A stretch of 60,892 nt of DNA from an uncultured bacterium (GTDB lineage Bacteria; Methylomirabilota; Methylomirabilia; Methylomirabilales; CSP1-5), in contig CAYSDK010000001.1 in assembly GCA_964429865.1 (NCBI GenBank), positions 1 through 60,892 of the forward strand. The letters run 5' to 3'. The notes below the pieces were generated by a model. It saw only the letters and a list, made by a program, of their open reading frames with translations. It made no database searches and was not told the origin of the DNA. Both the position numbers and the translations under genes were made by a program. Shown here piece after piece: positions 1-60,892 of the stretch; within the stretch, counting starts at the first letter, position 1, and every line of letters begins with the position of its first letter.

Positions 1-140
1 CAGAACGGCTCGGCGGCCTTCAACATCGCGAATGTCTGCCGCCGGCTTCTCGAAGCGGCTCCGCTCTAGTTTCCCCTTCCTCTCGACGCTGCTCCAGGAG
101 ATGGTTCTCATGGCCAATCCCGACCTCGTGGAAGGGCCAG

Positions 141-476
141 ATGAAGCCCGCGCGAGGCCATATCGATCGCGCAGAGCCGATACTGGGTGAAACGTGTCCT
201 GGACCAGGGGAATATGCTAAGCCGGGGGTGATCCGCGAGTTTCATGCGTATGGTAACCAGGACACCGGGAAGCACGCCGATTATGATGCCCGCCATGCCT
301 TCGCACGGCATATGTCGGCTGAACGCCCGAACGTGATCGATGTGGGGAGAGTCCTGAAGGAGATGTTCGAGCGTGGGCAGGCCTGGGAAACAGTTAAGCC
401 GTACCTTGAATGTATCTTCGAGGTCGAAAATCCGGCCGCCAAAGCGTCCCCTGGTGCGGCCTTCGCAAGTGAATGA
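141..476 (+). CDS. hypothetical protein (111 aa)
   Basis: The ORF has a varied, protein-like composition (e.g. VLKEMFERGQAWETVKPYLECIFEVE). No family or clear SD was recognised. The same frame stays open to the window edge, and a competing antisense ORF (108..494) looks less protein-like. Confidence 0.3.
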   Translation: MKPARGHIDRAEPILGETCPGPGEYAKPGVIREFHAYGNQDTGKHADYDARHAFARHMSAERPNVIDVGRVLKEMFERGQAWETVKPYLECIFEVENPAAKASPGAAFASE

Positions 477-786
477 GATGGCGGCCGCTAACAAGTGCCC
501 GCTACGGCCAGGAAGAGTGGATCATTTCTGTGACGGAAAGCTAGCAGGCTGCTCTTAGCTTCGGGCCGGAAGAGCGGTGACGCTCTCGGGGATGCTTTGC
601 GTGTCCTCTAGGAGGCGACAGGCTACTTTTCGATGGCTTTGTCCTGGCGCACAACCTGACACTAACTCAGGGTGCCGTCAGCCATTTTACTGCCAGTATG
701 ATGCTGAAGGGTGAGTATCGCTAGGATGTTGCCGGACTCCGGCCTAAAGCCCTCCGAGTTGCGGGGAGGGGAGGGGTTGAGGTAGA

Positions 787-1059
787 ATGAAGCCACCTTT
801 ATATATATTGGAGGCAAGGGTGGCGAAGAGGAGGGTACATCTCAGCTTTCCGGGCAAGCTCAAGGACGAGCCGCTCTTGTGGCACACGTGCGAGCGGTTC
901 GACCTGGTCTTCAACATCCGCCAGGCCGACTACACCGAAGGGATGGGATGGCTGATGGCCGAGCTGGAAGGAGACGCGGAGCAGCTCGAAGAGGGGATCC
1001 GCTGGCTCGAGGAGCAAGGGGTCATCGTCGGCCCCATCGAGCAGGACGTGGTCCAGTGA
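787..1059 (+). CDS. stand-alone NIL-domain protein (MetN C-terminal-like ferredoxin-fold domain), copy 1
   Basis: 90 aa. It is alignable to the 75-aa ORF at 1320..1547 (SFPGKLKDEPLLWHTCERFDLVFNIRQA vs TYPSKLIKEPVLYRVAKDFKLVPNIRKA). The pattern matches the NIL domain of methionine ABC importers. A GAGG-type SD lies upstream. Confidence 0.7.
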   Translation: MKPPLYILEARVAKRRVHLSFPGKLKDEPLLWHTCERFDLVFNIRQADYTEGMGWLMAELEGDAEQLEEGIRWLEEQGVIVGPIEQDVVQ

Positions 1060-1068
1060 GTTTTTTGC

Positions 1069-1100
1069 TTGACAGCCCCGGAGGCGTTTGGTCTTATAGA
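1069..1100 (+). promoter_or_regulatory. candidate sigma70-type promoter for the riboswitch-controlled operon
   Basis: TTGACA at 1069-1074 is followed 17-20 nt later by the A/T-rich 'tcttataga'. This sits ~25 nt upstream of riboswitch helix P1. Confidence 0.4.
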
Positions 1101-1122
1101 GCGACAATTGAATAGAAGTTCA

Positions 1123-1306
1123 CTTCTCATCAAGAGCGGCTGAGGGACAGGCCCTAGGAAGCCGCGGCAACGGTCCCGCCGACCTGGTCGGCGGGAAGAC
1201 GTGCCAACTCCTACATCCCGATCTCGCGTGTCGGGGTGAGAGATGAGAAGGTGGATGCGCAGACGTCGTGCAAACCCCTTCTCATGCGGAGAAGGGGCTT
1301 TTTTTT
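1123..1306 (+). promoter_or_regulatory. SAM-I (S-box) riboswitch: aptamer 1123-1250 plus terminator/antiterminator expression platform
   Basis: Helix P1 pairs cuucucauc (1123-1131) with gaugagaag (1242-1250). The conserved core is present: AUCAAGAG-GG-GAGGGAC-GGCCC--GAAGCC--GCAAC ... GUGCCAA-UCC ... AGAGAUGAG. The P1 3' strand (1243-1251) can alternatively pair with the terminator 5' arm (ccuucucau, 1277-1285), which is the classic SAM-off design. Confidence 0.9.
1275..1306 (+). terminator. intrinsic terminator of the SAM riboswitch expression platform
   Basis: Stem ccccttctc (1275-1283) / gagaagggg (1289-1297) with loop atgcg, followed by c + T8 (1298-1306). Confidence 0.85.
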
Positions 1307-1319
1307 GGAGTGAACGAGT

Positions 1320-1547
1320 ATGGCGACGCGACGGTGGTCGTTGACATACCCCTCGAAGCTCATCAAAGAACCGGTGCTGTACCGGGTGGCGAAGGACTTC
1401 AAGCTCGTCCCCAACATCCGGAAGGCCCGGGTGACCGAGACGACCGGCGAGGTGCTCGTCGATTTTTCCGGCAAGGAGGAGGACCTCAAGAAGGGATTGA
1501 ACTATCTCACCGGTCTCGGGATCACGGTGAAGGAAGTGCGGGAGTAG
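1320..1547 (+). CDS. stand-alone NIL-domain protein, copy 2 (first gene downstream of the SAM riboswitch)
   Basis: 75 aa and paralogous to 787..1059. A GGAG SD lies 8 nt upstream of the ATG. Confidence 0.75.
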   Translation: MATRRWSLTYPSKLIKEPVLYRVAKDFKLVPNIRKARVTETTGEVLVDFSGKEEDLKKGLNYLTGLGITVKEVRE

Positions 1548-1566
1548 TCGCGATCAGGAGGGTTCG

Positions 1567-2847
1567 ATGGCCAAGATCAAAGGGCTGAAGTGCCGCGAGT
1601 GCGGTCGCCCGTATCCGGCCGAGCCGCTGCATGTCTGCGAATTCTGCTTTGGCCCGCTCGAAGTCGAGTACGATTACGCGAGCCTGCAGAAGACCGTCAC
1701 TCGCAAGCGGATCGAGGCCGGCCCGCCGAGCATGTGGCGGTATCGCGACCTGCTTCCCGTCGACGAGGAGCTGTCGGTGGGGAGGCACTGCGGCATGACC
1801 CCCCTGATCCGGGCGAGGAACCTCGCCGACGCCTTGGGGGCCAAGGAGGTGTACATCAAGAACGATGCGGTCTGCCATCCCACCCTCTCCTTTAAGGATC
1901 GGGTGGTGGCGGTCGCGGTGACCAAGGCGATGGAATTCGGCTTCACCGTGGTCGCCTGCGCCTCGACAGGAAACCTGGCCAACTCCGTCGCCGCCCATGC
2001 GGCCGAGGCAAGGCTGAAGAGTTTCATCTTTATCCCGGCCGACCTGGAGCAGGGCAAGATCGTCGGCACCCTGATCTATGACCCGGTGCTGGTGGCCGTG
2101 GATGGCAACTACGACGAGGTTAACCGCCTCTGCAGCGAGGTGGCCGACAAGTATGGCTGGGCCTTTGTGAATATCAACATCCGGCCGTACTACGCGGAGG
2201 GGTCCAAGAGCTTCGGCTACGAGATTGTCGAGCAGCTCGGCTGGCGCACGCCCCGACATATCGTGGTCCCCGCGGCCGGTGGGTCGCTCGTCACGAAGAT
2301 CTGGAAGGCGCTCAAGGAGTTTCACGGGTTGGGATTGATCCCGGACTGTGCAACCCGGATGCATGTGGCCCAGGCAGCGGGCAGCAGTCCCATCGCGACG
2401 GCCATTCGCAACCGGTCCGAGACCATCCGCCCGGTCCGCCCCAACACGATTTGCAAGTCGTTGGCCATCGGCAACCCGGCAGACGGATACTATGCGTACA
2501 AGGCGGTCGAGGAGAGTCGGGGCTACGCCGCGGACGCGAGCGACGAAGAGATCATTAATGGGATGACCCTCCTCGCCGCGACCGAGGGGATCTTCACCGA
2601 AACCGCCGGTGGGGTCACGGTAGCCGCCGCCAAACGGCTTCTGGAGGACGGCGTCATCCCCCGCGACGAGAGCGTCGTGCTCTCGATCACCGGAAACGGG
2701 CTCAAGACACAGGAGGTGGTGGGAGGCGTCCTCAAACCACCCCTTTCCATCAAGCCGACTCTAAAATCGTTTGACGCGGTGATCGCGGAACGGCCGGATC
2801 TCGGGGCCGATGTCGTCTCCAGGGCTTCGAACGCCCGTCGTGGATAG
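1567..2847 (+). CDS. thrC: threonine synthase family PLP enzyme with N-terminal zinc ribbon (ThrC-like; possibly a MetM-type O-phosphohomoserine-dependent homocysteine synthase)
   Basis: N-terminal CRECG...CEFCFG zinc ribbon. PLP-lysine motif HPTLSFKDR. Glycine-rich loops CASTGN and GSS. AGGAGG SD. 426 aa. Confidence 0.85.
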   Translation: MAKIKGLKCRECGRPYPAEPLHVCEFCFGPLEVEYDYASLQKTVTRKRIEAGPPSMWRYRDLLPVDEELSVGRHCGMTPLIRARNLADALGAKEVYIKNDAVCHPTLSFKDRVVAVAVTKAMEFGFTVVACASTGNLANSVAAHAAEARLKSFIFIPADLEQGKIVGTLIYDPVLVAVDGNYDEVNRLCSEVADKYGWAFVNINIRPYYAEGSKSFGYEIVEQLGWRTPRHIVVPAAGGSLVTKIWKALKEFHGLGLIPDCATRMHVAQAAGSSPIATAIRNRSETIRPVRPNTICKSLAIGNPADGYYAYKAVEESRGYAADASDEEIINGMTLLAATEGIFTETAGGVTVAAAKRLLEDGVIPRDESVVLSITGNGLKTQEVVGGVLKPPLSIKPTLKSFDAVIAERPDLGADVVSRASNARRG

Positions 2848-2862
2848 GGGAGGGAGAACCGC

Positions 2863-3138
2863 ATGAGCGTCCTCGTCCGGATTCCGACACCCCTCCGAAC
2901 CCTGACCAACGGACAGGCCGAGGTTCAAGCAGAAGGGAGCTCTATCCGGGAGCTGATCGACAACCTGGAGGGGCGTTACCAGGGATTGAAAGAACGGCTC
3001 TGTGAGGGGAAGGACATCCGCCGCTTCATTAATGTCTACGTGAACGAAGAGGATATCCGATTCCTCCAAGGCACCGCGACCCCGCTGAAACCCGGAGATC
3101 GGGTTTCCATCGTTCCTGCCATCGCCGGAGGGAGATAA
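2863..3138 (+). CDS. MoaD/ThiS-family ubiquitin-like sulfur-carrier protein, C-terminus ...AIAGG-R
   Basis: 91 aa with beta-grasp family features: LRTLTNG, an FINVYVNEE-type core, [17 protein letters not shown], then one extra Arg before the stop. Strong SD (GGGAGGGAG). Confidence 0.8.
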
Positions 3139-3158
3139 TTCCATCCCAACACATATGC

Positions 3159-3203
3159 AGGCCAAGTGTCAGGCCGAGATCCCGACACTTGGCCTTTTCT
3201 TTT
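3159..3203 (+). terminator. intrinsic terminator closing the NIL-thrC-moaD-like operon
   Basis: 12-bp stem aggccaagtgtc (3159-3170) / gacacttggcct (3184-3195), followed by ttttcttttg. Confidence 0.8.
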
Positions 3204-3665
3204 GCGATAGGGGTGGCTTGGTCTGGGTTTTGCAGAACGGTTGCGACGCGTGAATCAAAAAGGAAAGGGGGTGAGACAGGTGGATCGAAAGGGACACAAC
3301 CCGAAGGCGTGGTACGAGCGCGAGGAGCGTCGTGGCCTCAAGCGGTCGCAGCCCAGACGGACGCGCAAGGAGGGAGAAAAGGAGGGGAAGAAAGGCGGCG
3401 GAGGGAGAACCACCCCGGAGGAATGGTGGGAGAAAAACTCTTGACATAGCCGCTTCCCTTCCCGCATCTTTGGTGTCAGGGCGATCGAATGAGCGCTCGG
3501 TCAATCTCCCTGCAGCCTATCCTCTATTATATTATTATTATCTGATCTACCAGGGCATCTTTTTGCGGTCACGGATCTGGTCCTTGGGGGATCATGAATC
3601 ACTCAAGCGTCAAAAGAGCCCTCCCGTCGAACCGAAGGTTCCCTCGTTAAAGTAATGGATGAACA

Positions 3666-4547
3666 ATGACGGGCGAAGCGGCGCTGAGGACGGACATTAA
3701 GGTCATCGGCGTGGTCGGGGCTGGGACCATGGGTCACGGCATCGCCCAGGTGGCCCTGCAGTCTGGATTGCAGGTTTTCCTGCACGATCTGGAAGAGGCG
3801 ATTCTGAAGCGGGCCCGAGAGCGCATCGCGGCAGGCCTTGCCAAGGGGGTGAGGAGGGGAAAGTTCGGCGAGGACGAAAAGGAAGAAATGCTCAAGGGGC
3901 TCGTCCTCACGATCACCCCGTTGGATCTATCCGCCGCCGACTTTGTGATCGAGGCGGTCATCGAGGACTTGGCCGTCAAGCGGACCCTATTTCAGGACCT
4001 GGACCGGATCGCGAGACCCGAAGTCATCCTGGCCACCAACACCTCCTCACTCCCCATTACAAAAATCGCCTCGACGACCTCCCGGCCATTCCAAGTCATC
4101 GGCATGCACTTTTTCAACCCGGTCCCGCTGATGCCCTTGGTCGAGGTGATCCGCGGGCTCGCCACCGCTGACGAGACGGTCACGGCCACGGTCCGGCTGG
4201 CAGAGCGACTCGGGAAGACCCCGGTGGAGGTCCGCGACAGTCCCGGCTTCATCTCGAGCCGCATCCTTGCATCCATGGTCAACGAAGCGTGCTATCTTCT
4301 CATGGAGGGGGTCGGCACCGCCGAGGCGATCGACACCGTGATGAAGCTGGGGGCCAACCATCCGATGGGCCCGTTGGCGCTCGGCGATCTGATCGGCCTC
4401 GACGTCTGCCTGGCCGTCATGCGGACGCTGTACGAGGGGATCGGCGATCCCAAGTACCGTCCCTGCCCCCTGCTGGTCCAGATGGTGGACGCGGGGTATC
4501 TGGGGCGAAAGAGTGGGCGGGGGTTTTACACCTACGAGAAGGGCTAG
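3666..4547 (+). CDS. hbd: 3-hydroxybutyryl-CoA (3-hydroxyacyl-CoA) dehydrogenase, NAD-binding
   Basis: N-terminal Rossmann motif IGVVGAGTMGHGIAQ. HFFNPVP motif. C-terminal 3HCDH domain (MGPLALGDLIGLD). Confidence 0.9.
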   Translation: MTGEAALRTDIKVIGVVGAGTMGHGIAQVALQSGLQVFLHDLEEAILKRARERIAAGLAKGVRRGKFGEDEKEEMLKGLVLTITPLDLSAADFVIEAVIEDLAVKRTLFQDLDRIARPEVILATNTSSLPITKIASTTSRPFQVIGMHFFNPVPLMPLVEVIRGLATADETVTATVRLAERLGKTPVEVRDSPGFISSRILASMVNEACYLLMEGVGTAEAIDTVMKLGANHPMGPLALGDLIGLDVCLAVMRTLYEGIGDPKYRPCPLLVQMVDAGYLGRKSGRGFYTYEKG

Positions 4548-4551
4548 CGAC

Positions 4552-5334
4552 GTGGAGTACAAGCATCTCATCTATGAGGCGGCTTCTGGGATCGCCACCA
4601 TCACGCTGAACCGCCCGAAGGTCATGAACGCCCTGAGCCTGGCGCTCGCTCGGGAGCTCCTGCAGGCCGCCACCCGGGCCGAAGGCAATCCCGCCATCCG
4701 TGCCCTGATTGTCACCGGCGCCGGCGAGAGGGCCTTTGCCGCCGGAGCAGATATCGCTGCCTTCAGGAACATGGGCGCGGGAGAGGCCCTGGGCTTTCTC
4801 ACAGAGGTCCAGGCCGTGATGAATCGGATCGAACGGCTGAAGAAGCCGGTCCTGGCCGCCGTGAACGGGTATGCGCTGGGCGCCGGCTGTGAGCTGGCCA
4901 TGGCCTGCGACATGATCTATGCCGCCGAGACGGCGAAGTTCGGCCTGCCGGAGGTGAATCTGGGGATCATCCCGGGCGGGGGCGGGACCCAGCGCCTCCC
5001 CCGTCGTGTCGGAGGTGCGCGGGCGAAGGAATTGATCTATACCGGCGAGATGATCGACGCGCAGGAGGCGTACCGGATCGGCCTGGTGAACAGGGTGTTC
5101 CCTGCCCCAGAGCTCATGGCCGGGACGAGGAAGCTGGCCGAAAAGATCGCCCTCAAGGGCGCGGGTGCGATCGAATCCGCCAAGAAGGCTATCACCGAGG
5201 GGGCGGACCTCGATCTCAAGCGGGCACTGGCGCTCGAGGCCAAGGCCTGCGCGCTGTGCTTTGACACCGAGGACAAAACAGAAGGGGTGAGCGCCTTCCT
5301 CGAGAAGCGGGAGCCCCGCTTCAAGGGAAGATAG
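4552..5334 (+). CDS. crt: enoyl-CoA hydratase (crotonase family)
   Basis: [25 protein letters not shown] and [16 protein letters not shown] motifs. The start is set at GTG 4552, just after the hbd stop; the longer ORF from 4513 would overlap hbd. Confidence 0.88.
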
Positions 5335-5346
5335 GCGGGGAGGGGC

Positions 5347-6486
5347 ATGGATCTCGGGTTGAGCCCACGGCAGGAGATCTTCCGGGACATGGTCCGGGAC
5401 TTTGCCGAGACAGAGGTGGCGCCCCGGGCCGCCGCCGTCGATGCAGAGGCGCGTTTCCCCGCCCAGACGATCAGGATGATGGGAGCGCTCGGCCTCATGG
5501 GGGTCGCCATCCCGGAAGAGTATGGCGGAGCGGGCGCGGATACGATCTGCTATGTCATCGCCATTGAGGAGATCAGCCGCGCCTGCGCCTCCACCGGGGT
5601 TATCATGTCGATCAATAACTCCATGGTCTGCGACCTCGTCCACAAGTTCGGCGATGAGCGGCAGAAGCGACGGTTCTTGATCCCTCTCGCCCGGGGTGAG
5701 CAGCTGGGCTGTTTCTGCCTGAGCGAGCCCGACGCCGGCTCCGATGCGGGCAATCTGCGCGTCACCGCGCTGGCCGAGGGCGATCACTTCGTCCTGAACG
5801 GAGTCAAGAATTTCATCACGAACGGCCGCGAGGCGGATATCGCCATCGTGTTCGCCACGGTCGACCGCCAGCTCAAGCACAAGGGGATCTCTGCCCTGGT
5901 CGTCGAGAAGGGGACGCCGGGATTTCAGGTGCTCAAGGAGGAGAGCAAGCTGGGGGTCCGGGGCAGCAGCACGTGCCAGCTTCTCTTCGAGCATTGCCGG
6001 GTCCCCCGGGAGAACCTCCTGGGAGAGATCGGCGAGGGCTTCAGGATCGCCATGGCCTCCCTCGATGGAGGCCGGATCGGGATCGCCGCACAGGCGGTCG
6101 GAATCGCCCGCGCCGCCCTCGAGGCCTCTCTCCAGTACGCCCGGGGCCGCGTCCAGTTCGGAAGGCCCATCGCCTCCTTTCAGGCCATCCAGTTCCTCCT
6201 CGCGGATATGGCGACCCGCGTCGATGCCGCGCGTCTCCTCACCTACCGGGCCGCCTCTCTGAGAGATTGCGGGGCCCCATACACCGCGGAGGGCTCCATG
6301 GCCAAGCTCTCTGCGTCGGAGGTCGCCATGTGGGTGACCACCAAGGCCATCCAGATCTATGGGGGATACGGGTATATCACTGACTACCCGGTCCAGCGCC
6401 ACTTCCGGGACGCGAAGGTCACCGAGATCTACGAAGGGACTTCAGAGATCCAACGGCTGGTCATCGCCGAACATCTCCTGGGATAG
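5347..6486 (+). CDS. short-chain (butyryl-type) acyl-CoA dehydrogenase
   Basis: ACAD N/M/C domains: CFCLSEPDAGSDA, KNFITNG, and YEGTSEIQRLVIA at the C-terminus. Good SD. Confidence 0.9.
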   Translation: MDLGLSPRQEIFRDMVRDFAETEVAPRAAAVDAEARFPAQTIRMMGALGLMGVAIPEEYGGAGADTICYVIAIEEISRACASTGVIMSINNSMVCDLVHKFGDERQKRRFLIPLARGEQLGCFCLSEPDAGSDAGNLRVTALAEGDHFVLNGVKNFITNGREADIAIVFATVDRQLKHKGISALVVEKGTPGFQVLKEESKLGVRGSSTCQLLFEHCRVPRENLLGEIGEGFRIAMASLDGGRIGIAAQAVGIARAALEASLQYARGRVQFGRPIASFQAIQFLLADMATRVDAARLLTYRAASLRDCGAPYTAEGSMAKLSASEVAMWVTTKAIQIYGGYGYITDYPVQRHFRDAKVTEIYEGTSEIQRLVIAEHLLG

Positions 6487-6509
6487 CCCCTGGAAGAATC
6501 GGGGACGTG

Positions 6510-7307
6510 ATGCGCATCGTCGTCTGTGTCAAACAGGTCATCGACCCAGAGCTTCCCGCCAGTCAGTTCCGCATCGATGCGGAGTCCAAACGGCAGCGGC
6601 CGAATGGCCACCCCCTCGTCATCAGCCCGTATGACGAGAATGCCCTGGAGGTTGCCCTCACGCTTAAGGAGAAGACGGGCGGCACGGTAGCGGTGGTGAG
6701 CGCGGGGGAGCCGTCGGCGATCAGCGCGCTTCGCAAAGGGCTCGCCATGGGCGCGGACGAGGCCGCCTTGATCAGCGATCCCGCCCTCGCCGGATCGGAT
6801 GCCTTCGGCCTCGCCGTCGCCTTGGCCCGCGGGATACAGAAACTCGGCACCCCCGATCTGGTCCTGTGCGGCTGTGAGTCCGGGGACTGGGCCGACAGGA
6901 CCGTGGGTCCCATCCTGGCCGAGGCGCTCGATATCCCATGCGTCTCCTTTGTGGCCCAGGTGGAGGCGCAGGACGGCCGGCTGCGCATGCGGCGCGTCGT
7001 GGAGGAGGGCTACGAGATCTGGGAGGGCGCGCCACCTCTGTTGCTCACCATTCTCAGTCACGAGTCGAATGTCCCCAGGTATCCAAAGGTCAAGGACATC
7101 ATGACCGCCTCCCGGCGATCGATCCCGACGTGGTCAGCCGGCGACCTGGGCGTCGAGGCCGGCGATATTGGGAAGGCGGCCATGCGAACAGAAGTCCAGC
7201 AGCTCACGCTTCCGAGTCGAGAGTCCCGCTGTGAGTTGCTGGACGGCCAGCCGGCGCAGCAGGTCACGACCCTGATCACGAGACTCCGCGAGCGGAAGGC
7301 GATCTAG
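6510..7307 (+). CDS. etfB: electron transfer flavoprotein beta subunit
   Basis: MRIVVCVKQVIDPE N-terminus typical of EtfB. A GTG at 6507 is an alternative start. Confidence 0.9.
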   Translation: MRIVVCVKQVIDPELPASQFRIDAESKRQRPNGHPLVISPYDENALEVALTLKEKTGGTVAVVSAGEPSAISALRKGLAMGADEAALISDPALAGSDAFGLAVALARGIQKLGTPDLVLCGCESGDWADRTVGPILAEALDIPCVSFVAQVEAQDGRLRMRRVVEEGYEIWEGAPPLLLTILSHESNVPRYPKVKDIMTASRRSIPTWSAGDLGVEAGDIGKAAMRTEVQQLTLPSRESRCELLDGQPAQQVTTLITRLRERKAI

Positions 7308-7309
7308 CC

Positions 7310-8290
7310 ATGCCCGGCATCCTTGTCCTCGGCACGATCGAGAACGGGGTCCCATCCCGCTCAACACTGGAGCTCTTGACCGGCGCGAAGAGACTCGCTG
7401 CGGGGCTTCAGGAAGGTGTCTCTGTCGGACTCCTGGGGCCAGGGGGTGCGGCGTCGCTGTACCGTTACGGGGTCGAAGTCGTCTACCGGGCCAATGATCC
7501 GCTCCTGAAGGAATATCAGGCGGATCTGTACCTGCTGGCGCTCCAGCGGATCGCCCAGGCCGCCGGCGCCAGGGTTCTCCTGCTGCCCGGAGACTCCCTC
7601 GGCCGGGACCTCGCCGCTCGCCTCGCCTTTCGCCTCAAGGCAGGCGTCGTCACGGACGTGATCGAGATTGACATCGAGGGCTCCGAAAAGATGCCGCGCT
7701 TCACACGCCCCGCGTACGGGGGCAAAGCGGCGGCGGTCATCGTTCCCAAGCGCTTTCCCGTCGTAGTGACCTTGAAGCCGCGGACCTTCGATCCCGCTGG
7801 ACCTGCGGGCCAGGGGGAAGGGAAGGAGGTCCCGGTCGAGATCTCATTGGATCCGGCCCAGGCCCGCACCCGGATGGTGGAGCGGGTCCAGGAGGAGACG
7901 ACGGGGGTCAAGCTCGAGGATGCACGGGCGGTGGTCTCCGGTGGCCGTGGACTCGGAGGGCCCGAGGGCTTTACCCTCCTGGTAGAGTTAGCCCGCATCC
8001 TTAAGGGGGCGGTGGGGGCGTCCCGGGCTGCGACCGATGCCGGGTGGGTTCCCTCATCGATGCAGGTCGGCCAGACCGGCAAGACCGTCAGCCCGGATCT
8101 CTATATCGCCGTGGGCATCTCGGGTGCGACCCAACATGTCGCGGGGATCAGCGGCGCCAGGACCATTGTGGCCATCAACGCCGATCCGGAGGCCCCCATC
8201 TTCAAGGTGGCTCACCTGGGGATCGTGGGGGATTACAAGGCCGTTCTCCCTCCCTTGATTGCGAAGTGCCGGGAACTCATGGGGAGTTGA
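7310..8290 (+). CDS. etfA: electron transfer flavoprotein alpha subunit
   Basis: C-terminal FAD-binding signature [28 protein letters not shown]. Directly follows etfB. Confidence 0.9.
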
Positions 8291-8293
8291 AGC

Positions 8294-10267
8294 ATGGAGC
8301 GCATCGCCTCGCGGGAGATCTACTGGAACATCCCGGAGCACCTGCTTCTCTACGTGCTGCTCCTGCCTTTCCTTGCTGTCTTCCTGTACGGGTGCTACCG
8401 ACGCTTTGGTGCTCTCCTGCTGGGGAGGAAGGGGGTACGGCTTGGTCAGCCGAAGGAGCGCCTGAAGGCCTTTGTTGCCCAGGCCCTCCTGCAAGGGCGG
8501 ATCGCCACAGAGCGGTATTCAGGGGTCATGCATCTCACCCTTTCCTGGGGATTTCTCGTCCTCTTCATTGCCACCACTCTCGTGGCCTTTCAGGACTACT
8601 TCGGCCTTCCCGTCCTCCAGGGTCGCTTCTACCTCTACTTCATGTCACTCACCGTGGACCTCTTCGGCGTCGCGGCGCTCTTGGGGACGCTGATGGCGGT
8701 CCTCCGGCGCTTCCTCCGTCCTCCGGCCCGCCTGGTGGAGCCGCGGCACGCCGACGGTTTCGGCTGGCTCCTCCTGCTCTTCTTAGCCGTCCTGGTGACT
8801 GGATTCCTCGTCGAGGGGCTCCGGATCATGGCGACGGCCGACCCATGGGGACCCTGGTCACCCGGAGGGTGGGTGACGGCGCTCCTCTTCCGGGGCATCG
8901 GCGTCGAGTATGCCCGGGCCTTTCACCAGGTCCTCTGGTGGGTCCATGCCGCACTCTCGTTCGGTTTCATTGCGGCGATTCCCTATACCGGCGTGCTTCA
9001 TCTCCTCACCGCCCCCGCCAACATCTTCCTGCGAAACCTCGAGCCCTCGGGTGTCGCAAGCCCCTTGGCGGTCGAGGCAGAGAAGCTCGGGGCCTCTTCG
9101 ATTCGGGATTTCTCATGGAAGGCGCTTTTGGATCTATACGCCTGCACCGAGTGTGGCCGATGCCAGGCGGTCTGTCCCGCCTGGACCACGGGAAAGCCCC
9201 TCACCCCCAAGGGGGTCATCCTCGATCTCCGGGACCACTTGACCAAGGTGTACCGGGGCGAGGAGACGCGGCGCATGGTGGGCGAGGTGATCACCGAGGA
9301 TGTCCTCTGGGCCTGCACGACGTGCGGGGCGTGCCATGAAGCCTGTCCGGTCCTGATCGAACCGATTCCGAAGATCCTGGAGATGCGCCGGCACCTGGTG
9401 ATGGAAGAGGCGACCTTCCCGGAGCAGATGCAAGAGACCCTCCGGAGCCTGGAGACGCGCGGGCACCCTTATAAGGGGGTAAGCGCCGGACGGACCGACT
9501 GGACCAAAGGGTTGCGGATTCCAGAGGCGGCGAAGCTCAAAGAGGTCGAGCTGCTCTTCTGGGTGGGCTGTGCGGGCGCCTTTGACGAGCGAGGGCAGCA
9601 GGTCACCCGGGCGATGGCGCAGGTGCTGGAGGCGGCGGAGGTGGAGTTCGCAATCCTGGGCAATGAAGAGCGGTGCACCGGAGATCCGGCCCGGCGGATC
9701 GGGAACGAGTATCTCTTTCAACTCCTCGCCCAGGAGAATATCGCAACACTCAATCGCTACCGGGTGAAGAAGATCCTGACCACCTGCCCGCACTGCTTCA
9801 ATACGATGAAGAACGAGTATGGCCAGTTCGGCGGGGAGTTCGACGTGGTGCACCACAGCCAGTTCATCGCCCACCTGCTGCGGGAGGGGCACCTGGGCCT
9901 GCGAAAACGATTCAGCGGGACGGTGGCCTTTCACGATCCGTGCTACCTCGGCCGCCACAACGGGATCTACGATGATCCGCGGTCGGTGATCGATCACTTT
10001 CCAGGGCTGCAGCGGGTGGAGATGCCCCGATGTCGCGAGAAGGGGTTTTGCTGCGGCGCCGGCGGCGGACTGATGTGGATCGAGGAGCGGATCGGCAAGC
10101 GAATGAATCTTGAGCGAACGGACGAGCTCCTGCAGACGGGAGCGGCGGTGGTGGCCACGGCCTGCCCGTTCTGCCTGACGATGATGACCGACGGCATCAC
10201 CGTGCGCGGGAAGAACCTCGCGGTCAAGGCGTTAGACCTGGCGGAACTGGTGGTGCGCGCGTTGTGA
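8294..10267 (+). CDS. membrane-anchored Fe-S oxidoreductase (NarI/DsrM-like TM domain fused to an HdrD/GlpC-like 2x[4Fe-4S] + two CCG domains); probable Etf:quinone oxidoreductase
   Basis: N-terminal ~250 aa contain several hydrophobic helices with conserved His. Ferredoxin motifs [12 protein letters not shown] and [15 protein letters not shown]-type motifs [16 protein letters not shown] and CPFCLTM. Located immediately after etfBA. Confidence 0.8.
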
Positions 10268-10273
10268 TAGTGC

Positions 10274-10322
10274 AGGACTCAGGACTGAGGGATGAGGACT
10301 GAGGGATGAGTGACCTGAGGTG
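10274..10322 (+). repeat. heptanucleotide tandem array A (7 in-phase heptads)
   Basis: The heptads are aggactc aggactg agggatg aggactg agggatg agtgacc tgaggtg. The array ends 4 nt before the ATG at 10327, and the last heptad supplies the SD-like GAGGTG. Confidence 0.85.
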
Positions 10323-10326
10323 ATAC

Positions 10327-11244
10327 ATGAGGATTGTGTCGTTATTGCCCAGCGCGACGGAGATCGTCTATCTGCTGGGACTGGGGGATCACCTCACCGG
10401 AGTGAGCCACGAGTGTGATTATCCCCGGGCGGCGCTTGGCAAGCGCAAGATCATTGCCCCTGCCTTCGAGAGCTCCGGGCTCAGCAGTCAGGAGATCGAC
10501 GGCAGTGTCCGGGCCTTCCTGGGGCGAAATGAGGGGATCTATCGGATCGATTTCGAGGCCTTGAAGGCGGCCGATCCCGACCTGATTGTGACCCAGGAGC
10601 TGTGTGATGTCTGTGCCGCCCCTTACCAGGATGTCGTGGAGGCGGCGACACACCTTTCGCGAAAACCCGAGATCCTTTCCCTGAACCCGCACCGTCTCGG
10701 GGATGTGCTCCAGGATGTCGAGCGGGTCGGGGAGGCGACGGGACGATTCCGCGAGGCAACGCAGGCTGTCGCCTCGCTCACCGAACGGATCGATCGCGTC
10801 GAGAAGCGGGCGGCCAACGCCAAGACCCGGCCACCCGTGGCGTGTCTGGAGTGGCTGGACCCGATCATGGCCTCGGGCCACTGGGTCCCAGAGATGGTGG
10901 CCCTGGCTGGCGGCAGAGAACCACTCGGAAAGGCGGGGGAGCCATCGGAACGGGTGCAGTGGGAGCGGGTCCTCTCCTGTGCACCCGAGATCCTGATCCT
11001 CATGCCCTGCGGCTTTTCCGTAGATCGGACTCTGGACGAGATCCACCTCTTGACCAATCGTCCGGGCTGGGAGGGCCTGCCGGCAGTGAGGCGGGGCAAG
11101 GTCTTTGCCGTGAACGGTCACGCCTACTTCAGCCGATCGGGACCGCGCCTGGTGGACGGAACCGAGATCTTGGCTCATCTCGTGCATCCGGAACTCTTCC
11201 GGGACCCGATTCCGGCAGGGGCAGCAACAACCGTTGACCGATGA
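10327..11244 (+). CDS. BtuF/FecB-type (periplasmic-binding-protein fold, cobalamin-binding-like) protein without a signal peptide
   Basis: It starts directly with the first strand-helix of the fold (MRIVSLLPSATEIVYLLGLGDHLTGVSHECDYP). No hydrophobic or basic leader and no lipobox. 305 aa. Confidence 0.7.
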   Translation: MRIVSLLPSATEIVYLLGLGDHLTGVSHECDYPRAALGKRKIIAPAFESSGLSSQEIDGSVRAFLGRNEGIYRIDFEALKAADPDLIVTQELCDVCAAPYQDVVEAATHLSRKPEILSLNPHRLGDVLQDVERVGEATGRFREATQAVASLTERIDRVEKRAANAKTRPPVACLEWLDPIMASGHWVPEMVALAGGREPLGKAGEPSERVQWERVLSCAPEILILMPCGFSVDRTLDEIHLLTNRPGWEGLPAVRRGKVFAVNGHAYFSRSGPRLVDGTEILAHLVHPELFRDPIPAGAATTVDR

Positions 11245-11298
11245 CCGGGGACCGATGACCGATGACGGATAACCGACGGCCGATGAACGATGACCGGG
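11236..11298 (+). repeat. heptanucleotide tandem array B (9 in-phase heptads, consensus GACCGAT)
   Basis: The heptads are gaccgat gaccggg gaccgat gaccgat gacggat aaccgac ggccgat gaacgat gaccggg. The array spans the TGA stop at 11242-11244 and the first codons of the mutase ORF. Confidence 0.85.
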
Positions 11299-12983
11299 AA
11301 GAGATAAAGCGGATCGAGGAAGCCGCGAGGGCCTGGGAAGCTGAAGTCCTGGATCCCGCGCTCGAGAGGTCGCCCGAGCGGGCCCGGGAGTTCCGGACCG
11401 TTTCGGGGCACCCCATCCGCAGGCTCTATACGCCCACCGATCTCGCCGACTTCGACTACACCCGAGACCTCGGCTTTCCGGGCCTCTCTCCCTTTACGCG
11501 GGGTGTCTACCCGACCATGTACCGGGGCAGGCTCTGGACCATGCGGATGTTCGCTGGGCACGGGGCCCCTGAGGAGACGAATCGGCGGTTCAGGTATCTC
11601 CTGGCACAGGGGCAGACCGGTCTGTCGGTCGCCTTTGACCTGCCCACCCTGATGGGGTACGACTCGGACCATCCGATGTCGCGAGGGGAGGTGGGGAAGT
11701 GCGGGGTGGCCGTCGACTCGCTGGCGGATATGGAGATCCTCTTCGACGGGATTCCGCTCCAGGACGTTACCACCTCGATGACCATCAACTCTCCGGCCGC
11801 GGTGCTCTGGGCCATGTACCTCGCGGTCTGCGAGAAACAGGGGGTGCCCTACGACCGCATCGGCGGCACCCTCCAGAATGACATCCTCAAGGAGTTCATC
11901 GCACAGAAGGAGTACGTCTTTCCCATCGAGCCCTCGATGCGCCTCGTGGTGGATACGATCCTCTTCGGGGCCCGACATCTGCCCCGGTGGCATGCGGTCA
12001 GCATCAGCGGCTATCACATCCGAGAGGCGGGGTCCACCGCGATCCAGGAACTGGCCTTTACGGTGGCCGACGGCATGGCGTATGTCGAGGCCACCATGAA
12101 GGCGGGGCTCGACGTCGATGCCTTCGCCCCTCGCCTCTCTTTCTTCTTTAATGTCCACAACGATTTCTTTGAAGAGATCGCCAAGTTTCGGGCCGCCAGG
12201 CGCGTGTGGGGGAAACTCATGCGAGAGCGGTACGGGGCAAAAGATCCGCGATCCTGGCTGCTCCGGACCCACGCCCAGACGGCGGGATGTGCGCTCACCG
12301 CCCAGCAACCGTACAACAACGTCGTTCGGGTAGCCATGCAGGCCCTGGCAGCAATCCTGGGCGGGGTGCAGTCACTCCACACCAACGCCCTGGATGAAAC
12401 GCGGGCCCTTCCCACCCAGGAGGCGGCGACGATCGCGCTCCGGACCCAGCAGATCATCGCTCACGAGACCGGGGTGACCCACACCATCGACCCCGTGGGG
12501 GGATCGTACTTCGTCGAAAGCCTCACGCGGGAGATCGAGGAGGAGGTCTGGAGCTATCTCCACAAGATCGATGACCTGGGGGGCATGGTCCGGGCGATCG
12601 AGCAAGGCTTCCCCCAGAAGGAGATTGTCGATGCCTCCTACCGGTACCAGCAGATGGTCGAGGCGGGGGAAGAGGTGGTGGTCGGCGTGAACCGGTTCGT
12701 CGCCGGGGCGGAGGAGCCGGTCTCCCTCCTTCGCATCGACCCGGAGCAGATTGCGGAGCAGCAGGTGGAGAGGATTCACCGCCTGAAGGGACGCCGGGAT
12801 AACGGAGGGGTCCAGAAGGCTCTGGACGGCCTCCGAAGGGCGGCAGAGGGGGAGGATCCCTGGGGTCAGGACCTCCTCATGCCTCGGATCCTCGAGGCGG
12901 TGCGGGCGTATGCAACCCTGGGAGAGATCATGGGGGTCTTTCGAGAGGCGTGGGGGGAGTACGTCGAAGCCGCCATCCTCTGA
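11262..12983 (+). CDS. B12-dependent acyl-CoA mutase, large (substrate-binding TIM-barrel) subunit; methylmalonyl-/isobutyryl-CoA mutase family
   Basis: Family motifs [51 protein letters not shown] and LHTNALDE. The start is ambiguous because it lies in heptad array B; an in-frame ATG also occurs at 11283. Confidence 0.88.
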
Positions 12984-13119
12984 TTGTCCATTGACGATCC
13001 AGTGAAAATGCGCTTTAAAGAGAGAAGGCGCTGTCTGCTTCAGGCAGCGGTGGATGACCACAAGCGGGGGGAAGGCGACCGGGGCCCTCTGCCAAGGATC
13101 GCCCCAGCTGAGCGATGCG

Positions 13120-13527
13120 ATGAGTGAAGAACGGAAGATCCGTGTCTTGGTGGCGAAACCGGGGCTCGACGGCCATGACCGGGGTGCCAAGGTGATTGCC
13201 CGGGCGTTCCGGGACGCGGGGTTCGAAGTGATCTATACCGGCCTTCGGCAGACGCCGGAGATGATCGTCAGCGCCGCGATCCAGGAGGACGTGGATGCCA
13301 TCGGCCTCTCCTGCCTCTCGGGAGCCCATATGTATCTCTTCCCCCGGATCGTAGAGCTGCTCCGTGAGCGTGGCGCGGACGATGTCGTCGTCTTTGGAGG
13401 CGGGACGATTCCCGACGAGGACATTGCAACCCTCAAGGAGGCAGGGATCGCCGAGATCTTTACTCCGGGAACCTCGACGTCGGTGGCAATCGATTACGTT
13501 CGGACGCACGTCCGCCAGCGGGCGTGA
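13120..13527 (+). CDS. acyl-CoA mutase small subunit (cobalamin-binding domain)
   Basis: [24 protein letters not shown] contains the DxHxxG B12-binding motif. GVSSL-type SCLSGAH and GGGTIP motifs. The ORF is open from 13054; the start is placed at ATG 13120 by comparison with typical N-termini. Confidence 0.85.
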
Positions 13528-13556
13528 CCTTCCGGCGTGAGAGACGGGGAAGTGGG

Positions 13557-14870
13557 ATGAGGCCCGTCTATGCGGTCTCGGGTGGTGTGTGCAAGTTCGC
13601 CAGGGCCCGCCCCGACCTCGACTTCCGGGGGATGGTCAAGGAAGCCTACGATTACGCCCTCACGGATCTCCACCTGACCCCCCAACACGCGCGGGAGATC
13701 GTCGACGGGACGATCTGCTCGTACTTCTCCGACCACTTCACCCGACAACTCAAGGCCGGCAGCATGGTGCAGGATTATCTCGGGCTCTGCCCCAAGCCTG
13801 GCAAGCGCATCGAAGGGGGGGGCGCGACGGGGGGCCTGGCCGTCCAGTCGGGCTGGGAGGCGGTGGCGTCGGGCCGGTTCGATATCTGCGTGGTGTACGG
13901 CTTCGAGACCATGTCGCGCGTCAATACCTGGAAGGGGAACGAGTTCATCGCCTTGGCCTCCGACACGAATTTCGATTACCCCGTCGGCGGCTTCTACTCC
14001 GGATACTACGCGATGATGGTGGTCCGCCACATGAAAGAGTTCGGGACCACCGTGGAGCAGATGGCGCTGGTGTCGGTCAAGAACCATCACAACGCCCTCC
14101 ATAACCCGTATGCCCAGAAACGGAGGCAGATCACGATCGAGGACGTGCGCCGGGCCGAGATGGTGGCCTGGCCGCTGACGATGCTTGACATTTGCGTCAT
14201 GTCGGACGGGGCGGCGGTGCTCATCCTCTGCAGCGAAGACGGGCTCAATACCTTGCACAGGGCCACGGGACGCACCCCGCTCCCTGCCAAGATTACCGGG
14301 GTGGGCGGTGGTCTCGACGCCATGCGGATGGCGGACCGGCCCCACGGGGAGGTGATTCTCCTGCCCCATGAGAGGCCGGAAGACTATCGGGGGCTGAAGT
14401 ATCCCGGGGTTCACTCCTTCCGGGCCGGGCGCGTGGCCGCCAAGGCCGCCTATCAGATGGCTGGAATCACGAATCCCCTTGAAGATTTAGACTTCATCGA
14501 GCTGCACGATGCCTACACCTCCTCAGAGGTCCAGACGTACGAGGACATGGGGCTCTGCAGGTACGGTGAGGGCGGAAAGTTCATCGAGAGGGGTACGCCC
14601 TTCATGCCGGCGGTCGATTACGGGTACCATTTCCCGGAACAGGGCCGGATCCCGATCAATCCCTCGGGTGGACTCATCGCCTGTGGCCACCCGGTGGGGG
14701 CGACCGGAATCATGCAGGGAGTGTTTGCCCTGTGGCAGCTTCAGGGGAGCATCCGCACGCACTTCGGGAGCGATGTCCTCCAGGTGAGGAATGCGAGGCG
14801 TGGAGCGATTCACAGCCACGCGGGCACCGGGACCTACGTGGTGATCTCGATCCTGGAAAGGGGCGACTGA
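13557..14870 (+). CDS. thiolase-fold (SCP-x/lipid-transfer-protein type) protein, apparently lacking the nucleophilic Cys
   Basis: SCP-x-type thiolase features: LDICVMSDGAAVLIL, NPSGGLIACGHPVGATG and HSHAGTG. At the position of the usual -ACASG- nucleophile loop the sequence is RIEGGGATGG. The start is set at ATG 13557, which has an upstream GGGGAAGTGGG SD. Confidence 0.75.
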   Translation: MRPVYAVSGGVCKFARARPDLDFRGMVKEAYDYALTDLHLTPQHAREIVDGTICSYFSDHFTRQLKAGSMVQDYLGLCPKPGKRIEGGGATGGLAVQSGWEAVASGRFDICVVYGFETMSRVNTWKGNEFIALASDTNFDYPVGGFYSGYYAMMVVRHMKEFGTTVEQMALVSVKNHHNALHNPYAQKRRQITIEDVRRAEMVAWPLTMLDICVMSDGAAVLILCSEDGLNTLHRATGRTPLPAKITGVGGGLDAMRMADRPHGEVILLPHERPEDYRGLKYPGVHSFRAGRVAAKAAYQMAGITNPLEDLDFIELHDAYTSSEVQTYEDMGLCRYGEGGKFIERGTPFMPAVDYGYHFPEQGRIPINPSGGLIACGHPVGATGIMQGVFALWQLQGSIRTHFGSDVLQVRNARRGAIHSHAGTGTYVVISILERGD

Positions 14871-14904
14871 TGCTTCCCTGTGTGAGGGGCGAGGGCTCAA
14901 GGCC

Positions 14905-15432
14905 GTGAGCGAGAACCGTGTGCCAGAGGAAGAAGAGGGGGCGGTCCTCTTCAGGGTACCGCTTCCGAAGGACCCGGGGGCGCTCAAGGACCTGACGCCC
15001 CTGATCATCAAGCACCACTATGAGATCGATTACATTCACAGCTACGCGCAGGACAGCCCCTTCTTTGCCGGGCTGGCCAACCAGCGACTTCTGGGGACCC
15101 GGTGCGGCAGCTGCAACTACACCTACGCGACACCGCGAGCGCATTGTATGGAATGCGGGCGACAGTGCGACTGGGTGGACCTTCCCCACGAGGGGCAGAT
15201 CCATACCTTTACCGTGTGTCACTACGGCAGTGAAGAGTTCCTGAAAGAGACCCCCTTCATTCTCGCCCTCATTGAGTTTGCCGGCGTGGATACCCTCTTC
15301 TTGACTCGGGTGGTCGGGCTCGACCCACAGGCCTCTTCGCTCGACTGGATCGGCATGGCCGTCAAGGCCAAATTCCGCCGGCTCTCCACGTTCCGTCCCA
15401 CCGACGTCTATTTCGTCCCCATCGGAACCTGA
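14905..15432 (+). CDS. DUF35 OB-fold / zinc-ribbon protein (thiolase-partner family)
   Basis: Zinc ribbon CGSCNYTYATPRAHCMECG followed by an OB-fold-like region. This is the typical pairing immediately downstream of an SCP-x-type thiolase-like gene. GTG start. Confidence 0.75.
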   Translation: MSENRVPEEEEGAVLFRVPLPKDPGALKDLTPLIIKHHYEIDYIHSYAQDSPFFAGLANQRLLGTRCGSCNYTYATPRAHCMECGRQCDWVDLPHEGQIHTFTVCHYGSEEFLKETPFILALIEFAGVDTLFLTRVVGLDPQASSLDWIGMAVKAKFRRLSTFRPTDVYFVPIGT

Positions 15433-15494
15433 GTCCCCGTTCGAGCCGAGGGTGGAGGGGTAGTGGGGCGGACCGAAAGCTGTCCTAATGGCAG

Positions 15495-15570
15495 GCAAAA
15501 ATACTTAATATTAAACATGAATGAATGATATATAAGTATTTGTATAATGTGATACTTATACTAGTCAATG
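15495..15570 (+). promoter_or_regulatory. AT-rich promoter/operator region upstream of the acd-meaB-CoA-transferase genes
   Basis: An AT-rich island in GC-rich DNA. TATAAT at 15543-15548. A 9-bp inverted repeat tataagtat (15531-15539) / atacttata (15552-15560) brackets it. An extra half-site atactta lies at 15501-15507. Confidence 0.5.
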
Positions 15571-15600
15571 AAGATCTAAGCAGGCCGCGGAGCTTGAGAC

Positions 15601-16752
15601 ATGGACTTCACGCTGAACGAGACGCAACGGGCAATCCAAGGGGTGGTCAGAGACTTTGCACGCCGGGAGATCATTCCGAAGGCGGCGGGGTACGATCAGC
15701 GGGAGGAGTTTCCTTGGGAGATTATCCGAGGTGCGGCGAGCCTCGGCCTTCTCGGGATCCTGGTGCCGGAGGGGTATGGTGGGGCCGGGATGGACTACGT
15801 GAGCTACGTGGCTATCCTCGAAGAGCTCGGTCGGGCCGATGCCTCTGTTGCCCTCACCGTCGAGGCGCATAATTCGCTAGCCGTCAACCAGATCCTCCTC
15901 TTCGGAACCGAGGAGCAGAGGCGGCGGTATCTCCCCCCATTGGCGAGGGGAGAGATGCTTTCGGCCTGGGCCCTTACAGAGCCGAGTTCGGGAAGCGACG
16001 CGGCCGCGATGCGCACCACGGCCGTCCGTCAGGACGACGCCTATGTGCTCACCGGGACCAAAAACTTTATCACCTCCGGAAGCATCGCCGGGGTGTATGT
16101 GGTTCTAGCCCTCAGCGACCCGACCCGCGGCTCCCATGGCATCTCTGCCTTTATCCTGGAAAGGGGGGCGCCCGGATTCTCTGTGGGTCGGCGAGAGAAG
16201 AAGCTGGGGGTCCGCGCCAGCGACACCGCCGAGCTCATCCTGGATCATGTGCGCCTTCCGGCGGAGAACCTCCTGGGAAAGATGCACCATGGGTTCATCG
16301 ACGCCCTCCAGGTCCTGGACGGCGGGCGGATCGGCATCGCCGCCCTGGCCGTCGGGTTAGCCAGGGCGGCCCTGGAGGAGAGCATCGCGTACAGCAAGCA
16401 ACGGGTGCAGTTCGGCCAGCCGATCAGCGCATTTCAAGCCATCCAATTTAAGCTCGCAGACATGGCGACCGCCATCGACGCCGCGCGTCTCTTGACCTAC
16501 CGCGCTGCCCTGCTGGCAGATCAGGGAAAGCCCTTCACCAAAGAGGCGTCGATGGCCAAGGTCTATAGTGCCGAAGCGGCCGTGGCGGCGGCGATCCAGG
16601 CGATCCAGATCCACGGGGGGTACGGGTACACGGTCGAGTATCCGGTCGAGCGCTATCTCCGGGATGCCAAGCTCTGCGAAATCGGTGAGGGCACCTCGGA
16701 GATGCAGCGCCTCATCATCGCGCGAGAGATCGTGGGCCGGGAGTATGTGTAA
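15601..16752 (+). CDS. acyl-CoA dehydrogenase (second, paralogous short/branched-chain type)
   Basis: ACAD motifs [18 protein letters not shown] and [13 protein letters not shown]. Paralog of 5347..6486. Confidence 0.9.
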
Positions 16753-16841
16753 GGGGAATTTCTCCTCGACAGGGTTTGGGATCCTGTGCTACATGTCAGG
16801 CATCATGTCCGCAAGCCGTGGAAGCGCGACGGGGATGATCC

Positions 16842-17780
16842 GTGGAGATCGTTGAAAGGATCCGACGGCAGGATGTCCGGGCGATCGCCCGTCTGATGTC
16901 CCTCGTCGAGAATAATGCCCCCGAGGCCACCGCCGCCCTGAAGGAACTCTACCCGATCACCGGACAGGCGTTCATCGTGGGGATCACCGGTCCACCGGGC
17001 TCCGGGAAGAGCACCCTGACCGATCAGCTCACGAAGGAGTTTCGCCGGGACGGAAAGACCGTCGGGATCATCGCCGTGGATCCCACCAGCCCCTTTACGG
17101 GGGGGGCGATTCTGGCCGACCGCATCCGGATGCAGCAGCACAGTCTCGATGCAGGGGTCTTCATCAGGAGCATGGCCACGCGAGGGCACCTCGGGGGGTT
17201 AGCCAAGGCCACGGGCGACGTGGTGAACGTGCTGGATGCGGCGGGGAAAGAGCTGATCCTCGTGGAGACCGTCGGGGTGGGCCAGGATGAGGTCGAAGTG
17301 GTCAAGACGGCCGATACGTGCGTCGTTGTCAGCGTCCCCGGTCTCGGGGACGATGTTCAGGCGATCAAGGCCGGGATCCTGGAGATCGCCGACATTTTCG
17401 TGGTCAACAAGGCGGACCGCGAGGGCGCGGACAAGACGGTGACAGAGCTCCAGGCCATGATGGGACTTGGCCCGGGGCGTTCGGACTGGAGCCCGCCCAT
17501 CCTGAAAACGGTCGCCACCCAGGGGCAGGGCATCGCCGAGTTGGCGCAGGGAATTTTCGCCCATCGGGCCCATCTGGACCGACGGGGCCTGCGGCAGATG
17601 CGCCAGCGCGAGCGGAGTCGTGCCCTCTTCCTCGAGCTGCTCCAGGAGCAGGGGACCCGGCGCCTGCTGGAGCGGGCGAGCGCCAACGGAACCCTTGAGC
17701 AGACGATCGAGCGCATCGCCAAGCGAGAGATGGACCCGTATTCCGCGGTCGAAGAGCTGCTCGCCAAGGCGGGCCTTTGA
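16842..17780 (+). CDS. meaB: MeaB/ArgK-type G3E GTPase (B12 mutase chaperone)
   Basis: P-loop GITGPPGSGKSTL, ETVGVGQ switch and VVNKADR motifs. GTG start with a GGGGA SD. Confidence 0.88.
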   Translation: MEIVERIRRQDVRAIARLMSLVENNAPEATAALKELYPITGQAFIVGITGPPGSGKSTLTDQLTKEFRRDGKTVGIIAVDPTSPFTGGAILADRIRMQQHSLDAGVFIRSMATRGHLGGLAKATGDVVNVLDAAGKELILVETVGVGQDEVEVVKTADTCVVVSVPGLGDDVQAIKAGILEIADIFVVNKADREGADKTVTELQAMMGLGPGRSDWSPPILKTVATQGQGIAELAQGIFAHRAHLDRRGLRQMRQRERSRALFLELLQEQGTRRLLERASANGTLEQTIERIAKREMDPYSAVEELLAKAGL

Positions 17781-17853
17781 CTCATGCCTATCGCATGCAC
17801 CCGTCCCCGGTGCCCCCCGTCATTTCTCGTGCCTGCACCACACGGATGTCCCC

Positions 17854-18822
17854 ATGAAGATCCTTGCCTCGGGGGAAAGCGTCTACCACTGGGTCCACCC
17901 CGACGACTTTCGGGAGTGGGTCCGCCTGCACAAGAGTCGGGAGGCGACCGACAAGCTCATGACGGAACACGAGGCCGTCTCCCGCTTTGTGGCGGACGGG
18001 GACTACCTCGCCTACGATTTTTCTTCCCTCACCCGTGGTCCACAAGCCCTGGTCCGAGAAATCATCCGACAGCGCAGGCGGCACCTCTGGATCTGCGCCG
18101 AGTTTACCCTCCACGAGTCCGCATTACTGGTCGGCGCCGGGTGTGCCGATCGGATCGACGTGGGATTTTTGGGATACGGGGATTACATCGGGCGGGCGGT
18201 CGTGGAAGGAAGGGTGCGGGTCTTTGAATGGACCAACGGGGCCTTGGCCGCGCGGATGCTCGCCGGGGCGAGAGGACTTCCCTTCATGCCGATGCGAAAC
18301 CTTGTGGGAACGGATACCTTCGTCCGATCCGGAGCCAGGGTGGTGGCAGACCCCTTTGGCGCCGATCCCGTCTGCCTGGTCCCGGCGCTGCATCCGGATG
18401 TCTTCATCGTGCATGTCCACCAGGCGGACATCTCCGGGAATGCCCGCATCTTCGGGACCAACCTCTTTGCGCTGGAGGCGGCCATGGCCTCGAAGAAGGT
18501 GATCGTCTCTGCCGAGGAGATCGTCGATCCGCTCGAGTTTCGGAAGGAGCCGGCAAAGACGACGATCCCCCACTTCCTGGTCAGCGCCGTCGTGCACTTG
18601 CCGTTCGGGGCATATCCAGGTGGGGTGCCGGGGAGGTACGAGCTGGACCTCGAGCAAATCCAGCAATTGAACGCGATCGAGACTGAGGAACAGGTGCAGG
18701 CGTATCTCGAGGCCTTCGTGTACAGCGTGCGGTCCCACGCCGAACTGCTGGAGCAGAAAGTGGGGTGGGGACGGCTGGCGGACATGATCCGACGGGGGTC
18801 CATCAAAGAGGGATACTCGTAG
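17854..18822 (+). CDS. CoA-transferase subunit A (glutaconate/3-oxoacid CoA-transferase family I)
   Basis: The N-terminus MKILASGESVY...EAVSRFVADGDYLAYDF and the overall length fit GctA-like alpha subunits. The longer ORF from 17620 overlaps meaB and was trimmed. Confidence 0.75.
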   Translation: MKILASGESVYHWVHPDDFREWVRLHKSREATDKLMTEHEAVSRFVADGDYLAYDFSSLTRGPQALVREIIRQRRRHLWICAEFTLHESALLVGAGCADRIDVGFLGYGDYIGRAVVEGRVRVFEWTNGALAARMLAGARGLPFMPMRNLVGTDTFVRSGARVVADPFGADPVCLVPALHPDVFIVHVHQADISGNARIFGTNLFALEAAMASKKVIVSAEEIVDPLEFRKEPAKTTIPHFLVSAVVHLPFGAYPGGVPGRYELDLEQIQQLNAIETEEQVQAYLEAFVYSVRSHAELLEQKVGWGRLADMIRRGSIKEGYS

Positions 18823-18841
18823 CGAAGCGGCAGGGTCGCCC

Positions 18842-19639
18842 GTGACCGACACCATGGCCCGATTCACCGAGACCGAGTGCATGATCTGCCTCGCCGCCCG
18901 CCTGCTCGAAGACCGGAAGACGGTCTTCGTCGGCTGGGGCATTCCGCAGGTCGTGGCCATGCTGGCCGAGAGGCTGTACACCCCGAACCTCATCCAGGTC
19001 TTCGAGTTTGGCGCGATCGGTCCGCGGTCCCTGACCCCCTTTGTCCGCGGGACCATGGGGGGGCCTTCCAATGTCTATCGGTCGCTGCAGTGGACCACCA
19101 TGAACTGGGCCTTTGCCTACGCCGCCACCGGATATCTGGATTACGGAATGATCGGGGCGCTGCAGGTGGACCCGTACGGCAACGTGAACTCGACGCTGCT
19201 GGGGGGCAGTTACGACCGACCGAAACGGCGGTTCCCGGGAAGCGGGGGAGGGAACGAAGTTGCCTCGCTCTGCTGGAAGACGATCGTCGTGTTGAAGCAC
19301 GAGCCGCGTCGCTTCGTGGAGCAACTCGACTTCATGACCTCGCCGGGCTACCTGACCGGACCCGGGGCGCGGGAAGCCGCCGGTCTCCCCCGGGGAACCG
19401 GGCCCTACCGCGTCGTCACGTCGCAAGCCCTCTTTGGTTTTGACGACGAGACGAGGCACATGCGGCTCCTCGGCGTGTTGCGGGGACTGTCGGCGGATCA
19501 GGTGACTCGCGGGATGGGCTTTGCGCCCGTGGTGGCGGAAAAGGTCGAAGTGCTCGAGCCGCCGACGCGGGAGGAGTTGGCCGTCCTGCGCGAGGCAATC
19601 GATCCGTCGCGCATGATCATCGGGCGAGATGCCGGATGA
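18842..19639 (+). CDS. CoA-transferase subunit B
   Basis: ECMICLAARLLEDRKTVFVGWGIP... is the typical beta-subunit N-terminus. It follows subunit A. An alternative ATG lies at 18854. Confidence 0.75.
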   Translation: MTDTMARFTETECMICLAARLLEDRKTVFVGWGIPQVVAMLAERLYTPNLIQVFEFGAIGPRSLTPFVRGTMGGPSNVYRSLQWTTMNWAFAYAATGYLDYGMIGALQVDPYGNVNSTLLGGSYDRPKRRFPGSGGGNEVASLCWKTIVVLKHEPRRFVEQLDFMTSPGYLTGPGAREAAGLPRGTGPYRVVTSQALFGFDDETRHMRLLGVLRGLSADQVTRGMGFAPVVAEKVEVLEPPTREELAVLREAIDPSRMIIGRDAG

Positions 19640-20583
19640 CTCGCAGGGCGCCTTCACACGCAGGTGGGATAACCATAGGGCGGCCTGCGGGGGCTCGTGA
19701 CACGCCTGGAAGAAGGGGAGGGTTCGCCGAGCGCCTCGCCCGTCGGCTGCTCTACGCCGACGGAGCCGTCGGGACGATGCTGGTCGACAAAGGGCTCGGG
19801 CCAGACGAGCCCCCCGAGCTCTGGAATCTCACCCGGCCACGGGTGATCCAGGGGATCCACAGGGCCTATCTGGCCATCGGCTGCGATCTGGTGACCACGA
19901 ACACCTTTGGGGCGAACCGTCTCCGGCTCAAGGAGCGCCGGCTCCATGCCGAGGTCGCAACCATCAACAGGACGGCAGTCCATCTCGCGCGCAGGGCCTG
20001 CAGCCCCCGACACTTCGTCGCTGGCGGGGTGGGCCCGACGGGGCGCTTTGACCGGGGGAGGCATAGCGGATCACCGGCCGAGATCAGATCGGCGTTCCAG
20101 GAGCAGATTGCACACTTGAGCGAAGCCGGTATCGACCTGATCCTTGTCGAAACCATGACCCACCTCGCCGAGGCGCGGATGGCGCTTGAGGCCGCCCAGG
20201 CGTGTCCGCCGGTTCCGGCCGCAGTCAGTCTGGTCTTTTTTGCGCAGCGGGGCGACTTCCGCACGCTGGACGGCGCGTCGCCGGCGGAGGCGGTCCGTGA
20301 GCTTTCCACCGCTCAGGTAGTGGGATGCAATTGCGTGGATGTCGAGGTCGCGGTTGAGGTCCTGCGGCAGATGCGGGAGGCGACAGGGCTGCCCCTGATC
20401 GCCCAGCCGAATGCGGGGCTCCCAGAGAGGCGGGGAAAGAGATGGATCTATCCGTTCGGCCCTGAAGCTCTGGCTCGCTCTATGCCGTCCATGCTTGCGT
20501 CACGACCGGCGATCCTCGGAGGCTGCTGCGGAACCACCCCGGCTCACCTCCAGGCCTGCATGCAGGCTGCCCGCACCCGGTGA
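19636..20583 (+). CDS. homocysteine S-methyltransferase domain protein (stand-alone Hcy-binding/Zn domain, MmuM/MetH-N-like)
   Basis: LLYADGAVGTML, VTTNTFGAN, and Zn ligands in VVGCNCVD and GGCCGTTPAHL. Its ATG overlaps the upstream stop (ATGA). Confidence 0.75.
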   Translation: MTRRAPSHAGGITIGRPAGARDTPGRRGGFAERLARRLLYADGAVGTMLVDKGLGPDEPPELWNLTRPRVIQGIHRAYLAIGCDLVTTNTFGANRLRLKERRLHAEVATINRTAVHLARRACSPRHFVAGGVGPTGRFDRGRHSGSPAEIRSAFQEQIAHLSEAGIDLILVETMTHLAEARMALEAAQACPPVPAAVSLVFFAQRGDFRTLDGASPAEAVRELSTAQVVGCNCVDVEVAVEVLRQMREATGLPLIAQPNAGLPERRGKRWIYPFGPEALARSMPSMLASRPAILGGCCGTTPAHLQACMQAARTR

Positions 20584-20613
20584 CCCTGACCCCTGACTTG
20601 GAACAGAAATTGC

Positions 20614-20642
20614 TTGACATTCTCCTGGCCCGTCTCTATTTT
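20614..20642 (+). promoter_or_regulatory. sigma70-type promoter candidate (TTGACA-N17-TATTTT)
   Basis: TTGACA at 20614-20619, a 17-nt spacer, then TATTTT at 20637-20642. It lies ~45 nt upstream of a GGAGGTG SD and the ATG at 20686. Confidence 0.55.
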
Positions 20643-20685
20643 GACGCGGTTGCTTTGAGAGACGGGAGGGAGGTGAAAACGGTTC

Positions 20686-20907
20686 ATGGCCAAGGCAGAG
20701 GGAAAGAAGGCAGAGGGAAAGAAGGTAGAGGGAAAGGTGGCGAAGTTGGCCTCGCGCGAGGTCAACGGTCAGGCTGTCCGCGTGTACCCCTGTCCCGCCG
20801 ACGGGACCAAGATGAGCTGGATCCATTACTTTGGGGAGAACGGGCGGGGGAGGATGGCCCTCCGGTGTGAGAAGTGCGGGGCCATCAAGGGACGATCCGA
20901 ACTGTAA
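20686..20907 (+). CDS. small lysine-rich repeat / zinc-ribbon-like protein (73 aa), unknown function
   Basis: It has its own promoter-like element, a strong SD (GGAGGTG) and a strong terminator. The N-terminus is MAKAEGKKAEGKKVEGKV. The C-terminal part carries CP...H...CEKCG. Confidence 0.6.
   Translation: MAKAEGKKAEGKKVEGKVAKLASREVNGQAVRVYPCPADGTKMSWIHYFGENGRGRMALRCEKCGAIKGRSEL
20695..20739 (+). repeat. 3 x 15-nt in-frame tandem repeat (gcagagggaaagaag)
   Basis: Copies at 20695-20709 and 20710-20724 are identical. The third, 20725-20739 (gtagagggaaaggtg), is diverged. Together they encode AEGKK AEGKK VEGKV. Confidence 0.9.
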
Positions 20908-20928
20908 CCCGGGGGTCGAAAAGACACA

Positions 20929-20957
20929 GGGGGGGCATAGCCCCCCCTTCTTTTTTT
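20929..20957 (+). terminator. intrinsic terminator
   Basis: Stem gggggggc (20929-20936) / gccccccc (20940-20947) with loop ata, followed by ttcttttttt. Confidence 0.8.
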
Positions 20958-21231
20958 CCTTACATCCTGGCGATCGCCGCAGGTATTTTCAGGCGGCCGC
21001 TGAAAATCTCGTATCGTTTTGGTGTGAATTCTAAACGGTTGGCGTGAGAAAGGGCGCTTCGTTTCGAGCCGGTGTGGCCAAGCAATTCTGTCGGTCCTGG
21101 TCCCAACCCGCCCGTGAAACCACAAACGGTTGGATCTAGGCAGGCTGGATGGGATATAATACGTGAATGTGGACAGTGAGGTGCAAGGCTAACTTTTGAA
21201 GCTACCGCACTATGTTGGAAGCGAGGATCCG

Positions 21232-22275
21232 GTGAGAATTGCGCAGATTGCCCCGCTGTTTGAGAGTGTACCCCCCAAATATTACGGGGGGACAGAACGG
21301 GTGGTTTCGTATCTCACGGAAGAGCTGGTTCGGCAAGGGCACGACGTCACGTTGTATGCAAGCGGGGATTCCGTGACCAGGGCTCGCCTGATCGCACCCT
21401 GTCGTCGCTCTCTCCGTTTGGACAAGTCCTGTATCGATCAGCTAGCCCATCACGTGCTTCAACTGGAGAAAGCGTTTCGGGATGCGTCCCAGTTTGATAT
21501 CATCCATTCCCACCTCGACTATCTACCCTTTCCGCTGGCGAGGCGTCAGAGGAGACCGGTGGTGACCACCCTGCACGGACGCCTCGACATCCCAGACCTC
21601 GTCCCCCTGTACCGAGAGTTTTCAGAGATGCCCGTCGTCTCCATCTCCGACGCCCAGCGCCAGCCTTTGCCGTGGCTCAATTGGCAGGGCACCGTGTACC
21701 ACGGGCTGCCAGAGAACCTGTATACCTACCGGGAGAAGCCAGGGACGTATCTGGCCTTTCTTGGCCGCATCAGTCCCGAAAAGCGGGTGGATGCGGCCAT
21801 CGAGATTGCCAAGCACACAGGAATGGAACTCAAGATTGCAGCCAAGGTTGATAAGGTGGATCGAGAGTACTTCACCGAAGTCATCCGTCCGGTGCTCGAT
21901 CACCCGCTGGTCGAGTACGTGGGGGAGATCGGGGAGGCAGAGAAAGATGAGTTTTTGGGAAATGCCTATGCGCTCCTCTTTCCCATTGACTGGCCGGAAC
22001 CCTTCGGGTTGGTGATGATTGAAGCCATGGCCTGTGGGACGCCCATCATTGCGTGCCGTCAGGGGTCTGTCTCCGAAGTGATGCAGGAGGGTGTCACGGG
22101 CTTTATCTGCGATAGCGTGGAGGAGGCCGCCCGGGCCGTGGAGCGAATCCCAAGCCTGAGCCGGAAGGAGTGTCGCCAGATTTTTGAGAAACGGTTCACG
22201 GTGGGGCAAATGGCGCAAGCGTACCTGGCCATTTACCACCGGCTACTCGGGCGGGCGGTACGGTTTGCCGCCTGA
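21232..22275 (+). CDS. glycosyltransferase family 4 (GT-B, 'group 1')
   Basis: N-terminus (V)RIAQIAPLFESVPPKYYGGTERVV. C-terminal EPFGLVMIEAMACGTPIIA motif. The start is placed at GTG 21232 (GAGGA SD); the ORF is open from TTG 21196. Confidence 0.85.
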   Translation: MRIAQIAPLFESVPPKYYGGTERVVSYLTEELVRQGHDVTLYASGDSVTRARLIAPCRRSLRLDKSCIDQLAHHVLQLEKAFRDASQFDIIHSHLDYLPFPLARRQRRPVVTTLHGRLDIPDLVPLYREFSEMPVVSISDAQRQPLPWLNWQGTVYHGLPENLYTYREKPGTYLAFLGRISPEKRVDAAIEIAKHTGMELKIAAKVDKVDREYFTEVIRPVLDHPLVEYVGEIGEAEKDEFLGNAYALLFPIDWPEPFGLVMIEAMACGTPIIACRQGSVSEVMQEGVTGFICDSVEEAARAVERIPSLSRKECRQIFEKRFTVGQMAQAYLAIYHRLLGRAVRFAA

Positions 22276-22292
22276 GATGGATTCGAGGAACC

Positions 22293-24458
22293 ATGGAAGA
22301 CATCATTCGCATCAGAAATCAGTTCTATATTCTGGCGACCTCTTCCCTCGCGGACGATCGGACACGTGTTCTGAAAGACGGGGAGACCTTCGCTGTTCTC
22401 GACCGCTACGGGGACATCGCGCCGACAGGCCTGGGGGAACAAGGACTGTATCATGAGGGGACCCGATTCCTGAGCCGCCTGGAGGTGCGGCTTGATGGGC
22501 AGCGTCCACTGCTGTTGAGCTCAACGGTCAAAGACGACAATTCCTTCCTCGCGGTGGATCTGACTAACCCGGATATTTCCCTCGATGGTCAGGTGGTGCT
22601 GCCTCGGAACAGTGTGCACGTCTTCCGGTCGAAGCTGGTGTGGCAGGGTTGTTGCTACGAGCGCTTCCGGCTTCATAACTTTGCCCCCTGTCCTATAGAA
22701 ATCTCTTTCGCCTTGCGATTAGCAGCCGATTTTGCCGACATATTCGAGGTGCGAGGGGTCAAGCGAGCCCGGCGGGGGACGCTCCTCCCCCCCGAGGTGG
22801 AAGATGGGGGCTTAATCCTTGCTTATCGGGGGCTGGATGGCGTCCTCCGTCGGACCTGCCTGCGATTCTTCCCCGATCCGGAAATCCTGACCAACTCCGA
22901 GGTTACCTGGACAATCCGAATAGCTCCGCGGGGTGAGGCCATGGTTTTCCTCACGGTGTCCTGCGAGAACGCACCCCCTGGTCCCGCCATCTGGACCTAC
23001 GATCAAGCGGCCATGATGGCGACCGAGGCCTTGCGTCAGGCCAGCTCCAAGATCTGTGGTATCTATACCCCCAACGAGCAGCTTAACGACCTGGTGAATC
23101 GTTCGCTCGCGGATCTCCACATGATGGTCACGAACACCCCTGACGGCCCCTTCCCCTATGCCGGGGTCCCCTGGTTCTCGACGCCCTTCGGGCGGGATGG
23201 ACTCATCACTGCCCTGCAATGTCTGTGGGTGAATCCAGTGATTGCTCGCGGGGTCTTGGCCTTCCTGGCCTCTACCCAAGCCAAGGACGCCATTCCTGAG
23301 CGCGATGCCGAACCTGGCAAGATCGTCCACGAGATCCGTGGAGGGGAGATGGCCGCGCTTGGCGAGATTCCCTTCGGGCGCTACTACGGCAGTGTCGACG
23401 CCACCCCCCTCTTTGTCGTCCTGGCCGGAGCGTACTACGACCTCACCGGAGAGCTGGCCTTTATTCAAGCTCTCTGGCCTGCTATCGAGAAGGCCCTCGA
23501 CTGGATTGATCGCTGGGGCGACATTGACGGAGACGGCTTCGTGGAATACTCGCGGCGGTCTCCTCATGGCCTGACCCACCAGGGTTGGAAGGACTCTGAA
23601 GACGCCGTATTCCACGCCGATGGCACAGTGGCGAAAGGTCCCATCGCCCTCTGCGAGGTGCAGGCATACGTCTATGCCGCTAAGACGGCGGCGGCCGCAC
23701 TGGCCCATCGTCTCGGCAACACCACATTGGCCGAGAGGCTCCAGGGCGAAGCCAGGACCCTCCAAGGACAATTCGAGGAGGCCTTCTGGTGTGAGGACCT
23801 TGGGACGTATGCCCTGGCGCTCGACGGCGACAAACGCCCCTGTCGGGTCAAATCCTCGAACGCTGGCCAGTGTCTATTCTCCGGCATCGTCGCCGCAGAG
23901 CGAGCCCGTCGAGTGGCCGAGACATTGCTCCAGAACGACTCCTTTAGCGGCTGGGGGGTGAGGACTCTGGCTGCCTCCGAAGTCCGCTACAATCCCATGT
24001 CCTATCACAACGGCTCCGTCTGGCCCCACGACAACAGCCTGATTGCCCTTGGGCTTGCGCGTTATGGACTGACCGAGCCGCTCCTCCGCATTTTTACGGG
24101 GCTCCTCGATGTCAGCGTGTTCACGGAGCTTCATCGACTGCCGGAGCTTTTCTGCGGCTTTCACCGCCGCCCCGGAGAGGGTCCCACCCTGTATCCAGTG
24201 GCCTGTGCGCCGCAGTCATGGGCCGCCGGATCGGTGTTCCTCCTCCTCCAAGCCTGTCTCGGGCTCTGTTTTAACGCCGCAGAGCAGGAAATCCGCTTCT
24301 CCCGTCCTGTGCTCCCCGCATCCCTCGAGACGGTTGAGCTGAAGGGGCTCCGAATAAATGGAGGCTCGCTCGACTTGCTGCTGCGCCGCCATGCGCAGAA
24401 CGTCGGGATCGAGATCGTTCGGAAAGAGGGAGAGGTCCGGGTCACGATGGTGCAGTAA
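22293..24458 (+). CDS. amylo-alpha-1,6-glucosidase / glycogen-debranching-enzyme-like protein (GDE_N_bis + (alpha/alpha)6 GDE_C)
   Basis: FGRDGLITALQ, GKIVHEIRGGE, HQGWKDSEDAV and YHNGSVWPHDNS motifs. 721 aa. Confidence 0.8.
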   Translation: MEDIIRIRNQFYILATSSLADDRTRVLKDGETFAVLDRYGDIAPTGLGEQGLYHEGTRFLSRLEVRLDGQRPLLLSSTVKDDNSFLAVDLTNPDISLDGQVVLPRNSVHVFRSKLVWQGCCYERFRLHNFAPCPIEISFALRLAADFADIFEVRGVKRARRGTLLPPEVEDGGLILAYRGLDGVLRRTCLRFFPDPEILTNSEVTWTIRIAPRGEAMVFLTVSCENAPPGPAIWTYDQAAMMATEALRQASSKICGIYTPNEQLNDLVNRSLADLHMMVTNTPDGPFPYAGVPWFSTPFGRDGLITALQCLWVNPVIARGVLAFLASTQAKDAIPERDAEPGKIVHEIRGGEMAALGEIPFGRYYGSVDATPLFVVLAGAYYDLTGELAFIQALWPAIEKALDWIDRWGDIDGDGFVEYSRRSPHGLTHQGWKDSEDAVFHADGTVAKGPIALCEVQAYVYAAKTAAAALAHRLGNTTLAERLQGEARTLQGQFEEAFWCEDLGTYALALDGDKRPCRVKSSNAGQCLFSGIVAAERARRVAETLLQNDSFSGWGVRTLAASEVRYNPMSYHNGSVWPHDNSLIALGLARYGLTEPLLRIFTGLLDVSVFTELHRLPELFCGFHRRPGEGPTLYPVACAPQSWAAGSVFLLLQACLGLCFNAAEQEIRFSRPVLPASLETVELKGLRINGGSLDLLLRRHAQNVGIEIVRKEGEVRVTMVQ

Positions 24459-24522
24459 TCACGCTAACCTTACATTGGGCCGGCGGGGGCACGCTGCTCT
24501 TAACGCAAAGCGCCATTTCTCT

Positions 24523-24551
24523 TTGACAGCCCCGAACCTGTTTGTTATCCT
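24523..24551 (+). promoter_or_regulatory. sigma70-type promoter candidate (TTGACA-N17-TATCCT)
   Basis: TTGACA at 24523-24528 and TATCCT at 24546-24551, upstream of the phaR-like gene. Confidence 0.45.
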
Positions 24552-24702
24552 AAACCATCTTGTGAGGAGCGGGGAGGATGTGGAGCGAGTTCCGCGGCGA
24601 CTGCGCAGCCTCCAGGGAGAAGTCGAGAGACTCCCGAAGACGCCGGGGGGGTCCGGACGGGTCGGAGATCTTCGAAGCATCGAGCAGCCAGGCGGAGGAG
24701 CG

Positions 24703-25182
24703 GTGACAGAGGAGCAAGTCCTCATCAAGAAGTACAGCAACCGCAAGCTCTACGATCTCAACCGGAGTCGGTATGTCACCCTGGAGGAGATCGCGGAAAT
24801 GATCCGCCAGGGGCGCCAGGTCAAGATCGTGGATGCGGACAGCCAGGAAGACCTGACCAACGTCACGTTGGTCCAGATCCTCCTGGAAGAAGAGAAGCGG
24901 CGGAACCTGTTGCCGGTGGCGTTCCTCCACCGCTTGATCAAGTACGGCGAGATGTACCAGGATGTCTTCCGCCAGTACCTCTCCTCCAGTCTGGAGGGGA
25001 TGCTCTCCATGCAGCGGGAAGCCAAAAAGGGGATGGAGCAGTGGACACAGTTGGGAGGCCGGGATGATGAGATGGCGCCCAGCGGCGAGCCCGCCATCCG
25101 CGAAAACCCGGCGAACGTGAAAGCGGAACTCGACTCCCTGAAAGAGAAGCTCACGGAGTTGGAGAAGAAGCTGGGATTGTAG
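24703..25182 (+). CDS. phaR: PhaR-type polyhydroxyalkanoate synthesis regulator
   Basis: LIKKYSNRKLYDLNRSRYVTLEEIAEMIRQG...DLTNVTLVQILLEEE is the PHB_acc_N signature. GTG start with a GGAGGAG SD. An in-frame GTG at 24580 is an alternative. Confidence 0.8.
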   Translation: MTEEQVLIKKYSNRKLYDLNRSRYVTLEEIAEMIRQGRQVKIVDADSQEDLTNVTLVQILLEEEKRRNLLPVAFLHRLIKYGEMYQDVFRQYLSSSLEGMLSMQREAKKGMEQWTQLGGRDDEMAPSGEPAIRENPANVKAELDSLKEKLTELEKKLGL

Positions 25183-25379
25183 TCGTCGCCCTCCCATTCT
25201 TCTGACATTCCCGGCGTTTTTCCATCGGCACGGGTGTTGTGCAATGTGCCACCTCCACCCCGTCTCGGCGCCGCAGGCGAGAAGCGGCGCTGTAAACACG
25301 GGGGTGAATATCGCGTAGTGTCCAGCCACGACGTGGCGAATGACGATGTCGTATGGATGGCTTGAGGGGGAGGGAGCAG

Positions 25380-26399
25380 ATGGACGAGAAGCGGGAACGG
25401 GAGCGGGCACGGGATCTGGCTATCACACAGATCGAGAAGCTCTACGGCAAAGGGTCGATCATGCGTCTGGGGGGAACCGGCGTCCTGGAGCCGATCTCTG
25501 CGATTCCCACAGGCGCGCTGGAACTGGATCACGCCCTCGGGATCGGCGGGGTGCCTCGCGGACGGGTGATCGAGATCTTCGGCCCGGAGTCCTCAGGGAA
25601 GACCACGCTGGCCCTCCACATCATTGCCGAGGCACAGCGGCTTGGCGGGGCGGCCGCCTTCGTCGACGCGGAACACGCCCTGGACCCCCGATACGCAGCG
25701 GCGCTGGGGGTCAGCATCGACGATCTGCTCATCTCGCAACCGGACACGGGCGAGCAGGCCCTGGACATCACCGAGATCCTGGTGCGCAGTGGTGCGGTGG
25801 ATGTCGTGGTTATCGACTCGGTGGCCGCCCTCGTCCCGCGCGCCGAGATCGAGGGGGAGATGGGCGAACCGACCATGGGACTCCAGGCGCGTCTCATGTC
25901 TCAGGCCCTCCGCAAGTTGACGGCGGCGATCTCGAAATCCAAAACCTGCGTGGTCTTTATCAATCAGCTGCGAGAAAAGATCGGCGTCATGTTCGGCAAC
26001 CCGGAGACGACCACGGGCGGTCGGGCGCTCAAATTCTACGCCTCCGTCCGACTTGATATCCGCAAGATCGCGTCTATCAAAGAGGGGGAGACGGTGATCG
26101 GGAATCGGGTGCGCGTGAAGGTGGTGAAGAACAAGATCGCGCCCCCCTTCCGCGAATCCGAATTCGACATCATCTTCGGCGAGGGCATCTCCCGCTCCTC
26201 GAGCCTCCTCGATCTGGGGGTGGTCCACAAGGTGGTCGAAAAGAGCGGCGCCTGGTACTCCTACGGGGGAGACCGGATCGGTCAAGGGCGCGAAAATGCA
26301 AAGCGATTCTTGCACGAAAACCCGGCCATTCTCAACGAGATCGAGAAAAAGCTCCGGGCCCTCCTGGGCATAGACGGCGCCCAAAAGACCGCAGATTGA
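25380..26399 (+). CDS. recA: recombinase RecA
   Basis: [14 protein letters not shown], Walker [31 protein letters not shown] and [33 protein letters not shown] before ATG 25380. Confidence 0.97.
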
Positions 26400-26525
26400 A
26401 TTGAGAGGATCTCACCTGCATCCACCGCCCCGCCCCCCGGGTCGGGAGGTGTCCCTCCGCCGCTGCGCCTCTCCGGCACAGAAAATGCATGAAGGAGCCT
26501 CGAAAACACCAAAGCCGGAGGCGCC

Positions 26526-27671
26526 ATGGATCTCGCAGAACTCCTGAAAATCGCTGTTGAGCGGAAGGCCTCGGACCTCCACATCAAGGTGGGAGGCCCG
26601 CCAGTCATCCGGATCGACAACCGCTTGGTCCCGCTGAGCGAGAAACCTCGGATCAGCCAGGAGGAGGCGGTCCGGATGATCTTCTCCGTGATGAACGAGA
26701 GCCAGCGGGAGCACTTCAAGCTGAAGCGCGAGATCGACATGGCGCACAGCATCCCCGGCCTGGGCCGCTTCCGGGTCAACATCTTCCAGCAGCGCTCCAC
26801 CATCGGGATGGTCATGCGCATCATCCCGATAAAGATCCAGAGCATCGAGGAGCTGAATCTCCCCCCCGTCGTGGAGAAGCTCGCCATGGAGTCGCGGGGA
26901 TTGATCCTGGTCACCGGGGCGACCGGGACCGGGAAGACGACCACCCTGGCAAGCATGGTCGAGCATATGAACACGCACCGGAGCTCGCATATCATCACCA
27001 TCGAGGACCCCATCGAATACCTGATCCGGGACAAGAAATCGCTGGTCAACCAACGGGAGGTGGGGACCGACACCGACTCCTTTGGCGAAGCGCTCCGGAG
27101 CGCCATGCGGCAGGATCCCGATATCATCCTGGTGGGGGAGATGCGGGACTACGAAACGATCTCCACCGCCATCCTGGCGGCCGAGACGGGGCATCTGGTC
27201 CTGAGCACCCTCCATACGGTCGACGCCACGGAAACGATCAACCGAATCATCTCGGTCTACCCGCCGTATCAGCAGCGACAGGTCCGCCTCCAGCTTGCGG
27301 CGCTGCTCAGAGGCATCATCTCCATGCGATTGGTCCCGCGGGCCGATGGGCGAGGACGGGTCCCGGCTGCCGAAATCATGGTGGTGACGCAGACCATCCG
27401 GGAATGCGTCATCGATCCGGACAAGACCCGAAAGATCCCCGACTTCATCGCCGCCGGCCAGAGCCAGTACGGTTCGCAGACCTTTGATCAATCCCTCATG
27501 GTTCTCTACAAGCGTAGCCTCATCACGTACGAGGAGGCCCTGCTCTGGGCCTCCAACCCCGACGACTTTGCCCTCAAGGTTCGGGGGATCGAAGCCAGTT
27601 CGGAGCGAGCCACGCGCCCCTCAGACGAGGAGGGCGCTAAGGTCGCCGGACTGGAGCGCCTGGCCGGGTAA
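26526..27671 (+). CDS. pilT: type IV pilus retraction ATPase PilT family
   Basis: ASDLHI, Walker A GATGTGKTTT, IITIEDPIEY, MRQDPDIILVGEMRD and TGHLVLSTLHT. Confidence 0.88.
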   Translation: MDLAELLKIAVERKASDLHIKVGGPPVIRIDNRLVPLSEKPRISQEEAVRMIFSVMNESQREHFKLKREIDMAHSIPGLGRFRVNIFQQRSTIGMVMRIIPIKIQSIEELNLPPVVEKLAMESRGLILVTGATGTGKTTTLASMVEHMNTHRSSHIITIEDPIEYLIRDKKSLVNQREVGTDTDSFGEALRSAMRQDPDIILVGEMRDYETISTAILAAETGHLVLSTLHTVDATETINRIISVYPPYQQRQVRLQLAALLRGIISMRLVPRADGRGRVPAAEIMVVTQTIRECVIDPDKTRKIPDFIAAGQSQYGSQTFDQSLMVLYKRSLITYEEALLWASNPDDFALKVRGIEASSERATRPSDEEGAKVAGLERLAG

Positions 27672-27823
27672 CCGTCGCCCCTTCCCGTGTCGATCTCGGA
27701 TCACCAGCTGCCTTGGGGGCCCCCTTTCCTCTCCCCTCCTTCGCGACCCCCGTTCCTTGACAACACCGTCTCCATGCCCTACCATAACATACTGTAATCC
27801 TTGTAACCATCAGGGGGCGGAGG

Positions 27824-30484
27824 ATGCGGAAACTGAGTGGAGCAGAGGTCCGGGAGGCCTTCCTCACCTATTTCGCCTCACGAGGACACACCGTCGTTCC
27901 CAGTTCCTCCCTGGTTCCCAGGGCAGACCCTACCCTCCTGTTTACCAACGCCGGAATGGTCCAGTTCAAGGAGTGCTTCCTTGGACGGGAACGGCGCAAC
28001 TACACCAGGGCAACCTCGTGCCAGAAGTGCGTCCGGGCCGGTGGAAAGCACAACGATCTGGAAAACGTCGGGAAAACAGCCAGGCACCACACCTTCTTTG
28101 AGATGCTCGGCAACTTCTCCTTTGGCGACTACTTCAAAGAGGGGGCCATCGCCTACGCCTGGGAATGGTTCACGGTCGACCTCGGTCTGCCGCCCGAGCG
28201 GCTGTGGGCGACCATCTATACCGATGACGACGAGGCATTCCAGTTGTGGCAGACGATCGCCGGCCTTCCACCCGAGCGCATCGTCCGGTTGGGGGAGAAG
28301 GACAATTTCTGGGCGATGGGCGATACTGGCCCCTGCGGGCCGTGCTCGGAGATCGTGATCGATCAGGGGTCCGCAGTCGGGTGCGGCCGTCCCAACTGCA
28401 ACGTCGAGTGCGACTGCGACCGATACCTGGAGCTGTGGAACCTGGTCTTCATGCAGTTTAACCGGGACGCCAGCGGAACGCTCACCCCGTTGCCGAAGCC
28501 GAGTATCGACACCGGGGCAGGCCTCGAGCGCATCACCGCCGTGGTCCAGGGGGTATCCAGCAACTTCGATACGGATCTCCTGCGCCCCCTCATCACCGGT
28601 GTGGAGGAGGTCAGCGGCCGCTCCTACGGCGCGAAGGAGCGGGATGATATCTCCATGCGGGTCATCGCCGATCACGCCCGGGCGGTCACCGTCTTGCAAG
28701 GCGACGGCGTCTACCCAAGCAATGAAGGGCGAGGATACGTGCTCCGGCGCATCGTCCGGCGGGCCCTGCGACACGGGAAACTCCTGGGCCTTGAGGCGCC
28801 CTTCCTGGCGCGGATGACGGGACGTGTGGTCGATCTCATGAAGGGACAGTACCCGGAGCTTCAGCAGAGCCGCGACCGGGTGGCGCGCGAGACGCTTGCG
28901 GAGGAAGAGCGCTTCGGCCACACCCTGCAGATGGCCATCCCGCGCCTTGAGGAGGCCATCGCAGAGCTGAAGGCGGTTCGCGGTGAACACCGTCTGGGCG
29001 GCGAGATTCTTTTCAAGCTCTACGATACCTACGGTTTGCCCCGCGACATCGTCGATGAGATTGCCAGCGAACACGGGATCCGGTGCGCCTGGGAGGACTT
29101 CGAAAAGGAGCTTGAGCAGCAGCGGGACCGGGCGCGCCTCCACGCGGCCGCCTGGTTCAAGGGGGCCGAGATTTCCCCCACCGTGCAGGATCTGGCCCTG
29201 TCCACCCCGACCTCCTTCGTGGGGTATGACCAGTCGAGGGTCGAGGCCGAGGTGATCGCCATCGTGAAGGCGGGACAGCCGGGCGAGGTCATCACCCAAG
29301 GCGAGGAGGCGGAGATCATCCTGGACCGTACCCCCTTCTATGCCGAGGCGGGAGGACAGGTGGCCGATCTCGGCATCGTGGAGGGACCGCAGGGCGTGGC
29401 GGAGATTGTGGACGTCCAGCGGCCCCTGCCGACCGTCACGGTCCACCGGGTCAGGGTTCTCCGGGGGGTGATTCGCAAAGGCGAGCGCGTGGTGGCCGCT
29501 ATCGATGAGGGGCGCCGGGGGTTGATTGTGAAGAACCACACGGCCACGCACCTGCTTCATGAGGCCCTCCACCGGGTCCTCGGTGATCATGTCCGGCAGG
29601 AGGGTTCCCTCGTCGCCTCCGACCGCCTCCGGTTCGACTTTCGCCACTTCGGGCCGCTCACCGCCCCCGAGATCGCCCGCCTCGAACGGATGGTCAACGA
29701 AGAGCTCTGGCGGAACCTCCCGGTGATGATCGAGGACGGGGTTCTCTACGAGGAGGCCCTCGCCCGGGGTGCCAAGGCGTTCTTCGCCGACAAGTACGCG
29801 GATCGGGTCCGGGTTGTCGCGGTGTCCGGCTTTGGGCTCGAGCTGTGTGGAGGCACCCATGTCCAAGCCATCGGCGAGATCGGGATCTTCAAGATCGGGA
29901 GTGAGGGCAGTGTGGCGGCCGGCACACGCCGCATCGAGGCGTACACCGGCCCCGGGGCCTACGATTACCTCCTGAAAGAGGAGGCTGCTCTTCAGGAATC
30001 GGCTGAGGCGCTCAAGACCCGACCGCTCGACCTGCCGGAGAAGGTAGACCGGGTGAACCGGCGTGGGGAGGAGCTGGAGCAGGAGATCCAGCGACTGCGG
30101 AGCCGTCTTGCGGCCACGGTAGTCGAAGAGCTGCTGAAACGGGTCGAGACGGTTGAAGGACTGCGCGTCATCTCCGGACGGGTCGAGCACTTCGACCAGA
30201 AGGGGCTTCGTGACCTGGTGGACCGGCTCCGCGCCAAGCTTGGCACGGGGGTGGTGGTTCTGGGCACCCCCATTGATAATCGGGTTGGATGGGTGGCCGG
30301 GGTCACGGGTGACATCGTGCCGCGGGTCCATGCCGGCCAGCTTGTTCGAGAGTTGGCGCGCATGACCGGAGGGGAGGGGGGCGGCCGGGCCGACCTCGCT
30401 GAGGCGGGAGGGAAGGACCCCTCCAGACTCGACCATGCCCTCGCTCAAGTTCCGAGTCTCATCCGGCGGCTGTTGAGCCATTAG
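27824..30484 (+). CDS. alaS: alanine--tRNA ligase
   Basis: FTNAGMVQFK, KHNDLENVG, HHTFFEMLGNFSFGDYFK, and editing-domain HTATHLLHEALR...CGGTHV. 886 aa. Confidence 0.97.
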   Translation: MRKLSGAEVREAFLTYFASRGHTVVPSSSLVPRADPTLLFTNAGMVQFKECFLGRERRNYTRATSCQKCVRAGGKHNDLENVGKTARHHTFFEMLGNFSFGDYFKEGAIAYAWEWFTVDLGLPPERLWATIYTDDDEAFQLWQTIAGLPPERIVRLGEKDNFWAMGDTGPCGPCSEIVIDQGSAVGCGRPNCNVECDCDRYLELWNLVFMQFNRDASGTLTPLPKPSIDTGAGLERITAVVQGVSSNFDTDLLRPLITGVEEVSGRSYGAKERDDISMRVIADHARAVTVLQGDGVYPSNEGRGYVLRRIVRRALRHGKLLGLEAPFLARMTGRVVDLMKGQYPELQQSRDRVARETLAEEERFGHTLQMAIPRLEEAIAELKAVRGEHRLGGEILFKLYDTYGLPRDIVDEIASEHGIRCAWEDFEKELEQQRDRARLHAAAWFKGAEISPTVQDLALSTPTSFVGYDQSRVEAEVIAIVKAGQPGEVITQGEEAEIILDRTPFYAEAGGQVADLGIVEGPQGVAEIVDVQRPLPTVTVHRVRVLRGVIRKGERVVAAIDEGRRGLIVKNHTATHLLHEALHRVLGDHVRQEGSLVASDRLRFDFRHFGPLTAPEIARLERMVNEELWRNLPVMIEDGVLYEEALARGAKAFFADKYADRVRVVAVSGFGLELCGGTHVQAIGEIGIFKIGSEGSVAAGTRRIEAYTGPGAYDYLLKEEAALQESAEALKTRPLDLPEKVDRVNRRGEELEQEIQRLRSRLAATVVEELLKRVETVEGLRVISGRVEHFDQKGLRDLVDRLRAKLGTGVVVLGTPIDNRVGWVAGVTGDIVPRVHAGQLVRELARMTGGEGGGRADLAEAGGKDPSRLDHALAQVPSLIRRLLSH

Positions 30485-30543
30485 AGGCGCTTGAAATACG
30501 GGCGACGGCGTGGTATACAGGGCCTCTCGGAGGTTGCATTCGC

Positions 30544-31185
30544 GTGGCTGTTCGGGTGGAGAGAAGGACGCTTGCTATCGCCTCCGAGGGGTGGCCCTTC
30601 ATCCTTCCCCTCCTCGGGGGCGCGCTGGTCCTCTGGATGTTTGGCCTGCAAGGGGCCGGCCTCTTCCTGGGGCTGCTCGCCGGAGCGGTTGGCTTCTTCT
30701 TTCGGGACCCAGAGCGGCGCCCCCCCGGCGAGACCGGGGCGATTCTGGCCCCGGCTGATGGACGGGTCGTTCGGATCGGACCGCCCGTGGACGGACGACG
30801 GGGGACCGAGATCAGCATCTTTCTCTCCCTCTTCGATGTCCACATCAACCGCGCTCCGTGCGCCGGCCGGATCGCGGAGGTGGTTGCCAGCCGGGGGAGC
30901 TTCAAGGTGGCGTGGAAGGCTGAGGCCTCGCAGGTGAACGCCCGGACCCTGATTCACCTCCGGGGAGATATCGGGGACATCTTCGTGCGACAGGTGGCTG
31001 GCATCTTGGCTCGGCAGATCGTCACGTGGGTTCGACCCGGGCAAGAGGTGCGGGCGGGAGAACGGATCGGCATGATCCGTTTCGGCTCCCGGGTGGATCT
31101 GCTTCTGCCCGAGGGGGTGAGTCCGCGCGTGCGGATCGGGGAGCACGTGCGAGGCGGTGAGAGTATCATCGGGGTGGTCGCATGA
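30544..31185 (+). CDS. psd: phosphatidylserine decarboxylase proenzyme (short, archaetidylserine-decarboxylase-like type)
   Basis: N-terminal TM segments, FDVHINRAPCAGRI, and autocleavage-type FGSRVDLLLP. GTG start. Confidence 0.85.
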   Translation: MAVRVERRTLAIASEGWPFILPLLGGALVLWMFGLQGAGLFLGLLAGAVGFFFRDPERRPPGETGAILAPADGRVVRIGPPVDGRRGTEISIFLSLFDVHINRAPCAGRIAEVVASRGSFKVAWKAEASQVNARTLIHLRGDIGDIFVRQVAGILARQIVTWVRPGQEVRAGERIGMIRFGSRVDLLLPEGVSPRVRIGEHVRGGESIIGVVA

Positions 31186-31973
31186 AGCGGGAAGGGCGGC
31201 GCCGCGGGGTCTACATCCTGCCAAGCATCCTGACCATCGGGAATCTCTTCTGCGGATTCTACGCCATTATCGCAGTCTCTAAGCACGACTACTCCAAGGC
31301 GGCGTTAGCCATCATGATCGCGCTCGTGGTCGATTTCCTGGATGGGGCGGTCGCACGGATCGCAAAGGCCACCAGCGATTTTGGGGTGGAGCTGGACTCG
31401 TTGGCCGACCTGGTCTCCTTTGGGGTCGCCCCCGGGATGCTGGCCTACGTATTCGCCATGCGACCCTTCGGGCGCATCGGCTGGCTGGCGGCCTTCCTCT
31501 TTGCGGCGTGCGGGGCGCTCCGCCTGGCCCGGTTTAACGTGCAGACCAGGAAGCTCGACAAACGCCACTTCGTGGGGCTCCCCATCCCCGCAGCGGCAGG
31601 CATCATCGCCTCGACCGTCCTCTTTCTCGGCGATGATCCCTCGCTCAAGCTCCTCGAGGTGCAGGTCCTTTCGGCGGAGGTCACCTCGGCCCTCATCGTG
31701 GTTTTGGTGGCGGCCACCGCCTTTCTCATGGTGAGCAAGGTCCGGTACCGCTCCCTGAAAGAGATTGACATCGCCCGCCGGCGTCCCTTCACGATTCTCG
31801 TCAGCCTGCTCCTGGCCATGCTGATCATTGCCGCGGAGCCGAGCCTCCTCCTCTTCGGCCTTTTCTTCCTCTATGCCCTCTCCGGTTTCCTCCGCTACCT
31901 CCCCTTCGGGCGCAGGCGCGTCCTCCTCGGTGAAGAGCTCGAGCTTACGCCGGGGGAGCCTCGCTCCCCGTGA
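31182..31973 (+). CDS. pssA: CDP-diacylglycerol--serine O-phosphatidyltransferase
   Basis: CDP-alcohol phosphatidyltransferase motif DFLDGAVAR...GVELDSLADLVSFG, multi-TM. Its start overlaps the psd stop. Confidence 0.88.
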   Translation: MKREGRRRGVYILPSILTIGNLFCGFYAIIAVSKHDYSKAALAIMIALVVDFLDGAVARIAKATSDFGVELDSLADLVSFGVAPGMLAYVFAMRPFGRIGWLAAFLFAACGALRLARFNVQTRKLDKRHFVGLPIPAAAGIIASTVLFLGDDPSLKLLEVQVLSAEVTSALIVVLVAATAFLMVSKVRYRSLKEIDIARRRPFTILVSLLLAMLIIAAEPSLLLFGLFFLYALSGFLRYLPFGRRRVLLGEELELTPGEPRSP

Positions 31974-32091
31974 GGGAGGGTTCCCCCGGCGTGGACCGCA
32001 CTCATTCTCATTCGTTGATGAATCGGACAGACCCCCAGGGTCATCGTGTCCGCACGGTGATGTCGTAGAGGCATGACGAGAGGAGAAAGCG

Positions 32092-33636
32092 ATGGCGACG
32101 CGGATTTTGATCTTTGACACCACGTTACGCGATGGAGAGCAGTCTCCTGGGTACAGCATGAATACGCGGGAGAAGCTGGAGCTGGCCCGCCAGCTGGCCC
32201 GACTGCGCGTCGATGTCATCGAGGCAGGGTTCCCTGTCGCCTCCCCGGATGACTTCGAAGCCGTCAAGGTCGTCTCCCAGAGTATTCGGGAGGGGATCAC
32301 GATTGCCGGCCTGTGCCGCACCCGGGACCAGGACATCGACCGGGCCTGGGAGGCCCTGCAGCACGCGGAGCGGCCCCGGATCCACACCTTCATCGCCACC
32401 TCGGACATCCACATGCAGTACAAGCTGAAGATGAGCCGGGAGGAAGTGATGGAGGCGGCGGTCCGGGCCGTGAGGCGGGCCCGTGGTTACACGGACGATG
32501 TGGAGTTCTCGTGTGAAGACGCCTGCCGGACGGATCCGGACTTTCTCTGTCAGATGGTCGATGCGGCCATCAAGGCCGGGGCGACGACCATCAATATTCC
32601 GGATACGGTGGGATACGCCATGCCGTGGGAGTATGGGGAGCGGATTCGCACCCTCATGAAGCGCGTCCCCAACATCGACACAGTGATCGTGAGTGCCCAC
32701 TGCCATAATGACCTGGGCCTGGCCGTTTCAAATTCTCTGGAGGGGATTCGGCAAGGGGTGCGACAGGTGGAGTGCACCATCAACGGCATCGGGGAGCGAG
32801 CGGGAAACGCCTCGCTCGAAGAGATCGTGATGACCATCCGGACCCGGCGCGACCTCTTGAATGCGGAGACCGGGGTCAACACCGAGGAGATCTACAAGAC
32901 CTCGAAGCTGCTCACCACCATCACGGGCGTTCCGGTCCAGCCGAATAAGGCCATTGTCGGCGCCAACGCCTTTGCCCATGAGGCCGGCATCCACCAGCAC
33001 GGAATGCTCTCGCACGCGCTGACGTACGAGATCATGACGCCGCAATCGGTGGGGGTGCCGCAGAGTCGCCTGGTGCTGGGCAAGCATTCGGGCCGCCACG
33101 CGCTCAAGAAGCGACTCCAGGACCTGGGGGTCGATCTCAACGAAGAGGATCTCAACCGCGCGTTCGTCCGCTTCAAGGAGCTCTGCGACAAGAAGAAGGA
33201 GGTCTTCGACGACGACCTGCTCGCCATCGTGGGAGAGCAGGTGCTGGCCATTGCCGAAACCTACGTCCTGGAGCACCTCCAGTTCGCCAGCGGGACGAAT
33301 ATGATCCCCACGGCCACGATCCGCCTGAAGAAGCAGGATGAGATCTTCCAGGAATCGGGATGGGGGGACGGCCCCGTCGATGCGACCTTCAAGGCCATCG
33401 ATCAGGTTACCGGAATCCACCCGAGGCTGAAGGAGTATAGCATCCGGGCGGTCACCTCGGGCAAGGACGCCCTGGGAGAGGTGATGGTCTCCATCGAGGT
33501 TGACGGCCAGACGGTCATCGGCCGCGGGACCTCGACGGACGTGATCGAGGCCAGCGCCAAGGCGTATCTGAACGCGATCAACCGGGTCATCGGACGCAAG
33601 GCGCCTCCCGCCAAGGAGGTGCGTCAGGGTGTCTGA
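32092..33636 (+). CDS. leuA: 2-isopropylmalate synthase
   Basis: [28 protein letters not shown], and a C-terminal LeuA dimerisation/regulatory domain. Confidence 0.95.
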
Positions 33637-33703
33637 TTCGGGCGCCACTCACGAGGGGCCCACACCTTGTCCGAGGCGGTGACATCTGCGAGAATACCAT
33701 CAT

Positions 33704-35107
33704 ATGGGTGAGACCCTGCTCGACAAAGTCTGGCGTGCCCACACCGTGCAAATGCTCCCCTCGGGACAGACGCAGCTCTTCATCGGGCTGCACCTGATCC
33801 ACGAGGTGACGAGCCCCCAGGCCTTCCAGATGCTCAGGGAGGCGGGGCTCAAGGTCCGTGTGCCGGAGCGTACATTCGCCACCATTGATCACATTGTCCC
33901 GACCGCCTCGCAGATGCGCCCCTTCGGCGACCTGTTGGCCGAGGAGATGACCGTCCACCTGGTGAGGAACTGCCAGGAGTTCGACATCCGGCTCTTCGAT
34001 CTGAACAGCGGGCGCCAAGGCATCGTCCATGTCATCGGGCCGGAGCTGGGTCTCACCCAGCCGGGAATGACCATCGCGTGCGGCGACAGCCATACCTCGA
34101 CCCACGGGGCGCTCGGGGCGCTGGCCTTCGGGATCGGGACGAGTCAGGTGCGGGACGTGCTGGCGACGCAGTGCCTGGCGATGGCCAAACCGAAGCTGCG
34201 CCAGATTCGGGTCGAGGGACTTCTCGCGCGCGGCGTCTACGCCAAGGACGTGATCCTCTCCATCATCCAACGGCTCGGTGTGAAGGGCGGCGTGGGGTAC
34301 GCCTACGAGTACGCCGGGTCGGCCGTTGAGGCCATGTCCATGGAGGAGCGCCTCACCATCTGCAACATGAGCATTGAGGGGGGTGCCCGGGCGGGCTACG
34401 TCAATCCCGACGCGACGACGTTCGGTTATCTCAAGGGACGCCCCTTTGCGCCGCAGGGAGGAGCCTTCGATCGGGCGGTGGCCTGGTGGAGGAGCATGGC
34501 GACAGAACCGGGGGCCACCTTCGACGACGTCGTCACGTTGGACGGAGGGTCGATCCAACCTGTGGTGACCTGGGGGATCAATCCCGGGCAGTCGGTGGGG
34601 GTCGGGGATCGGATCCCGAATCCGGCGGAGGCGCCGGAGACGGACCGCGCCGCCTGGACAGAGGCACTGACCTTTATGGATTTCAAGCCGGGTCAGCCGA
34701 TCGCCGGGACCCGCATCGACGTGGCCTTCATCGGCTCGTGCACGAATGCGCGCCTCTCAGACCTTCGGGCCGCCGCCCAGGTCGCCCGAGGGCGGACGGT
34801 GGCGAAGGGAGTGCGCGCACTGGTGGTCCCAGGTTCGCAGGCCGTCGCGGCGGCGGCCGAAGCCGAGGGGCTTCACGTGATCTTTCAGGAGGCGGGATTC
34901 GAGTGGCGCAAGGCGGGCTGCTCGCTCTGTCTCGGCATGAACGAAGACAAGCTGAAAGGCCGCGAGATCTGTGCCTCGTCCAGCAATCGGAACTTCAAAG
35001 GACGGCAGGGCTCTCCCACGGGGCGGACACTCCTCATGAGCCCGGCCATGGTGGCGGCGGCGTCTATCGCAGGGGAGGTCGTTGACGTGCGCGAGTTGCT
35101 CCGGTGA
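33704..35107 (+). CDS. leuC: 3-isopropylmalate dehydratase large subunit
   Basis: Aconitase-family motifs [32 protein letters not shown] and NRNFKGRQG. Confidence 0.95.
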
Positions 35108-35700
35108 GTCGCGACAGCGTTCGGCGGCAGATCGTCGGCCGCGGGATTCCCCTGCCCGGCAACGACATCGACACCGACCGAATCATCCCCGCCCGGTTCC
35201 TCAAGAGCGTCACCTTCGAGGGGCTTGAACAGCACGTCTTTGTAGACGATCGCTTGCAGGCGCCTGACCATCCCTTCAACGAGGACCGGTACCAGGGGGC
35301 ATCGATCCTCGTGGTTGGGCTCAACTTCGGGTGCGGCTCGTCCCGGGAGCACGCACCAGAGGCGCTGAAGCGCTGGGGCATCCGGGGGATCGTGGGGGGA
35401 TCGTTTGCGGAGATCTTTTTCGGGAACTCGACGGCCCTCGGCATCCCGTGTCTGACGGTGGCCCCACAGGATGTCGAGTGGTTGATGGGGGCCGTCGCGC
35501 ACCACCCCGAGCGCGAGATCGTGCTCGACGTGGAGGCCCAAGGGGTGCGCTTGGGCGACCGGACCATCCCTGCCAGGCTTCCCGACGCGGCTCGGAAGCA
35601 GCTCCTGACAGGCACGTGGACCGCCACCGCCGTCCTGCTGGAGGCAGGTGAGGAGATCGAGCGGGTAGCGAAGGGCCTCCCGTACCTCAGGGGGTACTGA
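35104..35700 (+). CDS. leuD: 3-isopropylmalate dehydratase small subunit
   Basis: [13 protein letters not shown] and [16 protein letters not shown] overlap with leuC. Confidence 0.93.
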
Positions 35701-35707
35701 CGACCGC

Positions 35708-35828
35708 GTACAGAGTGCAGAATAGTGCAGCAAGGTGCAGAGTACAGCGTGCAGGGTGCAGCGGGGTGCAGAGCACAACGTGCAGAGTAGAGCGTGCAGG
35801 GTGCACGGTGAAGGGATAGAGTAGAAAG
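35708..35828 (+). repeat. heptanucleotide tandem array C (17 heptads, core GTGCAGN/GTRCAGN, three 3-nt phase spacers)
   Basis: The layout is gtacaga gtgcaga [ata] gtgcagc [aag] gtgcaga gtacagc gtgcagg gtgcagc [ggg] gtgcaga gcacaac gtgcaga gtagagc gtgcagg gtgcacg gtgaagg gatagag tagaaag, then the ATG of asd at 35829. Confidence 0.9.
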
Positions 35829-36845
35829 ATGGGCAGAAGCGGGTATCGGGTGGCGATTGCGGGGGCAACGGGGGCGGTGGGGCAGACCATGCTCTCGATC
35901 CTCGCCGAGCGGAACTTCCCGGTGCGCAGCCTCCGACTCCTGGCCTCGGAACGGTCGGAGGGGAAGGTTCTCCACTTCAAGGGAGAAGAGGTCAAGGTCG
36001 AGCGACTGACGGAGCGCTCATTCGAGGGGATCGAGCTGGCCCTGTTCTCTGCCGGCGCCAGCCGCAGTAAGGAGTTTGCTCCGGAGGCGGTCAGGGCGGG
36101 CGCGCTGGTGGTCGACAACAGCTCCGCTTTTCGGATGGACCCCACCGTCCCCCTCGTGGTCCCTGAGATCAACCCCGAGGCGGCCCGGCGTCACAGCGGG
36201 CTGATCGCCAATCCCAATTGCACCACCGTCGTGACGGTCATGGCTTTGAAGCCGCTGCACGAGGCGGCCAAGGTCAGGCGCGTCATCGTGTCGAGCTATC
36301 AAGCGGTCTCGGGGGCGGGAGCCCAGGCGCTCGAAGAGCTCAAGCAACAGGTCCTCGCATGGGTCAAGGGGGAGCCGGCGGAATCCAAGGTCTTTCCGCA
36401 TCCGATCGCCTTTAACCTCATTCCCCAGGTGGATGTATTCGAAGCCAGCGGCTACACCCGGGAGGAGATGAAGCTCGTCCATGAGACCCGCAAGATCCTG
36501 GAAGATGAGACGATGCGCATCGCCGCGACCACGGTCCGGGTCCCCGTCTGGTACGCCCACTCGGTCTCTGTGACCGCGGAGACAGAGCGGAAGGTGACGG
36601 TGGAGGAGGCCCGAAGGCTCTTCGCCAGCTTCCCCGGCCTCAAGCTGTGGGACGATCCGGCCAACCGCCAGTACCCCATGCCCATCGTCGCCACGGGGAA
36701 GGATGAGTGTTACATCGGCCGAATCCGGGAGGATCTCTCAAGTGACAAGGGACTCACCTTCTGGGTCGTGGGGGATCAGCTCCGGAAGGGGGCGGCGCTC
36801 AACGCCATTCAGATCGCCGAGTTGGTCTTGGAGGTGAAGAGGTAG
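35829..36845 (+). CDS. asd: aspartate-semialdehyde dehydrogenase
   Basis: VAIAGATGAVGQ, active-site NPNCTT, and SYQAVSGAG. Confidence 0.95.
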   Translation: MGRSGYRVAIAGATGAVGQTMLSILAERNFPVRSLRLLASERSEGKVLHFKGEEVKVERLTERSFEGIELALFSAGASRSKEFAPEAVRAGALVVDNSSAFRMDPTVPLVVPEINPEAARRHSGLIANPNCTTVVTVMALKPLHEAAKVRRVIVSSYQAVSGAGAQALEELKQQVLAWVKGEPAESKVFPHPIAFNLIPQVDVFEASGYTREEMKLVHETRKILEDETMRIAATTVRVPVWYAHSVSVTAETERKVTVEEARRLFASFPGLKLWDDPANRQYPMPIVATGKDECYIGRIREDLSSDKGLTFWVVGDQLRKGAALNAIQIAELVLEVKR

Positions 36846-36856
36846 GTCCTCGGCTC

Positions 36857-37591
36857 GTGCAGAACCTCACGTTGACCCTGGAATATGACGGAACCGCGTA
36901 TCACGGCTGGCAAGTCCAGCCGGGGCTGCCAACCATTCAGGGGGCCCTCGAGGAGACCGTGAAGCGCATTTCAGGCGAGGCGGTCCGGGTCATCGGCGGC
37001 GGGCGGACCGACGCAGGGGTCCACGCCCTCGGCCAGGTGGCCAACTTCCGGACGAGCAAGGGTCTCGCCCTCGACACATGGCGGCGGGCCCTCAATGGCC
37101 TGCTCCCACCCGACATCGTGGTGCACCGCGTCGAACATGCGCCTGACGAGTTTGACGCCCGCCGATTCGCCACGCACAAAACCTACCGGTACTCCATCTG
37201 GAACGCCCCGTTCCCGTCTGCCCTCGAGCGACACTGTGTTCTTCAGATCCCCGATCCTTTAGACGTCGCCTCCATGGCCGAGGGGGCGACGTCCCTGATC
37301 GGCGAGCACGATTTTTCCGCTTTTCGGGCGGCCGACGTCAGCCCGCCCCACCCCGTGCGCCGCGTGGTCGAGGCGCGCTTCGCACAGGAGGCGAATCGTC
37401 TCCACTTTATCATCACGGGAAACGGCTTCCTGAAGCACATGATCCGGATCATCGTGGGGACGCTGCTCGACGTTGGCAGAGGCAAGCTCAGCCCTGAAGG
37501 CTTGGAGCGAATCTTGCAATCCAAGGACCGCCAGAGGGCCGGGCGGACGGCGCCCCCTCACGGCTTATGCCTCATAGAGGTGATGTATTAG
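36857..37591 (+). CDS. truA: tRNA pseudouridine(38-40) synthase
   Basis: [16 protein letters not shown], catalytic [11 protein letters not shown], and [16 protein letters not shown] start. Confidence 0.93.
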
Positions 37592-37861
37592 ATGGCTATC
37601 ACTGGAAATCCTCTCGCCATAGCACGGGAAATTGGAGACGGCTTTCACTCGCTGACCACGACATCCCTGAAGAGGTACACGCCCGCCGACCTGAAGACCA
37701 TCAACACCAGCCTCCAACAGGTCCTCCGAGACGCCCGGGGAGAGGCGCCCACGCCGGGCGACGCCGAGGCGATCCGAAAGAAAAACCTCCGCCTCCAGCG
37801 CCTGAATACCGCCGTTCTGACGCTCGCCAACTACTGCCGCCAACAGCGCATTCCCATCTGA
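37592..37861 (+). CDS. hypothetical protein (89 aa), start abuts the truA stop
   Basis: The ATG follows the truA TAG immediately. The composition is protein-like ([28 protein letters not shown]...). No family was recognised. It overlaps, in another frame, the non-coding 5' extension of the leuS ORF. Confidence 0.4.
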
Positions 37862-38016
37862 CGCCTCGCGCGCGCCGTGCCGCCTCAGCGAGGCGGGGTG
37901 CCGATCCGCGCTCTCCAAGCGGCTCAGGGGAGCAGTCAAGGTCGAGGGCCGGGAGTTGCGCCGACCCAATGCCTGTGCTATCTATAGGCGGAACCACCAC
38001 GGGAGAAAGAATCGGC

Positions 38017-40596
38017 ATGGCCAGATCGTACGATTTCAAGGGCGTTGAGGCCGGGGTGCAGCAGGTCTGGGAAGAGCGGAAGGCCTTCCGGGTGACGGAG
38101 GACGCCACACAGCCGAAATACTACTGCCTAGTGATGTACCCCTATCCCTCCGGGAAGATCCACATGGGGCACGTCCGCAACTACGCGATCGGAGATGTCG
38201 TGGCGCGGTACTTCCGGATGCGCGGCCACAACGTGCTCCACCCGATGGGATGGGATTCCTTCGGCCTGCCGGCAGAGAATGCGGCCATCGAACACGGGGT
38301 GCATCCGGCGACCTGGACGGTCGACAACATTACGTATATGCGGACGCAACTCAAGCGGATGGGCCTCTCCTACGACTGGGATCGCGAGATCACGTGTAGC
38401 GATCCCGAGTACTATCGGTGGAATCAATGGCTCTTTCTCAAGATGTATGAGAAGGGGCTCGCGTACAAGAGGCCGGCATTGGTCAACTGGTGCGATGTCT
38501 GCCAAACGGTCCTCGCCAACGAACAGGTGGAAGGGGGGCGGTGCTGGCGCGATGACTCGGTGGTCATCCAGAAGGAGCTGGATCAATGGTTCTTGAAGAT
38601 CACCGCCTACGCCGAGGAGCTCCTCACAGGGCTGGATCGATTGCCAGGCTGGCCCGAGCGGGTCAAGGCGATGCAGCGGAACTGGATCGGGAAGAGCGTC
38701 GGCGCCCAAGTGGACTTTCCGATGGTGAGCGGCGGCCCCCCCATCGCTATCTTCACGACCCGGCAGGACACCCTCTACGGGGCCACCTTCATGGTGCTGG
38801 CGCCGGAGCATCCACTGGCCCGGGAGCTGGCCCGCGGAAGGCCGGAGGTCGAAGGCTTCATCGAGCGGATGCGGACGGAAGACCGCCTGGTCCGGACCGC
38901 GGCCGAGAGCGAAAAGGAGGGGGTGTTTACCGGCGCCTTCGCCATCAATCCGTTGACGCAAGAGAAGATCCCCATCTGGCTCGCCAATTTCGTCCTGTTG
39001 GAATACGGGACCGGCGCCATCATGTCGGTGCCCGCGCACGACCAGCGGGATTTCGAATTCGCCAAGAAATACCACCTCCCGATCCGGCTGGTCATTAATC
39101 CAGAAGAAGGCACCCTCGTCGCCGCGGACCTGGAAAAGGCCTATGAAGGCGAGGGGCTCATGGTGAATTCGGGGCCCTTCAACGGGTTGCCCAGTGGGGA
39201 AGGGCGGGAGGCGGTCGCTCGATATCTGGAAGAGCGGAGGATTGGCAGCGGAGCGGTGAACTATCGGTTGAGGGACTGGGGGATCTCCCGGCAGCGGTAC
39301 TGGGGGACCCCCATCCCCATCATCTACTGTGACCGGTGCGGCACGGTCCCGGTTCTCGAGCGCGACCTGCCGGTCCTGCTCCCTCGGGACGTCGAGATCA
39401 CCATGAAGGGGGGGTCCCCGCTGGCCCGGGTCAAACGCTTTGTCAACGTGAGCTGTCCGACGTGTCACGGGCCGGCCCGTCGAGAGACCGATACGATGGA
39501 TACCTTTGTCGATTCCTCCTGGTACTTCCTCCGCTTCTGCAGCCCCAAGGAGGAGAACCGCCCCCTCGATCCCGCGAAGGTGGCGCACTGGATGGCAGTG
39601 GATCAGTATATCGGGGGGATCGAGCACGCGGTCCTCCACCTGCTCTACGCACGATTCTTTACGCGGGTGATGCGGGACCTAGGGTTGGTTGCGATTGACG
39701 AGCCGTTCGTGAATCTCCTCACGCAAGGCATGGTCTGCAAGGAGACCTACCGGTGCCCCACCCATGGCTACCGGCTCCCCGAAGAGGTGAATGCCAAGGG
39801 GCGGTGCACCGCGTGTGGCGAGCCGGTAGAGATAGGCCGGACCGAGAAGATGTCCAAGTCGAAGAAGAACGTCGTGGACCCGGACGACCTGATGAATCGC
39901 TATGGGACGGATACCGCCCGCGTCTTCTCGCTCTTCGCCGCGCCGCCGGAGAAGGACCTGGAATGGTCCGACAAAGGGGTCGAGGGGGCCTTCCGGTTCC
40001 TCAACCGGGTATACCGGCTGGTGGACGGATGGGCGGAGGAGCTCTGCCGTCCGGTGAAACCCGTCTCCTTCGCCGCCCTGACGGTGGGCCGGGCGCTCTA
40101 CCAGAAGGCCCACTTCACCATCAAGAAGGTGACCGAGGATCTCGACCGGAATTTTCACTTCAACACGGCCATCGCCGCGCTCATGGAGCTCGTAAACAGC
40201 CTGGGGCAATGTGATCTCGGTGGCACGCCAGAAGAACGGGAAGAAAAAAGGGCGGTGGTGCGCTTTGCGGTCGAGACCCTGCTCGTCCTCCTCGCTCCCT
40301 TTGCCCCCCACCTGGCGGAAGAGTTGTGGCAGCGCCTCAGCCATTCCCGGAGCATCTCAGAAGCATCGTGGCCTGCGTATAGCACCGAGGTGATTCAGCG
40401 AGAGGAAATCCTGGTGGTCGTCCAGGTCAATGGGAAGCTCAGAAGCCGGCTCCTGCTGCCCGCCGATGCCGAAGAGGAAGCGCTCCGGACGGCGGCGCTC
40501 CAGGACAGCCGGATCCAGACGTGGCTCGAGGGAAGACAGGTGGTCCGGGTCGTGGTGGTTCCCAAGAAACTGGTCAACATCGTGACCGACGAGTAA
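38017..40596 (+). CDS. leuS: leucine--tRNA ligase
   Basis: [14 protein letters not shown] (HIGH), KMSKSKKN (KMSKS), and the CP1 editing domain. The start is at ATG 38017 (GGGAGAAAG SD); the upstream 150 in-frame codons look non-coding. Confidence 0.96.
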
Positions 40597-40750
40597 CAGC
40601 TGTCAGCCATCCGCTGTCAGCAGTCAGCCATCAGCAGCCAGAGACGTGAGACCGGAGACGGGAGATACCAGACGATAGTCTCCGCTCTCCAGTCTCAAGT
40701 CTCCGGGCTCCGGTCTAGTCCCTGACGGCTGACGGCAGACAGCTGAAGAG
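40597..40750 (+). repeat. heptanucleotide tandem array D: 22 in-phase heptads arranged as [CAGCNNT]6 [NNGAGAC]5 [TCCNNTC]6-7 [TGACGGC]3 (a palindrome of arrays)
   Basis: The heptads are cagctgt cagccat ccgctgt cagcagt cagccat cagcagc cagagac gtgagac cggagac gggagat accagac gatagtc tccgctc tccagtc tcaagtc tccgggc tccggtc tagtccc tgacggc tgacggc agacagc tgaagag. No indel occurs over 154 nt. The right-hand blocks are reverse complements of the left-hand blocks. Confidence 0.9.
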
Positions 40751-40765
40751 CTGCGGGGAGTGTGC

Positions 40766-41272
40766 GTGAGGACGATTCAGACAACGGTGGCCGTTATCGT
40801 CATCGCCCTGGTCGGGGGTGCGTGTGGCTATCGCGGCCAGGTGAACCTTCCGAACGACCTGCAACGGATCCATGTGGCGGTCAGCAACAAAGGGACCTTT
40901 CGACCTGGACTCGAGACCGCCGTCACCCAAGCCCTGACCCAGCGCATCCTCAGCGCCGGGGGCCGAGTCGTGGCGGATGAGACACAGGCGGACGCGACGA
41001 TGAAGGCCGCGATTGTCGCCCTTGAGAACAATCCGGTGGCTTTCGATGCGCAGGATATTGCCCAACGGTTCCGGTTGGCGGTCGTCGTCAACCTGCAGGT
41101 GATCCAGCGGAAGGACAAGGTTGAGCTGGCGAATGAGCAGGTCCGGGGAGAGGCGTACTACTCTACCCCCCCCGGGATTACGGGGACTACGGTGGCGGAG
41201 AATGATGCGATCCGTCGGGCCCTTCGTGATCTTGCCGATAAGGTCGTCACCAGGGTGGTGGACCCTTTCTGA
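40766..41272 (+). CDS. lptE: LPS-assembly lipoprotein LptE
   Basis: Signal peptide plus lipobox-like VIALVGGAC. Conserved leuS-lptE-holA synteny, as in E. coli. A GTG at 40760 is an alternative start. Confidence 0.7.
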   Translation: MRTIQTTVAVIVIALVGGACGYRGQVNLPNDLQRIHVAVSNKGTFRPGLETAVTQALTQRILSAGGRVVADETQADATMKAAIVALENNPVAFDAQDIAQRFRLAVVVNLQVIQRKDKVELANEQVRGEAYYSTPPGITGTTVAENDAIRRALRDLADKVVTRVVDPF

Positions 41273-41305
41273 GGGACGACGCTGTTTGAGCCGGTTCTCC
41301 AAGCT

Positions 41306-42283
41306 GTGATCCGGGGCCAAGTGGCTCCGGCGTATCTTCTGCTGGGTGAGGAAGTCCTCCTCCGCGAAGAGTTTCTCTCTCGCCTGCTGAGCGCTCTCTT
41401 GCCTCCCGGGATGGAGACCCTCAATCGGGAAATCCTTTCAGGGAGCGAGACAGCTTCCGCCGATCTCGCCACCCGCTGTCGGACGGTTCCCGCCTTTGCA
41501 CCGTGGCGGGTCGTAGTGCTGAAAGAGGCAGACCGGCTCCGCAGTGAGGTCTGGGACGCAATGCTGTCCTACCTGGACGCCCCATCCCCGACCACGTGTC
41601 TCATCTGTGTGGCTGACAAGCTGGAGCACGGGCACCGCGGACTCAAGCGCATCGAGGAGGTGGGGAAGGTCCTCCGGTTCGCCTTGCCGAAGGACGGGGA
41701 AGGGCGTGAGCGGCAGTGTCAGGAGTGGATGCGGCAGCGTGCACGACAACAGGGGAAATCCCTGACTCCCGAGGCGGAGCGACTGCTCTTGACGCTCCAG
41801 GGTCCGGATCTCTTGCGTTTGAGCCAGGAGGTGGACAAGCTCTGCCTCTTCGTCGGGGAGCGAGAGCAGATCGACCCTGAGGCGGTAGAGACCCTGGTCG
41901 GCCAGGGGAGGGTGCGGGGGATTTTCGAGCTCACGGCCGCGGTGAGCCGCCGGGACCTCAATGGAGCCTTGTCCTGTCTCCGACACCTCCTGGAAAAGGG
42001 AGAGGAGCCCCTGGGGATGCTGGGGATGCTGGCACGTCAACTGCGGCTCCTCGTGCGGGCCAAGGAACTCCTCGCGCAGTCTTCACCTCCCGCCGAGATC
42101 AGCCGGCTGCTCGGACTCCCACGTCCTTTTGTTTCAGAGATTCTGGAGGCGGCACATATCTCGTCCCTGCCCCGGCTGGAGCAAGGGCTCGCCCGCCTGC
42201 TCGACCTGGACCGAAGGCTGAAATCGTCGGGGGGGGGCCAACCCCTTTTTCTGGAGCTGGCCGTGATCGATCTCTGCTCATGA
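41306..42283 (+). CDS. holA: DNA polymerase III delta subunit
   Basis: N-terminal APAYLLLGEEVLL, length ~325 aa, and position after lptE. Confidence 0.8.
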   Translation: MIRGQVAPAYLLLGEEVLLREEFLSRLLSALLPPGMETLNREILSGSETASADLATRCRTVPAFAPWRVVVLKEADRLRSEVWDAMLSYLDAPSPTTCLICVADKLEHGHRGLKRIEEVGKVLRFALPKDGEGRERQCQEWMRQRARQQGKSLTPEAERLLLTLQGPDLLRLSQEVDKLCLFVGEREQIDPEAVETLVGQGRVRGIFELTAAVSRRDLNGALSCLRHLLEKGEEPLGMLGMLARQLRLLVRAKELLAQSSPPAEISRLLGLPRPFVSEILEAAHISSLPRLEQGLARLLDLDRRLKSSGGGQPLFLELAVIDLCS

Positions 42284-42291
42284 AGGTCGGA

Positions 42292-42564
42292 CTACTGGGA
42301 GCTCCCGCGGCCCTGCACCTGATGGGCGAGCCGGGACTTGTAGCGGGCCGCCGTTCGGGAATGGATGATCCCCTTGGAGGCGGTCTTGTCGATAATCGCC
42401 ACCGCTGCCTGAAAGGCAGCCACGGCCGCCTCCCGGTTTCCCGTCTCTACCGCGTGACGGACCCTCTTTATGGTCGTTCGGAGTCGGCTTCTGGCCCTGC
42501 GGTTGCGCAGGGCTCGCACCTGGGCCTGGCGCAACTGCTTCGCTGCCGATCTGGTGTTGGGCAT
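42292..42564 (-). CDS. rpsT: 30S ribosomal protein S20
   Basis: MPNTRSAAKQLRQAQVRALRNRRARSRLRTTIKR... is a typical S20. GGAGGA SD on the minus strand. The longer 246-aa ORF was trimmed to the internal Met. Confidence 0.93.
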   Translation of the reverse strand: MPNTRSAAKQLRQAQVRALRNRRARSRLRTTIKRVRHAVETGNREAAVAAFQAAVAIIDKTASKGIIHSRTAARYKSRLAHQVQGRGSSQ

Positions 42565-42619
42565 CGATCCATCCTCCACGAGAACGCGGCAACGGATTGT
42601 ATAGAGGAATTCCATCCCG

Positions 42620-44197
42620 ATGTCAAGCCCTTTTGACCCCAAGGTACCGACGCAGCACCTGGCAGCCGCCGCCTCTGTGGTGAGCGGCGGAACCTTCGTC
42701 AGCCGGGTCCTGGGATATGTCCGCGATATGCTCATCGCCCATCGATTCGGGGGGGGACTGCATGCGGACGCCTTCTTTGTGGCCTTTCGCATCCCGAATA
42801 TGGCCCGAGAACTCCTCGGGGAGGGGGCACTCTCCGCCGGCTTCATCCCGGTCTTCACCGAGACCCTGACCAAGGAGGGGCGGCCGTCGGCCTTTCGGAT
42901 GGCAGGCCGCGCCTTTTGGACGATGGCCCTGATGCTGTTCGTGGTGTGCGCCCTCGGCGCCTGGAGCGCGCCGGGCCTGGTCCACCTGATCGCCCCCGGG
43001 TTCGGGGCAGAGCCGGAGAAGCTTGACCTCACCGTGGCGCTGACCCGCGTGATGTTTCCTTACCTGTTCTTCATCGGGCTGACTGCGCTCATGATGGGGA
43101 TTCTGAACTCCCTCGGCCACTTTGCCGCTCCAGCCTTCTCTCCCGCCTTGCTCAACATGGCGATGATCCTGTGTCTTATCTTCCTGGCTCCGCGCCTTGA
43201 AGAGCCCGTCTATGCCTTGGCGTATGGGGTCCTGGGGGGAGGGGTGCTGCAGCTCCTGTCCCAGCTTCCCCCGGCCGGGCGCCGCGGAGTGACCCTGACC
43301 CCAACGGGACCGTGGCGGGATCCCGCCCTGGCGCGGATCGGACGGTTGATGGTCCCTGGCGTCGCCGGGCTCGCCGTCACCCAGCTCAACGTGTTCATCA
43401 CCACCCTTCTGGCCTCCTTCTTGGTCGAGGGGTCGATTTCGTATCTCTACTACGCGTTCCGGCTCGTCCATCTCCCCATTGGTCTCATCGGGGTGGCGGG
43501 TGCGACGGCCGTCTTTCCGGCGATGGCCGCCGCCGCCCAGCGCTCCTCCGCAGATGTGAAGAAAACCCTGGTCTTCGCTCTCCGCCTCACCCTCTTCCTG
43601 ACCATTCCTGCCCTGCTGGGCCTGGCGATCTTTCGGCAACCCATCATCCATCTCCTCTTTGAGCGGGGGGCGTTTACCCGCGGCATGACCCTCGCCACCG
43701 CCCAGGTCGTGCTGGGATACAGCCTCGGGCTGTGCTTTTTCGTCGCCAACCGGGTGCTGGTTCCCGCCTTTTACGCCTTCCAGGACACGACGACCCCTGT
43801 CAAGGCGGGCGCCGTCGCCGTCGCGAGCAACATCCTCTTCAGCCTCGTGCTGATGGGCCCCCTGGAGGCGGCGGGGCTTGCCGTCGCGACTTCTCTCGCC
43901 TCTGTGGTGAACTTCACCCTCTTGATCGTGATGCTCAGAAGGCATGTGGGACCGCTCCCCGGGCGAGATCTGGCCAGATCCCTCGCAAAAACGGGTCTCG
44001 CCGGCCTGGGGATGGCCGCGACGTGCCTGATCCTCGAAGTTCTCTGGCCATGGGGTGGGCATGGGTTCCTCCCGCAGCTTGGCCACCTGGTCGGGGGGCT
44101 TGGCCTTGGAACAACAGTCTTTTTGGGAGTGGCTGTCTTCCTCGGTTGCGAGGAGGTTCAGGTCCTTCGGAGGCTCTTTCAAAGGCGATCAACCTAA
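42620..44197 (+). CDS. murJ: lipid II flippase MurJ (MviN)
   Basis: SRVLGYVRDMLIAHRFG, AFFVAFRIPN, ~14 TM segments, and divergent from rpsT. Confidence 0.92.
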   Translation: MSSPFDPKVPTQHLAAAASVVSGGTFVSRVLGYVRDMLIAHRFGGGLHADAFFVAFRIPNMARELLGEGALSAGFIPVFTETLTKEGRPSAFRMAGRAFWTMALMLFVVCALGAWSAPGLVHLIAPGFGAEPEKLDLTVALTRVMFPYLFFIGLTALMMGILNSLGHFAAPAFSPALLNMAMILCLIFLAPRLEEPVYALAYGVLGGGVLQLLSQLPPAGRRGVTLTPTGPWRDPALARIGRLMVPGVAGLAVTQLNVFITTLLASFLVEGSISYLYYAFRLVHLPIGLIGVAGATAVFPAMAAAAQRSSADVKKTLVFALRLTLFLTIPALLGLAIFRQPIIHLLFERGAFTRGMTLATAQVVLGYSLGLCFFVANRVLVPAFYAFQDTTTPVKAGAVAVASNILFSLVLMGPLEAAGLAVATSLASVVNFTLLIVMLRRHVGPLPGRDLARSLAKTGLAGLGMAATCLILEVLWPWGGHGFLPQLGHLVGGLGLGTTVFLGVAVFLGCEEVQVLRRLFQRRST

Positions 44198-44209
44198 AAC
44201 AGATTTGTA

Positions 44210-44238
44210 TTGACAGGCAACGAGGGGAAAAGTATGTT
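44210..44238 (+). promoter_or_regulatory. sigma70-type promoter candidate (TTGACA-N17-TATGTT)
   Basis: TTGACA at 44210-44215 and TATGTT at 44233-44238, ~100 nt upstream of the ThDP-enzyme ATG. Confidence 0.55.
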
Positions 44239-44340
44239 ATTCTTTACGTTTCGGGGCATTCTTTCACCTTGAGCTTCAGCATTGTGTGACGGCGAGGAGG
44301 GGACCGAAACCATCAAGAAACTGTCATCGAGGGGAGAGCG

Positions 44341-46107
44341 ATGAGCATCGCAGCAGGGAGTCCGGGTCTCGAGAAAAATGTGGGGAACTTCGCTTTGATC
44401 GACACCTTGCGCCAGTGGGGTATCCGCCACTACAGCGGGGTCAATGGCGGGGGGGTCATCCACGTCACGAAATACTTGGAGCCCCTGACCCATCCATCCC
44501 AAATTACGGATGGCGTTCCCCGCCTCTTGACGATGGGGGAGTATGTGTCGGGCTTTATGCCGCTGGGCTATCACCTGGCCACTGGCCGTATCGCGGGCTC
44601 GATCACCACGACCGGGGCAGCGACCAAGCTCGGTTCGAGCGGGATCACCGACGCCAAGGTGCACAACATTCCGGCGGTCTACATCATCGCTCTGAATTCC
44701 ACGGGTTCGATCGGCAAGGCTCCCCTCCAAGACGTCTCGCATTACGGCATGAATATCGTCCCCCAACTCCAAGCCGAACTGGGGGAGGGGTGCATCGTTC
44801 TCGACAACGTCAATCGGCTCGAACGAGACCTCGCGAAGGCACAGAACATTCTTCACGATTCGCAACCCGTCGCCTTTGCCTTCTACCCGGATATCCTTTC
44901 ACGAGAGGTTGAGGTGAGCGTTCCCCGGACGGAAAAAGCACGCACCCTCAACCAGAAGGATGTCGCGGCCTTCCTCGAACGGTTCCCGGCCATGGCCAAG
45001 GGGCGCCGGGTGATCATCTACGTCGGTGAGGAGGCGGCCTTCTACCCCAACATCGCACAGCTCACCACGGAACTATCGGAGCTGCTCCAGGCCCCCACGA
45101 TCTGGTCCATCAATGGGGCCAATGCGGTCTCCCCCAAGAATCCGTACAGCTACGGCTACATCCTCTTCGGGGGTAACGACAAGGCGATGCAGTTGTGGCG
45201 GAGCATGACTCCCGAGGATATTGTCATTACGCTCGGCTTCTGCCCCGGCGAGTATTCGATCAACCTGGAAAACTTCCCCGCCAAGTGCACCTGGCACTTC
45301 GGCGCGTACATGTACGGTTACGGCCAGGTCAACGGCGATTTTCGCCACCGGTGCAAAGGGGACTACAGGCAAGTCCGTGGCGATATCGACCTCGCCCTCG
45401 AAGCGATCATCCCTCGGCTGAAGACGATGGGCGTCGGGAAGGACAGGCCGAAGGTCGAGCAGCCGGATAATCTGAACTCCCGAGAGGTCTGGCGGGACGT
45501 CCGGAAAGACTGCGTCGACTTCATGTCCTTCTACGAGGAGCTGCCCAAATACTGGCAACCACACAGCATTGGGTTCGACGATGTCTGTATCTCCTATAAG
45601 GATCGGCAGTACGTGACGCAGCGGCCCCACCCGAATATCAAATTCTGGACCGCGCACCACGGCTCTGCGATGGGCGGTGCCTTCGGCCTCGGGGTTGGCG
45701 CCAAGCTGGCCGATCCGAGCCTTCACACCTTTATGTTTTGCGGGGATGGATGCTGGCGCCTCTTTGGCGGGTGCCTGGCCGACGCGGCAAACCTCGACCT
45801 GCGCCTGTTCATCATCAACAACGGGACCTACGGGATTGTCGATAAGGGGCTGGAGATGATCATCCCGACTGTCGAGAAACCCCGCTACCACTCGAAGCTG
45901 CCGAGGATCGACTTCGTGGCGGCCGCCAAGGCCCACGGCTGGGATGGCTTCTACCTCAAGCCCGACCTCAGCAATCTGAAAGAAATCATGGATGCCTGCC
46001 ATACGCCGGCGGGTAGGTCGATCCTGGTGGATGTCCCTGTGGACAACGAGCAGGTCGTCGGCTTGAACGCCCGGCTGCTGAACCTCACGACACAGGCGTA
46101 TCTGTAG
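44341..46107 (+). CDS. divergent thiamine-diphosphate-dependent enzyme (acetolactate-synthase/POX superfamily), specificity unknown
   Basis: Three-domain length (588 aa). PYR-domain Glu candidate in TMGEYVSG. C-terminal ThDP motif CGDGCWRLFGG...LFIINNGTYG. Otherwise weakly similar to ilvB downstream. Confidence 0.7.
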   Translation: MSIAAGSPGLEKNVGNFALIDTLRQWGIRHYSGVNGGGVIHVTKYLEPLTHPSQITDGVPRLLTMGEYVSGFMPLGYHLATGRIAGSITTTGAATKLGSSGITDAKVHNIPAVYIIALNSTGSIGKAPLQDVSHYGMNIVPQLQAELGEGCIVLDNVNRLERDLAKAQNILHDSQPVAFAFYPDILSREVEVSVPRTEKARTLNQKDVAAFLERFPAMAKGRRVIIYVGEEAAFYPNIAQLTTELSELLQAPTIWSINGANAVSPKNPYSYGYILFGGNDKAMQLWRSMTPEDIVITLGFCPGEYSINLENFPAKCTWHFGAYMYGYGQVNGDFRHRCKGDYRQVRGDIDLALEAIIPRLKTMGVGKDRPKVEQPDNLNSREVWRDVRKDCVDFMSFYEELPKYWQPHSIGFDDVCISYKDRQYVTQRPHPNIKFWTAHHGSAMGGAFGLGVGAKLADPSLHTFMFCGDGCWRLFGGCLADAANLDLRLFIINNGTYGIVDKGLEMIIPTVEKPRYHSKLPRIDFVAAAKAHGWDGFYLKPDLSNLKEIMDACHTPAGRSILVDVPVDNEQVVGLNARLLNLTTQAYL

Positions 46108-46247
46108 CCTCCGGGGGCGGGCAGCACATGACGCGGACAGGCGAGGAGCCTCCTGGGTCTCGGAGGCGTGCTCTGCCCAGAGGGGTCCGGGACGGGGCAC
46201 GCCCTTCACGTATTACCTGAAGACGGACTGGCGCGGGGGCAGGAGCC

Positions 46248-47975
46248 TTGAAGATCACCGGAGCTGAGATCCTGCTGAAATCTCTCGTCGAGGAGGGGGT
46301 CACAACGATCTTTGGGCATCCGGGGGGGGTCATTCTCCACGAGACTGACGCCGCCAGCGACCACCCGATCAGGTACATTCTCTGCCGCCACGAGCAGGTG
46401 GCTACCCATGCCGCCGAGGGGTATTACAAGGCCACGGGGAGGACGGGGACGGTCATGGTCAGCTCGGGTTCCGGGGTCACGAATTGTGTGACCGCGCTCA
46501 CCGATGCCCTCGTGGACTCCATGGCCATAGTGGTCCTGACGGGGCAGCTTCCCGCCGTCATGGGATGGGATGCCGCCCAAGAGGCGGATGCGGTGGGAAC
46601 CGCCCGGGGCTGCACCAAGCATTGCTTCATGGCCTTCACGACCGAGGAGATCCCGCGGATCATCAAGGAGGCGTATTTCATTGCACGCTCTGGGCGGCCG
46701 GGCCCGGTCCTCGTTGATCTGCCCCAGGCCGTCATGACAGGCTGTGTCGCGTACACAGGGCACCCGAAATCGGTTGCGATCCGAGGGTACAACCCCCAGA
46801 TGGCTGGTCACCCCGGGCAGATCAAGAGGGCGGCCGAGCTCATCGCCCAAGCCAGGCGTCCGGTCATCTACGGAGGCGGAGGCATCATCCATGCGGACGC
46901 ATCCGAGGAGCTGCGCGAACTCGTCGAGATCACCCAAATCCCCACCACCCTCACGCTCATGGGACTGGGGGCCCTCCCCACCAGCCACCCGCTCTGGCTC
47001 GGAATGCTCGGGATGCACGGACTCTACTGGGCGAACCGGTGCCTGATTGACGCCGACCTGATCGTTGCCATCGGATCCCGCTTCGATGACCGGGTCACGG
47101 GTAAGGCGTGCGATTTCGGCACGCAGTGCAAGATCATCCATGTGGACATCGACCCGACGTCGATTCAGAAGCACGTCAAGGTTGACGTCCCTATCGTCGG
47201 TGATGTGCGGTGTGTCCTCCGCGAGCTCAACAAAGAGCTCCGCAAGGTGAAGCGGAACTGGGCGAGGGATTTCGACGAATGGTACGGACAGATCGAGGCG
47301 TGGAAGAAACAACACCCCCTCCGGTACGAGCAACAGCAGGGGGTGATCAAACCCCAGTACGCCATCGATATGATCCTTCGCCTGACCGAGGAGTACGATC
47401 CGATCATTGCCACCGGCGTAGGCCAGCACCAGGTATGGGCGGCCCAGTTTTACCGGGGTCGCAAGCCGCGCCGCTGGCTCACCTCGGGAGGCCTGGGGAC
47501 GATGGGATACGGCTTCCCCGCCGCCCTGGGGGCCCAGGCGGCCTTCCCGAACAGTCTGGTCCTGAATATCGATGGAGACGGGGGCATCCAGGTCAGCCTG
47601 TCGGAGCTGTCGACGCTCGTCGACTACACACTCCCGGTCAAGACCTTTGTCATCAACAACAAATGTCTGGGGATGGTGCGCCAGTGGCATCAGCGCGTCT
47701 CCGCACACCACCCCCTGCCCACAGGCCCGATGCATCAGCCCGACTTTGTGAAACTCGCGGAGGCCTACGGCGCCGTGGGAATCCGGATTGAGCGGCCGGA
47801 AGAGGTGAAGGCGGGGATCGAGAAGGCCATCAATACCCCGGGACCTGTCGTGGTCGATGTGGTGGTGGAGCGGGAGGAAAACTGCTTTCCGACGATCCCG
47901 GCCGGGGCTGCCATCACGGACATCGTCAGGGCTCCAGCTCCGACCCCTGACAAGTCGTCGCAGGCATGGCACTGA
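46248..47975 (+). CDS. ilvB: acetolactate synthase large subunit
   Basis: GAEILLKSLVEEGVTTIFGHPGG, RHEQVATHAAEGY, FQEAD-like AQEAD, and GLGTMGYGFPAALGA...GDGGIQ...INN. TTG start. Confidence 0.9.
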   Translation: MKITGAEILLKSLVEEGVTTIFGHPGGVILHETDAASDHPIRYILCRHEQVATHAAEGYYKATGRTGTVMVSSGSGVTNCVTALTDALVDSMAIVVLTGQLPAVMGWDAAQEADAVGTARGCTKHCFMAFTTEEIPRIIKEAYFIARSGRPGPVLVDLPQAVMTGCVAYTGHPKSVAIRGYNPQMAGHPGQIKRAAELIAQARRPVIYGGGGIIHADASEELRELVEITQIPTTLTLMGLGALPTSHPLWLGMLGMHGLYWANRCLIDADLIVAIGSRFDDRVTGKACDFGTQCKIIHVDIDPTSIQKHVKVDVPIVGDVRCVLRELNKELRKVKRNWARDFDEWYGQIEAWKKQHPLRYEQQQGVIKPQYAIDMILRLTEEYDPIIATGVGQHQVWAAQFYRGRKPRRWLTSGGLGTMGYGFPAALGAQAAFPNSLVLNIDGDGGIQVSLSELSTLVDYTLPVKTFVINNKCLGMVRQWHQRVSAHHPLPTGPMHQPDFVKLAEAYGAVGIRIERPEEVKAGIEKAINTPGPVVVDVVVEREENCFPTIPAGAAITDIVRAPAPTPDKSSQAWH

Positions 47976-47982
47976 GGAGGGC

Positions 47983-48561
47983 ATGAAAGGGCAGATCCCC
48001 GCGCGGCGGCACATCCTGACCCTCCTGGTGGAGAACCAGGTGGGCGTCTTGGCGAGGATCGCCGGCTTGATCGCCGCCAAGGGGTATAACATCGATAGTG
48101 TCTCCGTCGGGGAGACGATGGATGCCTCGGTGTCCCGGGTCACCCTCGTGGTCCACGGGGATGACTGGGTGATGGAGCAGGTGGTCAAACAGCTCAATCG
48201 GTTGATCGAAGTCATCAAGGTGGTCGATCTGACGGAGGAGGAGTTTGTCGAGCGGGAAATGATCCTCGTCCGGGTGAACGCCGATCCGTCCAACCGAGCC
48301 GAGATCCTTCGGATTGCCGACATCTTCAGGGCCAAGGTCGTCGACCTCACCCACCGAATCTACACCCTGGAGGCGACGGGAGACGAGGACAAGATCCACG
48401 CCTTGCTCGAGCTCCTGCGCCCCTTCGGGATCAAGGAGCTGGTCCGGACCGGCCTGATCGCCATCGGCAGGGCGAGCAAGACTCCGTCCACCAAGCTGGA
48501 GCGGGTCGCGGGCGGGGACGGCGAGGAGGGTGCAAAGAAGTCCCCAGCGGTTGCCACGTAG
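47983..48561 (+). CDS. ilvN: acetolactate synthase small (regulatory) subunit
   Basis: ACT domain [43 protein letters not shown]. The upstream ORF extension was trimmed. Confidence 0.92.
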
Positions 48562-48581
48562 CGAAACGCGAGGAGACACAG

Positions 48582-49583
48582 ATGGGCAAGCTCTATTACG
48601 ATAAAGATGCGGATCTCTCCCTCTTGAAGGGGAAGACCATTGCCATCATTGGTTATGGGAGCCAGGGGCACGCCCACGCCCTGAATTTGAAGGATGCCGG
48701 CTTCGATGTGGTGGTGGGGCTCTACCGGGGCTCGCAATCGTGGGAGAAAGCGAAGGCGGATGGGCTCAAGGTCATGCCGGTGGACGAGGCGGCCTCGGCA
48801 GGCCACATGGTGATGATCCTCATCCCCGACCAGCACCAGCGGCAGGTCTATGCGGAGTCGATCCAGCAGGGACTCACCCCCGGAAAGACGTTGATGTTTG
48901 CCCACGGCTTCAACATCCATTTCCACCAGGTCCTGCCCCCCAAGGACGTGGATGTCTCCATGGTGGCCCCAAAGGCCCCGGGTCACGTCATGCGCCAGAT
49001 CTATACGGAGGGGTCGGGGGTCCCGGCCCTTGTGGCCATTCATCAGGACCGATCGGGGAAGGCGAAGGAGACGGCCCTCGCCTATGCGAAGGGTATCGGA
49101 TGCACCCGGGCCGGGGTACTCGAGACCACTTTTCGGGAAGAGACCGAGACCGACCTGTTCGGGGAACAGACCGTGCTCTGCGGCGGTCTGTCGGCCCTGA
49201 TCAAAGCCGGGTATGAGACGCTGATCGAGGCAGGGTACCAACCGGAGGTCGCCTACTTTGAGTGTCTCCACGAGGTGAAGCTCATTGTGGATCTCATGTA
49301 CCAGGGCGGCCTGGCCTATATGCGGTACTCGATCAGCGATACGGCCGAGTATGGGGATTATACCCGAGGCCCCCGCATCATCAACGACGCGGTGCGGGCC
49401 GAGATGAAGAAGATCCTGAAGGAGGTCCAAGATGGGACCTTCGCCCGGGAATGGATGCTGGAGAATCAAGCGGGCCGGCCCAGTTTTCTGGCGCTCCGGA
49501 AGAAGGATGCCGAGCATCCGATTGAGGTCGTAGGGAAAGAGCTACGCGCCATGATGAGCTGGATCAAAGGAGGGCCCCGGTAA
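48582..49583 (+). CDS. ilvC: ketol-acid reductoisomerase (class I)
   Basis: [30 protein letters not shown] and [11 protein letters not shown]. Confidence 0.96.
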
Positions 49584-49617
49584 TCCCTCGCGCCTGGTGT
49601 GTCCTCCTGGCCACCCC

Positions 49618-49650
49618 ATGCCTCCGGACATCCGGAGGCATTTTCGTTTG
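49618..49650 (+). terminator. intrinsic terminator after ilvC
   Basis: 10-bp stem atgcctccgg (49618-49627) / ccggaggcat (49632-49641) with loop acat, followed by tttcgtttg. Confidence 0.8.
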
Positions 49651-49790
49651 TCGTGCCCTTGACCGATCTCGCAAGAGGCTGCCTTGACATCCATTTTTTC
49701 GCCATGGTAGAAGTCATTCGGCTCCTCAGGACCGACGGGAAAGAACCGGGCCGGCCCCCGGCAGGCTTCAGGTACCTCTCCAGCCACGCG

Positions 49791-50138
49791 ATGAAGGGGA
49801 GAGTCAGGATCGGCGGCCTGCTCCTCCTGCTCCTCCTGGCTCTCGCGGCCACCCTAGGCATCCAGGCGCTCTCCGCGTATGCAGATTATCTGGCGCTTGC
49901 CGACACGGTCCGCCTGGTGGTCCAAGACGTCAGCCTCGGCCCCCAGCGCGTGGAGGAAGGAGAACAACGGATCCTCGCAAAGGCCCGGGAGTTGCAACTG
50001 CCACTCTCCGAGCGCGAGGTCGTCGTGCACGCGGAGCCCGGTAAGGTCTCGGCCAGAATCAGGTGGCAACAGTCGATCGGCCTCTGGGGCTACACGATCC
50101 CCCTGACATTCGAGATCAACGAGTCAAGATCGCTGTAG
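49791..50138 (+). CDS. small membrane-anchored/secreted hypothetical protein (115 aa)
   Basis: MKGRVRIGGLLLLLLLALAATLGIQA is a signal/anchor sequence. No family was confidently recognised. The longer ORF from 49599 would span the terminator. Confidence 0.5.
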   Translation: MKGRVRIGGLLLLLLLALAATLGIQALSAYADYLALADTVRLVVQDVSLGPQRVEEGEQRILAKARELQLPLSEREVVVHAEPGKVSARIRWQQSIGLWGYTIPLTFEINESRSL

Positions 50139-50149
50139 CGGGTGACCGG

Positions 50150-51169
50150 ATGATGCTTCCCGGAGATGATATCCCGGCTTTCCAGGTGGCCACGCCTGAA
50201 ACGGCCTCCCCGGAGCCGTCTCCTCCCTTTATTGCCCTGGTCGGTCCGACGGCGGTCGGGAAGACGGCTATCGCTGTGGAACTGGCGAAAGCGATGGGAG
50301 GAGAGATTGTGGCCCTCGATTCCATGCAGGTCTACCGCTATCTGGACATCGGGACCGCCAAGCCGACGCCGGAAGCCCAAAAAGAAATCCCTCATCACCT
50401 CATCGATGTGGCGGATCCTTGGGACCCCTTTACGGCCATCGACTATGCTCTCTTGGCCCGTCGGGTGCTGAAAGAGATTCATGCCCGGGGCCGAATGCCT
50501 CTTGTGGTGGGCGGCTCGGGGCTCTATCTCCGGGCGCTGTGCGGAGAGATCTTCAATGGCCCGGGGGAGGTCACAGGCATCCGAACGCGTCTCGCGCAGG
50601 AGATGAAGAGGGGCGGGCCGGCCCTGTTGCACGCCCGCCTCACGCATCTCGATCCTGTCGCCGCGGCGAAAATCCATCCGAAGGACGCCTTCCGCCTCAT
50701 TCGAGCCCTGGAGATCATCGAGATCACCGGCAGGCGCGTATCGGAACTCTGGAAGGCCCACCGCCAGGGGCTGATGCGACCTTCCACCCTCCTCGTCGGG
50801 CTCCGACGGGAGCGAACGGCGCTGTACCGCCGGATCAACGATCGTGTGGATCGGATGGGTGCCTCGGGCCTGGTAGAGGAGGTCGATCGGCTCTTGAAGG
50901 CGGGCTATCCTCCACACCTCAAGCCGTTTCGCAGTCACAACTACCGCCACATTGTTGCCTATCTTCTCAGTCAACAGGGCTGGGAGGAGGCAGTGAGGCG
51001 GACACAACAGGAGACGCGTCATTACGCCAAGCGTCAGATGACGTGGTTCCGGAGCGAAAACGAGATCACATGGTTCGACCTGACGGACAGCGACTCGGAC
51101 AGGACCACAGCACTCTTGATCGAGCACATCCAGCGGCGGCGAGAGCGGTATGGAACAGATTCGAATTAG
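50150..51169 (+). CDS. miaA: tRNA dimethylallyltransferase
   Basis: P-loop GPTAVGKT, DSMQVYRYLDIGTAKP, HHLID, and YAKRQMTWFR. The exact start is uncertain; an in-frame GTG lies at 50186. Confidence 0.9.
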   Translation: MMLPGDDIPAFQVATPETASPEPSPPFIALVGPTAVGKTAIAVELAKAMGGEIVALDSMQVYRYLDIGTAKPTPEAQKEIPHHLIDVADPWDPFTAIDYALLARRVLKEIHARGRMPLVVGGSGLYLRALCGEIFNGPGEVTGIRTRLAQEMKRGGPALLHARLTHLDPVAAAKIHPKDAFRLIRALEIIEITGRRVSELWKAHRQGLMRPSTLLVGLRRERTALYRRINDRVDRMGASGLVEEVDRLLKAGYPPHLKPFRSHNYRHIVAYLLSQQGWEEAVRRTQQETRHYAKRQMTWFRSENEITWFDLTDSDSDRTTALLIEHIQRRRERYGTDSN

Positions 51170-52463
51170 GGGAGGGGCCCGCGGACCTCACGGGCCGATG
51201 ACGGTCCCGGGTGATAAGTCGATCTCCCACCGTGCCATCATCCTGGGTGCCTTGGCAGAAGGGGTCACCGAAGTCTCTGGGTGTCTCAGGTCGGAGGACT
51301 GCCAGCGCACCCTGGGCGCGCTCCGGGCCCTGGGAGTGGAAACTGAGGGATGGGAAGGAGATACTCTCCGGATCTATGGAAAGGGACTCCATGGACTCCG
51401 AGAGGCGGCGGACACCCTGGACTGTGGCAACTCCGGCACCACGATCCGCCTCCTGGCAGGCGTGCTGGCGGGGCAGCCTTTCCTCTCCGTCCTGACTGGG
51501 GACGCATCGCTGAGGCGCCGGCCCATGGATCGGATCATCCGCCCCCTCACACAAATGGGTGCGGAGATCTGGGGTCGGGCTCACGATACGCTCCCTCCCT
51601 TGGCGGTCCGGGGGGGGAGCCTTCGCGGGGTGACGTACCGCTCCCCGGTCCCGTCGGCCCAGGTGAAATCCGCAATCCTCCTGGCCGGCCTCTTTGCCGA
51701 GGGACCGACGACCGTCATCGAGCCGGCAGCCTCGCGGGATCATACCGAGCGCATGCTCACGGCCTACGGGCAGCGGGTGGAGCCGAGAGAGCGGGAGGTG
51801 ACGCTGATCCCCGCAGGGACCCTTCACGCCACCCCTATTTCGGTTCCGGGAGATTTCTCGTCGGCCGCCTTCTTCCTCGTGGCCGGCCTGATCCTTCCCG
51901 ACTCCGACCTCACCATCGAAGGGGTTGGAGTGAATCCTACCCGCACAGGTCTCTTGGACGTTCTCCAGGCGATGGGGGGGAAGGTGCAGGTCTTTCCGGT
52001 GGACGAACAGACCGGAGAGCCGCGCGCCCATCTCAGGGTCCGCGCGAGCCGCCTGAAGGGGATCAGCATCGGGGGAGACCTGATTCCCCGCCTGATTGAT
52101 GAGATCCCGGTCCTGGCGGTGGCCGCCGCCTGCGCCGAGGGAAAGACGGTCATCCGGGACGCCGCCGAGCTCAGGGTCAAGGAGTCCGATCGCATCCGGA
52201 CTATTGCCGGCGAGCTGAGTCGCATGGGGGTTCGTACGGAAGAGCTCCCGGATGGGCTCATTATCCATGGCGGGCGCGACCTTCAGGGGGCTCGGTGCGA
52301 AGGCCACGGGGATCACCGGGTGGCCATGGCACTGATCGTGGCGGGGCTTCAGGCTGATGGGGAGACGACAGTGCTGGACACAGCATGTATCCGCACTTCC
52401 TTTCCCGGTTTTGTGGAGACGTTGGAGCGTCTATTTCCCAACGCCCTGGAGCGGCGGGGATGA
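51150..52463 (+). CDS. aroA: 3-phosphoshikimate 1-carboxyvinyltransferase (EPSP synthase)
   Basis: PGDKSISHRA, LDCGNSGTTIRLLAG, RPMDRI, KESDRI and DHRVAMA. Confidence 0.95.
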   Translation: MEQIRIRGGARGPHGPMTVPGDKSISHRAIILGALAEGVTEVSGCLRSEDCQRTLGALRALGVETEGWEGDTLRIYGKGLHGLREAADTLDCGNSGTTIRLLAGVLAGQPFLSVLTGDASLRRRPMDRIIRPLTQMGAEIWGRAHDTLPPLAVRGGSLRGVTYRSPVPSAQVKSAILLAGLFAEGPTTVIEPAASRDHTERMLTAYGQRVEPREREVTLIPAGTLHATPISVPGDFSSAAFFLVAGLILPDSDLTIEGVGVNPTRTGLLDVLQAMGGKVQVFPVDEQTGEPRAHLRVRASRLKGISIGGDLIPRLIDEIPVLAVAAACAEGKTVIRDAAELRVKESDRIRTIAGELSRMGVRTEELPDGLIIHGGRDLQGARCEGHGDHRVAMALIVAGLQADGETTVLDTACIRTSFPGFVETLERLFPNALERRG

Positions 52464-53161
52464 GCCGGCTGCCGCCCGACCTCATCATCGCCATCGACGG
52501 ACCGGTGGCCGCCGGGAAGACTACGGCGGCGCGGCTTCTGGCTCGGCGACTCGGCTATTGCCACATCGAGAGCGGGGCGATGTACCGGGCGCTGGCCTGG
52601 AAGGCGCTCAAGCAGGGAAGCGATCTCTCGGACCCGGTGGCCCTCGTGAATCTCCTGTCCCAAACCACGCTGGAACTTCGACCGACCGCCGAGGGGTTTG
52701 TGGTCCTGGTCGATGGGGAGGACATCACCGATGTGCTCCGCTCACCCACGATGCAGGCTGCTGCCTCTGTCCTGTCCGTCCATGCCAGTGTTCGAGGGAA
52801 GCTAGTGGAGAAGCAGCGGGAGCTGGGGGCTCAGGGCGGGGTAGTGATGGATGGCCGCGACATCGGAACGGTGGTCTTCCCCGATGCCGCCATGAAATTC
52901 TACCTCACCGCCTCCCTGGACGCGCGAGGCCGTCGCCGCTTTCGGGAATCCTCCCAGGAGCTCGGGACCATCGAGACGACCCTGGAGGAGGTAGCCAAAC
53001 GAGATCGGCGGGACACGGAGCGGGTGGCCTCACCGCTCAAACCGGCACCGAACGCCATCCTCATCGATACCACGCTGCTCGGCCCGGAGGAGGTGGTGAG
53101 GCAGATGGAGGCCGAGATCCATCGGAAATTCAAGAACTCACACGATATTTCGCTTGCGTGA
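52460..53161 (+). CDS. cmk: cytidylate kinase
   Basis: IIAIDGPVAAGKTT, SGAMYRA and DGRDIGTVVFP. ATGA overlap with aroA. Confidence 0.93.
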   Translation: MSRLPPDLIIAIDGPVAAGKTTAARLLARRLGYCHIESGAMYRALAWKALKQGSDLSDPVALVNLLSQTTLELRPTAEGFVVLVDGEDITDVLRSPTMQAAASVLSVHASVRGKLVEKQRELGAQGGVVMDGRDIGTVVFPDAAMKFYLTASLDARGRRRFRESSQELGTIETTLEEVAKRDRRDTERVASPLKPAPNAILIDTTLLGPEEVVRQMEAEIHRKFKNSHDISLA

Positions 53162-53217
53162 TGGATACAAGATGGTTAAAATAAAGGGCTTTGAAGGGTG
53201 TCAGGAGGTCTTTCCGC

Positions 53218-53844
53218 GTGTGGTATGGGGTACTGCAAATTTTCCTCCCCCGGATCATGCCGCTCTTCGATTTCCGTGTGGTGGGGAAGGAGGGGGTCCC
53301 CCCCACGGAGGGCGTGATCCTGGCTGCCAATCACGTGAGCTACGTCGACCCGCTGTTCATCGGCGTGGCCCTCGTGGAGAGGCAGCTCCACTTCCTCGCC
53401 AAGGAAGAACTCTTCCGGTCCCCGCTTTTTGGGTCGCTCATGCGAGGCCTGCACGCCTTTCCCGTGCGCAGGGGCCAAGGGGACACCGGGGCGATCAGGC
53501 ACTGTTTGCGCCTTCTCGCGGAGGGAGAAATGCTCCTCATGTTTCCCGAGGGGACCCGTGGGGATGGGATGGCCCTGCTGGAGGCAGAGGGGGGAATTGG
53601 ATTTCTGGCGGCACGCTCCGGCTGTCCGGTGGTCCCCGTATACGTGCAGGGCACCGACCACGTCCTGCCGCGCGGGAAGCGGATTCCCAGGTTGCGCCCC
53701 GTAACGGTCTACTTCGGCCGGCCGCTCAGGCTGGCGGCGGAGACCAACCGCAAGGAGTCGCGGTGGAGCTACCGTCAGCTGAGTGAGCAGGTGATGAAAG
53801 AGATTGGCGCACTGAGGGTGCGGGCCCATTCTGCGGCATCGTAA
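53218..53844 (+). CDS. plsC: 1-acyl-sn-glycerol-3-phosphate acyltransferase
   Basis: Acyltransferase motifs ANHVSYVDP (HX4D) and FPEGTRG. The start is at GTG 53218, 9 nt after AGGAGG; the ORF is open from TTG 53191. Confidence 0.88.
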   Translation: MWYGVLQIFLPRIMPLFDFRVVGKEGVPPTEGVILAANHVSYVDPLFIGVALVERQLHFLAKEELFRSPLFGSLMRGLHAFPVRRGQGDTGAIRHCLRLLAEGEMLLMFPEGTRGDGMALLEAEGGIGFLAARSGCPVVPVYVQGTDHVLPRGKRIPRLRPVTVYFGRPLRLAAETNRKESRWSYRQLSEQVMKEIGALRVRAHSAAS

Positions 53845-53886
53845 ACTCTATCTTCGTAAAATCTTCGCCAGGAGGAACAACCGGGG

Positions 53887-55563
53887 ATGAATATGAAGGG
53901 AAGGCGACGCGACACTCGAGAGGGGCCAGGGGATCGGACCTCGGCCAAAGATACGGAGGGGCGACAACCGACCCTCACCATGCAGGAGATCTACGACCAG
54001 ACCTTCAAGGACATCCTCGAAGGAGAGATCGTGAAGGGAAAGGTCGTCGAGATCGGAGCCGATTCGGTCATGATTGACATCGGGTACAAGTCCGAGGGCA
54101 GCATCCCCGCCAGGGAGTTCCTGAACCCCCAGGGCCAACTGATGATCCACGTAGGGGATGTCGTGGACGTGTACCTCGAATCCAAGGAGGACAGCGAGGG
54201 GCTCGTCGTCCTGAGCCGAGAAAAGGCAGAGAAAATCAAGGTGTGGGATGAAATTAGCAAGGTCCATGAAAAAGGTGGGGTCGTCCAGGGGACCATTGTC
54301 GGGAAGACGAAAGGGGGGCTCATCGTGGACATCGGGGTCCGGGCATTCCTCCCCGGCTCCCAGGTCGACCTGCGGCCCGTCCGGGACCTCGACCGCGTGA
54401 TCGGCAAGACGTTCCCGATGAAGATCATCAAGCTGAACCAGCGACGGGGCAACATCGTCCTCTCCCGGAGAGAGCTGTTGGAAGAGGAGCGCAAGGGACT
54501 CAAGGAGAAGACCCTCGCCACGCTGGCAGAAGGGAAGGTCCTCAGGGGGAAGGTCAAGAACATCACCGAATACGGAGCCTTCATCGATCTCGGCGGGCTC
54601 GACGGCCTCTTACACATCACCGACATGTCGTGGGGGCGGATCGGACACCCCTCGGAGCTTTTTGCGGTGGGGGGCGAGGTCGAGGTCGTGGTCCTCAAGT
54701 TCGACCGTCAGACGGAACGGGTCTCGCTCGGATATAAACAGCGTCTCCCGGACCCCTGGGAAAGCGTCACCCAGAGATTTCCGCCAGGGACGAAGGTCAA
54801 GGGAAAGGTGGTCTCGATCACCGATTACGGGGCATTCGTCGAACTCGAGCCGGGGACAGAAGGCCTCGTCCACATCTCGGAGATGTCCTGGACCCAGCGG
54901 GTCAAGCACCCGTCGAAGGTGGTGACCGTGGGCGATGTGGTCGAGGTTGTCGTCCTCGATATCGATCAGTCGGCTCGGCGCATCTCCCTCGGGATGAAGC
55001 AGGCGGAACCCAATCCGTGGGACGCCTTGGAACAACGGTATCCCGTAGGAACCCGCGTGGAGGGAAAGGTCCGAAACCTCGTCGACTTCGGCGCCTTCGT
55101 TGAACTGGAAGATGGGATCGACGGGCTCATCCACGTCTCGGACATATCATGGACCAAGCGGGTCAAGCATCCCTCAGATATTTTGAAAAAGGGGGACCGC
55201 GTCGAGGCCATCGTGCTCCATGTGGACAAGGCGGCCCGCCGCATCTCTCTGGGGCTCAAGCAGACCCATCCCGATCCCTGGAAGACCATTGTCCCGGAGC
55301 GATATCGGGTCGGCATGGATGTCACGGGAAAGGTGGTTCGGATTACCGATTTCGGGGCCTTCGTTGAGCTTCCCGACGGCATCGAGGGGCTGCTCCACGT
55401 CTCCGAGCTGTCCGAGGGACGCGTGAACCGACCGGAGGACGTGATCAAGGTCGGTGAGGAATTGACATTGAAAATCATCAAGTTGGACACGGATGATCGC
55501 AAACTGGGACTGAGTCTCCGGGCTTACCAGGAGGCCGCTCGGGAACAGGCGAAAGGGGAGTAG
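53887..55563 (+). CDS. rpsA: 30S ribosomal protein S1
   Basis: Six S1 repeats (e.g. GKVVSITDYGAFVELEPGTEGLVHISEMSW). cmk...rpsA synteny. The N-terminal ~30 aa are uncertain; an alternative Met lies at MQEIYDQ. Confidence 0.93.
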   Translation: MNMKGRRRDTREGPGDRTSAKDTEGRQPTLTMQEIYDQTFKDILEGEIVKGKVVEIGADSVMIDIGYKSEGSIPAREFLNPQGQLMIHVGDVVDVYLESKEDSEGLVVLSREKAEKIKVWDEISKVHEKGGVVQGTIVGKTKGGLIVDIGVRAFLPGSQVDLRPVRDLDRVIGKTFPMKIIKLNQRRGNIVLSRRELLEEERKGLKEKTLATLAEGKVLRGKVKNITEYGAFIDLGGLDGLLHITDMSWGRIGHPSELFAVGGEVEVVVLKFDRQTERVSLGYKQRLPDPWESVTQRFPPGTKVKGKVVSITDYGAFVELEPGTEGLVHISEMSWTQRVKHPSKVVTVGDVVEVVVLDIDQSARRISLGMKQAEPNPWDALEQRYPVGTRVEGKVRNLVDFGAFVELEDGIDGLIHVSDISWTKRVKHPSDILKKGDRVEAIVLHVDKAARRISLGLKQTHPDPWKTIVPERYRVGMDVTGKVVRITDFGAFVELPDGIEGLLHVSELSEGRVNRPEDVIKVGEELTLKIIKLDTDDRKLGLSLRAYQEAAREQAKGE

Positions 55564-55566
55564 CCC

Positions 55567-56469
55567 ATGCGTGCGGAGTGGAAGCGTCCTTTTGTCCGCG
55601 CCGTGATCGTCACGGGTGGGATTGGACTCGTCTTCTTCCTCCTGATCTTCGCGGCAGCGTTCTTGCTGGGCAACTGGGAACACTTCGGGGGCCCCAAGGT
55701 CGCCCTGCTGGAAGTCAATGGCATCATCTCCGAACCGGAGGAGATCATCGAGCAGATCCGGCATCATATGGAGAATCGGACGGTTCAGGCCTTCGTCATC
55801 CGCATCAACAGCCCGGGAGGAGGCGTCGCGGCCTCGCAGGAGATCTATCAGGAGATCAAGAAGATCCGCCAGGTCCATTCCAAGCCGGTGGTCGCCTCTC
55901 TCTCGACTGTGGGGGCATCGGGAGGCTACTATATCGCTGCGGCGGCCGACAAGATCGTGGCCAATCCCGGAAGCATCACGGGAAGCATCGGGGTCATCAT
56001 CCATATCCCCAACGTCTCGGACCTGCTGCAGAAGGTGGGGATTCGATCGGTGGTGATCAAGAGCGGGCCGTACAAGGATATGGGGTCGACAACGCGAGAC
56101 CTGTCTCGCGAAGAGCAACAGTTGCTCCAGCGGCTGATCGACGACATCCACGATCAATTCATCCAGGCGGTGGTCGAAGGGCGCCATCTCTCGCGGCAGC
56201 AGGTCGAGAAGGTCGCCGACGGTCGGATCCTGACCGGTCGCCAGGCCCTGGAGATGGGGCTGGTGGATCAGCTCGGGAACCTGGAGGACGCCATCGACAC
56301 CGCAGCAAAAATGGGCGGCATCCCGGGCAAGCCACGGATCGTGCAGGTGAAGCCGCGTGAATTCTCCCTCCTCCGGCTTTTGCTTGGCAATGCTGCCACA
56401 GGGTGGCCGCAGAAGCTTCTGGGTGGGGAGGGAGGGCAGTATTCGGTCGACTACCTGTGGACGTGGTGA
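55567..56469 (+). CDS. sppA: signal peptide peptidase SppA (36K type)
   Basis: N-terminal TM. INSPGGGVAAS. Catalytic-Ser region ASGGYYIA, and the Lys region. Confidence 0.88.
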   Translation: MRAEWKRPFVRAVIVTGGIGLVFFLLIFAAAFLLGNWEHFGGPKVALLEVNGIISEPEEIIEQIRHHMENRTVQAFVIRINSPGGGVAASQEIYQEIKKIRQVHSKPVVASLSTVGASGGYYIAAAADKIVANPGSITGSIGVIIHIPNVSDLLQKVGIRSVVIKSGPYKDMGSTTRDLSREEQQLLQRLIDDIHDQFIQAVVEGRHLSRQQVEKVADGRILTGRQALEMGLVDQLGNLEDAIDTAAKMGGIPGKPRIVQVKPREFSLLRLLLGNAATGWPQKLLGGEGGQYSVDYLWTW

Positions 56470-56495
56470 AACCCGGTGGAGAGCGGAGGGGAGCG

Positions 56496-56777
56496 ATGAC
56501 CAAAGCAGACTTGGTGGAGAAGATTGCTGCGACGGTCAATCTAACGAAAAAGGAGACCGAGGTCGTCATTGATACTATCTTCGAAGGCATCGCGAAGGCG
56601 CTGGCATCGAACCAAGATGGCAAGGTTGAACTTCGGGGCTTCGGGAGCTTTCGGGTCCGCCGCCGCGGGGGCCGCCAGGGTCGGAATCCCCAGAGTGGTG
56701 CGACAGTCAATGTCCCCCCCAAAAAGGTTCCCTACTTCAAGCCGGGAAAGGAGCTGAAGGCCCTCATCGACAGGTAA
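56496..56777 (+). CDS. ihfB: HU/IHF-family DNA-binding protein (IHF beta-like)
   Basis: MTKADLVEKIA..., LRGFGSFRVRRR..GRNPQSG and VPYFKPGKELK. The position downstream of rpsA matches E. coli rpsA-ihfB. Confidence 0.85.
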   Translation: MTKADLVEKIAATVNLTKKETEVVIDTIFEGIAKALASNQDGKVELRGFGSFRVRRRGGRQGRNPQSGATVNVPPKKVPYFKPGKELKALIDR

Positions 56778-56834
56778 TCCCTCTGCACGTAGAAAGGCCC
56801 TTCCGTTCAGACCTGTCTGGTCGGCCGTCAGTTC

Positions 56835-58634
56835 ATGGGCAACGTGAGGCGCCCCGGGAAAAAAGATGCTCAACTGCCTCGCTTTATCGAGGGAAGGGCC
56901 GAAGAGGTCCAGGAACTCTTCGGGGTTCCGGTCCCTATACTGCCGGAAGGTTCCGAGGCTACGGGAGACCAACCCGCCTTCCTCGTCCAGCTCCACCCCG
57001 GCCTTCAACCCGCGTTCCTGAACTTCCTGGGAGCGATCGCCCGTTCCCTGACCGAGAGCGTCGGAGAGCCCCGGGAGTCTCAACAGACCGAGTGGGCTTA
57101 TTTCCAACTCCTGCTCCAGATCACCAAGAATATCATCGAAAACGAGCGGCGCTCTGGACTTCTGAACCTCTTCTGGCTGGCCCATTCCAAGGAGGTCGCG
57201 GCCACTGTCCACGAGTACTTCAACCGGGAAGGGATCCCGGCGTATCTCAAGTACCAGATGCACCCGCTGGTACGCGGTTTCTACCGTCTCCTCCATCGGT
57301 CAACCTGGCACCATTTCTCCAGCAGCGCCGCTCAAACCCTGGAGTACAATCTCGGGACCCCGTTCAACAGTCGCCTGATGGAAAGCCTTTTCGAAGATCA
57401 ACTCCCCCTCACCGAGTTGGATATGCCCCGCGTGAACCTCGACGGGGTGCTGATCCCGCAAAACCGGCGGTTCCGTCTCAGCGGGGAGGAGTTCAGAGAG
57501 TTGGCGAATATCCTGCGTGACCGGATTCGCCAGGGGATCATCAGGCAAGAGTACCCGCTGCTTGATCTGGTGAAGGCCCATCTGCCGACCCTGGACCCGT
57601 CCGCATATGATCAGGAGGCAACCCGAGTCAAGATGATGTTTCACCCGACCATCGTGACGTATCTCCTTACGGACTACGACGAGACCCACGGGCGGCTCAC
57701 CGCCTCATCCACCCTCAAGGCGGCTCGGGACCGCCGTGGCGGATGGCAGCATCTCTTCCGGGATTACCTCGATTTTGTCCAGGCTGTGCGGCGCTCTGAA
57801 GTTATCCACCGGCTCCGGAGCGAGATCGCCCTGATTCCTGCGGGGTTCGTCGAAATCGATCTCAAGAAGTACTTCGCCGAGGGGCGGCTGTTTCAATTTT
57901 CCGAAGCCACCGAGATCGTCCAGAGTGCGCGCAAGGTGACGATCCTCTTTGCGGACCTTCGGGGTTTTACCGCGGCCTCGGAGGGTGGGATCTCTGAGGT
58001 TGAACTCTCGCACTCCCTGTATCCTGTCTTCGACCCGGTGGCCGGCATCGTCAGGCGCTTCAAGGGGCAAATTGACAAATTCACCGGTGATGGGGTGATG
58101 ATCACTTTCGGCACCGCCCAGGCCACCCCTGAGGACGAAATGAACGCCCTCCGAACCGCCATTGCCATCCAAGAGGTGGTCAAGGACCTCCAGGCGCAGG
58201 GAAGGATGTCTTACCGCATGGGAATCAGCCTTCATACGGGTCGGGCCCAGATCAGCCGCTTCATCCGCGACGAAAAGTCGGTCGATACCACGGTCATCGG
58301 CCGCCATGTCAATATCGCCAGCCGTGTCACGGGCTCTGGGAGCCGCCCCTGGGAACTGGAGGACGAGACCACACCCCAGCGCGGCAATGTGGATCAAGAC
58401 GTCTGGATCGATCGGGAAGGGATCCTGTACAACTGGGGAATTGCAGCGACTCAAGAGCATGTGGAGGTGCTTCGGCCGAGTGTCCCCTGGCAGGTGGAGG
58501 AAGGGAAGAGCGGCACCCGATATACGTACTTCGACCCGGAACTCCAAAAAAAGATCTTGATCGAGTATGTGGGGGATGCTAAGTTGAAAGGTGTCGGGCG
58601 GGCGCAGCCCATCTATCGGGTGATCACCGCTTGA
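56835..58634 (+). CDS. class III adenylate/guanylate cyclase domain protein with a ~365-aa unrecognised N-terminal domain
   Basis: C-terminal cyclase motifs VTILFADLRGFT, FTGDGVMITFG, GISLHTGRA and VIGRHVNIASRV. No family was recognised for the N-terminal part. No obvious SD. Confidence 0.75.
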   Translation: MGNVRRPGKKDAQLPRFIEGRAEEVQELFGVPVPILPEGSEATGDQPAFLVQLHPGLQPAFLNFLGAIARSLTESVGEPRESQQTEWAYFQLLLQITKNIIENERRSGLLNLFWLAHSKEVAATVHEYFNREGIPAYLKYQMHPLVRGFYRLLHRSTWHHFSSSAAQTLEYNLGTPFNSRLMESLFEDQLPLTELDMPRVNLDGVLIPQNRRFRLSGEEFRELANILRDRIRQGIIRQEYPLLDLVKAHLPTLDPSAYDQEATRVKMMFHPTIVTYLLTDYDETHGRLTASSTLKAARDRRGGWQHLFRDYLDFVQAVRRSEVIHRLRSEIALIPAGFVEIDLKKYFAEGRLFQFSEATEIVQSARKVTILFADLRGFTAASEGGISEVELSHSLYPVFDPVAGIVRRFKGQIDKFTGDGVMITFGTAQATPEDEMNALRTAIAIQEVVKDLQAQGRMSYRMGISLHTGRAQISRFIRDEKSVDTTVIGRHVNIASRVTGSGSRPWELEDETTPQRGNVDQDVWIDREGILYNWGIAATQEHVEVLRPSVPWQVEEGKSGTRYTYFDPELQKKILIEYVGDAKLKGVGRAQPIYRVITA

Positions 58635-58658
58635 CGGTCCGCGAAGGCGGATGGTACG

Positions 58659-59144
58659 ATGAAACTTACCTTATGGGCACCGTGGAGGATGCAGTACATC
58701 GTGGGACCGAGGTCCGACGGATGTATCCTCTGTGAGAAGGCGAACGGCAAGGAAGACACCACAAATCTGATTCTGGCCAGGGGGTCCTTCACATACGTCC
58801 TCATGAACATTTACCCGTACAACTGTGGTCATCTGATGATCGCTCCGTACCGCCATCTCGAGTCCCTGGAGAAGCTTTCGGTCGAGGAAAAGGGGGAGAT
58901 GCTTGCTTGGGCATCGACGAGCGAGCGCATCCTCCGAGATGTCTTCCACGCCGAGGGGTTCAACATCGGGATAAACGTGGGAAAGGTGGCGGGGGCGGGG
59001 ATCGATGACCATCTGCATATGCATGTGGTTCCCCGCTGGAACGGGGACACGAACTTCATGCCGGTCCTGGGCGAAACCAAGGTGATTCCGGAGCACCTGG
59101 AGGAGACGTACGCCAAGCTCCTGCCCTATTATGGGGCACCCTGA
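58659..59144 (+). CDS. HIT-family nucleotide hydrolase/phosphorylase (Ap4A phosphorylase/GalT-like branch)
   Basis: Histidine triad DDHLHMHVVPRW, plus the N-terminal LWAPWRMQYI and CILC motifs. Confidence 0.85.
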   Translation: MKLTLWAPWRMQYIVGPRSDGCILCEKANGKEDTTNLILARGSFTYVLMNIYPYNCGHLMIAPYRHLESLEKLSVEEKGEMLAWASTSERILRDVFHAEGFNIGINVGKVAGAGIDDHLHMHVVPRWNGDTNFMPVLGETKVIPEHLEETYAKLLPYYGAP

Positions 59145-59162
59145 GGGAAGAGGAGAAGAGCA

Positions 59163-59648
59163 ATGCTGATCCGGATGACCGTCCGGGGGATCGCCCTTGA
59201 TCCGATCACCAATATGCCCATCATCATTCTCAAGGACGTGGAGGAGAAACGGGCCCTCCCCATCTGGGTCGGGATCTTTGAGGCAAACGCTATTGCCCTC
59301 GAGCTTGAGAAGATCGCCACCCCGCGGCCCATGACCCATGACCTGATCAAGAACATTCTCGACGGGCTGGGGGCCACCGTGCAGCAGATCGTGGTCAATG
59401 ACCTCAAGGACAACACCTTCTTCGCCGTCATCGAAGTCAACTATAACGGGAATATGGTGAGTGTCGACGCCCGACCCTCGGATGCCATCGCATTAGCACT
59501 GAGAGTGAATGCGCCGATTTTCGTGACGGAGAAGGTGGTGAGCAAAGCCAAGAGCATGGACATCGCCGAGGAAAAGGAAGAGACGGATCGGTGGAAAGAG
59601 TGGTTGGAGAATCTCAAGCCCGAGGATTTTGGCAAGTACAAGATGTAG
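59163..59648 (+). CDS. bifunctional nuclease family protein (DUF151/BFN)
   Basis: [30 protein letters not shown] and [13 protein letters not shown]. Acidic C-terminal tail. Confidence 0.85.
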
Positions 59649-59675
59649 TCTGCTCCCGAACTGTACCGCTGTCAC

Positions 59676-59703
59676 GGCCGCGCCCCTGCGGCCCTTGTTT
59701 TTT
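59676..59703 (+). terminator. candidate intrinsic terminator
   Basis: Stem ggccgc (59676-59681) / gcggcc (59688-59693), followed by cttgtttttt. The stem is short. Confidence 0.5.
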
Positions 59704-59771
59704 CAAGGCCCCAATAGGGGTGTAGGGGAGGGGTTTTCTGGGTGTCCGAAGCCTTATGCTAGTTCAGTGTT

Positions 59772-59823
59772 ATGTAAATTGCGTGAGCAGTTTACATAAT
59801 ACTTCTTATGCGACGTTACATAA
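59772..59823. repeat. AT-rich inverted + direct repeat cluster between convergent genes
   Basis: Inverted repeat atgtaaa (59772-59778) / tttacat (59791-59797). The direct repeat ttacataat occurs at 59792-59800 and again at 59815-59823. Confidence 0.7.
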
Positions 59824-59824
59824 T

Positions 59825-60520
59825 CTACCGCTCAGCCACCCCCATCAACTCCTCGGCCCGGCGGCCCCATGAAGTCCCGCCGTACTCGTCCGCGATACGA
59901 CGATAGACTTCAACCGCCTCGGGCCGGCGATCAAGGTGACTTAGCGACCGGGCGAGCCCCAGGAGCGCTTCAATGCTGAGACTGGAGCCCTTGTACCGTT
60001 CTCCCAGTGTACGAAAGATGGCCGCGGCGTCTTCATACCGTCCCTGGGCCTCTAGCGTGTACCCTTTGCCGACGCCGGCCAGGATCACCCACGATCCCGC
60101 AGGATACTGCTCGAGATACTCCTGATACGCCTGGAGCGCCTTTTCCTGCTCCGCTCTCTGATAAAAGATGTTCCCCAACTGGAGCAACGCCTGCTCCGCC
60201 GCCTTCGAGGAAGGGTACTCCTTCCGGATCTGGAGGAGTATCGTTTGCGCTTCTTCCAGGCGCCCGCTGCTTGCCTCTGAAGCTTTGCCCCCCTCCGTTC
60301 CCTTGAGCGACGCTTCGAGACCGGTAAGCGCCGTCGTCATAAACACCTGCGCCGCCTCTTCCTGTCTCGTCCTCCAGGTGTGATACCCCCACCATCCCAG
60401 GGCGGCCGACACAACTGCCAACGCCCCAAGTCCAAGCGGCAGCCGTCGTTCATACATCCGTAGCGCCACGTCCCGGGCTGTCACTCCACTCGCTGTCTTG
60501 GCGCCCCATTTGGGTGGCAT
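59825..60520 (-). CDS. membrane-anchored TPR-repeat protein (YfgM-like architecture)
   Basis: N-terminal TM (LPLGLGALAVVSAALGWWGY) followed by TPR-like helices (AEQALLQLGNIFYQRAEQEKALQAYQEYL...). An alternative Met lies 21 codons in. Confidence 0.7.
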   Translation of the reverse strand: MPPKWGAKTASGVTARDVALRMYERRLPLGLGALAVVSAALGWWGYHTWRTRQEEAAQVFMTTALTGLEASLKGTEGGKASEASSGRLEEAQTILLQIRKEYPSSKAAEQALLQLGNIFYQRAEQEKALQAYQEYLEQYPAGSWVILAGVGKGYTLEAQGRYEDAAAIFRTLGERYKGSSLSIEALLGLARSLSHLDRRPEAVEVYRRIADEYGGTSWGRRAEELMGVAER

Positions 60521-60892
60521 ACAACCCTCACGCTGACGTCGATGCTAGGCCTGGCAGGCGCCGAACTCGCCGCACGGATGACCTGCCCTGATCCTCGATC
60601 GATTTTTCTCTTGTAGCACCTCAGGGTACTTGTGGGCAACTCCAAAGTCGGCTCGCACCGACGCCAAGACATCCTTTCCCATTCGTGGGTGTCATTTCAG
60701 GGGGATTTGTATAGCTAAGCTTAAACTTTATAGAATATAGTATAACTATCTGTTATTATTGTTATGGATAAACATGAGATGACGAGGGTTCACGAAACCT
60801 TCGAGTCGTAAAAGCCTCAGGTGTGCGTTCGATGGCAAGACCAGGCTTGTTGGCTTCCTTGGCCCGCTCCTGGGTTGGAACGGGCCTGGCCG

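What the first reader, a model, noticed from the sequence alone, without database searches (positions are those of the whole stretch)
13557..15432. The thiolase-fold protein appears to lack the catalytic cysteine and is paired with a DUF35 zinc-ribbon protein
SCP-x-type thiolases carry the nucleophile in an -ACASG- loop at about residue 85-90. This protein has RIEGGGATGG there, with Gly at codon 13821-13823, while other fold motifs (GHPVGATG, HSHAGTG) are kept. Cys-less thiolase-like proteins that partner with DUF35 domains are known to act as retro-aldol/aldol-lyases rather than thiolases (the Ltp2-ChsH2 system of steroid side-chain degradation). This pair may therefore catalyse C-C cleavage of a 3-hydroxyacyl-CoA, not thiolysis.
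Basis: partly seen in the sequence, partly recalled or inferred. Interest (0 to 1): 0.6.

Follow-up and report, generated by a model that had tools for sequence, protein, structure and literature searches.

The report
Cysteine-less thiolase-like enzyme replacing leucine-pathway lyase
This gene pair encodes a thiolase-shaped protein that has lost its catalytic cysteine, plus a small zinc-ribbon partner. In related bacteria the same operon slot holds the classical carboxylase/HMG-CoA-lyase genes of leucine breakdown, so the pair probably cuts a 3-hydroxy-branched acyl-CoA by aldol chemistry.

Summary
ORF 13557-14870 is an archaeal/SCP2-type thiolase-fold protein. The nucleophilic Cys is Gly89 (codon 13821-23) and the HDCF Cys is Ala319. 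Both thiolase histidines are kept. ORF 14905-15432 is a C4 zinc-ribbon/OB DUF35 protein.

The Gly is invariant in 201 orthologs from more than ten phyla (68-97% identity). About 200 of 437 positions are at least 97% conserved. The family lies in a large, ancient Cys-less clade.

The new result is about gene context. The pair sits in branched-chain acyl-CoA operons, just after the B12 subunit of an isobutyryl-CoA-mutase-type mutase. In Nitrospirota, NC10 and Acidobacteriota, otherwise matching operons carry methylcrotonyl-CoA carboxylase, a hydratase and HMG-CoA lyase in that slot. The two modules never occur together in 160 loci. Genomes with the pair lack HMG-CoA lyase, including this one.

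The acyl-CoA dehydrogenase next to the pair has an isovaleryl-CoA-dehydrogenase-like pocket signature.

My best reading is a retro-aldol lyase of the leucine branch: 3-hydroxyisovaleryl-CoA to acetone plus acetyl-CoA. This is inferred, not shown. The catalytic tyrosines of Ltp2/Sal are not conserved, so it is not a member of that family.

The scan met this family before on other DNA (e1-2378904). No paper on it was found.

The parts
3666..4547 (+). 3-hydroxyacyl-CoA dehydrogenase (hbd)
   Evidence: Pfam 3HCDH_N/3HCDH. Co-located with the pair in 25 of 80 ortholog loci.
4513..5334 (+). Enoyl-CoA hydratase (crotonase). Proposed to hydrate 3-methylcrotonyl-CoA.
   Evidence: Pfam ECH_1. Present in 29 of 80 loci. 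The role in the leucine branch is inferred.
5347..6486 (+). Short-chain acyl-CoA dehydrogenase (acd1, 'IYEGT' type)
   Evidence: Best PDB hits are Bcd/SCAD. C-terminal motif is EIYEGTSE.
6507..8290 (+). Electron-transfer flavoprotein beta (6507-7307) and alpha (7310-8290)
   Evidence: Pfam ETF and ETF_alpha.
8294..10267 (+). Membrane Fe-S oxidoreductase (CCG domains) that accepts electrons from ETF
   Evidence: Pfam CCG, Fer4 and Nitrate_red_gam.
10327..11244 (+). BtuF-like periplasmic binding protein
   Evidence: Pfam Peripla_BP_2.
11262..12983 (+). Acyl-CoA mutase large subunit, isobutyryl-CoA-mutase type
   Evidence: Pfam MM_CoA_mutase. Best PDB hit is HcmA 4R3U. Phe in [10 protein letters not shown] aligns with MCM Tyr89, Gln in IAQKEY with Arg207, and Ala in SVAFD with HCM Asp117.
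13054..13527 (+). Mutase small (B12-binding) subunit
   Evidence: Pfam B12-binding and TIGR00640. Lies directly upstream of the thiolase-like gene in 57 of 80 ortholog loci.
13557..14870 (+). Cys-less thiolase-fold protein (437 aa), the proposed lyase subunit
   Evidence: AlphaFold model has pLDDT 88.5. Best Foldseek match is 6ET9/6ESQ, TM 0.82/0.92.
13821..13823 (+). Gly89 codon (GGC) at the position of the thiolase nucleophile Cys
   Evidence: Gly in 201 of 201 orthologs.
14505..14516 (+). HDAY loop (His317-Tyr320). Corresponds to HDCF of SCP2/archaeal thiolases and to YDHF/YDCY of Ltp2/Sal.
   Evidence: Alignment to 6ESQ. Motif equivalence taken from PMC12329534. Invariant in orthologs.
14682..14693 (+). 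Cys376-Gly-His378-Pro loop (retained thiolase GHP histidine)
14905..15432 (+). DUF35 partner: about 55-aa N-terminal extension, C4 zinc ribbon, OB fold
   Evidence: Pfam zf-ChsH2 and OB_ChsH2_C. PDB hits are the 6ESQ_E, 6OK1_B and 9MYR_B DUF35 chains. Adjacent to the thiolase-like gene in 72 of 80 loci. Fused to thiolase-like proteins in P0130 and P0135.
15601..16752 (+). Acyl-CoA dehydrogenase acd2, 'IGEGT' type. Proposed isovaleryl/branched-chain acyl-CoA dehydrogenase.
   Evidence: Motif EIGEGTSE. All 18 ACADs directly downstream of DUF35 in other loci share it. The same motif occurs in ACADs next to HMGL/MCC genes. It is lost together with the pair in same-genus genomes.
16842..17780 (+). 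MeaB G-protein chaperone of the mutase
   Evidence: Pfam MeaB, 313 bits.
17854..19639 (+). Two-subunit CoA-transferase of the glutaconate-CoA-transferase type (A 17854-18822, B 18842-19639)
   Evidence: Pfam CoA_trans. Best PDB hits are GctA/GctB 1POI, and the catalytic Glu of GctB aligns.

Best explanation
The two genes encode a heteromeric enzyme: a thiolase-fold catalytic subunit plus a DUF35 zinc-ribbon/OB subunit. It cannot perform thiolysis because it has no acyl-accepting cysteine. It keeps the two histidines that polarise the thioester and stabilise an acyl-CoA enolate.

It belongs to a branched-chain acyl-CoA catabolic operon. In that operon:
- An isobutyryl-CoA-type mutase with MeaB handles the valine branch.
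- hbd, crt, acd1 and ETF form the common trunk.
- The CoA-transferase performs activation.

Together with the adjacent IGEGT-type acyl-CoA dehydrogenase (acd2), the pair forms a three-gene cassette. This cassette takes the place of the methylcrotonyl-CoA carboxylase / methylglutaconyl-CoA hydratase / HMG-CoA lyase module of leucine and isovalerate degradation.

Proposed route:
1. isovaleryl-CoA to 3-methylcrotonyl-CoA, by acd2.
2. 3-methylcrotonyl-CoA to 3-hydroxy-3-methylbutyryl-CoA, by crotonase.
3. Retro-aldol cleavage to acetone plus acetyl-CoA, by the thiolase-like/DUF35 enzyme.

In step 3 the backbone NH of Gly89 would hold the tertiary hydroxyl, as in Sal and Ltp2. The GGG stretch would make room for the gem-dimethyl group. 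His317, Tyr320 or His421 would act as acid/base, and His378 as the enolate oxyanion hole.

Shown: loss of both cysteines, extreme conservation, pairing with DUF35, operon position, module swap, and complementary distribution.

Inferred: the substrate, the products and the catalytic roles of residues.
For: (1) Cys85 is replaced by Gly89 and the HDCF Cys by Ala319. His317 and His378 are retained. These residues are invariant in 201 orthologs, and 200 of 437 positions are at least 97% conserved. This argues for a precise catalytic function.

(2) DUF35 is adjacent in 72 of 80 loci and is fused in P0130 and P0135.

(3) Same-genus genomes G018, G025, G009 and G059 carry the same operon lacking exactly thl-like, DUF35 and acd2.

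(4) In G124 (same order) the slot mutS-[X]-acd2-meaB holds HMG-CoA lyase, MCC beta, MCC alpha/BCCP and a cupin.

(5) In Nitrospirota the skeleton is BCKDH E1ab/E2 - thiolase - hbd - mutL - MBL - mutS - [X] - meaB - crt - PrpDBC. In 13 loci X is thl-like plus DUF35. In L254 and L267, X is MCC beta plus enoyl-CoA hydratase plus HMGL. The flanking genes are 60-88% identical.

(6) Acidobacteriota show both variants downstream of mutS.

(7) Of 80 ICM-type mutase loci, 7 have thl-like, 12 have HMGL and 0 have both. None of the 80 thl-like loci has HMGL.

(8) Genome level:
- G000 has no HMG-CoA lyase (its only HMGL-like gene is LeuA).
- G000 has no MCC; its only carboxyltransferase lies with biotin carboxylase and an MCM-type mutase.
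- Five thl-type Nitrospirota genomes lack HMGL, and four of them lack MCC beta.
- Five HMGL-type genomes lack thl-like. Positive controls ring.
- In 151 NC10-phylum genomes thl-like (24) and HMGL (94) overlap in one genome.

(9) All 18 ACADs directly downstream of DUF35 have IGEGT, with Gly at the MCAD Tyr375 position. I recall this as the IVD specificity determinant. It is also the motif of ACADs next to HMGL/MCC.

(10) Canonical thiolases are present in the same operons (24 of 80 loci) or genome, so thiolysis is already covered.

(11) Precedent: Ltp2 and Sal are thiolase-fold, DUF35-bound retro-aldolases with Gly at the nucleophile position, whose NH binds the beta-hydroxyl (PMC12329534).
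Against: - No biochemical data exist for any member; no paper on the family was found.
- The Ltp2/Sal catalytic Tyr and Tyr/Cys residues are not conserved, so the acid/base residues are guesses.
- The fate of acetone is unexplained. No acetone carboxylase gamma subunit was detected, and that search had no positive control. Losing three carbons per leucine is wasteful.
- In Nitrospirota operons no ACAD is nearby in either variant.
- One genome (G052) has both modules.
- The pair's tightest neighbour across phyla is the mutase B12 subunit, not acd2. This is not explained by a leucine-branch role.
- The slot can also be empty. Two unrelated accessory modules using one insertion point cannot be excluded.
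- Related genomes are not independent samples.
Confidence: 0.45

Rival explanations
1. The enzyme is a retro-aldol or retro-Claisen-type lyase, but on a different 3-hydroxyacyl-CoA. Candidates are HMG-CoA (a non-homologous HMG-CoA lyase), 2-methyl-3-hydroxybutyryl-CoA (to acetaldehyde plus propionyl-CoA), 3-hydroxyisobutyryl-CoA or 3-hydroxybutyryl-CoA.
For: The active-site evidence is the same as for the best explanation. HMG-CoA lyase is one of the displaced genes. Methylcitrate-cycle genes for propionyl-CoA follow in Nitrospirota operons.
Against: An HMG-CoA route needs methylcrotonyl-CoA carboxylase, which was not found in G000 or in four thl-type Nitrospirota genomes. Secondary 3-hydroxyacyl-CoAs can be handled by the hbd and canonical thiolase already in the operon, so no lyase is needed for them.
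Confidence: 0.2
2. The protein is a non-catalytic scaffold (pseudo-thiolase). Together with DUF35 it assembles the mutase and/or beta-oxidation enzymes into a channeling complex. This would resemble the way DUF35 bridges thiolase with HMG-CoA synthase, or with the reductase and dehydratase, in archaea.
For: DUF35 mediates multi-enzyme assemblies in archaea (bioRxiv 10.1101/2024.07.05.601840). The pair sits between the mutase B12 subunit and MeaB in 57 of 80 loci. More distant members of the Cys-less clade have also lost the histidines.
Against: In this ortholog group the remaining active-site residues (His317, Asp318, His378, HSH, NPSGG) are 100% conserved. The mutase operon exists without the pair in same-genus genomes. 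The pair is swapped with a catalytic module, not with another scaffold.
Confidence: 0.12
3. The enzyme is an acyl-CoA decarboxylase acting on malonyl-, methylmalonyl- or methylglutaconyl-type substrates. This would resemble KS-Q/chain-length-factor domains or the T. brucei SCP2-thiolase-like protein, and would be analogous to YgfG in the E. coli sbm operon.
For: From my own knowledge, loss of the nucleophile with retention of the two histidines is the classic decarboxylase signature in the thiolase superfamily. The gene order mutase / MeaB / CoA-transferase resembles the sbm operon.
Against: The adjacent mutases are Phe/Gln (ICM-type) in nearly all loci. They therefore lack the Arg that binds a substrate carboxylate. 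No carboxylase accompanies the pair. The displaced module contains a carboxylase rather than needing a decarboxylase.
Confidence: 0.06
4. The enzyme is a genuine 3-ketoacyl-CoA thiolase with an unconventional nucleophile. This would be Cys213 or Cys376, a DUF35 cysteine, or direct attack by CoA.
For: Cys213 and Cys376 are invariant. Cys376 lies two residues before the catalytic His378. The operon otherwise looks like C4 beta-oxidation.
Against: Cys213 and Cys376 also occur in relatives that keep the canonical nucleophile (P0161, P0170), so they are not relocations. Position 376 is Lys, Arg, Tyr or Ala in solved thiolases. Canonical thiolases are encoded in the same operons or genome. No coordinates of the model were available, so distances could not be measured.
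Confidence: 0.05

Closest known systems
Archaeal acetoacetyl-CoA thiolase of the thiolase/HMG-CoA synthase/DUF35 complex (Methanothermococcus thermolithotrophicus, PDB 6ESQ/6ET9)
   Same: This is the closest solved relative by sequence (E 1e-45) and by fold (TM 0.82/0.92, rmsd 2.3 A). Both have a stand-alone DUF35 partner. Both share the HDxx and GHP loops.
   Different: Nucleophile Cys85 is Gly and the HDCF Cys is Ala. There are two conserved insertions at residues 254-292. No HMG-CoA synthase partner gene is nearby. The setting is a bacterial catabolic operon.
Steroid side-chain aldolases Ltp2-ChsH2(DUF35) (PDB 6OK1) and Sal-Shy(DUF35) (PDB 9MYR)
   Same: All have a thiolase fold, Gly at the nucleophile position and an obligatory DUF35 partner. 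The logic is the same: retro-aldol cleavage where the beta-carbon bears a tertiary hydroxyl that cannot be oxidised (PMC12329534).
   Different: Sequence similarity is distant (E 2.5e-12 and 3e-16; Foldseek rank 30 for 6OK1). The catalytic Tyr of YDHF/YDCY is His317 here. Sal's Cys304 position is Ala319. The GHP His is retained. DUF35 is a separate protein, not fused to a MaoC hydratase. The presumed substrate is a C5 acyl-CoA, not a steroid.
Methylcrotonyl-CoA carboxylase / methylglutaconyl-CoA hydratase / HMG-CoA lyase (Liu pathway)
   Same: It occupies the same operon slot in sister operons of Nitrospirota, NC10 and Acidobacteriota, and shows a mutually exclusive distribution. HMG-CoA lyase likewise cleaves a 3-hydroxy-3-methyl-acyl-CoA to a ketone plus acetyl-CoA.
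   Different: There is no homology; the Liu enzymes are a TIM-barrel lyase and a biotin carboxylase. The Liu route spends ATP and bicarbonate and yields acetoacetate. The proposed route needs neither and would yield acetone.
Benzoylsuccinyl-CoA thiolase BbsAB (PDB 7PXP)
   Same: It is a bacterial SCP2-type thiolase (HDAF loop) with a DUF35-type Zn-finger subunit in a modified beta-oxidation operon (E 6.6e-37).
   Different: BbsB keeps the nucleophilic Cys and is a true thiolase.
Cys-less thiolase-like proteins of unknown or unclear function: T. brucei SLP (5AB4) and Sulfolobus tokodaii ST0096 (4YZO)
   Same: Both have an SCP2/archaeal thiolase fold without the nucleophilic Cys. ST0096 aligns Ser at that position.
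   Different: The loops differ (YDCF in SLP). They have no mutase or branched-chain operon context. Neither has an assigned physiological reaction.

Membership tests
Thiolase superfamily, SCP2/archaeal-type fold | Thiolase_N plus Thiolase_C(_1) domains with the five-layer fold | tested here: met
   Pfam PF00108, PF22691 and PF02803 score over their cut-offs. The AlphaFold model has pLDDT 88.5. The top 50 Foldseek hits are all thiolase-fold proteins.
Catalytically competent thiolase (EC 2.3.1.9/2.3.1.16) | Nucleophilic Cys at the N-terminus of helix N-alpha3 (ACASG loop) | tested here: not met
   Gly89 aligns with Cys85 of 6ESQ. Gly in 201 of 201 orthologs.
Catalytically competent thiolase (EC 2.3.1.9/2.3.1.16) | Acid/base Cys (HDCF loop in the SCP2 type) | tested here: not met
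   The loop is HDAY, with Ala319 invariant. The active thiolases BbsB and 7YVY also have HDAF, so this feature alone is not decisive.
Catalytically competent thiolase (EC 2.3.1.9/2.3.1.16) | Oxyanion-hole histidines (HDxx His and GHP His) | tested here: met
   His317 and His378 align and are invariant.
Ltp2/Sal steroid aldolases | Gly at the thiolase nucleophile position, and a DUF35 partner | tested here: met
   Gly89. DUF35 is adjacent, and is fused in relatives. The feature is described in PMC12329534.
Ltp2/Sal steroid aldolases | Catalytic base Tyr as the first residue of the YDHF/YDCY motif | tested here: not met
   The equivalent HDCF-position motif is HDAY, with His317 in place of Tyr.
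Ltp2/Sal steroid aldolases | Catalytic acid: Tyr344 (Ltp2) or Cys304 (Sal) | tested here: not met
   Sal's Cys304 position is Ala319. Tyr344 maps to about His378, but only by coordinate offset in the HMMER table. That mapping is weak, because no residue-level alignment to 6OK1 could be printed.
DUF35 (ChsH2-type zinc ribbon plus OB fold) | C-x2-C...C-x2-C zinc ribbon followed by an OB fold | tested here: met
   PF12172 and PF01796 score over their cut-offs. The four Cys are kept in 64 of 66 orthologs.
NCBIfam NF004982 (PRK06365, 'thiolase domain-containing protein') | Score at or above the curated cut-off of 695 bits | tested here: not met
   650 bits and 651 bits. It is the nearest named model but lies below the cut-off. 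The name carries no function.
3-hydroxy-3-methylbutyryl-CoA (or other 3-hydroxyacyl-CoA) lyase activity | Measured retro-aldol turnover | not testable with these tools
   Requires an enzyme assay. It is inferred here only from gene displacement and active-site make-up.

The most novel reading that the evidence does not exclude
A widespread leucine/isovalerate catabolic branch that needs neither biotin nor ATP. In it a histidine-based thiolase-fold/DUF35 aldolase cleaves 3-hydroxyisovaleryl-CoA to acetyl-CoA and acetone, replacing methylcrotonyl-CoA carboxylase and HMG-CoA lyase. The carriers would include Nitrospira, NC10, anammox bacteria, Acidobacteriota and Deltaproteobacteria. This would be an unrecognised microbial source of acetone. 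It would also be a third, mechanistically distinct recruitment of the thiolase fold for aldol chemistry.
Probability: 0.4. Interest if true: 0.8.

Novelty: new variant of a known kind. Interest (0 to 1): 0.68.

Why it matters
- **Annotation.** Thousands of database entries of this family are labelled 'acetyl-CoA acetyltransferase' or 'propanoyl-CoA C-acyltransferase'. The protein cannot form the acyl-enzyme that thiolysis requires.
- **Distribution.** The family is very large. At least about 590 loci were found in species-representative genomes, and 5867 proteins at E<=1e-20. It is exceptionally conserved and has no characterised member.
- **Metabolism, if the proposed reaction is right.** Many environmentally important bacteria (nitrite oxidisers, NC10, anammox, iron and sulfate reducers) would degrade leucine-derived isovaleryl-CoA without carboxylation. 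They would release acetone, which is relevant to volatile-carbon budgets and to metabolic models of these organisms.
- **Biotechnology.** The reverse reaction (acetone plus acetyl-CoA to 3-hydroxyisovaleryl-CoA) is a sought-after C-C bond formation for isobutene and isoprenol routes.
- **Enzymology.** It would show a His-based solution to thiolase-fold aldol chemistry, different from the Tyr/Tyr solution of Ltp2 and the Tyr/Cys solution of Sal.
- **Testability.** The hypothesis names a specific substrate and can be tested directly.

Tried and rejected
- **Decarboxylase analogous to E. coli sbm-ygfG.** Rejected as the lead hypothesis. The neighbouring mutases are Phe/Gln ICM-type, not carboxylate-binding.
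- **Obligatory mutase subunit.** Rejected. The orthologous mutase operon occurs without the pair in complete same-genus genomes.
- **The operon's only thiolase.** Rejected. Canonical thiolases are in the same operons or genome.
- **CoA-transferase genes as AibA/AibB-type methylglutaconyl-CoA decarboxylase.** They match glutaconate CoA-transferase better and keep the catalytic Glu.
- **First AlphaFold run.** With 11 sequences it gave pLDDT 60 and was not used. A 60-sequence alignment gave 88.5. Model coordinates are not exposed, so Cys-to-active-site distances could not be measured.
- **First tree.** It used a wrong outgroup: the longest ORF of L002 is a mutase. The tree was redone with a real type II thiolase.
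- **Exact-sequence look-ups.** Two locus translations were not on record.
- **Papers not held.** The Ltp2, archaeal-complex and Vibrio acetone papers could not be read.
- **Acetone carboxylase search.** A Hydantoinase_B gene is present, but no gamma subunit was found and there was no positive control. The result is inconclusive.
- **HMGL relatives fetched by similarity.** Most were actinobacterial Liu clusters without mutase, so they were uninformative for the swap.


Full report
**1. Observation**

ORF 13557-14870 (+) starts at an ATG behind a purine-rich ribosome-binding site and encodes 437 residues.
- Pfam finds Thiolase_N, Thiolase_C_1 and Thiolase_C.
- HMMER against all PDB chains puts the archaeal acetoacetyl-CoA thiolase 6ESQ_A first (E 1e-45). 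Next come Pyrococcus thiolase 7YVY, BbsB 7PXP_C and SCP2 thiolases. Ltp2 (6OK1_A) reaches only 2.5e-12.
- In the printed alignment RVEAACASGS of 6ESQ lies over RIEGGGATGG.
- EVHDCFA lies over ELHDAYT, so the second catalytic cysteine is Ala319.
- The HDxx histidine (His317) and the GHP histidine (His378) are kept.
- ORF 14905-15432 has the ChsH2-type zinc ribbon and OB domains. It matches the DUF35 chains of 6ESQ, 6OK1 and 9MYR.

**2. It is a family trait, not a broken gene**

- A search of 5.8 billion proteins gave 5867 relatives at E<=1e-20. The best 120 are 71-95% identical. They come from NC10, Nitrospirota, Manganitrophus, Brocadiia, Deltaproteobacteria, Acidobacteria, Zixibacteria and others.
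- In 201 aligned orthologs Gly88, Gly89, Thr91, His317, Asp318, Ala319, His378 and the HSH loop are 100% identical. In total 200 of 437 positions are at least 97% conserved.
- Among representatives at 50% identity, 20 of 21 rows without Cys form one clade (98/96 support) when rooted with a type II thiolase from the same genome. The 21st row, with Asp, is a separate loss.
- Loss of the nucleophile is therefore ancient. It was followed by diversification, and the window's family is one highly constrained branch.
- Two relatives (P0130, P0135) are fusions of the thiolase-like part with the DUF35 OB domain.

**3. Is another cysteine in the right place?**

Only Cys213 and Cys376 are invariant.
- Both residues also occur in relatives that still have the canonical nucleophile (P0161: ACASG plus ACGHP; P0170: DCC plus CCGHP).
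- Position 376 is Lys, Arg, Tyr or Ala in solved thiolases.
- They therefore look like inherited features, not relocated nucleophiles.
- A good AlphaFold model was obtained (pLDDT 88.5, pTM 0.92). Its closest structures are 6ET9/6ESQ (TM 0.82/0.92, rmsd 2.3 A). Ltp2 is at rank 30.
- Coordinates are not exposed, so distances could not be measured. This part of the refutation test remains open.

**4. Comparison with the known thiolase-fold aldolases**

According to PMC12329534:
- Ltp2 uses Tyr294 of a YDHF motif and Tyr344.
- Sal uses Tyr302 and Cys304 of YDCY.
- These motifs correspond to HDCF of SCP2 thiolases.
- Both enzymes have Gly at the nucleophile position, and its backbone NH binds the beta-hydroxyl.

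The window protein shares the Gly and the DUF35 partner, but its motif is HDAY and it keeps the GHP histidine. The catalytic residues of Ltp2/Sal are thus not conserved. Membership in that family fails. A similar mode of action remains possible with other acid/base residues; the candidates are His317, Tyr320 and His421.

**5. Context in the window**

The co-directional genes are:
- hbd 3666-4547
- crotonase 4513-5334
- acd1 5347-6486
- etfBA 6507-8290
- membrane Fe-S oxidoreductase 8294-10267
- BtuF-like protein 10327-11244
- mutase large subunit 11262-12983 and B12 subunit 13054-13527
- the thiolase-like/DUF35 pair
- acd2 15601-16752
- MeaB 16842-17780
- a glutaconate-CoA-transferase-type transferase 17854-19639

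.

By alignment to 1REQ and 4R3U, the mutase has Phe at MCM Tyr89, Gln at Arg207 and Ala at HCM Asp117. That is the isobutyryl-CoA-mutase signature. Almost all mutases next to the pair in other phyla share it. The genome's two other mutases are Tyr/Arg (MCM-type).

**6. Context elsewhere**

In 80 ortholog loci the neighbours are:

| Neighbour | Loci (of 80) | Offset from the thiolase-like gene |
|---|---|---|
| DUF35 | 72 | +1.3 kb |
| Mutase B12 subunit | 57 | -0.4 kb |
| Mutase large subunit | 46 | not recorded |
| ACAD | 41 | not recorded |
| MeaB | 31 | not recorded |
| crt | 29 | not recorded |
| hbd | 25 | not recorded |
| Canonical Cys-bearing thiolase | 24 | not recorded |

.

In Nitrospiraceae the operon is E1alpha-E1beta-E2 of a 2-oxoacid dehydrogenase, thiolase, hbd, mutL, an MBL-fold protein, mutS, thl-like, DUF35, MeaB, crt, PrpD, PrpB-like, a citrate-synthase-family gene (PrpC-like) and an acyl-CoA synthetase. 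That is a branched-chain amino-acid catabolic super-operon.

**7. The decisive comparison**

- (a) Four same-genus genomes carry etfBA-EMO-BtuF-mutL-mutS-meaB-coatAB-hcyMT at 72-89% protein identity. They lack exactly thl-like, DUF35 and acd2. The three genes therefore form one cassette, and the mutase does not need them.
- (b) In G124 (same order) the slot between mutS and the acd2 ortholog/MeaB holds HMG-CoA lyase, MCC beta, MCC alpha/BCCP and a cupin.
- (c) In two Nitrospirota loci (L254, L267) the slot between mutS and meaB holds MCC beta, an enoyl-CoA hydratase and HMG-CoA lyase. In thirteen sister loci it holds thl-like plus DUF35. The flanking genes are 60-88% identical.
- (d) Acidobacteriota show mutL-mutS-...-MCCbeta-HMGL-hydratase in six loci, and mutL-mutS-crt-thl-DUF35 in L211.
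- (e) Counts: of 80 ICM-type loci, 7 have thl-like, 12 have HMGL and none has both. None of the 80 thl-like loci has HMGL.
- (f) Whole genomes:
  - G000 (93.6% complete) has no HMG-CoA lyase. Its single HMGL-like gene is LeuA at 32092-33636.
  - G000 has no MCC. Its only carboxyltransferase lies beside a biotin carboxylase and an MCM-type mutase.
  - Five thl-type Nitrospirota genomes lack HMGL, and four of them lack MCC beta.
  - Five HMGL-type genomes lack thl-like. Positive controls rang.
  - In 151 genomes of the phylum, thl-like (24 genomes, families f1-f5) and HMGL orthologs (94 genomes, f5-f7, f9, f10) overlap only in G052. This last contrast largely follows phylogeny, so it is weak on its own.
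- (g) All 18 ACADs directly downstream of DUF35 carry IGEGT. Of the 48 ACADs lying upstream of the pair, 40 carry IYEGT. IGEGT also marks the ACADs beside HMGL/MCC in Actinobacteria and G124. From my own knowledge of the human IVD structure, Gly at that Tyr position widens the pocket for the 3-methyl branch.

**8. Mechanism proposed**

The displaced module turns 3-methylcrotonyl-CoA into acetyl-CoA plus acetoacetate by carboxylation, hydration and retro-aldol-type cleavage of a tertiary 3-hydroxyacyl-CoA. The simplest carboxylase-free equivalent has two steps:
1. Hydration of 3-methylcrotonyl-CoA by the operon's crotonase.
2. Retro-aldol cleavage of 3-hydroxy-3-methylbutyryl-CoA to acetone plus acetyl-CoA.

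This is the same logic that makes Ltp2 necessary in steroid side-chain degradation: a tertiary alcohol cannot be oxidised to the ketone that a thiolase needs. The Cys-less active site keeps what this chemistry needs, namely enolate stabilisation by His378/His317 and the NH of Gly89 for the alkoxide. It lacks what thiolysis needs. All of this paragraph is inference.

**9. Weak points**

- No assay has been done.
- The fate of acetone is unknown.
- The pair's closest and most conserved neighbour is the mutase B12 subunit, which the model does not explain.
- The slot can be empty.
- One genome has both modules.
- Acetone formation from leucine is reported for Vibrio and Pseudomonas (cited in PMC13677872). 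I could not read the primary paper, and no link to this family is known.

**10. Rivals**

The rivals considered are a lyase on another hydroxyacyl-CoA, a scaffold, a decarboxylase and an unconventional thiolase. They are weighed in the dedicated fields.

**11. Novelty**

- No paper on this family was found.
- NCBI names it only 'thiolase domain-containing protein', and the nearest model NF004982 is missed by 45 bits.
- The scan saw the family before on other DNA (e1-2378904) and also suspected aldol-type cleavage.
- The module swap with MCC/HMGL and the specific substrate proposal are new here.

Noticed in passing
window 11262-12983: The mutase large subunit reads [10 protein letters not shown]. 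Phe aligns with MCM Tyr89, so together with Gln at Arg207 it is ICM-type. The Met (usually Gln) and His (usually Phe) in this loop occur only in the own genus.
   Followed up: partly
G000 contigs C49:8098-12949 and C14:961-8702: The genome has two further acyl-CoA mutases with the Tyr/Arg (MCM-type) signature. One lies beside a carboxyltransferase and a biotin carboxylase (probably propionyl-CoA carboxylase). The other lies between two canonical thiolases and an ACAD.
   Followed up: partly
L254:11626-12468; L118:17586-18428; Nitrospirota loci L059-L087: An MBL-fold hydrolase of about 280 aa recurs inside these operons. In Nitrospirota it sits between the mutase large and small subunits. It is present in both the thl-like and the MCC/HMGL variants. 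Its function is unknown.
   Followed up: no
L227:12207-14009: A delta-proteobacterial operon carries a divergent Cys-less paralog (42% identity, VEGGGGTGG) with its own DUF35 in the same slot: mutS-thl'-DUF35-acd-meaB.
   Followed up: no
L231:3753-13550: A Bathyarchaeota contig has an ICM-type mutase, MeaB and an adenosyltransferase next to two thiolase-like/DUF35 pairs. One pair is Cys-less (SGGATP) and one has EAACCSSG.
   Followed up: no
window 44341-46107: A TPP-dependent enzyme with weak matches to TPP_enzyme_N/M/C. It is not assigned. It might be worth checking as a possible ketone or 2-hydroxyacyl-CoA enzyme.
   Followed up: no
window 13814-13822: A run of G residues (GAA GGG GGG GGC) encodes the Gly87-89 stretch. 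The protein-level GGG is conserved in orthologs, so it is not an assembly artefact.
   Followed up: yes
window 19636-20583: A stand-alone homocysteine S-methyltransferase domain gene ends the operon. It is kept in same-genus operons that lack the cassette. Together with the BtuF-like gene, this suggests a cobalamin-related theme.
   Followed up: no
PDB 4YZO (Sulfolobus tokodaii ST0096): This solved 'thiolase-like protein' aligns Ser at the nucleophile position (DNTSGSGG). It is therefore another Cys-less relative with a structure but no assigned reaction.
   Followed up: no

What the first reader, a model, noticed from the sequence alone, without database searches (positions are those of the whole stretch)
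35701..35828. GTGCAG heptad array fills the whole leuD-asd spacer, where leuB is normally found
The entire 128-bp spacer consists of 17 heptads (GTGCAGN/GTRCAGN) with three 3-nt phase shifts. It includes a 28-nt higher-order repeat (35735-35762 vs 35780-35807, 26/28 identical). The array degenerates into the asd SD and start (gtgaagg gatagag tagaaag ATG). In many bacteria leuB lies between leuD and asd, but it is absent here. The array might mark a rearrangement scar, an internal promoter or processing site, or a protein-binding array.
Basis: seen in the sequence. Interest (0 to 1): 0.6.

Follow-up and report, generated by a model that had tools for sequence, protein, structure and literature searches.

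The report
Hypervariable GTGCAG repeat spacer between genes
The 128 bases between leuD and asd are a real, fast-changing short tandem repeat, one of several hundred that fill gene-to-gene spacers in this uncultured NC10 (Methylomirabilota) bacterium, so it is a new example of a known but unexplained kind of bacterial repeat, not a scar left by the missing leuB gene.

Summary
The spacer 35701-35828 reads as 17 heptads plus three 3-nt inserts, with 10 GTRCAG cores on one strand. Lag-7 self-match is z=6.3 against shuffles. The 28-nt repeat is 25/28 identical, not 26/28.

The array is not locus-specific. The genome (an NC10/Methylomirabilota MAG near CSP1-5) has 295 period-7 segments, against 1-16 for periods 4, 5, 8, 10 and 11. 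They sit downstream of gene ends and are depleted in divergent spacers. Two earlier follow-ups of this scan reported these heptads on this same window.

New here:
- Every genus member has heptads in the leuD-asd spacer (52-156 nt). Most carry a (GGTTCAS)n/(STGAACC)n hairpin. The closest relative has one GTGCAG unit inside such an array.
- The window's array belongs to a lineage-restricted, sense-strand family, GTRCAG plus purines (13 loci, usually 9-nt units), found in housekeeping operon spacers.
- leuA-leuB-asd is the arrangement in outgroups, but leuB left this position before the genus arose.

Most likely this is a slippage-driven repeat tolerated in a co-transcribed spacer. An RNA-level role is not excluded. 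No promoter, terminator or Rfam match was found.

The parts
35104..35700 (+). leuD (3-isopropylmalate dehydratase small subunit). Its last 3-4 codons (…GGG TAC TGA) co-vary with the spacer type among strains.
   Evidence: NCBIfam NF002458 1.8e-55; alignment of the leuD 3' ends
35701..35707 (+). First, non-core heptad CGACCGC directly after the leuD stop codon. It is shared with the CSP1-5 allele (L005/L191).
35708..35807 (+). Core array: 13 heptads (10 of them exact GTRCAG+N units) spaced 7 nt apart, or 10 nt where a 3-nt insert precedes the unit (inserts ATA 35722-24, AAG 35732-34, GGG 35763-65). The strand is purine-rich (70% purine over the whole spacer, GC skew +0.39).
35735..35762 (+). 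First copy of the 28-nt higher-order block GTGCAGA GTACAGC GTGCAGG GTGCAGC. This block is present once in the 68-nt CSP1-5 allele.
35780..35807 (+). Second copy of the 28-nt block (25/28 identical), 45 nt downstream of the first. This indicates a multi-unit duplication.
35794..35806 (+). Small perfect hairpin GTGCA-GGG-TGCAC. The unit GTGCAC is palindromic and, together with the next unit GGTGAAG, may be a vestige of the right (…GGTGAAC) arm seen in relatives (inference).
   Evidence: read from sequence; comparison with alleles
35808..35828 (+). Degenerate heptads GTGAAGG GATAGAG TAGAAAG running into the asd start codon. They offer only a weak Shine-Dalgarno-like sequence. This part is conserved in the L005 and L004 alleles.
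35829..36845 (+). asd (aspartate-semialdehyde dehydrogenase)
   Evidence: NCBIfam NF011456 6.5e-144
32092..35107 (+). leuA (32092-33636) and leuC (33704-35107), upstream members of the co-oriented cluster. The 67-nt leuA-leuC spacer has no heptads.
40597..40746 (.). Another array of the same genome-wide phenomenon, shown for context: an inverted pair of heptad arrays downstream of leuS.
11230..11296 (.). Another heptad array (ACCGATG x9.6), from the commonest unit family of the genome, shown for context.

Best explanation
The leuD-asd spacer is a hypervariable short-tandem-repeat array. It is one instance of a genome-wide, order-wide habit of Methylomirabilales genomes to fill transcribed gene-to-gene spacers with period-7 repeats.

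Proposed history at this site: an inverted pair of arrays, (GGTTCAS)n then (STGAACC)n, forming a hairpin, has occupied the spacer since the genus acquired the leuD-asd junction. In the lineage of this window a one-base variant of the unit (GTTCAG to GTGCAG) took over the left arm. That arm expanded by slippage or unequal recombination in blocks of 7, 10 and about 45 nt, and the right arm decayed. The result is a purine-rich direct array that no longer folds into a long hairpin.

The array is most likely carried on a polycistronic leuA-leuCD-asd-truA-leuS transcript as a weakly structured linker between the leuD stop and the asd start. Its exact sequence and length are under little selection. 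The constraints on it are generic:
- It must not disrupt genes, hence a period that is not a multiple of 3 and a location outside ORFs.
- It must not sit in promoter regions.
- When unpaired, it keeps the purine-rich strand as the RNA strand.

Shown: the anatomy, genome-wide excess, location bias, strain-to-strain turnover and the one-substitution link. Inferred: slippage as the mechanism, co-transcription, near-neutrality and the order of events.
For: - Period 7 is uniquely over-represented. There are 295 segments, against 1, 3, 16, 7 and 3 for periods 4, 5, 8, 10 and 11, with 77 different unit families (TRF).
- The same excess appears in sampled DNA of G004, G005, G036 and G037.
- Arrays lie downstream of gene ends: ++/-- 201, convergent 28, divergent 5 against 30 expected (p=1e-8). 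Heptads occupy 8%, 9% and 2% of co-directional, convergent and divergent junctions respectively.
- All 13 genus genomes have the leuD-asd junction. All 18 alleles examined have heptads there, with lengths of 52-156 nt.
- Same-type alleles differ by whole units: 128 nt here, 87 nt in L004, 68 nt in L005/L191, with shared flanks.
- The strains closest in flanking DNA (L002, L003, L186; 96-98% nt) carry the GGTTCAS/STGAACC hairpin type instead.
- L186 has one AGTGCAG unit inside a GGTTCAG array.
- Hairpin-type alleles fold with z -2.7 to -4.8. The window's array folds with z -1.15 and L005/L004 with -1.3/-1.5.
- Multi-unit duplication is visible inside the array: a 28-nt block twice, 25/28 identical.
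- Runs of identical 9-nt units occur in relatives, for example five GTACAGAAG in a row in G010. Copy numbers of 3, 6 and 11 are seen at one orthologous site.
- No promoter-like or terminator-like site, no Rfam family at E<=1, and only repeat-derived mini-ORFs.
- Literature: heptamer SSRs are over-represented in intergenic DNA of many bacteria, vary in length between close strains at conserved positions, occur as inverted pairs, and were proposed to reflect polymerase slippage (PMC4692102).
Against: - Plain slippage does not explain why only period 7 is favoured. It also does not explain why the GTRCAG family mostly has 9-nt units.
- The GTRCAG family is strictly sense-oriented in all 11 contexts with nameable flanking genes.
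- Its core positions 1, 2, 4, 5 and 6 are 92-97% invariant over 149 units, while positions 3 and 7-9 toggle A/G.
- The family is kept at orthologous sites in several genomes. These three features suggest selection on the motif.
- Arm order within hairpin families is fixed (11:0, 5:0). Independent seeding by slippage does not predict this.
- Co-transcription and the absence of RNA ends are assumed, not measured.
Confidence: 0.6

Rival explanations
1. RNA-level cis element. On the polycistronic mRNA, the GURCAG-purine array would be a multi-site platform for a single-strand RNA-binding factor (S1-, Csp- or KH-type) or a ribosome standby / anti-polarity linker. It would tune translation of the downstream gene (here asd) or protect the spacer from Rho loading or decay.
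For: - The GTRCAG strand is the sense strand in all 11 G000 contexts with nameable genes, including tRNA-Met, rpsN>rpsH, murB>ftsQ, purD>purE, xerC>hslV and leuD>asd.
- In the relatives, 9 arrays have a high-GC3 gene ending just upstream on the GTRCAG strand, and none has such a gene only on the opposite strand (read at GC3>=0.78).
- L111 shows two convergent genes, each followed by its own sense-oriented array.
- The core is conserved while the filler varies but stays 89% purine.
- The family is retained at orthologous sites.
- Rho is encoded in the genome.
Against: - The flanking genes share no functional theme.
- Copy number varies 3-11 at one site, and the family can be swapped for unrelated heptads (leuD-asd; G004:C16 vs G000:C28) without apparent consequence.
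- The G>C sense bias of unpaired heptad arrays (40:21) equals the background of all co-directional spacers (284:163), so it is not array-specific.
- CsrA and Hfq were not found.
- The conservation measure has ascertainment bias, because arrays were chosen by the motif.
Confidence: 0.2
2. DNA-level protein-binding array: tandem oriented sites for a regulator or nucleoid-associated protein, or an internal promoter/UP-like element for asd.
For: - Direct repeats of a conserved hexamer at about 9-10 bp spacing in most family members resemble, from memory, the head-to-tail site arrays of OmpR/PhoB-type regulators.
- Arrays lie upstream of a gene in most cases.
Against: - No promoter-like hexamers.
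- Heptad arrays avoid divergent promoter regions.
- One GTRCAG array fills a convergent spacer with no downstream gene (C5) and one follows a tRNA.
- The flanking genes form no plausible regulon.
- In this particular array the spacing is mostly 7 nt, which puts successive sites on different faces of the helix.
- The array is replaced by unrelated repeats in the closest strains.
Confidence: 0.07
3. Rearrangement scar: the repeats were generated by, or mark, the event that removed leuB and joined leuD to asd.
For: The junction is derived. Outgroups have leuA-leuB-asd-truA, and only this genus has leuA-leuC-leuD-asd. leuB sits alone elsewhere in this genome.
Against: - Sister families already lack leuB at this site (leuA-asd, 42-100 nt plain spacers without heptads). 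So leuB loss preceded the leuCD insertion and left no array.
- Hundreds of arrays lie at junctions with conserved synteny, for example rpsN-rpsH, murB-ftsQ and purD-purE.
- The array family at this junction has turned over since the junction formed.
Confidence: 0.03
4. Assembly artefact: the array, or its length, is produced or distorted by short-read assembly of a repeat.
For: - This 128-nt allele was not found in any other assembly sampled.
- Reads could not be inspected.
- Tandem repeats near read length can be mis-assembled.
Against: - Independent MAGs and metagenome contigs carry arrays of the same family with identical flanks at the same junction: L005/L191 at 68 nt and L004 at 87 nt.
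- The array lies in the middle of an 86-kb contig.
- The units are heterogeneous, not a perfect repeat, which makes collapse or expansion by an assembler less likely.
Confidence: 0.05

Closest known systems
Over-represented intergenic heptameric simple sequence repeats of bacteria (Mrazek et al. 2007 as cited in Rehm et al. 2015, PMC4692102; GGGAATC in Xanthomonas, GGGGA(T/C)T in Nostoc)
   Same: Tandem 7-nt units confined to intergenic DNA. Period 7 alone is over-represented. Some arrays occur as inverted pairs able to form stem-loops. They keep the same position between close strains but vary widely in length and sequence. Function is unknown, with polymerase slippage proposed.
   Different: The units here are not G-tract or quadruplex-forming. 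A single genome uses 77 unit families rather than one dominant unit. The host is the NC10/Methylomirabilota lineage, for which two full-text searches found no paper describing such repeats. This particular array mixes 7- and 10-nt spacing.
TAACTGA direct repeats of marine Beggiatoaceae, some Cyanobacteria and Bacteroidetes (MacGregor 2015, PMC4679880)
   Same: A family of short direct repeats that is intergenic and oriented 'forward' relative to genes. It has no functional theme among the flanking genes, and strains differ by indels in unit increments. A post-transcriptional role (S1, Csp, Csr) has been proposed but not shown.
   Different: TAACTGA sets are short (2-6 copies), end within a few nt of the start codon and replace the SD. 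GTRCAG arrays start 3-17 nt after the upstream stop codon, have 3-11 units, a purine filler of variable length (modal unit 9 nt) and a different core.
Cyanobacterial STRR heptanucleotides (Calothrix PCC 7601; Mazel et al. 1990, cited as ref. 39 in PMC4692102; details from memory)
   Same: Several different tandem heptanucleotide families dispersed in the non-coding DNA of one genome.
   Different: Different phylum and unit sequences. STRR are defined by specific cyanobacterial units. Hairpin pairing of arrays is not part of their description.
REP/BIME extragenic palindromes of enterobacteria and their RAYT transposases (from memory)
   Same: Works like these in location. The hairpin-type alleles of this spacer are transcribed intercistronic or 3' palindromes that avoid promoters, as REPs do.
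   Different: There is no conserved ~35-bp consensus, and the arms are built from tandem heptads with heterogeneous loops and no shared termini. No Y1/RAYT transposase was found in the MAG. The window's own array is not palindromic.
MIRU-type intercistronic tandem repeats
   Same: Tandem repeats inside operons, oriented with transcription, with variable copy number between strains.
   Different: MIRU units are 40-100 bp and rebuild stop/start overlaps or encode mini-ORFs. Here the units are 7-10 nt with no coding logic.

Membership tests
Bacterial intergenic heptamer SSR (Mrazek/Rehm sense) | Head-to-tail repeats with a 7-nt unit, several copies | tested here: met
   17 heptads. Lag-7 self-match is 0.57 vs 0.29+/-0.04 in shuffles. 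TRF period 7, 11.9 copies.
Bacterial intergenic heptamer SSR (Mrazek/Rehm sense) | Located in non-coding DNA | tested here: met
   The array fills the leuD stop to asd start spacer. Only repeat-derived ORFs of 21-34 aa are present.
Bacterial intergenic heptamer SSR (Mrazek/Rehm sense) | Genome-wide over-representation of period 7 relative to neighbouring periods | tested here: met
   295 segments at lag 7, against 53 (lag 6), 16 (lag 8), 7 (lag 10) and 3 (lag 11).
Bacterial intergenic heptamer SSR (Mrazek/Rehm sense) | Length and sequence polymorphism between close strains at a conserved position | tested here: met
   128, 87 and 68 nt for the same type. The hairpin type occurs in the closest strains. 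All alleles lie between leuD and asd.
G-quadruplex-forming heptamer repeats (GGGAATC type) | Four or more G3+ tracts separated by short loops | tested here: not met
   The G3 tracts at 35753-55, 35763-66 (a G4 run), 35799-801 and 35813-15 are separated by loops of up to about 32 nt (read).
TAACTGA-type oriented intergenic direct repeats | Consistent orientation relative to flanking genes | tested here: met
   The GTRCAG strand is the sense strand in 11 of 11 nameable contexts in G000. One further array is convergent and one is undetermined.
TAACTGA-type oriented intergenic direct repeats | Unit TAACTGA ending within a few nt of the start codon | tested here: not met
   The core is GTRCAG. Arrays begin just after the upstream stop and end 14-83 nt before the next start in most loci.
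REP / RAYT system | Imperfect palindrome able to form a stable stem-loop | tested here: not met
   The window spacer folds with z=-1.15. The feature is met only by the hairpin-type alleles of relatives (z -2.7 to -4.8).
REP / RAYT system | Cognate Y1 (IS200/IS605-like) transposase gene in the genome | tested here: not met
   PF01797 gives no match in the 93.5%-complete MAG. Incompleteness leaves some doubt.
Intrinsic terminator | GC-rich hairpin followed by a U-tract | tested here: not met
   0 sites in 35000-36500.
Sigma-70-type promoter | -35/-10 hexamers at 16-18 nt spacing | tested here: not met
   0 sites in 35000-36500. Other promoter types are not covered by the scan.
Known structured RNA (riboswitch, leader, sRNA) | Match to an Rfam covariance model | tested here: not met
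   No match at E<=1 in 35400-36100 on either strand.
CsrB/RsmZ-like protein-sponge repeats | Repeated GGA motifs and a CsrA protein in the genome | tested here: not met
   Only one GGA in the array, at 35813-15. PF02599 was not found.

The most novel reading that the evidence does not exclude
The GURCAG+purine arrays would be a lineage-specific, sense-strand RNA signal. There are 13 loci in this genome, in the spacers of core operons such as rpsN-rpsH, murB-ftsQ, purD-purE and leuD-asd. In this reading, an as yet unidentified multimeric single-strand RNA-binding factor reads them in register and sets the relative expression or stability of downstream cistrons. The period-7 hairpin arrays would be the structured counterpart of the same system. 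Repeat copy number would then act as a fast-evolving, heritable dial on operon stoichiometry.
Probability: 0.15. Interest if true: 0.6.

Novelty: new member of a known kind. Interest (0 to 1): 0.3.

Why it matters
Intergenic heptamer repeats have been known in bacteria since 1990 (cyanobacterial STRR) and were shown to be over-represented in 2007, yet neither their origin (why 7?) nor any function has been established.

This locus offers a well-resolved natural series at a single orthologous spacer:
- a hairpin array;
- a hairpin array with one mutant unit;
- a direct array of the mutant unit at three different lengths.

The series shows how such arrays are born, switch type and lose pairing within about 2-4% flanking divergence. 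It also adds a whole order of uncultured nitrite/methane-cycling bacteria (NC10) to the repeat-rich taxa. And it defines a strand-specific 9-nt family that could be used to test RNA-level hypotheses.

For genome annotation the practical lessons are that these spacers are not scars, promoters or small genes. Their lengths are also useful strain markers in metagenomes.

Tried and rejected
- Promoter/terminator scan: nothing found.
- Rfam at a permissive threshold: nothing found.
- Leader peptide or small ORF: only repeat-derived GTG ORFs of 21-34 aa. Rejected.
- Long RNA hairpin in the window's array: not better than shuffles. Rejected for this allele, although true for most orthologous alleles.
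- General G>C or purine bias of unpaired heptad arrays as evidence for Rho avoidance: the bias equals that of all co-directional spacers, so it gives no specific support.
- CsrA-sponge, Hfq and REP/RAYT ideas: the proteins were not found.
- Mobile-element idea for the GTTCA/TGAAC hairpins: no shared termini, flanks or loops.
- Automatic strand test on relatives by ORF length/GC3: noisy because of spurious antisense ORFs at 63% GC. Usable only with a stricter GC3 cut-off.
- Context of the C76 array: no Pfam hits for any flanking ORF. Left undetermined.
- Literature search for repeats in Methylomirabilis: nothing relevant.

Full report
**1. The observation**

The spacer between the leuD stop (TGA, 35698-35700) and the asd start (ATG, 35829) reads CGACCGC GTACAGA GTGCAGA [ATA] GTGCAGC [AAG] GTGCAGA GTACAGC GTGCAGG GTGCAGC [GGG] GTGCAGA GCACAAC GTGCAGA GTAGAGC GTGCAGG GTGCACG GTGAAGG GATAGAG TAGAAAG.

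- The flanking genes are leuD and asd. The cluster is leuA-leuC-leuD-[array]-asd-truA-leuS.
- The + strand holds 10 GTRCAG cores and the - strand holds none. The expectation is 0.033 GTGCAG per 128 nt.
- Lag-7 self-match is 0.57 against 0.29+/-0.04 in dinucleotide shuffles, z=6.3. TRF calls the array too.
- The 28-nt higher-order repeat is 25/28 identical, not 26/28.

**2. A genome-wide and order-wide phenomenon**

The window is contig C1 of a 1.82-Mb, 116-contig, 63% GC genome. Its nearest named relatives are Candidatus Methylomirabilota / NC10 MAGs such as CSP1-5.

- TRF finds 312 period-7 arrays among 1157 calls, and 143 of the roughly 200 arrays with four or more copies.
- A motif-free lag test gives 295 period-7 segments. 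Periods 4, 5, 8, 10, 11 and 13 give 1, 3, 16, 7, 3 and 2. The segments fall into 77 canonical unit families, with ACCGATG and GTTCA[C/G/T]N the largest.
- The segments lie between co-directional genes (201) or convergent genes (28). Only 5 lie between divergent genes, against 30 expected (p=1e-8).
- Heptads occupy about 8%, 9% and 2% of co-directional, convergent and divergent junctions.
- Two-thirds of the co-directional segments have an inverted partner array nearby, so they form hairpins made of heptads.
- The same period-7 excess is seen in sampled DNA of a close relative (G004), a distant congener (G005) and two other families of the order. One of these is G036, a 2,752,854-bp single contig. 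From memory that is the size of the Ca. Methylomirabilis oxyfera genome. It has 40 segments in 400 kb and none at periods 4, 5, 8, 10 or 11.
- No period-7 segments were found in the Rokuibacteriota loci sampled.
- Two earlier follow-ups of this scan reached the same general conclusion for other arrays on this window. I re-derived it independently here.

**3. The orthologous spacer in relatives**

leuD and asd are adjacent in all 13 genomes of the genus, but not in the other families of the order. I read 18 alleles of the spacer from genomes and metagenome contigs. All contain heptads, and lengths run from 52 to 156 nt.

- Most alleles are an inverted pair, (GGTTCAS)n on the left and (STGAACC)n on the right, often around an AT-rich loop. 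They fold far better than shuffles (z -2.7 to -4.8).
- Only three alleles are direct GTRCAG arrays: the window (128 nt), CSP1-5 (L005 = L191, 68 nt) and PMV_4.88 (L004, 87 nt). They share both flanks and differ by whole units. None folds significantly (z -1.15, -1.28, -1.51).
- The strains closest to the window in flanking DNA (L002, L003, L186; 96-98% nt identity over 2 kb upstream and 1 kb downstream) carry the hairpin type. The spacer type co-varies only with the last 3-4 codons of leuD. So the spacer block has a history different from its flanks, through recombination or repeated conversion.
- L186, the closest relative by Asd (98%), has GGTTCAG GGTTCAT GGTTCAG AGTGCAG GGTTCAG GGTTGAG / AACCCTGAAC TCTGAAC. 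That is a single GTGCAG unit inside a GTTCAG hairpin array. GTTCAG and GTGCAG differ by one base, and that change breaks pairing with CTGAAC.
- The window's 3' end (GGTGCAC GGTGAAG) looks like a remnant of the right arm (GGTGAAC). This is inference.

**4. The GTRCAG family**

Searching the genome for clustered GTRCAG found 13 loci. Apart from the finding, their units are GTRCAG plus 2-5 purines. The modal spacing is 9 nt (35 of 63 spacings), then 10 nt (12). Filler, counted over all 13 loci, is 89% purine. The finding is the only member with 7-nt spacing, so it is a hybrid between the heptad habit and this family.

- Where flanking genes can be named, the GTRCAG strand is always the sense strand, and the array begins 3-17 nt after an upstream stop codon. 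The contexts are leuD>asd, rpsN>rpsH, murB>ftsQ, purD>purE, xerC>hslV, >recO, a MoeB-like gene >yeeE-like, a U32 peptidase > a Zn-ribbon gene (two arrays), >oppD-like, and directly after tRNA-Met.
- One array fills a convergent spacer and one context is undetermined.
- There is no functional theme among the flanking genes.
- Three arrays are followed by (NNTGAAC)n heptads, like a hairpin whose left arm has been converted.
- The family occurs in 8 of 13 genomes of the genus and essentially nowhere else among 40 relatives. A reversed-pattern control gave none in the genus and only five scattered hits in four genomes of other families.
- It is kept at orthologous sites in G004, G006 and G010 with different copy numbers, for example 3, 6 and 11 units at one site. 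At one further site it is swapped for unrelated GACCTCG heptads.
- Cutting 149 units by phase alone, positions 1, 2, 4, 5 and 6 are 92-97% invariant, while positions 3 and 7-9 toggle A/G. This suggests constraint on the core, although the arrays were chosen by the motif.
- Arrays fold only weakly, through the self-complementary UGCA/GUAC cores.

**5. The leuB question**

- leuB is intact on contig C5, next to a yjbQ-family gene.
- Outgroups (Rokuibacteriota, other Methylomirabilota, Nitrospirota, Omnitrophota) have leuA-leuB-asd-truA, or leuCD-leuB-asd.
- Sister families of the order have leuA-asd-truA-leuS with short, heptad-free spacers.
- Only this genus has leuA-leuC-leuD-asd.

But leuB left this position before the leuD-asd junction existed, and the array is not a relic of that event.

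**6. Other readings tested**

- No sigma-70-like promoter or intrinsic terminator in 35000-36500.
- No Rfam match.
- No credible small ORF.
- No G-quadruplex geometry.
- Rho is encoded. CsrA, Hfq and Y1/RAYT transposases were not found in the 93.5%-complete MAG.
- The G>C bias of unpaired heptad arrays on the sense strand (40:21) matches that of all co-directional spacers (284:163). It therefore gives no specific support to a Rho-avoidance model.
- The GTTCA/TGAAC hairpins share no termini, flanks or loops, which argues against a REP/MITE-like mobile unit.
- Within each family the arm order is fixed (GTTCA…TGAAC 11:0, ACCGATG 5:0). This remains unexplained.

**7. Mechanism and comparison with known systems**

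The best-supported account is a slippage- and recombination-driven simple-sequence array in a transcribed intercistronic spacer. It is descended from a hairpin-forming heptad pair and evolves nearly neutrally in length and sequence.

This matches what is described for intergenic heptamer SSRs in Xanthomonas and Nostoc: over-representation of period 7 only, inverted pairs, conserved position with variable length, and a slippage hypothesis (PMC4692102). It also matches the oriented TAACTGA repeats of Beggiatoaceae, where strains differ by 7-nt indels and a post-transcriptional role is proposed but unproven (PMC4679880).

The strict sense orientation, conserved core and site retention of the GTRCAG family keep an RNA-level function alive as the main rival (about 0.2).

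Neither of the two full-text searches run returned a paper describing such repeats in NC10. I therefore class this as a new member of a known kind.

**8. Limits**

- No reads or RNA-seq could be examined. Co-transcription, the absence of processing and the exact copy number are therefore inferred.
- Gene calls for the genome-wide statistics are crude, being longest ORFs filtered by GC3.
- Gene names in section 4 other than those were assigned by eye from the translations.

Noticed in passing
G000 contigs: C2:33431-33460, C5:6519-6551, C7:12806-12853, C9:7248-7298, C44:10228-10298 and 10597-10639, C48:6151-6234, C50:10638-10697(-), C54:8351-8378 and 1668-1714(-), C64:270-315, C76:898-948(-): A dispersed, sense-strand repeat family of GTRCAG plus 2-5 purines (modal unit 9 nt) lies in the intercistronic spacers of housekeeping operons (rpsN-rpsH, murB-ftsQ, purD-purE, xerC-hslV and others). 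It is restricted to part of the genus and had not been recorded by the scan before.
   Followed up: partly
G000 genome-wide, e.g. C1:80575-80647, C12:11177-11243, C26:19718-19808: Within each hairpin-forming heptad family the arm order is fixed (GTTCA…TGAAC 11:0, ACCGATG-first 5:0, several families 2:0). The elements share no flanks, termini or loops. An inverted repeat equals its own reverse complement, so transcription direction cannot explain this.
   Followed up: partly
L003:3867-4000, L187, L007/L189, L090, L092 (leuD-asd spacers of relatives); G000:C12:11517-11602: The longer hairpin-type spacers enclose AT-rich loops of 30-90 nt. These often contain a small inner stem and a T-run just 5' of the right arm, so they may be nested terminator-like or other elements.
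   Followed up: no
L004:3341-3910 (leuD of MAG PMV_4.88): The last ~400 nt of leuD drop to 64-81% nucleotide identity to the window, while leuC and asd stay at 90-97%. This suggests a recombination or replacement tract ending at the repeat spacer.
   Followed up: no
window 37567-38028: The longest leuS ORF starts 25 nt inside truA, but the LeuS family profile only begins at residue 155. In more distant relatives (L006, L007) this ~400-nt stretch is not conserved at the protein level. It may be a leader or an over-called start rather than an N-terminal extension.
   Followed up: no
G037:C5:1-200000 (another family of the order): Besides period 7 (16 segments), this genome shows an excess of period-8 segments (19 in 200 kb). 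The other genomes sampled have 0-5, apart from the window's own whole genome, which has 16 in 1.82 Mb.
   Followed up: no
window 3367-3395, 10281-10320 and 20692-20736: Further purine-rich tandem repeats with longer units: AAGGAGGGAAAA x2.3, AGGACTGAGGGATG x2.7, and AAGGCAGAGGGAAAG x3 at 96% match. They may belong to the same tendency toward purine-rich sense-strand spacer repeats.
   Followed up: no
G004:C16:53368-53396 vs G000:C28:16958-17017: A second orthologous spacer where a GTGCAG array in one strain corresponds to an unrelated heptad family (GACCTCG / GTCCTCG) in the other. Type switching is therefore not peculiar to leuD-asd.
   Followed up: partly

What the first reader, a model, noticed from the sequence alone, without database searches (positions are those of the whole stretch)
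40597..40750. 154-nt perfectly phased heptad array organised as a palindrome of arrays between leuS and lptE
Starting one base after the leuS stop, 22 consecutive heptads occur with no indel: six CAGCNNT, five NNGAGAC, six to seven TCCNNTC, then TGACGGC TGACGGC AGACAGC. Reading across unit boundaries, block 3 (GTCTCC) is the reverse complement of block 2 (GGAGAC). Block 4 (GCTGAC, ...GACAGCTG) is the reverse complement of block 1 (GTCAGC, CAGCTGTC...). The RNA or DNA could therefore fold into a long imperfect hairpin, e.g. agaccggag 40649-40657 with ctccggtct 40708-40716, and cagctgtc 40597-40604 with gacagctg 40738-40745. I know of no described element with this architecture. It sits inside the conserved leuS-lptE-holA string.
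Basis: seen in the sequence. Interest (0 to 1): 0.75.

Follow-up and report, generated by a model that had tools for sequence, protein, structure and literature searches.

The report
Fast-evolving heptad-repeat hairpin between genes
The 154 bases between leuS and lptE are a real hairpin-forming block of 7-base tandem repeats, but they belong to the long-known and still unexplained intergenic heptamer repeats of bacteria, and the block changes, shrinks or is replaced between closely related strains.

Summary
Window 40597-40750 holds 22 in-phase heptads in four blocks: (CAGCNNT)6, (NNGAGAC)5, (TCCNNTC)5-6 and (TGACGGC)3. Block 3 is the exact reverse complement of block 2, and block 4 is the complement of block 1 with one mismatch. 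It folds into a ~65-bp imperfect hairpin. An independent metagenome assembly carries the same element with 2 SNPs.

It is not a new kind of element. The host is a Methylomirabilales (NC10) bacterium whose co-directional gene junctions carry heptad arrays: four in this 61-kb window, and more in relatives. Intergenic heptamer repeats are the commonest tandem-repeat class in prokaryotes. Inverted pairs of such arrays are already described in Xanthomonas and Geobacter.

The spacer is hypervariable. In relatives with 90-96% identical flanks it is:
- a copy-number variant of the same hairpin (126 nt);
- block 1 alone (47 nt);
- 23 nt;
- a 145-210-nt palindrome of octad arrays.

More distant relatives have leuS and lptE 13 nt apart or overlapping. 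Substitution rate is near neutral, and some indels are exact unit multiples.

Best reading: a compound repeat generated by slippage and inverted duplication, which puts a long stem-loop into the leuS-lptE-holA transcript. Any effect on expression is unproven. No Rfam family, terminator, promoter or mobile-element signature was found.

The parts
38017..40596 (+). leuS (leucine--tRNA ligase); the TAA stop at 40594-40596 lies directly before the array
   Evidence: TIGR00396 at 1101.8 bits. The start MARSYDFKG matches relatives.
40597..40638 (+). Block 1 (outer left arm): six heptads CAGCNNT (read across unit boundaries, NGTCAGC)
   Evidence: Homologous block 1 is present in L092, in L095 (5 units, an exact 7-nt difference), in L085 (3 units) and as remnants in L096/97/99.
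40639..40673 (+). Block 2 (inner left arm): five heptads NNGAGAC, carrying Shine-Dalgarno-like GGAG
   Evidence: L099 has a copy-number variant (GGAGACC x3 identical, plus 2 more).
40666..40678 (.). Apex or loop of the hairpin; the centre of symmetry is about 40672
   Evidence: 13 nt lie between the longest inner arms (I1). Loop in the MFE structures.
40679..40716 (+). The consensus is the exact reverse complement of block 2.
40720..40750 (+). Block 4 (outer right arm): three to four heptads GCTGACN / GACAGCT, the reverse complement of block 1 with one mismatch
   Evidence: (I2-I4, I8)
40755..40760 (+). GGGGAG Shine-Dalgarno of lptE. It lies outside the hairpin, 5 nt before GTG 40766.
   Evidence: Read from the sequence. 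The same motif sits at the same position in relatives.
40766..41272 (+). lptE (alternative in-frame start GTG 40760)
   Evidence: Pfam PF04390 at 55.9 bits. Relatives align from residue 3.
41306..42283 (+). holA (DNA polymerase III delta)
   Evidence: TIGR01128 at 227.7 bits
10268..10326 (+). Sister array filling the spacer between two co-directional genes: CAGGACT / GAGGGAT heptads (TGAGG-type)
11227..11296 (+). Sister array (ACCGATG)n. It spans the stop of the upstream gene and the probable start of the methylmalonyl-CoA mutase gene.
   Evidence: The same unit family occurs as an inverted pair in L085 at 7620-7760.
35701..35828 (+). Sister array (GTGCAGN)n filling the leuD-asd spacer
   Evidence: Homologous array in L081. 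Relatives carry GTGAACN arrays at this spacer, direct or inverted.

Best explanation
The element is a compound, inverted heptanucleotide simple-sequence repeat. It is one instance of the intergenic heptamer tandem repeats that many bacteria carry, and that this Methylomirabilales lineage carries in its co-directional gene junctions.

Origin (inferred). Short arrays arose just after the leuS stop (block 1) and next to the lptE ribosome-binding region (block 2) by replication slippage in 7-nt steps. The composite left arm was then copied in inverted orientation by fold-back or template-switch synthesis, giving [A][B]-loop-[B'][A']. Since then each arm has gained and lost whole units independently and has accumulated substitutions at about the neutral rate.

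Consequence (inferred, not shown). leuS and lptE are 13 nt apart or overlap in more distant relatives, and no promoter or terminator lies in the spacer, so the array is probably transcribed within a leuS-lptE-holA mRNA. There it would form a ~65-bp imperfect stem-loop running from 1 nt after the leuS stop to 9 nt before the lptE Shine-Dalgarno. Such a stem would abolish translational coupling. It is a plausible substrate for RNase III or a barrier to 3' exonucleases. It could therefore shift lptE-holA output relative to leuS, by an amount that changes whenever units are gained or lost. The specific sequence is dispensable.
For: Class membership:
- Period 7 is the only strong non-coding period in the window. 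121 windows of 42 nt have lag-7 match >= 0.6, against 0 at lags 2-6, 8, 10, 11 and 13.
- All four arrays fill spacers between co-directional genes.
- Over 1.17 Mb of non-redundant loci from several phyla there are 37 period-7 arrays, against 9 octad, 2 decad and 1 undecad. This agrees with the literature (10.1101/309039; PMC4679880 introduction).

The inverted arrangement recurs:
- 4 of 6 adjacent heptad-array pairs are reverse complements, against a background probability of 0.01. They come from Thermodesulfobacteriota, Syntrophobacteraceae, Acidobacteriota and Methylomirabilales.
- Further cases lie in L085 and L086.

Slippage:
- Window and L095 differ by exactly one heptad in block 1.
- L081 and L082 encode identical LeuS but differ by 16 nt, which is two octads.
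- L099 has three identical GGAGACC units on one arm only.

No sequence conservation:
- With flanks ~90-96% identical, the spacer is 169, 126, 47 or 23 nt, or an octad palindrome of 145-210 nt.
- It is 13 nt at 72% LeuS identity, and a 4-nt overlap at 68%.

Near-neutral rate:
- Window versus L099: 13% mismatch in aligned spacer columns, against 15-19% at third codon positions.
- L093 versus L094: 9/240 in the spacer against 56/1500 in the flank.

Operon context:
- No sigma-70-like promoter and no T-tract terminator in the spacer.
- The Shine-Dalgarno lies outside the hairpin.
- The genome does use canonical T-tract terminators, for example 20918-20965.

Functional precedent: in H. influenzae the (ATCTTTC)n repeat of the hmw 5'-UTR forms a long RNA hairpin that RNase III cleaves, setting expression and repeat dynamics (PMC12721329).
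Against: - No transcript, processing or expression data exist for this organism. Co-transcription and any effect on lptE/holA are inferences.
- Slippage alone does not explain why units share a 5-nt core but differ at two positions. It also does not explain why 7 nt is favoured; that question is open in the literature.
- The hairpin architecture has persisted across ~10% flank divergence (L099). Palindromes of arrays have arisen at this one spacer with two different periods (7 and 8). Both facts could reflect selection for a hairpin rather than mutational bias.
- Unit families recur at other spacers: CAGCNNT, ACCGATG, GTGAACN and GTGCAGN. That hints at a trans-acting reader or a copying process.
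- Inverted duplication as a single event is not demonstrated. The variable positions of the two arms are not mirrored (alignments).
Confidence: 0.6

Rival explanations
1. The hairpin is an adaptive cis-regulatory RNA. It would be an intercistronic stem-loop maintained by selection, acting as an RNase III site, a stabiliser of the leuS 3' end, or a translational insulator. Its repeat-unit number would act as an evolvable rheostat for LptE/HolA dosage, as at the H. influenzae hmw 5'-UTR.
For: - Very stable fold.
- The hairpin fills the spacer exactly from stop+1 to just before the Shine-Dalgarno.
- A homologous hairpin is retained at ~90% flank identity, with roughly matched arm lengths: A1 B5 | B'4 A'1 against A6 B5 | B'6 A'3-4.
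- An unrelated octad palindrome occupies the same spacer in other strains.
- Experimental precedent in PMC12721329.
Against: - Relatives with ~96% identical flanks manage with 23-nt or 47-nt spacers that have no inverted arm.
- More distant relatives have overlapping genes.
- Substitution rate is about neutral.
- Differences between L093 and L094 mostly break + strand pairs.
- In several alleles the antisense strand folds better than the mRNA strand.
- Three of the four arrays in the window are not palindromic.
Confidence: 0.22
2. The heptads are binding sites for a protein that reads 7-nt steps. This could be a nucleoid or regulatory DNA-binding protein (as speculated for Geobacter), or an RNA-binding cold-shock or S1-domain protein with a footprint of about 7 nt (as speculated for TAACTGA repeats).
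For: - Core-plus-variable unit design (CAGCNNT, NNGAGAC).
- A few unit families recur at different spacers and in different genomes.
- Published speculation in PMC2700814 and PMC4679880.
Against: - Units differ completely between spacers of one genome, and between strains at the same spacer, including a change of period from 7 to 8.
- No candidate reader was identified.
- The arrays are dispensable in close relatives.
Confidence: 0.1
3. It is a mobile or REP/MITE-like palindromic insertion that landed between leuS and lptE.
For: - Presence/absence polymorphism among close relatives.
- Overall inverted symmetry.
- Replacement of the whole spacer by an unrelated palindrome in other strains.
Against: - No second copy of the element or of its arms exists in the 61-kb window or in ~1.2 Mb of related loci, apart from the orthologous spacer.
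- No terminal inverted repeats distinct from the arrays, and no target-site duplication.
- Block 1 alone is present in L095 and L085, so the element was built up in situ.
- Length changes come in unit multiples.
Confidence: 0.04
4. It is an intrinsic transcription terminator or attenuator separating leuS from lptE-holA.
For: A strong GC-rich stem-loop directly after a stop codon.
Against: - No T/U tract follows the stem on either strand.
- The genome has canonical T-tract terminators elsewhere.
- No promoter-like site precedes lptE.
- The genes overlap in relatives.
Confidence: 0.04

Closest known systems
Xanthomonas / Nostoc G-rich heptamer repeats (GGGAATC, heterogeneous (GGGANTN)n), including convergent inverted pairs (Rehm et al. 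2015, PMC4692102)
   Same: - Intergenic heptamer arrays with conserved core positions and variable positions.
- Frequent arrangement as two arrays on opposite strands close together, able to form stem-loops or cruciforms.
- Extensive length and sequence variation between close relatives at the same intergenic position.
   Different: - One dominant G-tract unit family with G-quadruplex potential. Here there are several unrelated unit families without G-tracts.
- Here two families are nested in one palindrome.
- Different phylum (Methylomirabilota).
Geobacter metallireducens multicopy tandem hepta- and octanucleotide sites found in pairs on opposite strands (classes 1-3; Aklujkar et al. 2009, PMC2700814)
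   Same: - 3-5 tandem units of 7-9 nt.
- Usually occur as a pair on opposite strands at variable distance.
- Located between genes, including within operons (proB-proA).
- Both 7- and 8-nt periods occur.
   Different: - There, each class is a multicopy family with a defined consensus, found at 8-24 loci. Here, each spacer has its own units.
- Their proposed role as IHF/HU or global regulator sites is untested.
Long simple sequence repeats of 5-11 nt (Mrazek et al. 2007, as summarised in PMC4679880), the heptamer-dominated intergenic tandem repeats of the SPADE survey (10.1101/309039), and TAACTGA repeats of Beggiatoaceae (PMC4679880).
   Same: - Heptamer period.
- Intergenic location.
- Lineage-specific abundance.
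- Unknown function.
- Slippage proposed as the source.
   Different: - Those are mostly direct arrays of one or a few fixed units.
- TAACTGA repeats sit just upstream of start codons, and only one indirect repeat was seen.
H. influenzae hmw1A/hmw2A 5'-UTR (ATCTTTC)n repeat hairpin processed by RNase III (PMC12721329)
   Same: - A transcribed heptamer array forms one arm of a long RNA hairpin just upstream of a coding sequence.
- The number of units sets expression of the downstream gene.
   Different: - There the right arm is a G-rich non-repeat region, not an inverted array.
- It lies in a 5'-UTR behind a promoter, not between cistrons.
- Units are identical and phase-variable within populations.
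- That function is shown experimentally. Here nothing is shown.
REP / BIME elements of enterobacteria and pseudomonads (PMC3733652, PMC3116915)
   Same: - Extragenic, often intercistronic, hairpin-forming.
- Hypothesised to act in mRNA stabilisation, transcription termination and DNA supercoiling (PMC3733652).
   Different: - REPs are 20-40-nt palindromes of a conserved family sequence present in many copies, with a GTAG/CGTC tag. That they are mobilised by RAYT transposases is from my own knowledge.
- This element is single-copy, internally 7-periodic and without family sequence.

Membership tests
Intergenic heptanucleotide tandem repeats (LSSR sensu Mrazek 2007) | Head-to-tail units of 7 nt, repeated more than chance allows | tested here: met
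   Lag-7 match 0.605, z = 12.7 against shuffles. TRF finds period 7 with 0% indels.
Intergenic heptanucleotide tandem repeats (LSSR sensu Mrazek 2007) | Located in non-coding spacers; period 7 predominates over other periods that are not multiples of 3 in the genome | tested here: met
   Four arrays, all in ++ spacers. 37 period-7 arrays against 9 period-8, 2 period-10 and 1 period-11 in 1.17 Mb. Only 61 kb of this genome was available.
Intergenic heptanucleotide tandem repeats (LSSR sensu Mrazek 2007) | Unit-number and sequence polymorphism between related strains | tested here: met
   A 7-nt indel between window and L095. A 16-nt (2 x 8) indel between L081 and L082. Copy-number variant in L099.
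Inverted (convergent) heptamer-array pairs, Xanthomonas type (PMC4692102) | Two arrays of reverse-complementary units close together on opposite strands | tested here: met
   B2/B3 inverted distance 0 and B1/B4 distance 1. Arms 79-88% complementary.
Inverted (convergent) heptamer-array pairs, Xanthomonas type (PMC4692102) | G-tract unit GGGNATC with G-quadruplex potential | tested here: not met
   The units CAGCNNT and NNGAGAC have no G3 tracts. The element shares the architecture but not that sequence family.
Cyanobacterial STRR | Specific units (CCCCAGT, TTGGTCA, CAACAGT) in heterocystous cyanobacteria (from my own knowledge) | tested here: not met
   The units differ. The host is Methylomirabilales.
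REP / BIME / REPIN | Conserved 20-40-nt palindromic family sequence in many copies per genome | tested here: not met
   No other copy of the arms in the window or in ~1.2 Mb of loci outside the orthologous spacer. Whole-window inverted-repeat scan. Only 61 kb of this genome was searched.
MITE | Terminal inverted repeats, target-site duplication, multiple copies | tested here: not met
   No copies. Block 1 is present alone in L095 and L085. No flanking direct duplication seen.
Intrinsic (Rho-independent) terminator | GC-rich stem followed by a U tract | tested here: not met
   No terminator-like site at the spacer. A canonical example exists at 20918-20965.
Any Rfam RNA family | Covariance-model score at or above the gathering threshold | tested here: not met
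   The best match is MIR8622 at 23.7 bits against a gathering score of 197, which is a chance match.
SSR-hairpin / RNase III switch (H. influenzae hmw type) | The heptamer array is transcribed and forms a long RNA hairpin | tested here: inconclusive
   The hairpin is predicted in silico. Transcription is only inferred from operon context.
SSR-hairpin / RNase III switch (H. influenzae hmw type) | RNase III cleavage, and expression of the downstream gene that depends on unit number | not testable with these tools
   Needs RNA end-mapping and reporter assays.

The most novel reading that the evidence does not exclude
In some lineages, periodic hairpins made of 7- or 8-nt arrays are actively and repeatedly written into operon junctions by a dedicated process. 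One candidate is transcription- or RNase III-coupled repeat expansion acting on both arms of an RNA/DNA hairpin. Another is a reader with a 7-nt footprint. The resulting hairpins would serve as rapidly evolvable rheostats that set protein stoichiometry within operons. The leuS-lptE spacer, with at least five radically different natural alleles among strains whose flanks are 90-96% identical, would then be a natural experiment that exposes the process. It could make the old question 'why heptamers?' testable.
Probability: 0.12. Interest if true: 0.7.

Novelty: new member of a known kind. Interest (0 to 1): 0.35.

Why it matters
Heptamer tandem repeats are the commonest intergenic tandem repeats in prokaryotes, and their origin and function are still unexplained. 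This locus adds three things:
- a first documented case in Methylomirabilota (NC10);
- a nested, two-family version of the inverted-pair arrangement;
- an unusually rich allelic series at one operon junction.

The allelic series runs from overlapping genes, through 13 nt, 23 nt, a single array and a heptad hairpin in two copy-number states, to an octad hairpin in several lengths. It shows that such hairpins are built and rebuilt in place on short evolutionary time scales.

If the hairpin alters lptE/holA expression, it would be a simple way to tune stoichiometry inside an essential operon. If it does not, it is a clean example of mutationally driven, near-neutral structure in bacterial spacers. 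In that case it is also a caution against reading function into striking symmetry.

Tried and rejected
- **Rfam search of the spacer.** Only chance hits, far below gathering thresholds.
- **Terminator and promoter scans.** Nothing in the spacer.
- **Genome-contig scan with LeuS.** It was useless for close comparison, but it showed by accident that heptad arrays and inverted pairs are widespread.
- **Exact look-up of the window's LptE.** Not on record.
- **L100 (P0027).** The contig ends inside leuS, so there is no spacer to read.
- **Antisense or DNA strand as the functional strand.**
  - The - strand folds better in the window and in the octad alleles (A.C-type against G.T-type positions: 8:2, 8:4, 13:5).
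  - Background skew does not explain this.
  - The homologous allele in L099 folds better on the + strand.
  - I therefore treat the asymmetry as unexplained, not as evidence.
- **Purifying selection on the spacer.** Divergence is close to third-codon or flank divergence, so no clear constraint.
- **Mirrored variable positions between arms, as a test of a recent single inverted duplication.** Not seen; the arms pair equally well in several registers.
- **Mobile-element idea.** No other copies.
- **Literature on repeats in Methylomirabilis.** Nothing relevant.
- **One paper search failed on a formatting limit.**
Full report
**1.
- Directly after the leuS stop (TAA, 40594-40596) the + strand reads as 22 heptads with no indel. 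They are six CAGCNNT, five NNGAGAC, an apex heptad GATAGTC, five TCCNNTC plus a degenerate TAGTCCC, then TGACGGC TGACGGC AGACAGC TGAAGAG.
- The lag-7 self-match is 0.605, against 0.14-0.29 at lags that are not multiples of 7. In 5000 dinucleotide-preserving shuffles, the best match over lags 2-30 averaged 0.346 and never exceeded 0.438 (z = 12.7).
- Tandem Repeats Finder reports four period-7 sub-arrays with 0% indels.
- The block consensus units are CAGCTGT, CGGAGAC, GTCTCCG and GGCTGAC. Block 3 is the exact reverse complement of block 2. Block 4 is the reverse complement of block 1 with one mismatch. Among unrelated heptad arrays such a match occurs with probability about 0.01.
- The arms are 79-88% complementary and pair in several registers offset by 7 nt.
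- Folding gives a single long imperfect hairpin. As RNA, the + strand gives -84.2 kcal/mol (z -4.7) and the - strand -98.5 (z -7.75). As DNA, the values are -40.2 and -46.0 (z -5.7 and -6.8). No shuffle reached these values.
- The phrase 'perfectly phased across 22 units' is meaningful only within blocks, because the unit changes between blocks.

**2. It is not an artefact.** A JGI metagenome contig (L092) has flanks 99.7-100% identical to the window. It carries the same element with two substitutions and no length change.

**3. Context.**
- leuS is 38017-40596 (TIGR00396, 1101.8 bits).
- The next ORF is LptE (Pfam 55.9 bits). It probably starts at GTG 40766, behind a GGGGAG Shine-Dalgarno at 40755-40760.
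- holA follows at 41306-42283, then murJ.
- The spacer has no sigma-70-like promoter and no T-tract terminator. No Rfam family matches.
- The genome does use canonical terminators, for example 20918-20965.
- LeuS homologues place the organism in Methylomirabilota (NC10), order Methylomirabilales. Identity is 94% to an unnamed JGI protein, about 80% to several 'Ca. Methylomirabilales' MAGs, and about 68% to Ca. Methylomirabilis oxyfera and lanthanidiphila.

**4. The element is one of many.**
- Period 7 is the only strong non-coding period in the window. 121 windows of 42 nt have lag-7 match >= 0.6, and none do at lags 2-6, 8, 10, 11 or 13.
- Four spacers are filled with heptads, all between co-directional genes: 10268-10326, 11227-11296, 35701-35828 (leuD-asd) and the present one. 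Each has different units.
- In 1.17 Mb of non-redundant loci from several phyla I counted 37 period-7 arrays, against 9 octad, 2 decad and 1 undecad. The period-6, -9 and -12 arrays number 15, 11 and 9; these periods are multiples of 3, and I did not check whether those arrays are coding.
- Of six adjacent pairs of heptad arrays, four are reverse complements of each other. They lie in a Thermodesulfobacteriota, a Syntrophobacteraceae, an Acidobacteriota and a Methylomirabilales contig.
- More inverted cases lie in L085 (asd-truA spacer) and L086 (leuD-asd spacer).
- A few unit families recur at different spacers and in different genomes: CAGCNNT, ACCGATG, GTGAACN and GTGCAGN.
- In the syntenic 22-kb regions of the more distant clades (LeuS 68-72%) there are no heptad arrays, and genes abut or overlap.

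**5. What is already known.**
- Heptamer units dominate the 5-11-nt tandem repeats of prokaryotes, and polymerase slippage with a ~7-nt contact was proposed as the cause (Mrazek 2007, as summarised in PMC4679880 and PMC4692102).
- In Xanthomonas, heterogeneous (GGGANTN)n arrays occur 70-75 times per genome as convergent inverted pairs. These can form stem-loops or cruciforms, and they vary in length and sequence between close relatives (PMC4692102).
- The Geobacter metallireducens genome paper describes tandem hepta- and octanucleotide sites that occur mostly in pairs on opposite strands, including one between proB and proA (PMC2700814).
- The architecture 'array plus its inverted array' is therefore described. 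The nesting of two unit families is the only unusual point.

**6. The spacer is hypervariable.** The table lists every leuS-lptE spacer I could read.

| Locus | Relatedness to window | Spacer | Content |
|---|---|---|---|
| L090/91 | LeuS 68% | 4-nt overlap | none |
| L088/89 | LeuS 72% | 13 nt | none |
| L086/87 | LeuS 81% | 104 / 116 nt | non-periodic |
| L084 | LeuS 80% | 199 nt | direct heptads (TGAAGGG, GTGCAGN) |
| L085 | LeuS 81% | 130 nt | opens with three CAGCNNT units in the same phase after the stop, ends with GGCGGAC AGCGGAC, encloses a different inner hairpin |
| L099 | flanks 90% | 126 nt | homologous hairpin, different copy numbers: about one block-1 unit, five block-2 units (three identical GGAGACC), four block-3 units, one block-4 unit |
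| L095 | flanks ~96% | 47 nt | block 1 only, five units; an exact 7-nt difference from the window |
| L096/97 | flanks 92-97% | 23 nt | block-1 remnants |
| L093, L094, L098 | flanks ~96% | 145-210 nt | palindrome of octad arrays, (GCTAGNAN)n ... (NTNCTAGC)n |
| L081-L083 | flanks: leuS side 93-94%, lptE side 82-88% | 62-78 nt | short derivatives of the octad type. L081 and L082 encode identical LeuS and differ by a 16-nt, two-octad indel. |

- The architecture therefore recurs at this spacer with different units and even a different period.
- The window's particular sequence is confined to a narrow lineage.

**7. Rates.**
- Between window and L099, aligned spacer columns differ at 13% (16 of 123). 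Third codon positions differ at 19% in leuS and 15% in lptE. In addition, 49 spacer columns are gapped.
- Between L093 and L094, the spacer differs at 9/240 and the flank at 56/1500.
- This is about the neutral expectation, plus frequent unit-scale indels. I see no clear purifying selection on the sequence.

**8. Mechanism (inferred).** The simplest history has three steps.
- First, heptad slippage produced block 1 behind the leuS stop, and block 2 out of the GGAG-containing region in front of lptE. L095 still shows block 1 followed by a short GAGA-rich stretch and then the start codon.
- Second, an inverted duplication of the composite arm by fold-back or template switching produced [A][B]-loop-[B'][A'].
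- Third, each arm gained and lost units independently. L099 has three identical units on one arm only.

The genes overlap in relatives and the spacer has no promoter or terminator. The array is therefore most likely part of a leuS-lptE-holA transcript.

In that transcript it would form a ~65-bp stem interrupted by 1x1 mismatches about every 7 bp. The stem would start one base after the stop codon and end nine bases before the Shine-Dalgarno, which stays outside the stem.

Such a stem must abolish translational coupling. It is also a plausible RNase III substrate or 3'-exonuclease barrier.

The nearest experimentally studied case is the (ATCTTTC)n hairpin of the H. influenzae hmw 5'-UTR. RNase III cleaves it, and its unit number sets expression (PMC12721329). 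Whether anything similar happens here is untested.

**9. Rivals.**
- *Adaptive regulatory hairpin* (0.22). Supported by persistence of the hairpin at ~90% flank identity and by the independent octad palindrome. Weakened by close relatives with 23-47-nt spacers, near-neutral rates, and pair-breaking differences on the mRNA strand.
- *Protein-binding arrays* (0.10). Supported only by the core-plus-variable design and the recurring unit families. Weakened by the complete change of unit and period between strains.
- *Mobile element* (0.04). No other copies, and the element was built up in place.
- *Terminator* (0.04). No U tract.
- *Artefact.* Excluded by L092.

**10. Unexplained.**
- In the window and in the octad alleles the antisense strand folds better than the mRNA strand. 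A.C-type positions outnumber G.T-type positions 8:2, 8:4 and 13:5.
- Background skew does not account for this.
- The L099 allele shows the opposite, so I draw no conclusion.
- Also unexplained: why units keep a 5-nt core with two free positions, and why 7 nt is preferred.

**11. Verdict.** This is a real and striking structure, correctly described. It is a new member, in a new phylum and in a nested form, of a known and widespread class of intergenic heptamer tandem repeats whose function remains unknown. Its main value is the allelic series at one operon junction.

Noticed in passing
window 10268-10326; 11227-11296; 35701-35828: Three more heptad arrays, each with its own unit (CAGGACT/GAGGGAT; ACCGATG; GTGCAGN). 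Each fills a spacer between co-directional genes. The ACCGATG array contains the upstream TGA stop and probably the downstream ATG, as if it grew from an ATGA stop/start overlap. The first array repeats a TGAGG (stop plus SD-like) motif.
   Followed up: partly
L093 2785-2994, L094 97-306, L098 2850-2994, L081-L083 (leuS-lptE spacer): Strains whose flanks are ~96% identical (L093, L094, L098) carry a 145-210-nt palindrome of OCTAD arrays at the same spacer: (GCTAGNAN)n ... (NTNCTAGC)n. L081-L083 (flanks 82-94% identical) carry short derivatives of it. The first octad supplies the leuS stop, so LeuS ends ...TDER* instead of ...TDE*.
   Followed up: yes
L095 3001-3055, L096, L097 against window 40766-40820: The first ~55 nt of lptE (the signal-peptide region) are also allelic. 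They do not align between window-type and L095/96/97-type strains, although the rest of lptE-holA is 92-97% identical. This suggests a recombination hotspot running from the leuS stop into the lptE 5' end.
   Followed up: partly
L085 7500-7770 (asd-truA spacer): Two successive inverted array pairs lie in one 289-nt spacer: a CAGCNNT-type pair and an ACCGATG-type pair. The same unit families occur at other spacers in the window, so unit families are shared between loci and genomes.
   Followed up: partly
L084 12581-12779: The leuS-lptE spacer of an 80% relative is filled with G-tract heptads (TGAAGGG, with GGG every 7 nt). They resemble the quadruplex-forming Xanthomonas GGGAATC repeats.
   Followed up: no
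window 40597-40750; L093, L094 spacers: The antisense strand folds more stably than the mRNA strand, because mismatches on the + strand are mostly A.C. Third-position base skew does not explain this, and the effect is reversed in L099. Unexplained.
   Followed up: partly
window 20686-20965: A small ORF (73 aa, no Pfam hit) begins with a 15-nt tandem repeat, three copies at 20692-20736, encoding KAEGK repeats, and has a CxxC...CxxC tail. It is followed by a textbook bidirectional terminator (GCCCCCCC stem with T and A runs, 20918-20965).
   Followed up: partly
window 37592-37861: A conserved 89-aa ORF with no Pfam family lies between truA and leuS. It is also called as a gene at the same position in L081-L086.
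   Followed up: no
window 59766-59803: An AT-rich, near-perfect 17-bp hairpin (AGTGTTATGTAAATTGC / GCAGTTTACATAATACT) sits in a convergent spacer of an otherwise 63% GC window.
   Followed up: no
L081 12587-12751: The 24-kb JGI contig that holds L081 ends 165 nt past the leuS stop, within the first ~90 nt of lptE. Whether the octad repeat spacer caused the break was not tested.
   Followed up: no
window 42284-42619: Relatives encode rpsT (S20) on the opposite strand between holA and murJ. In the window, the only long minus-strand ORF here (42278-42592) gave no Pfam hit, so rpsT may use another frame or be absent.
   Followed up: partly
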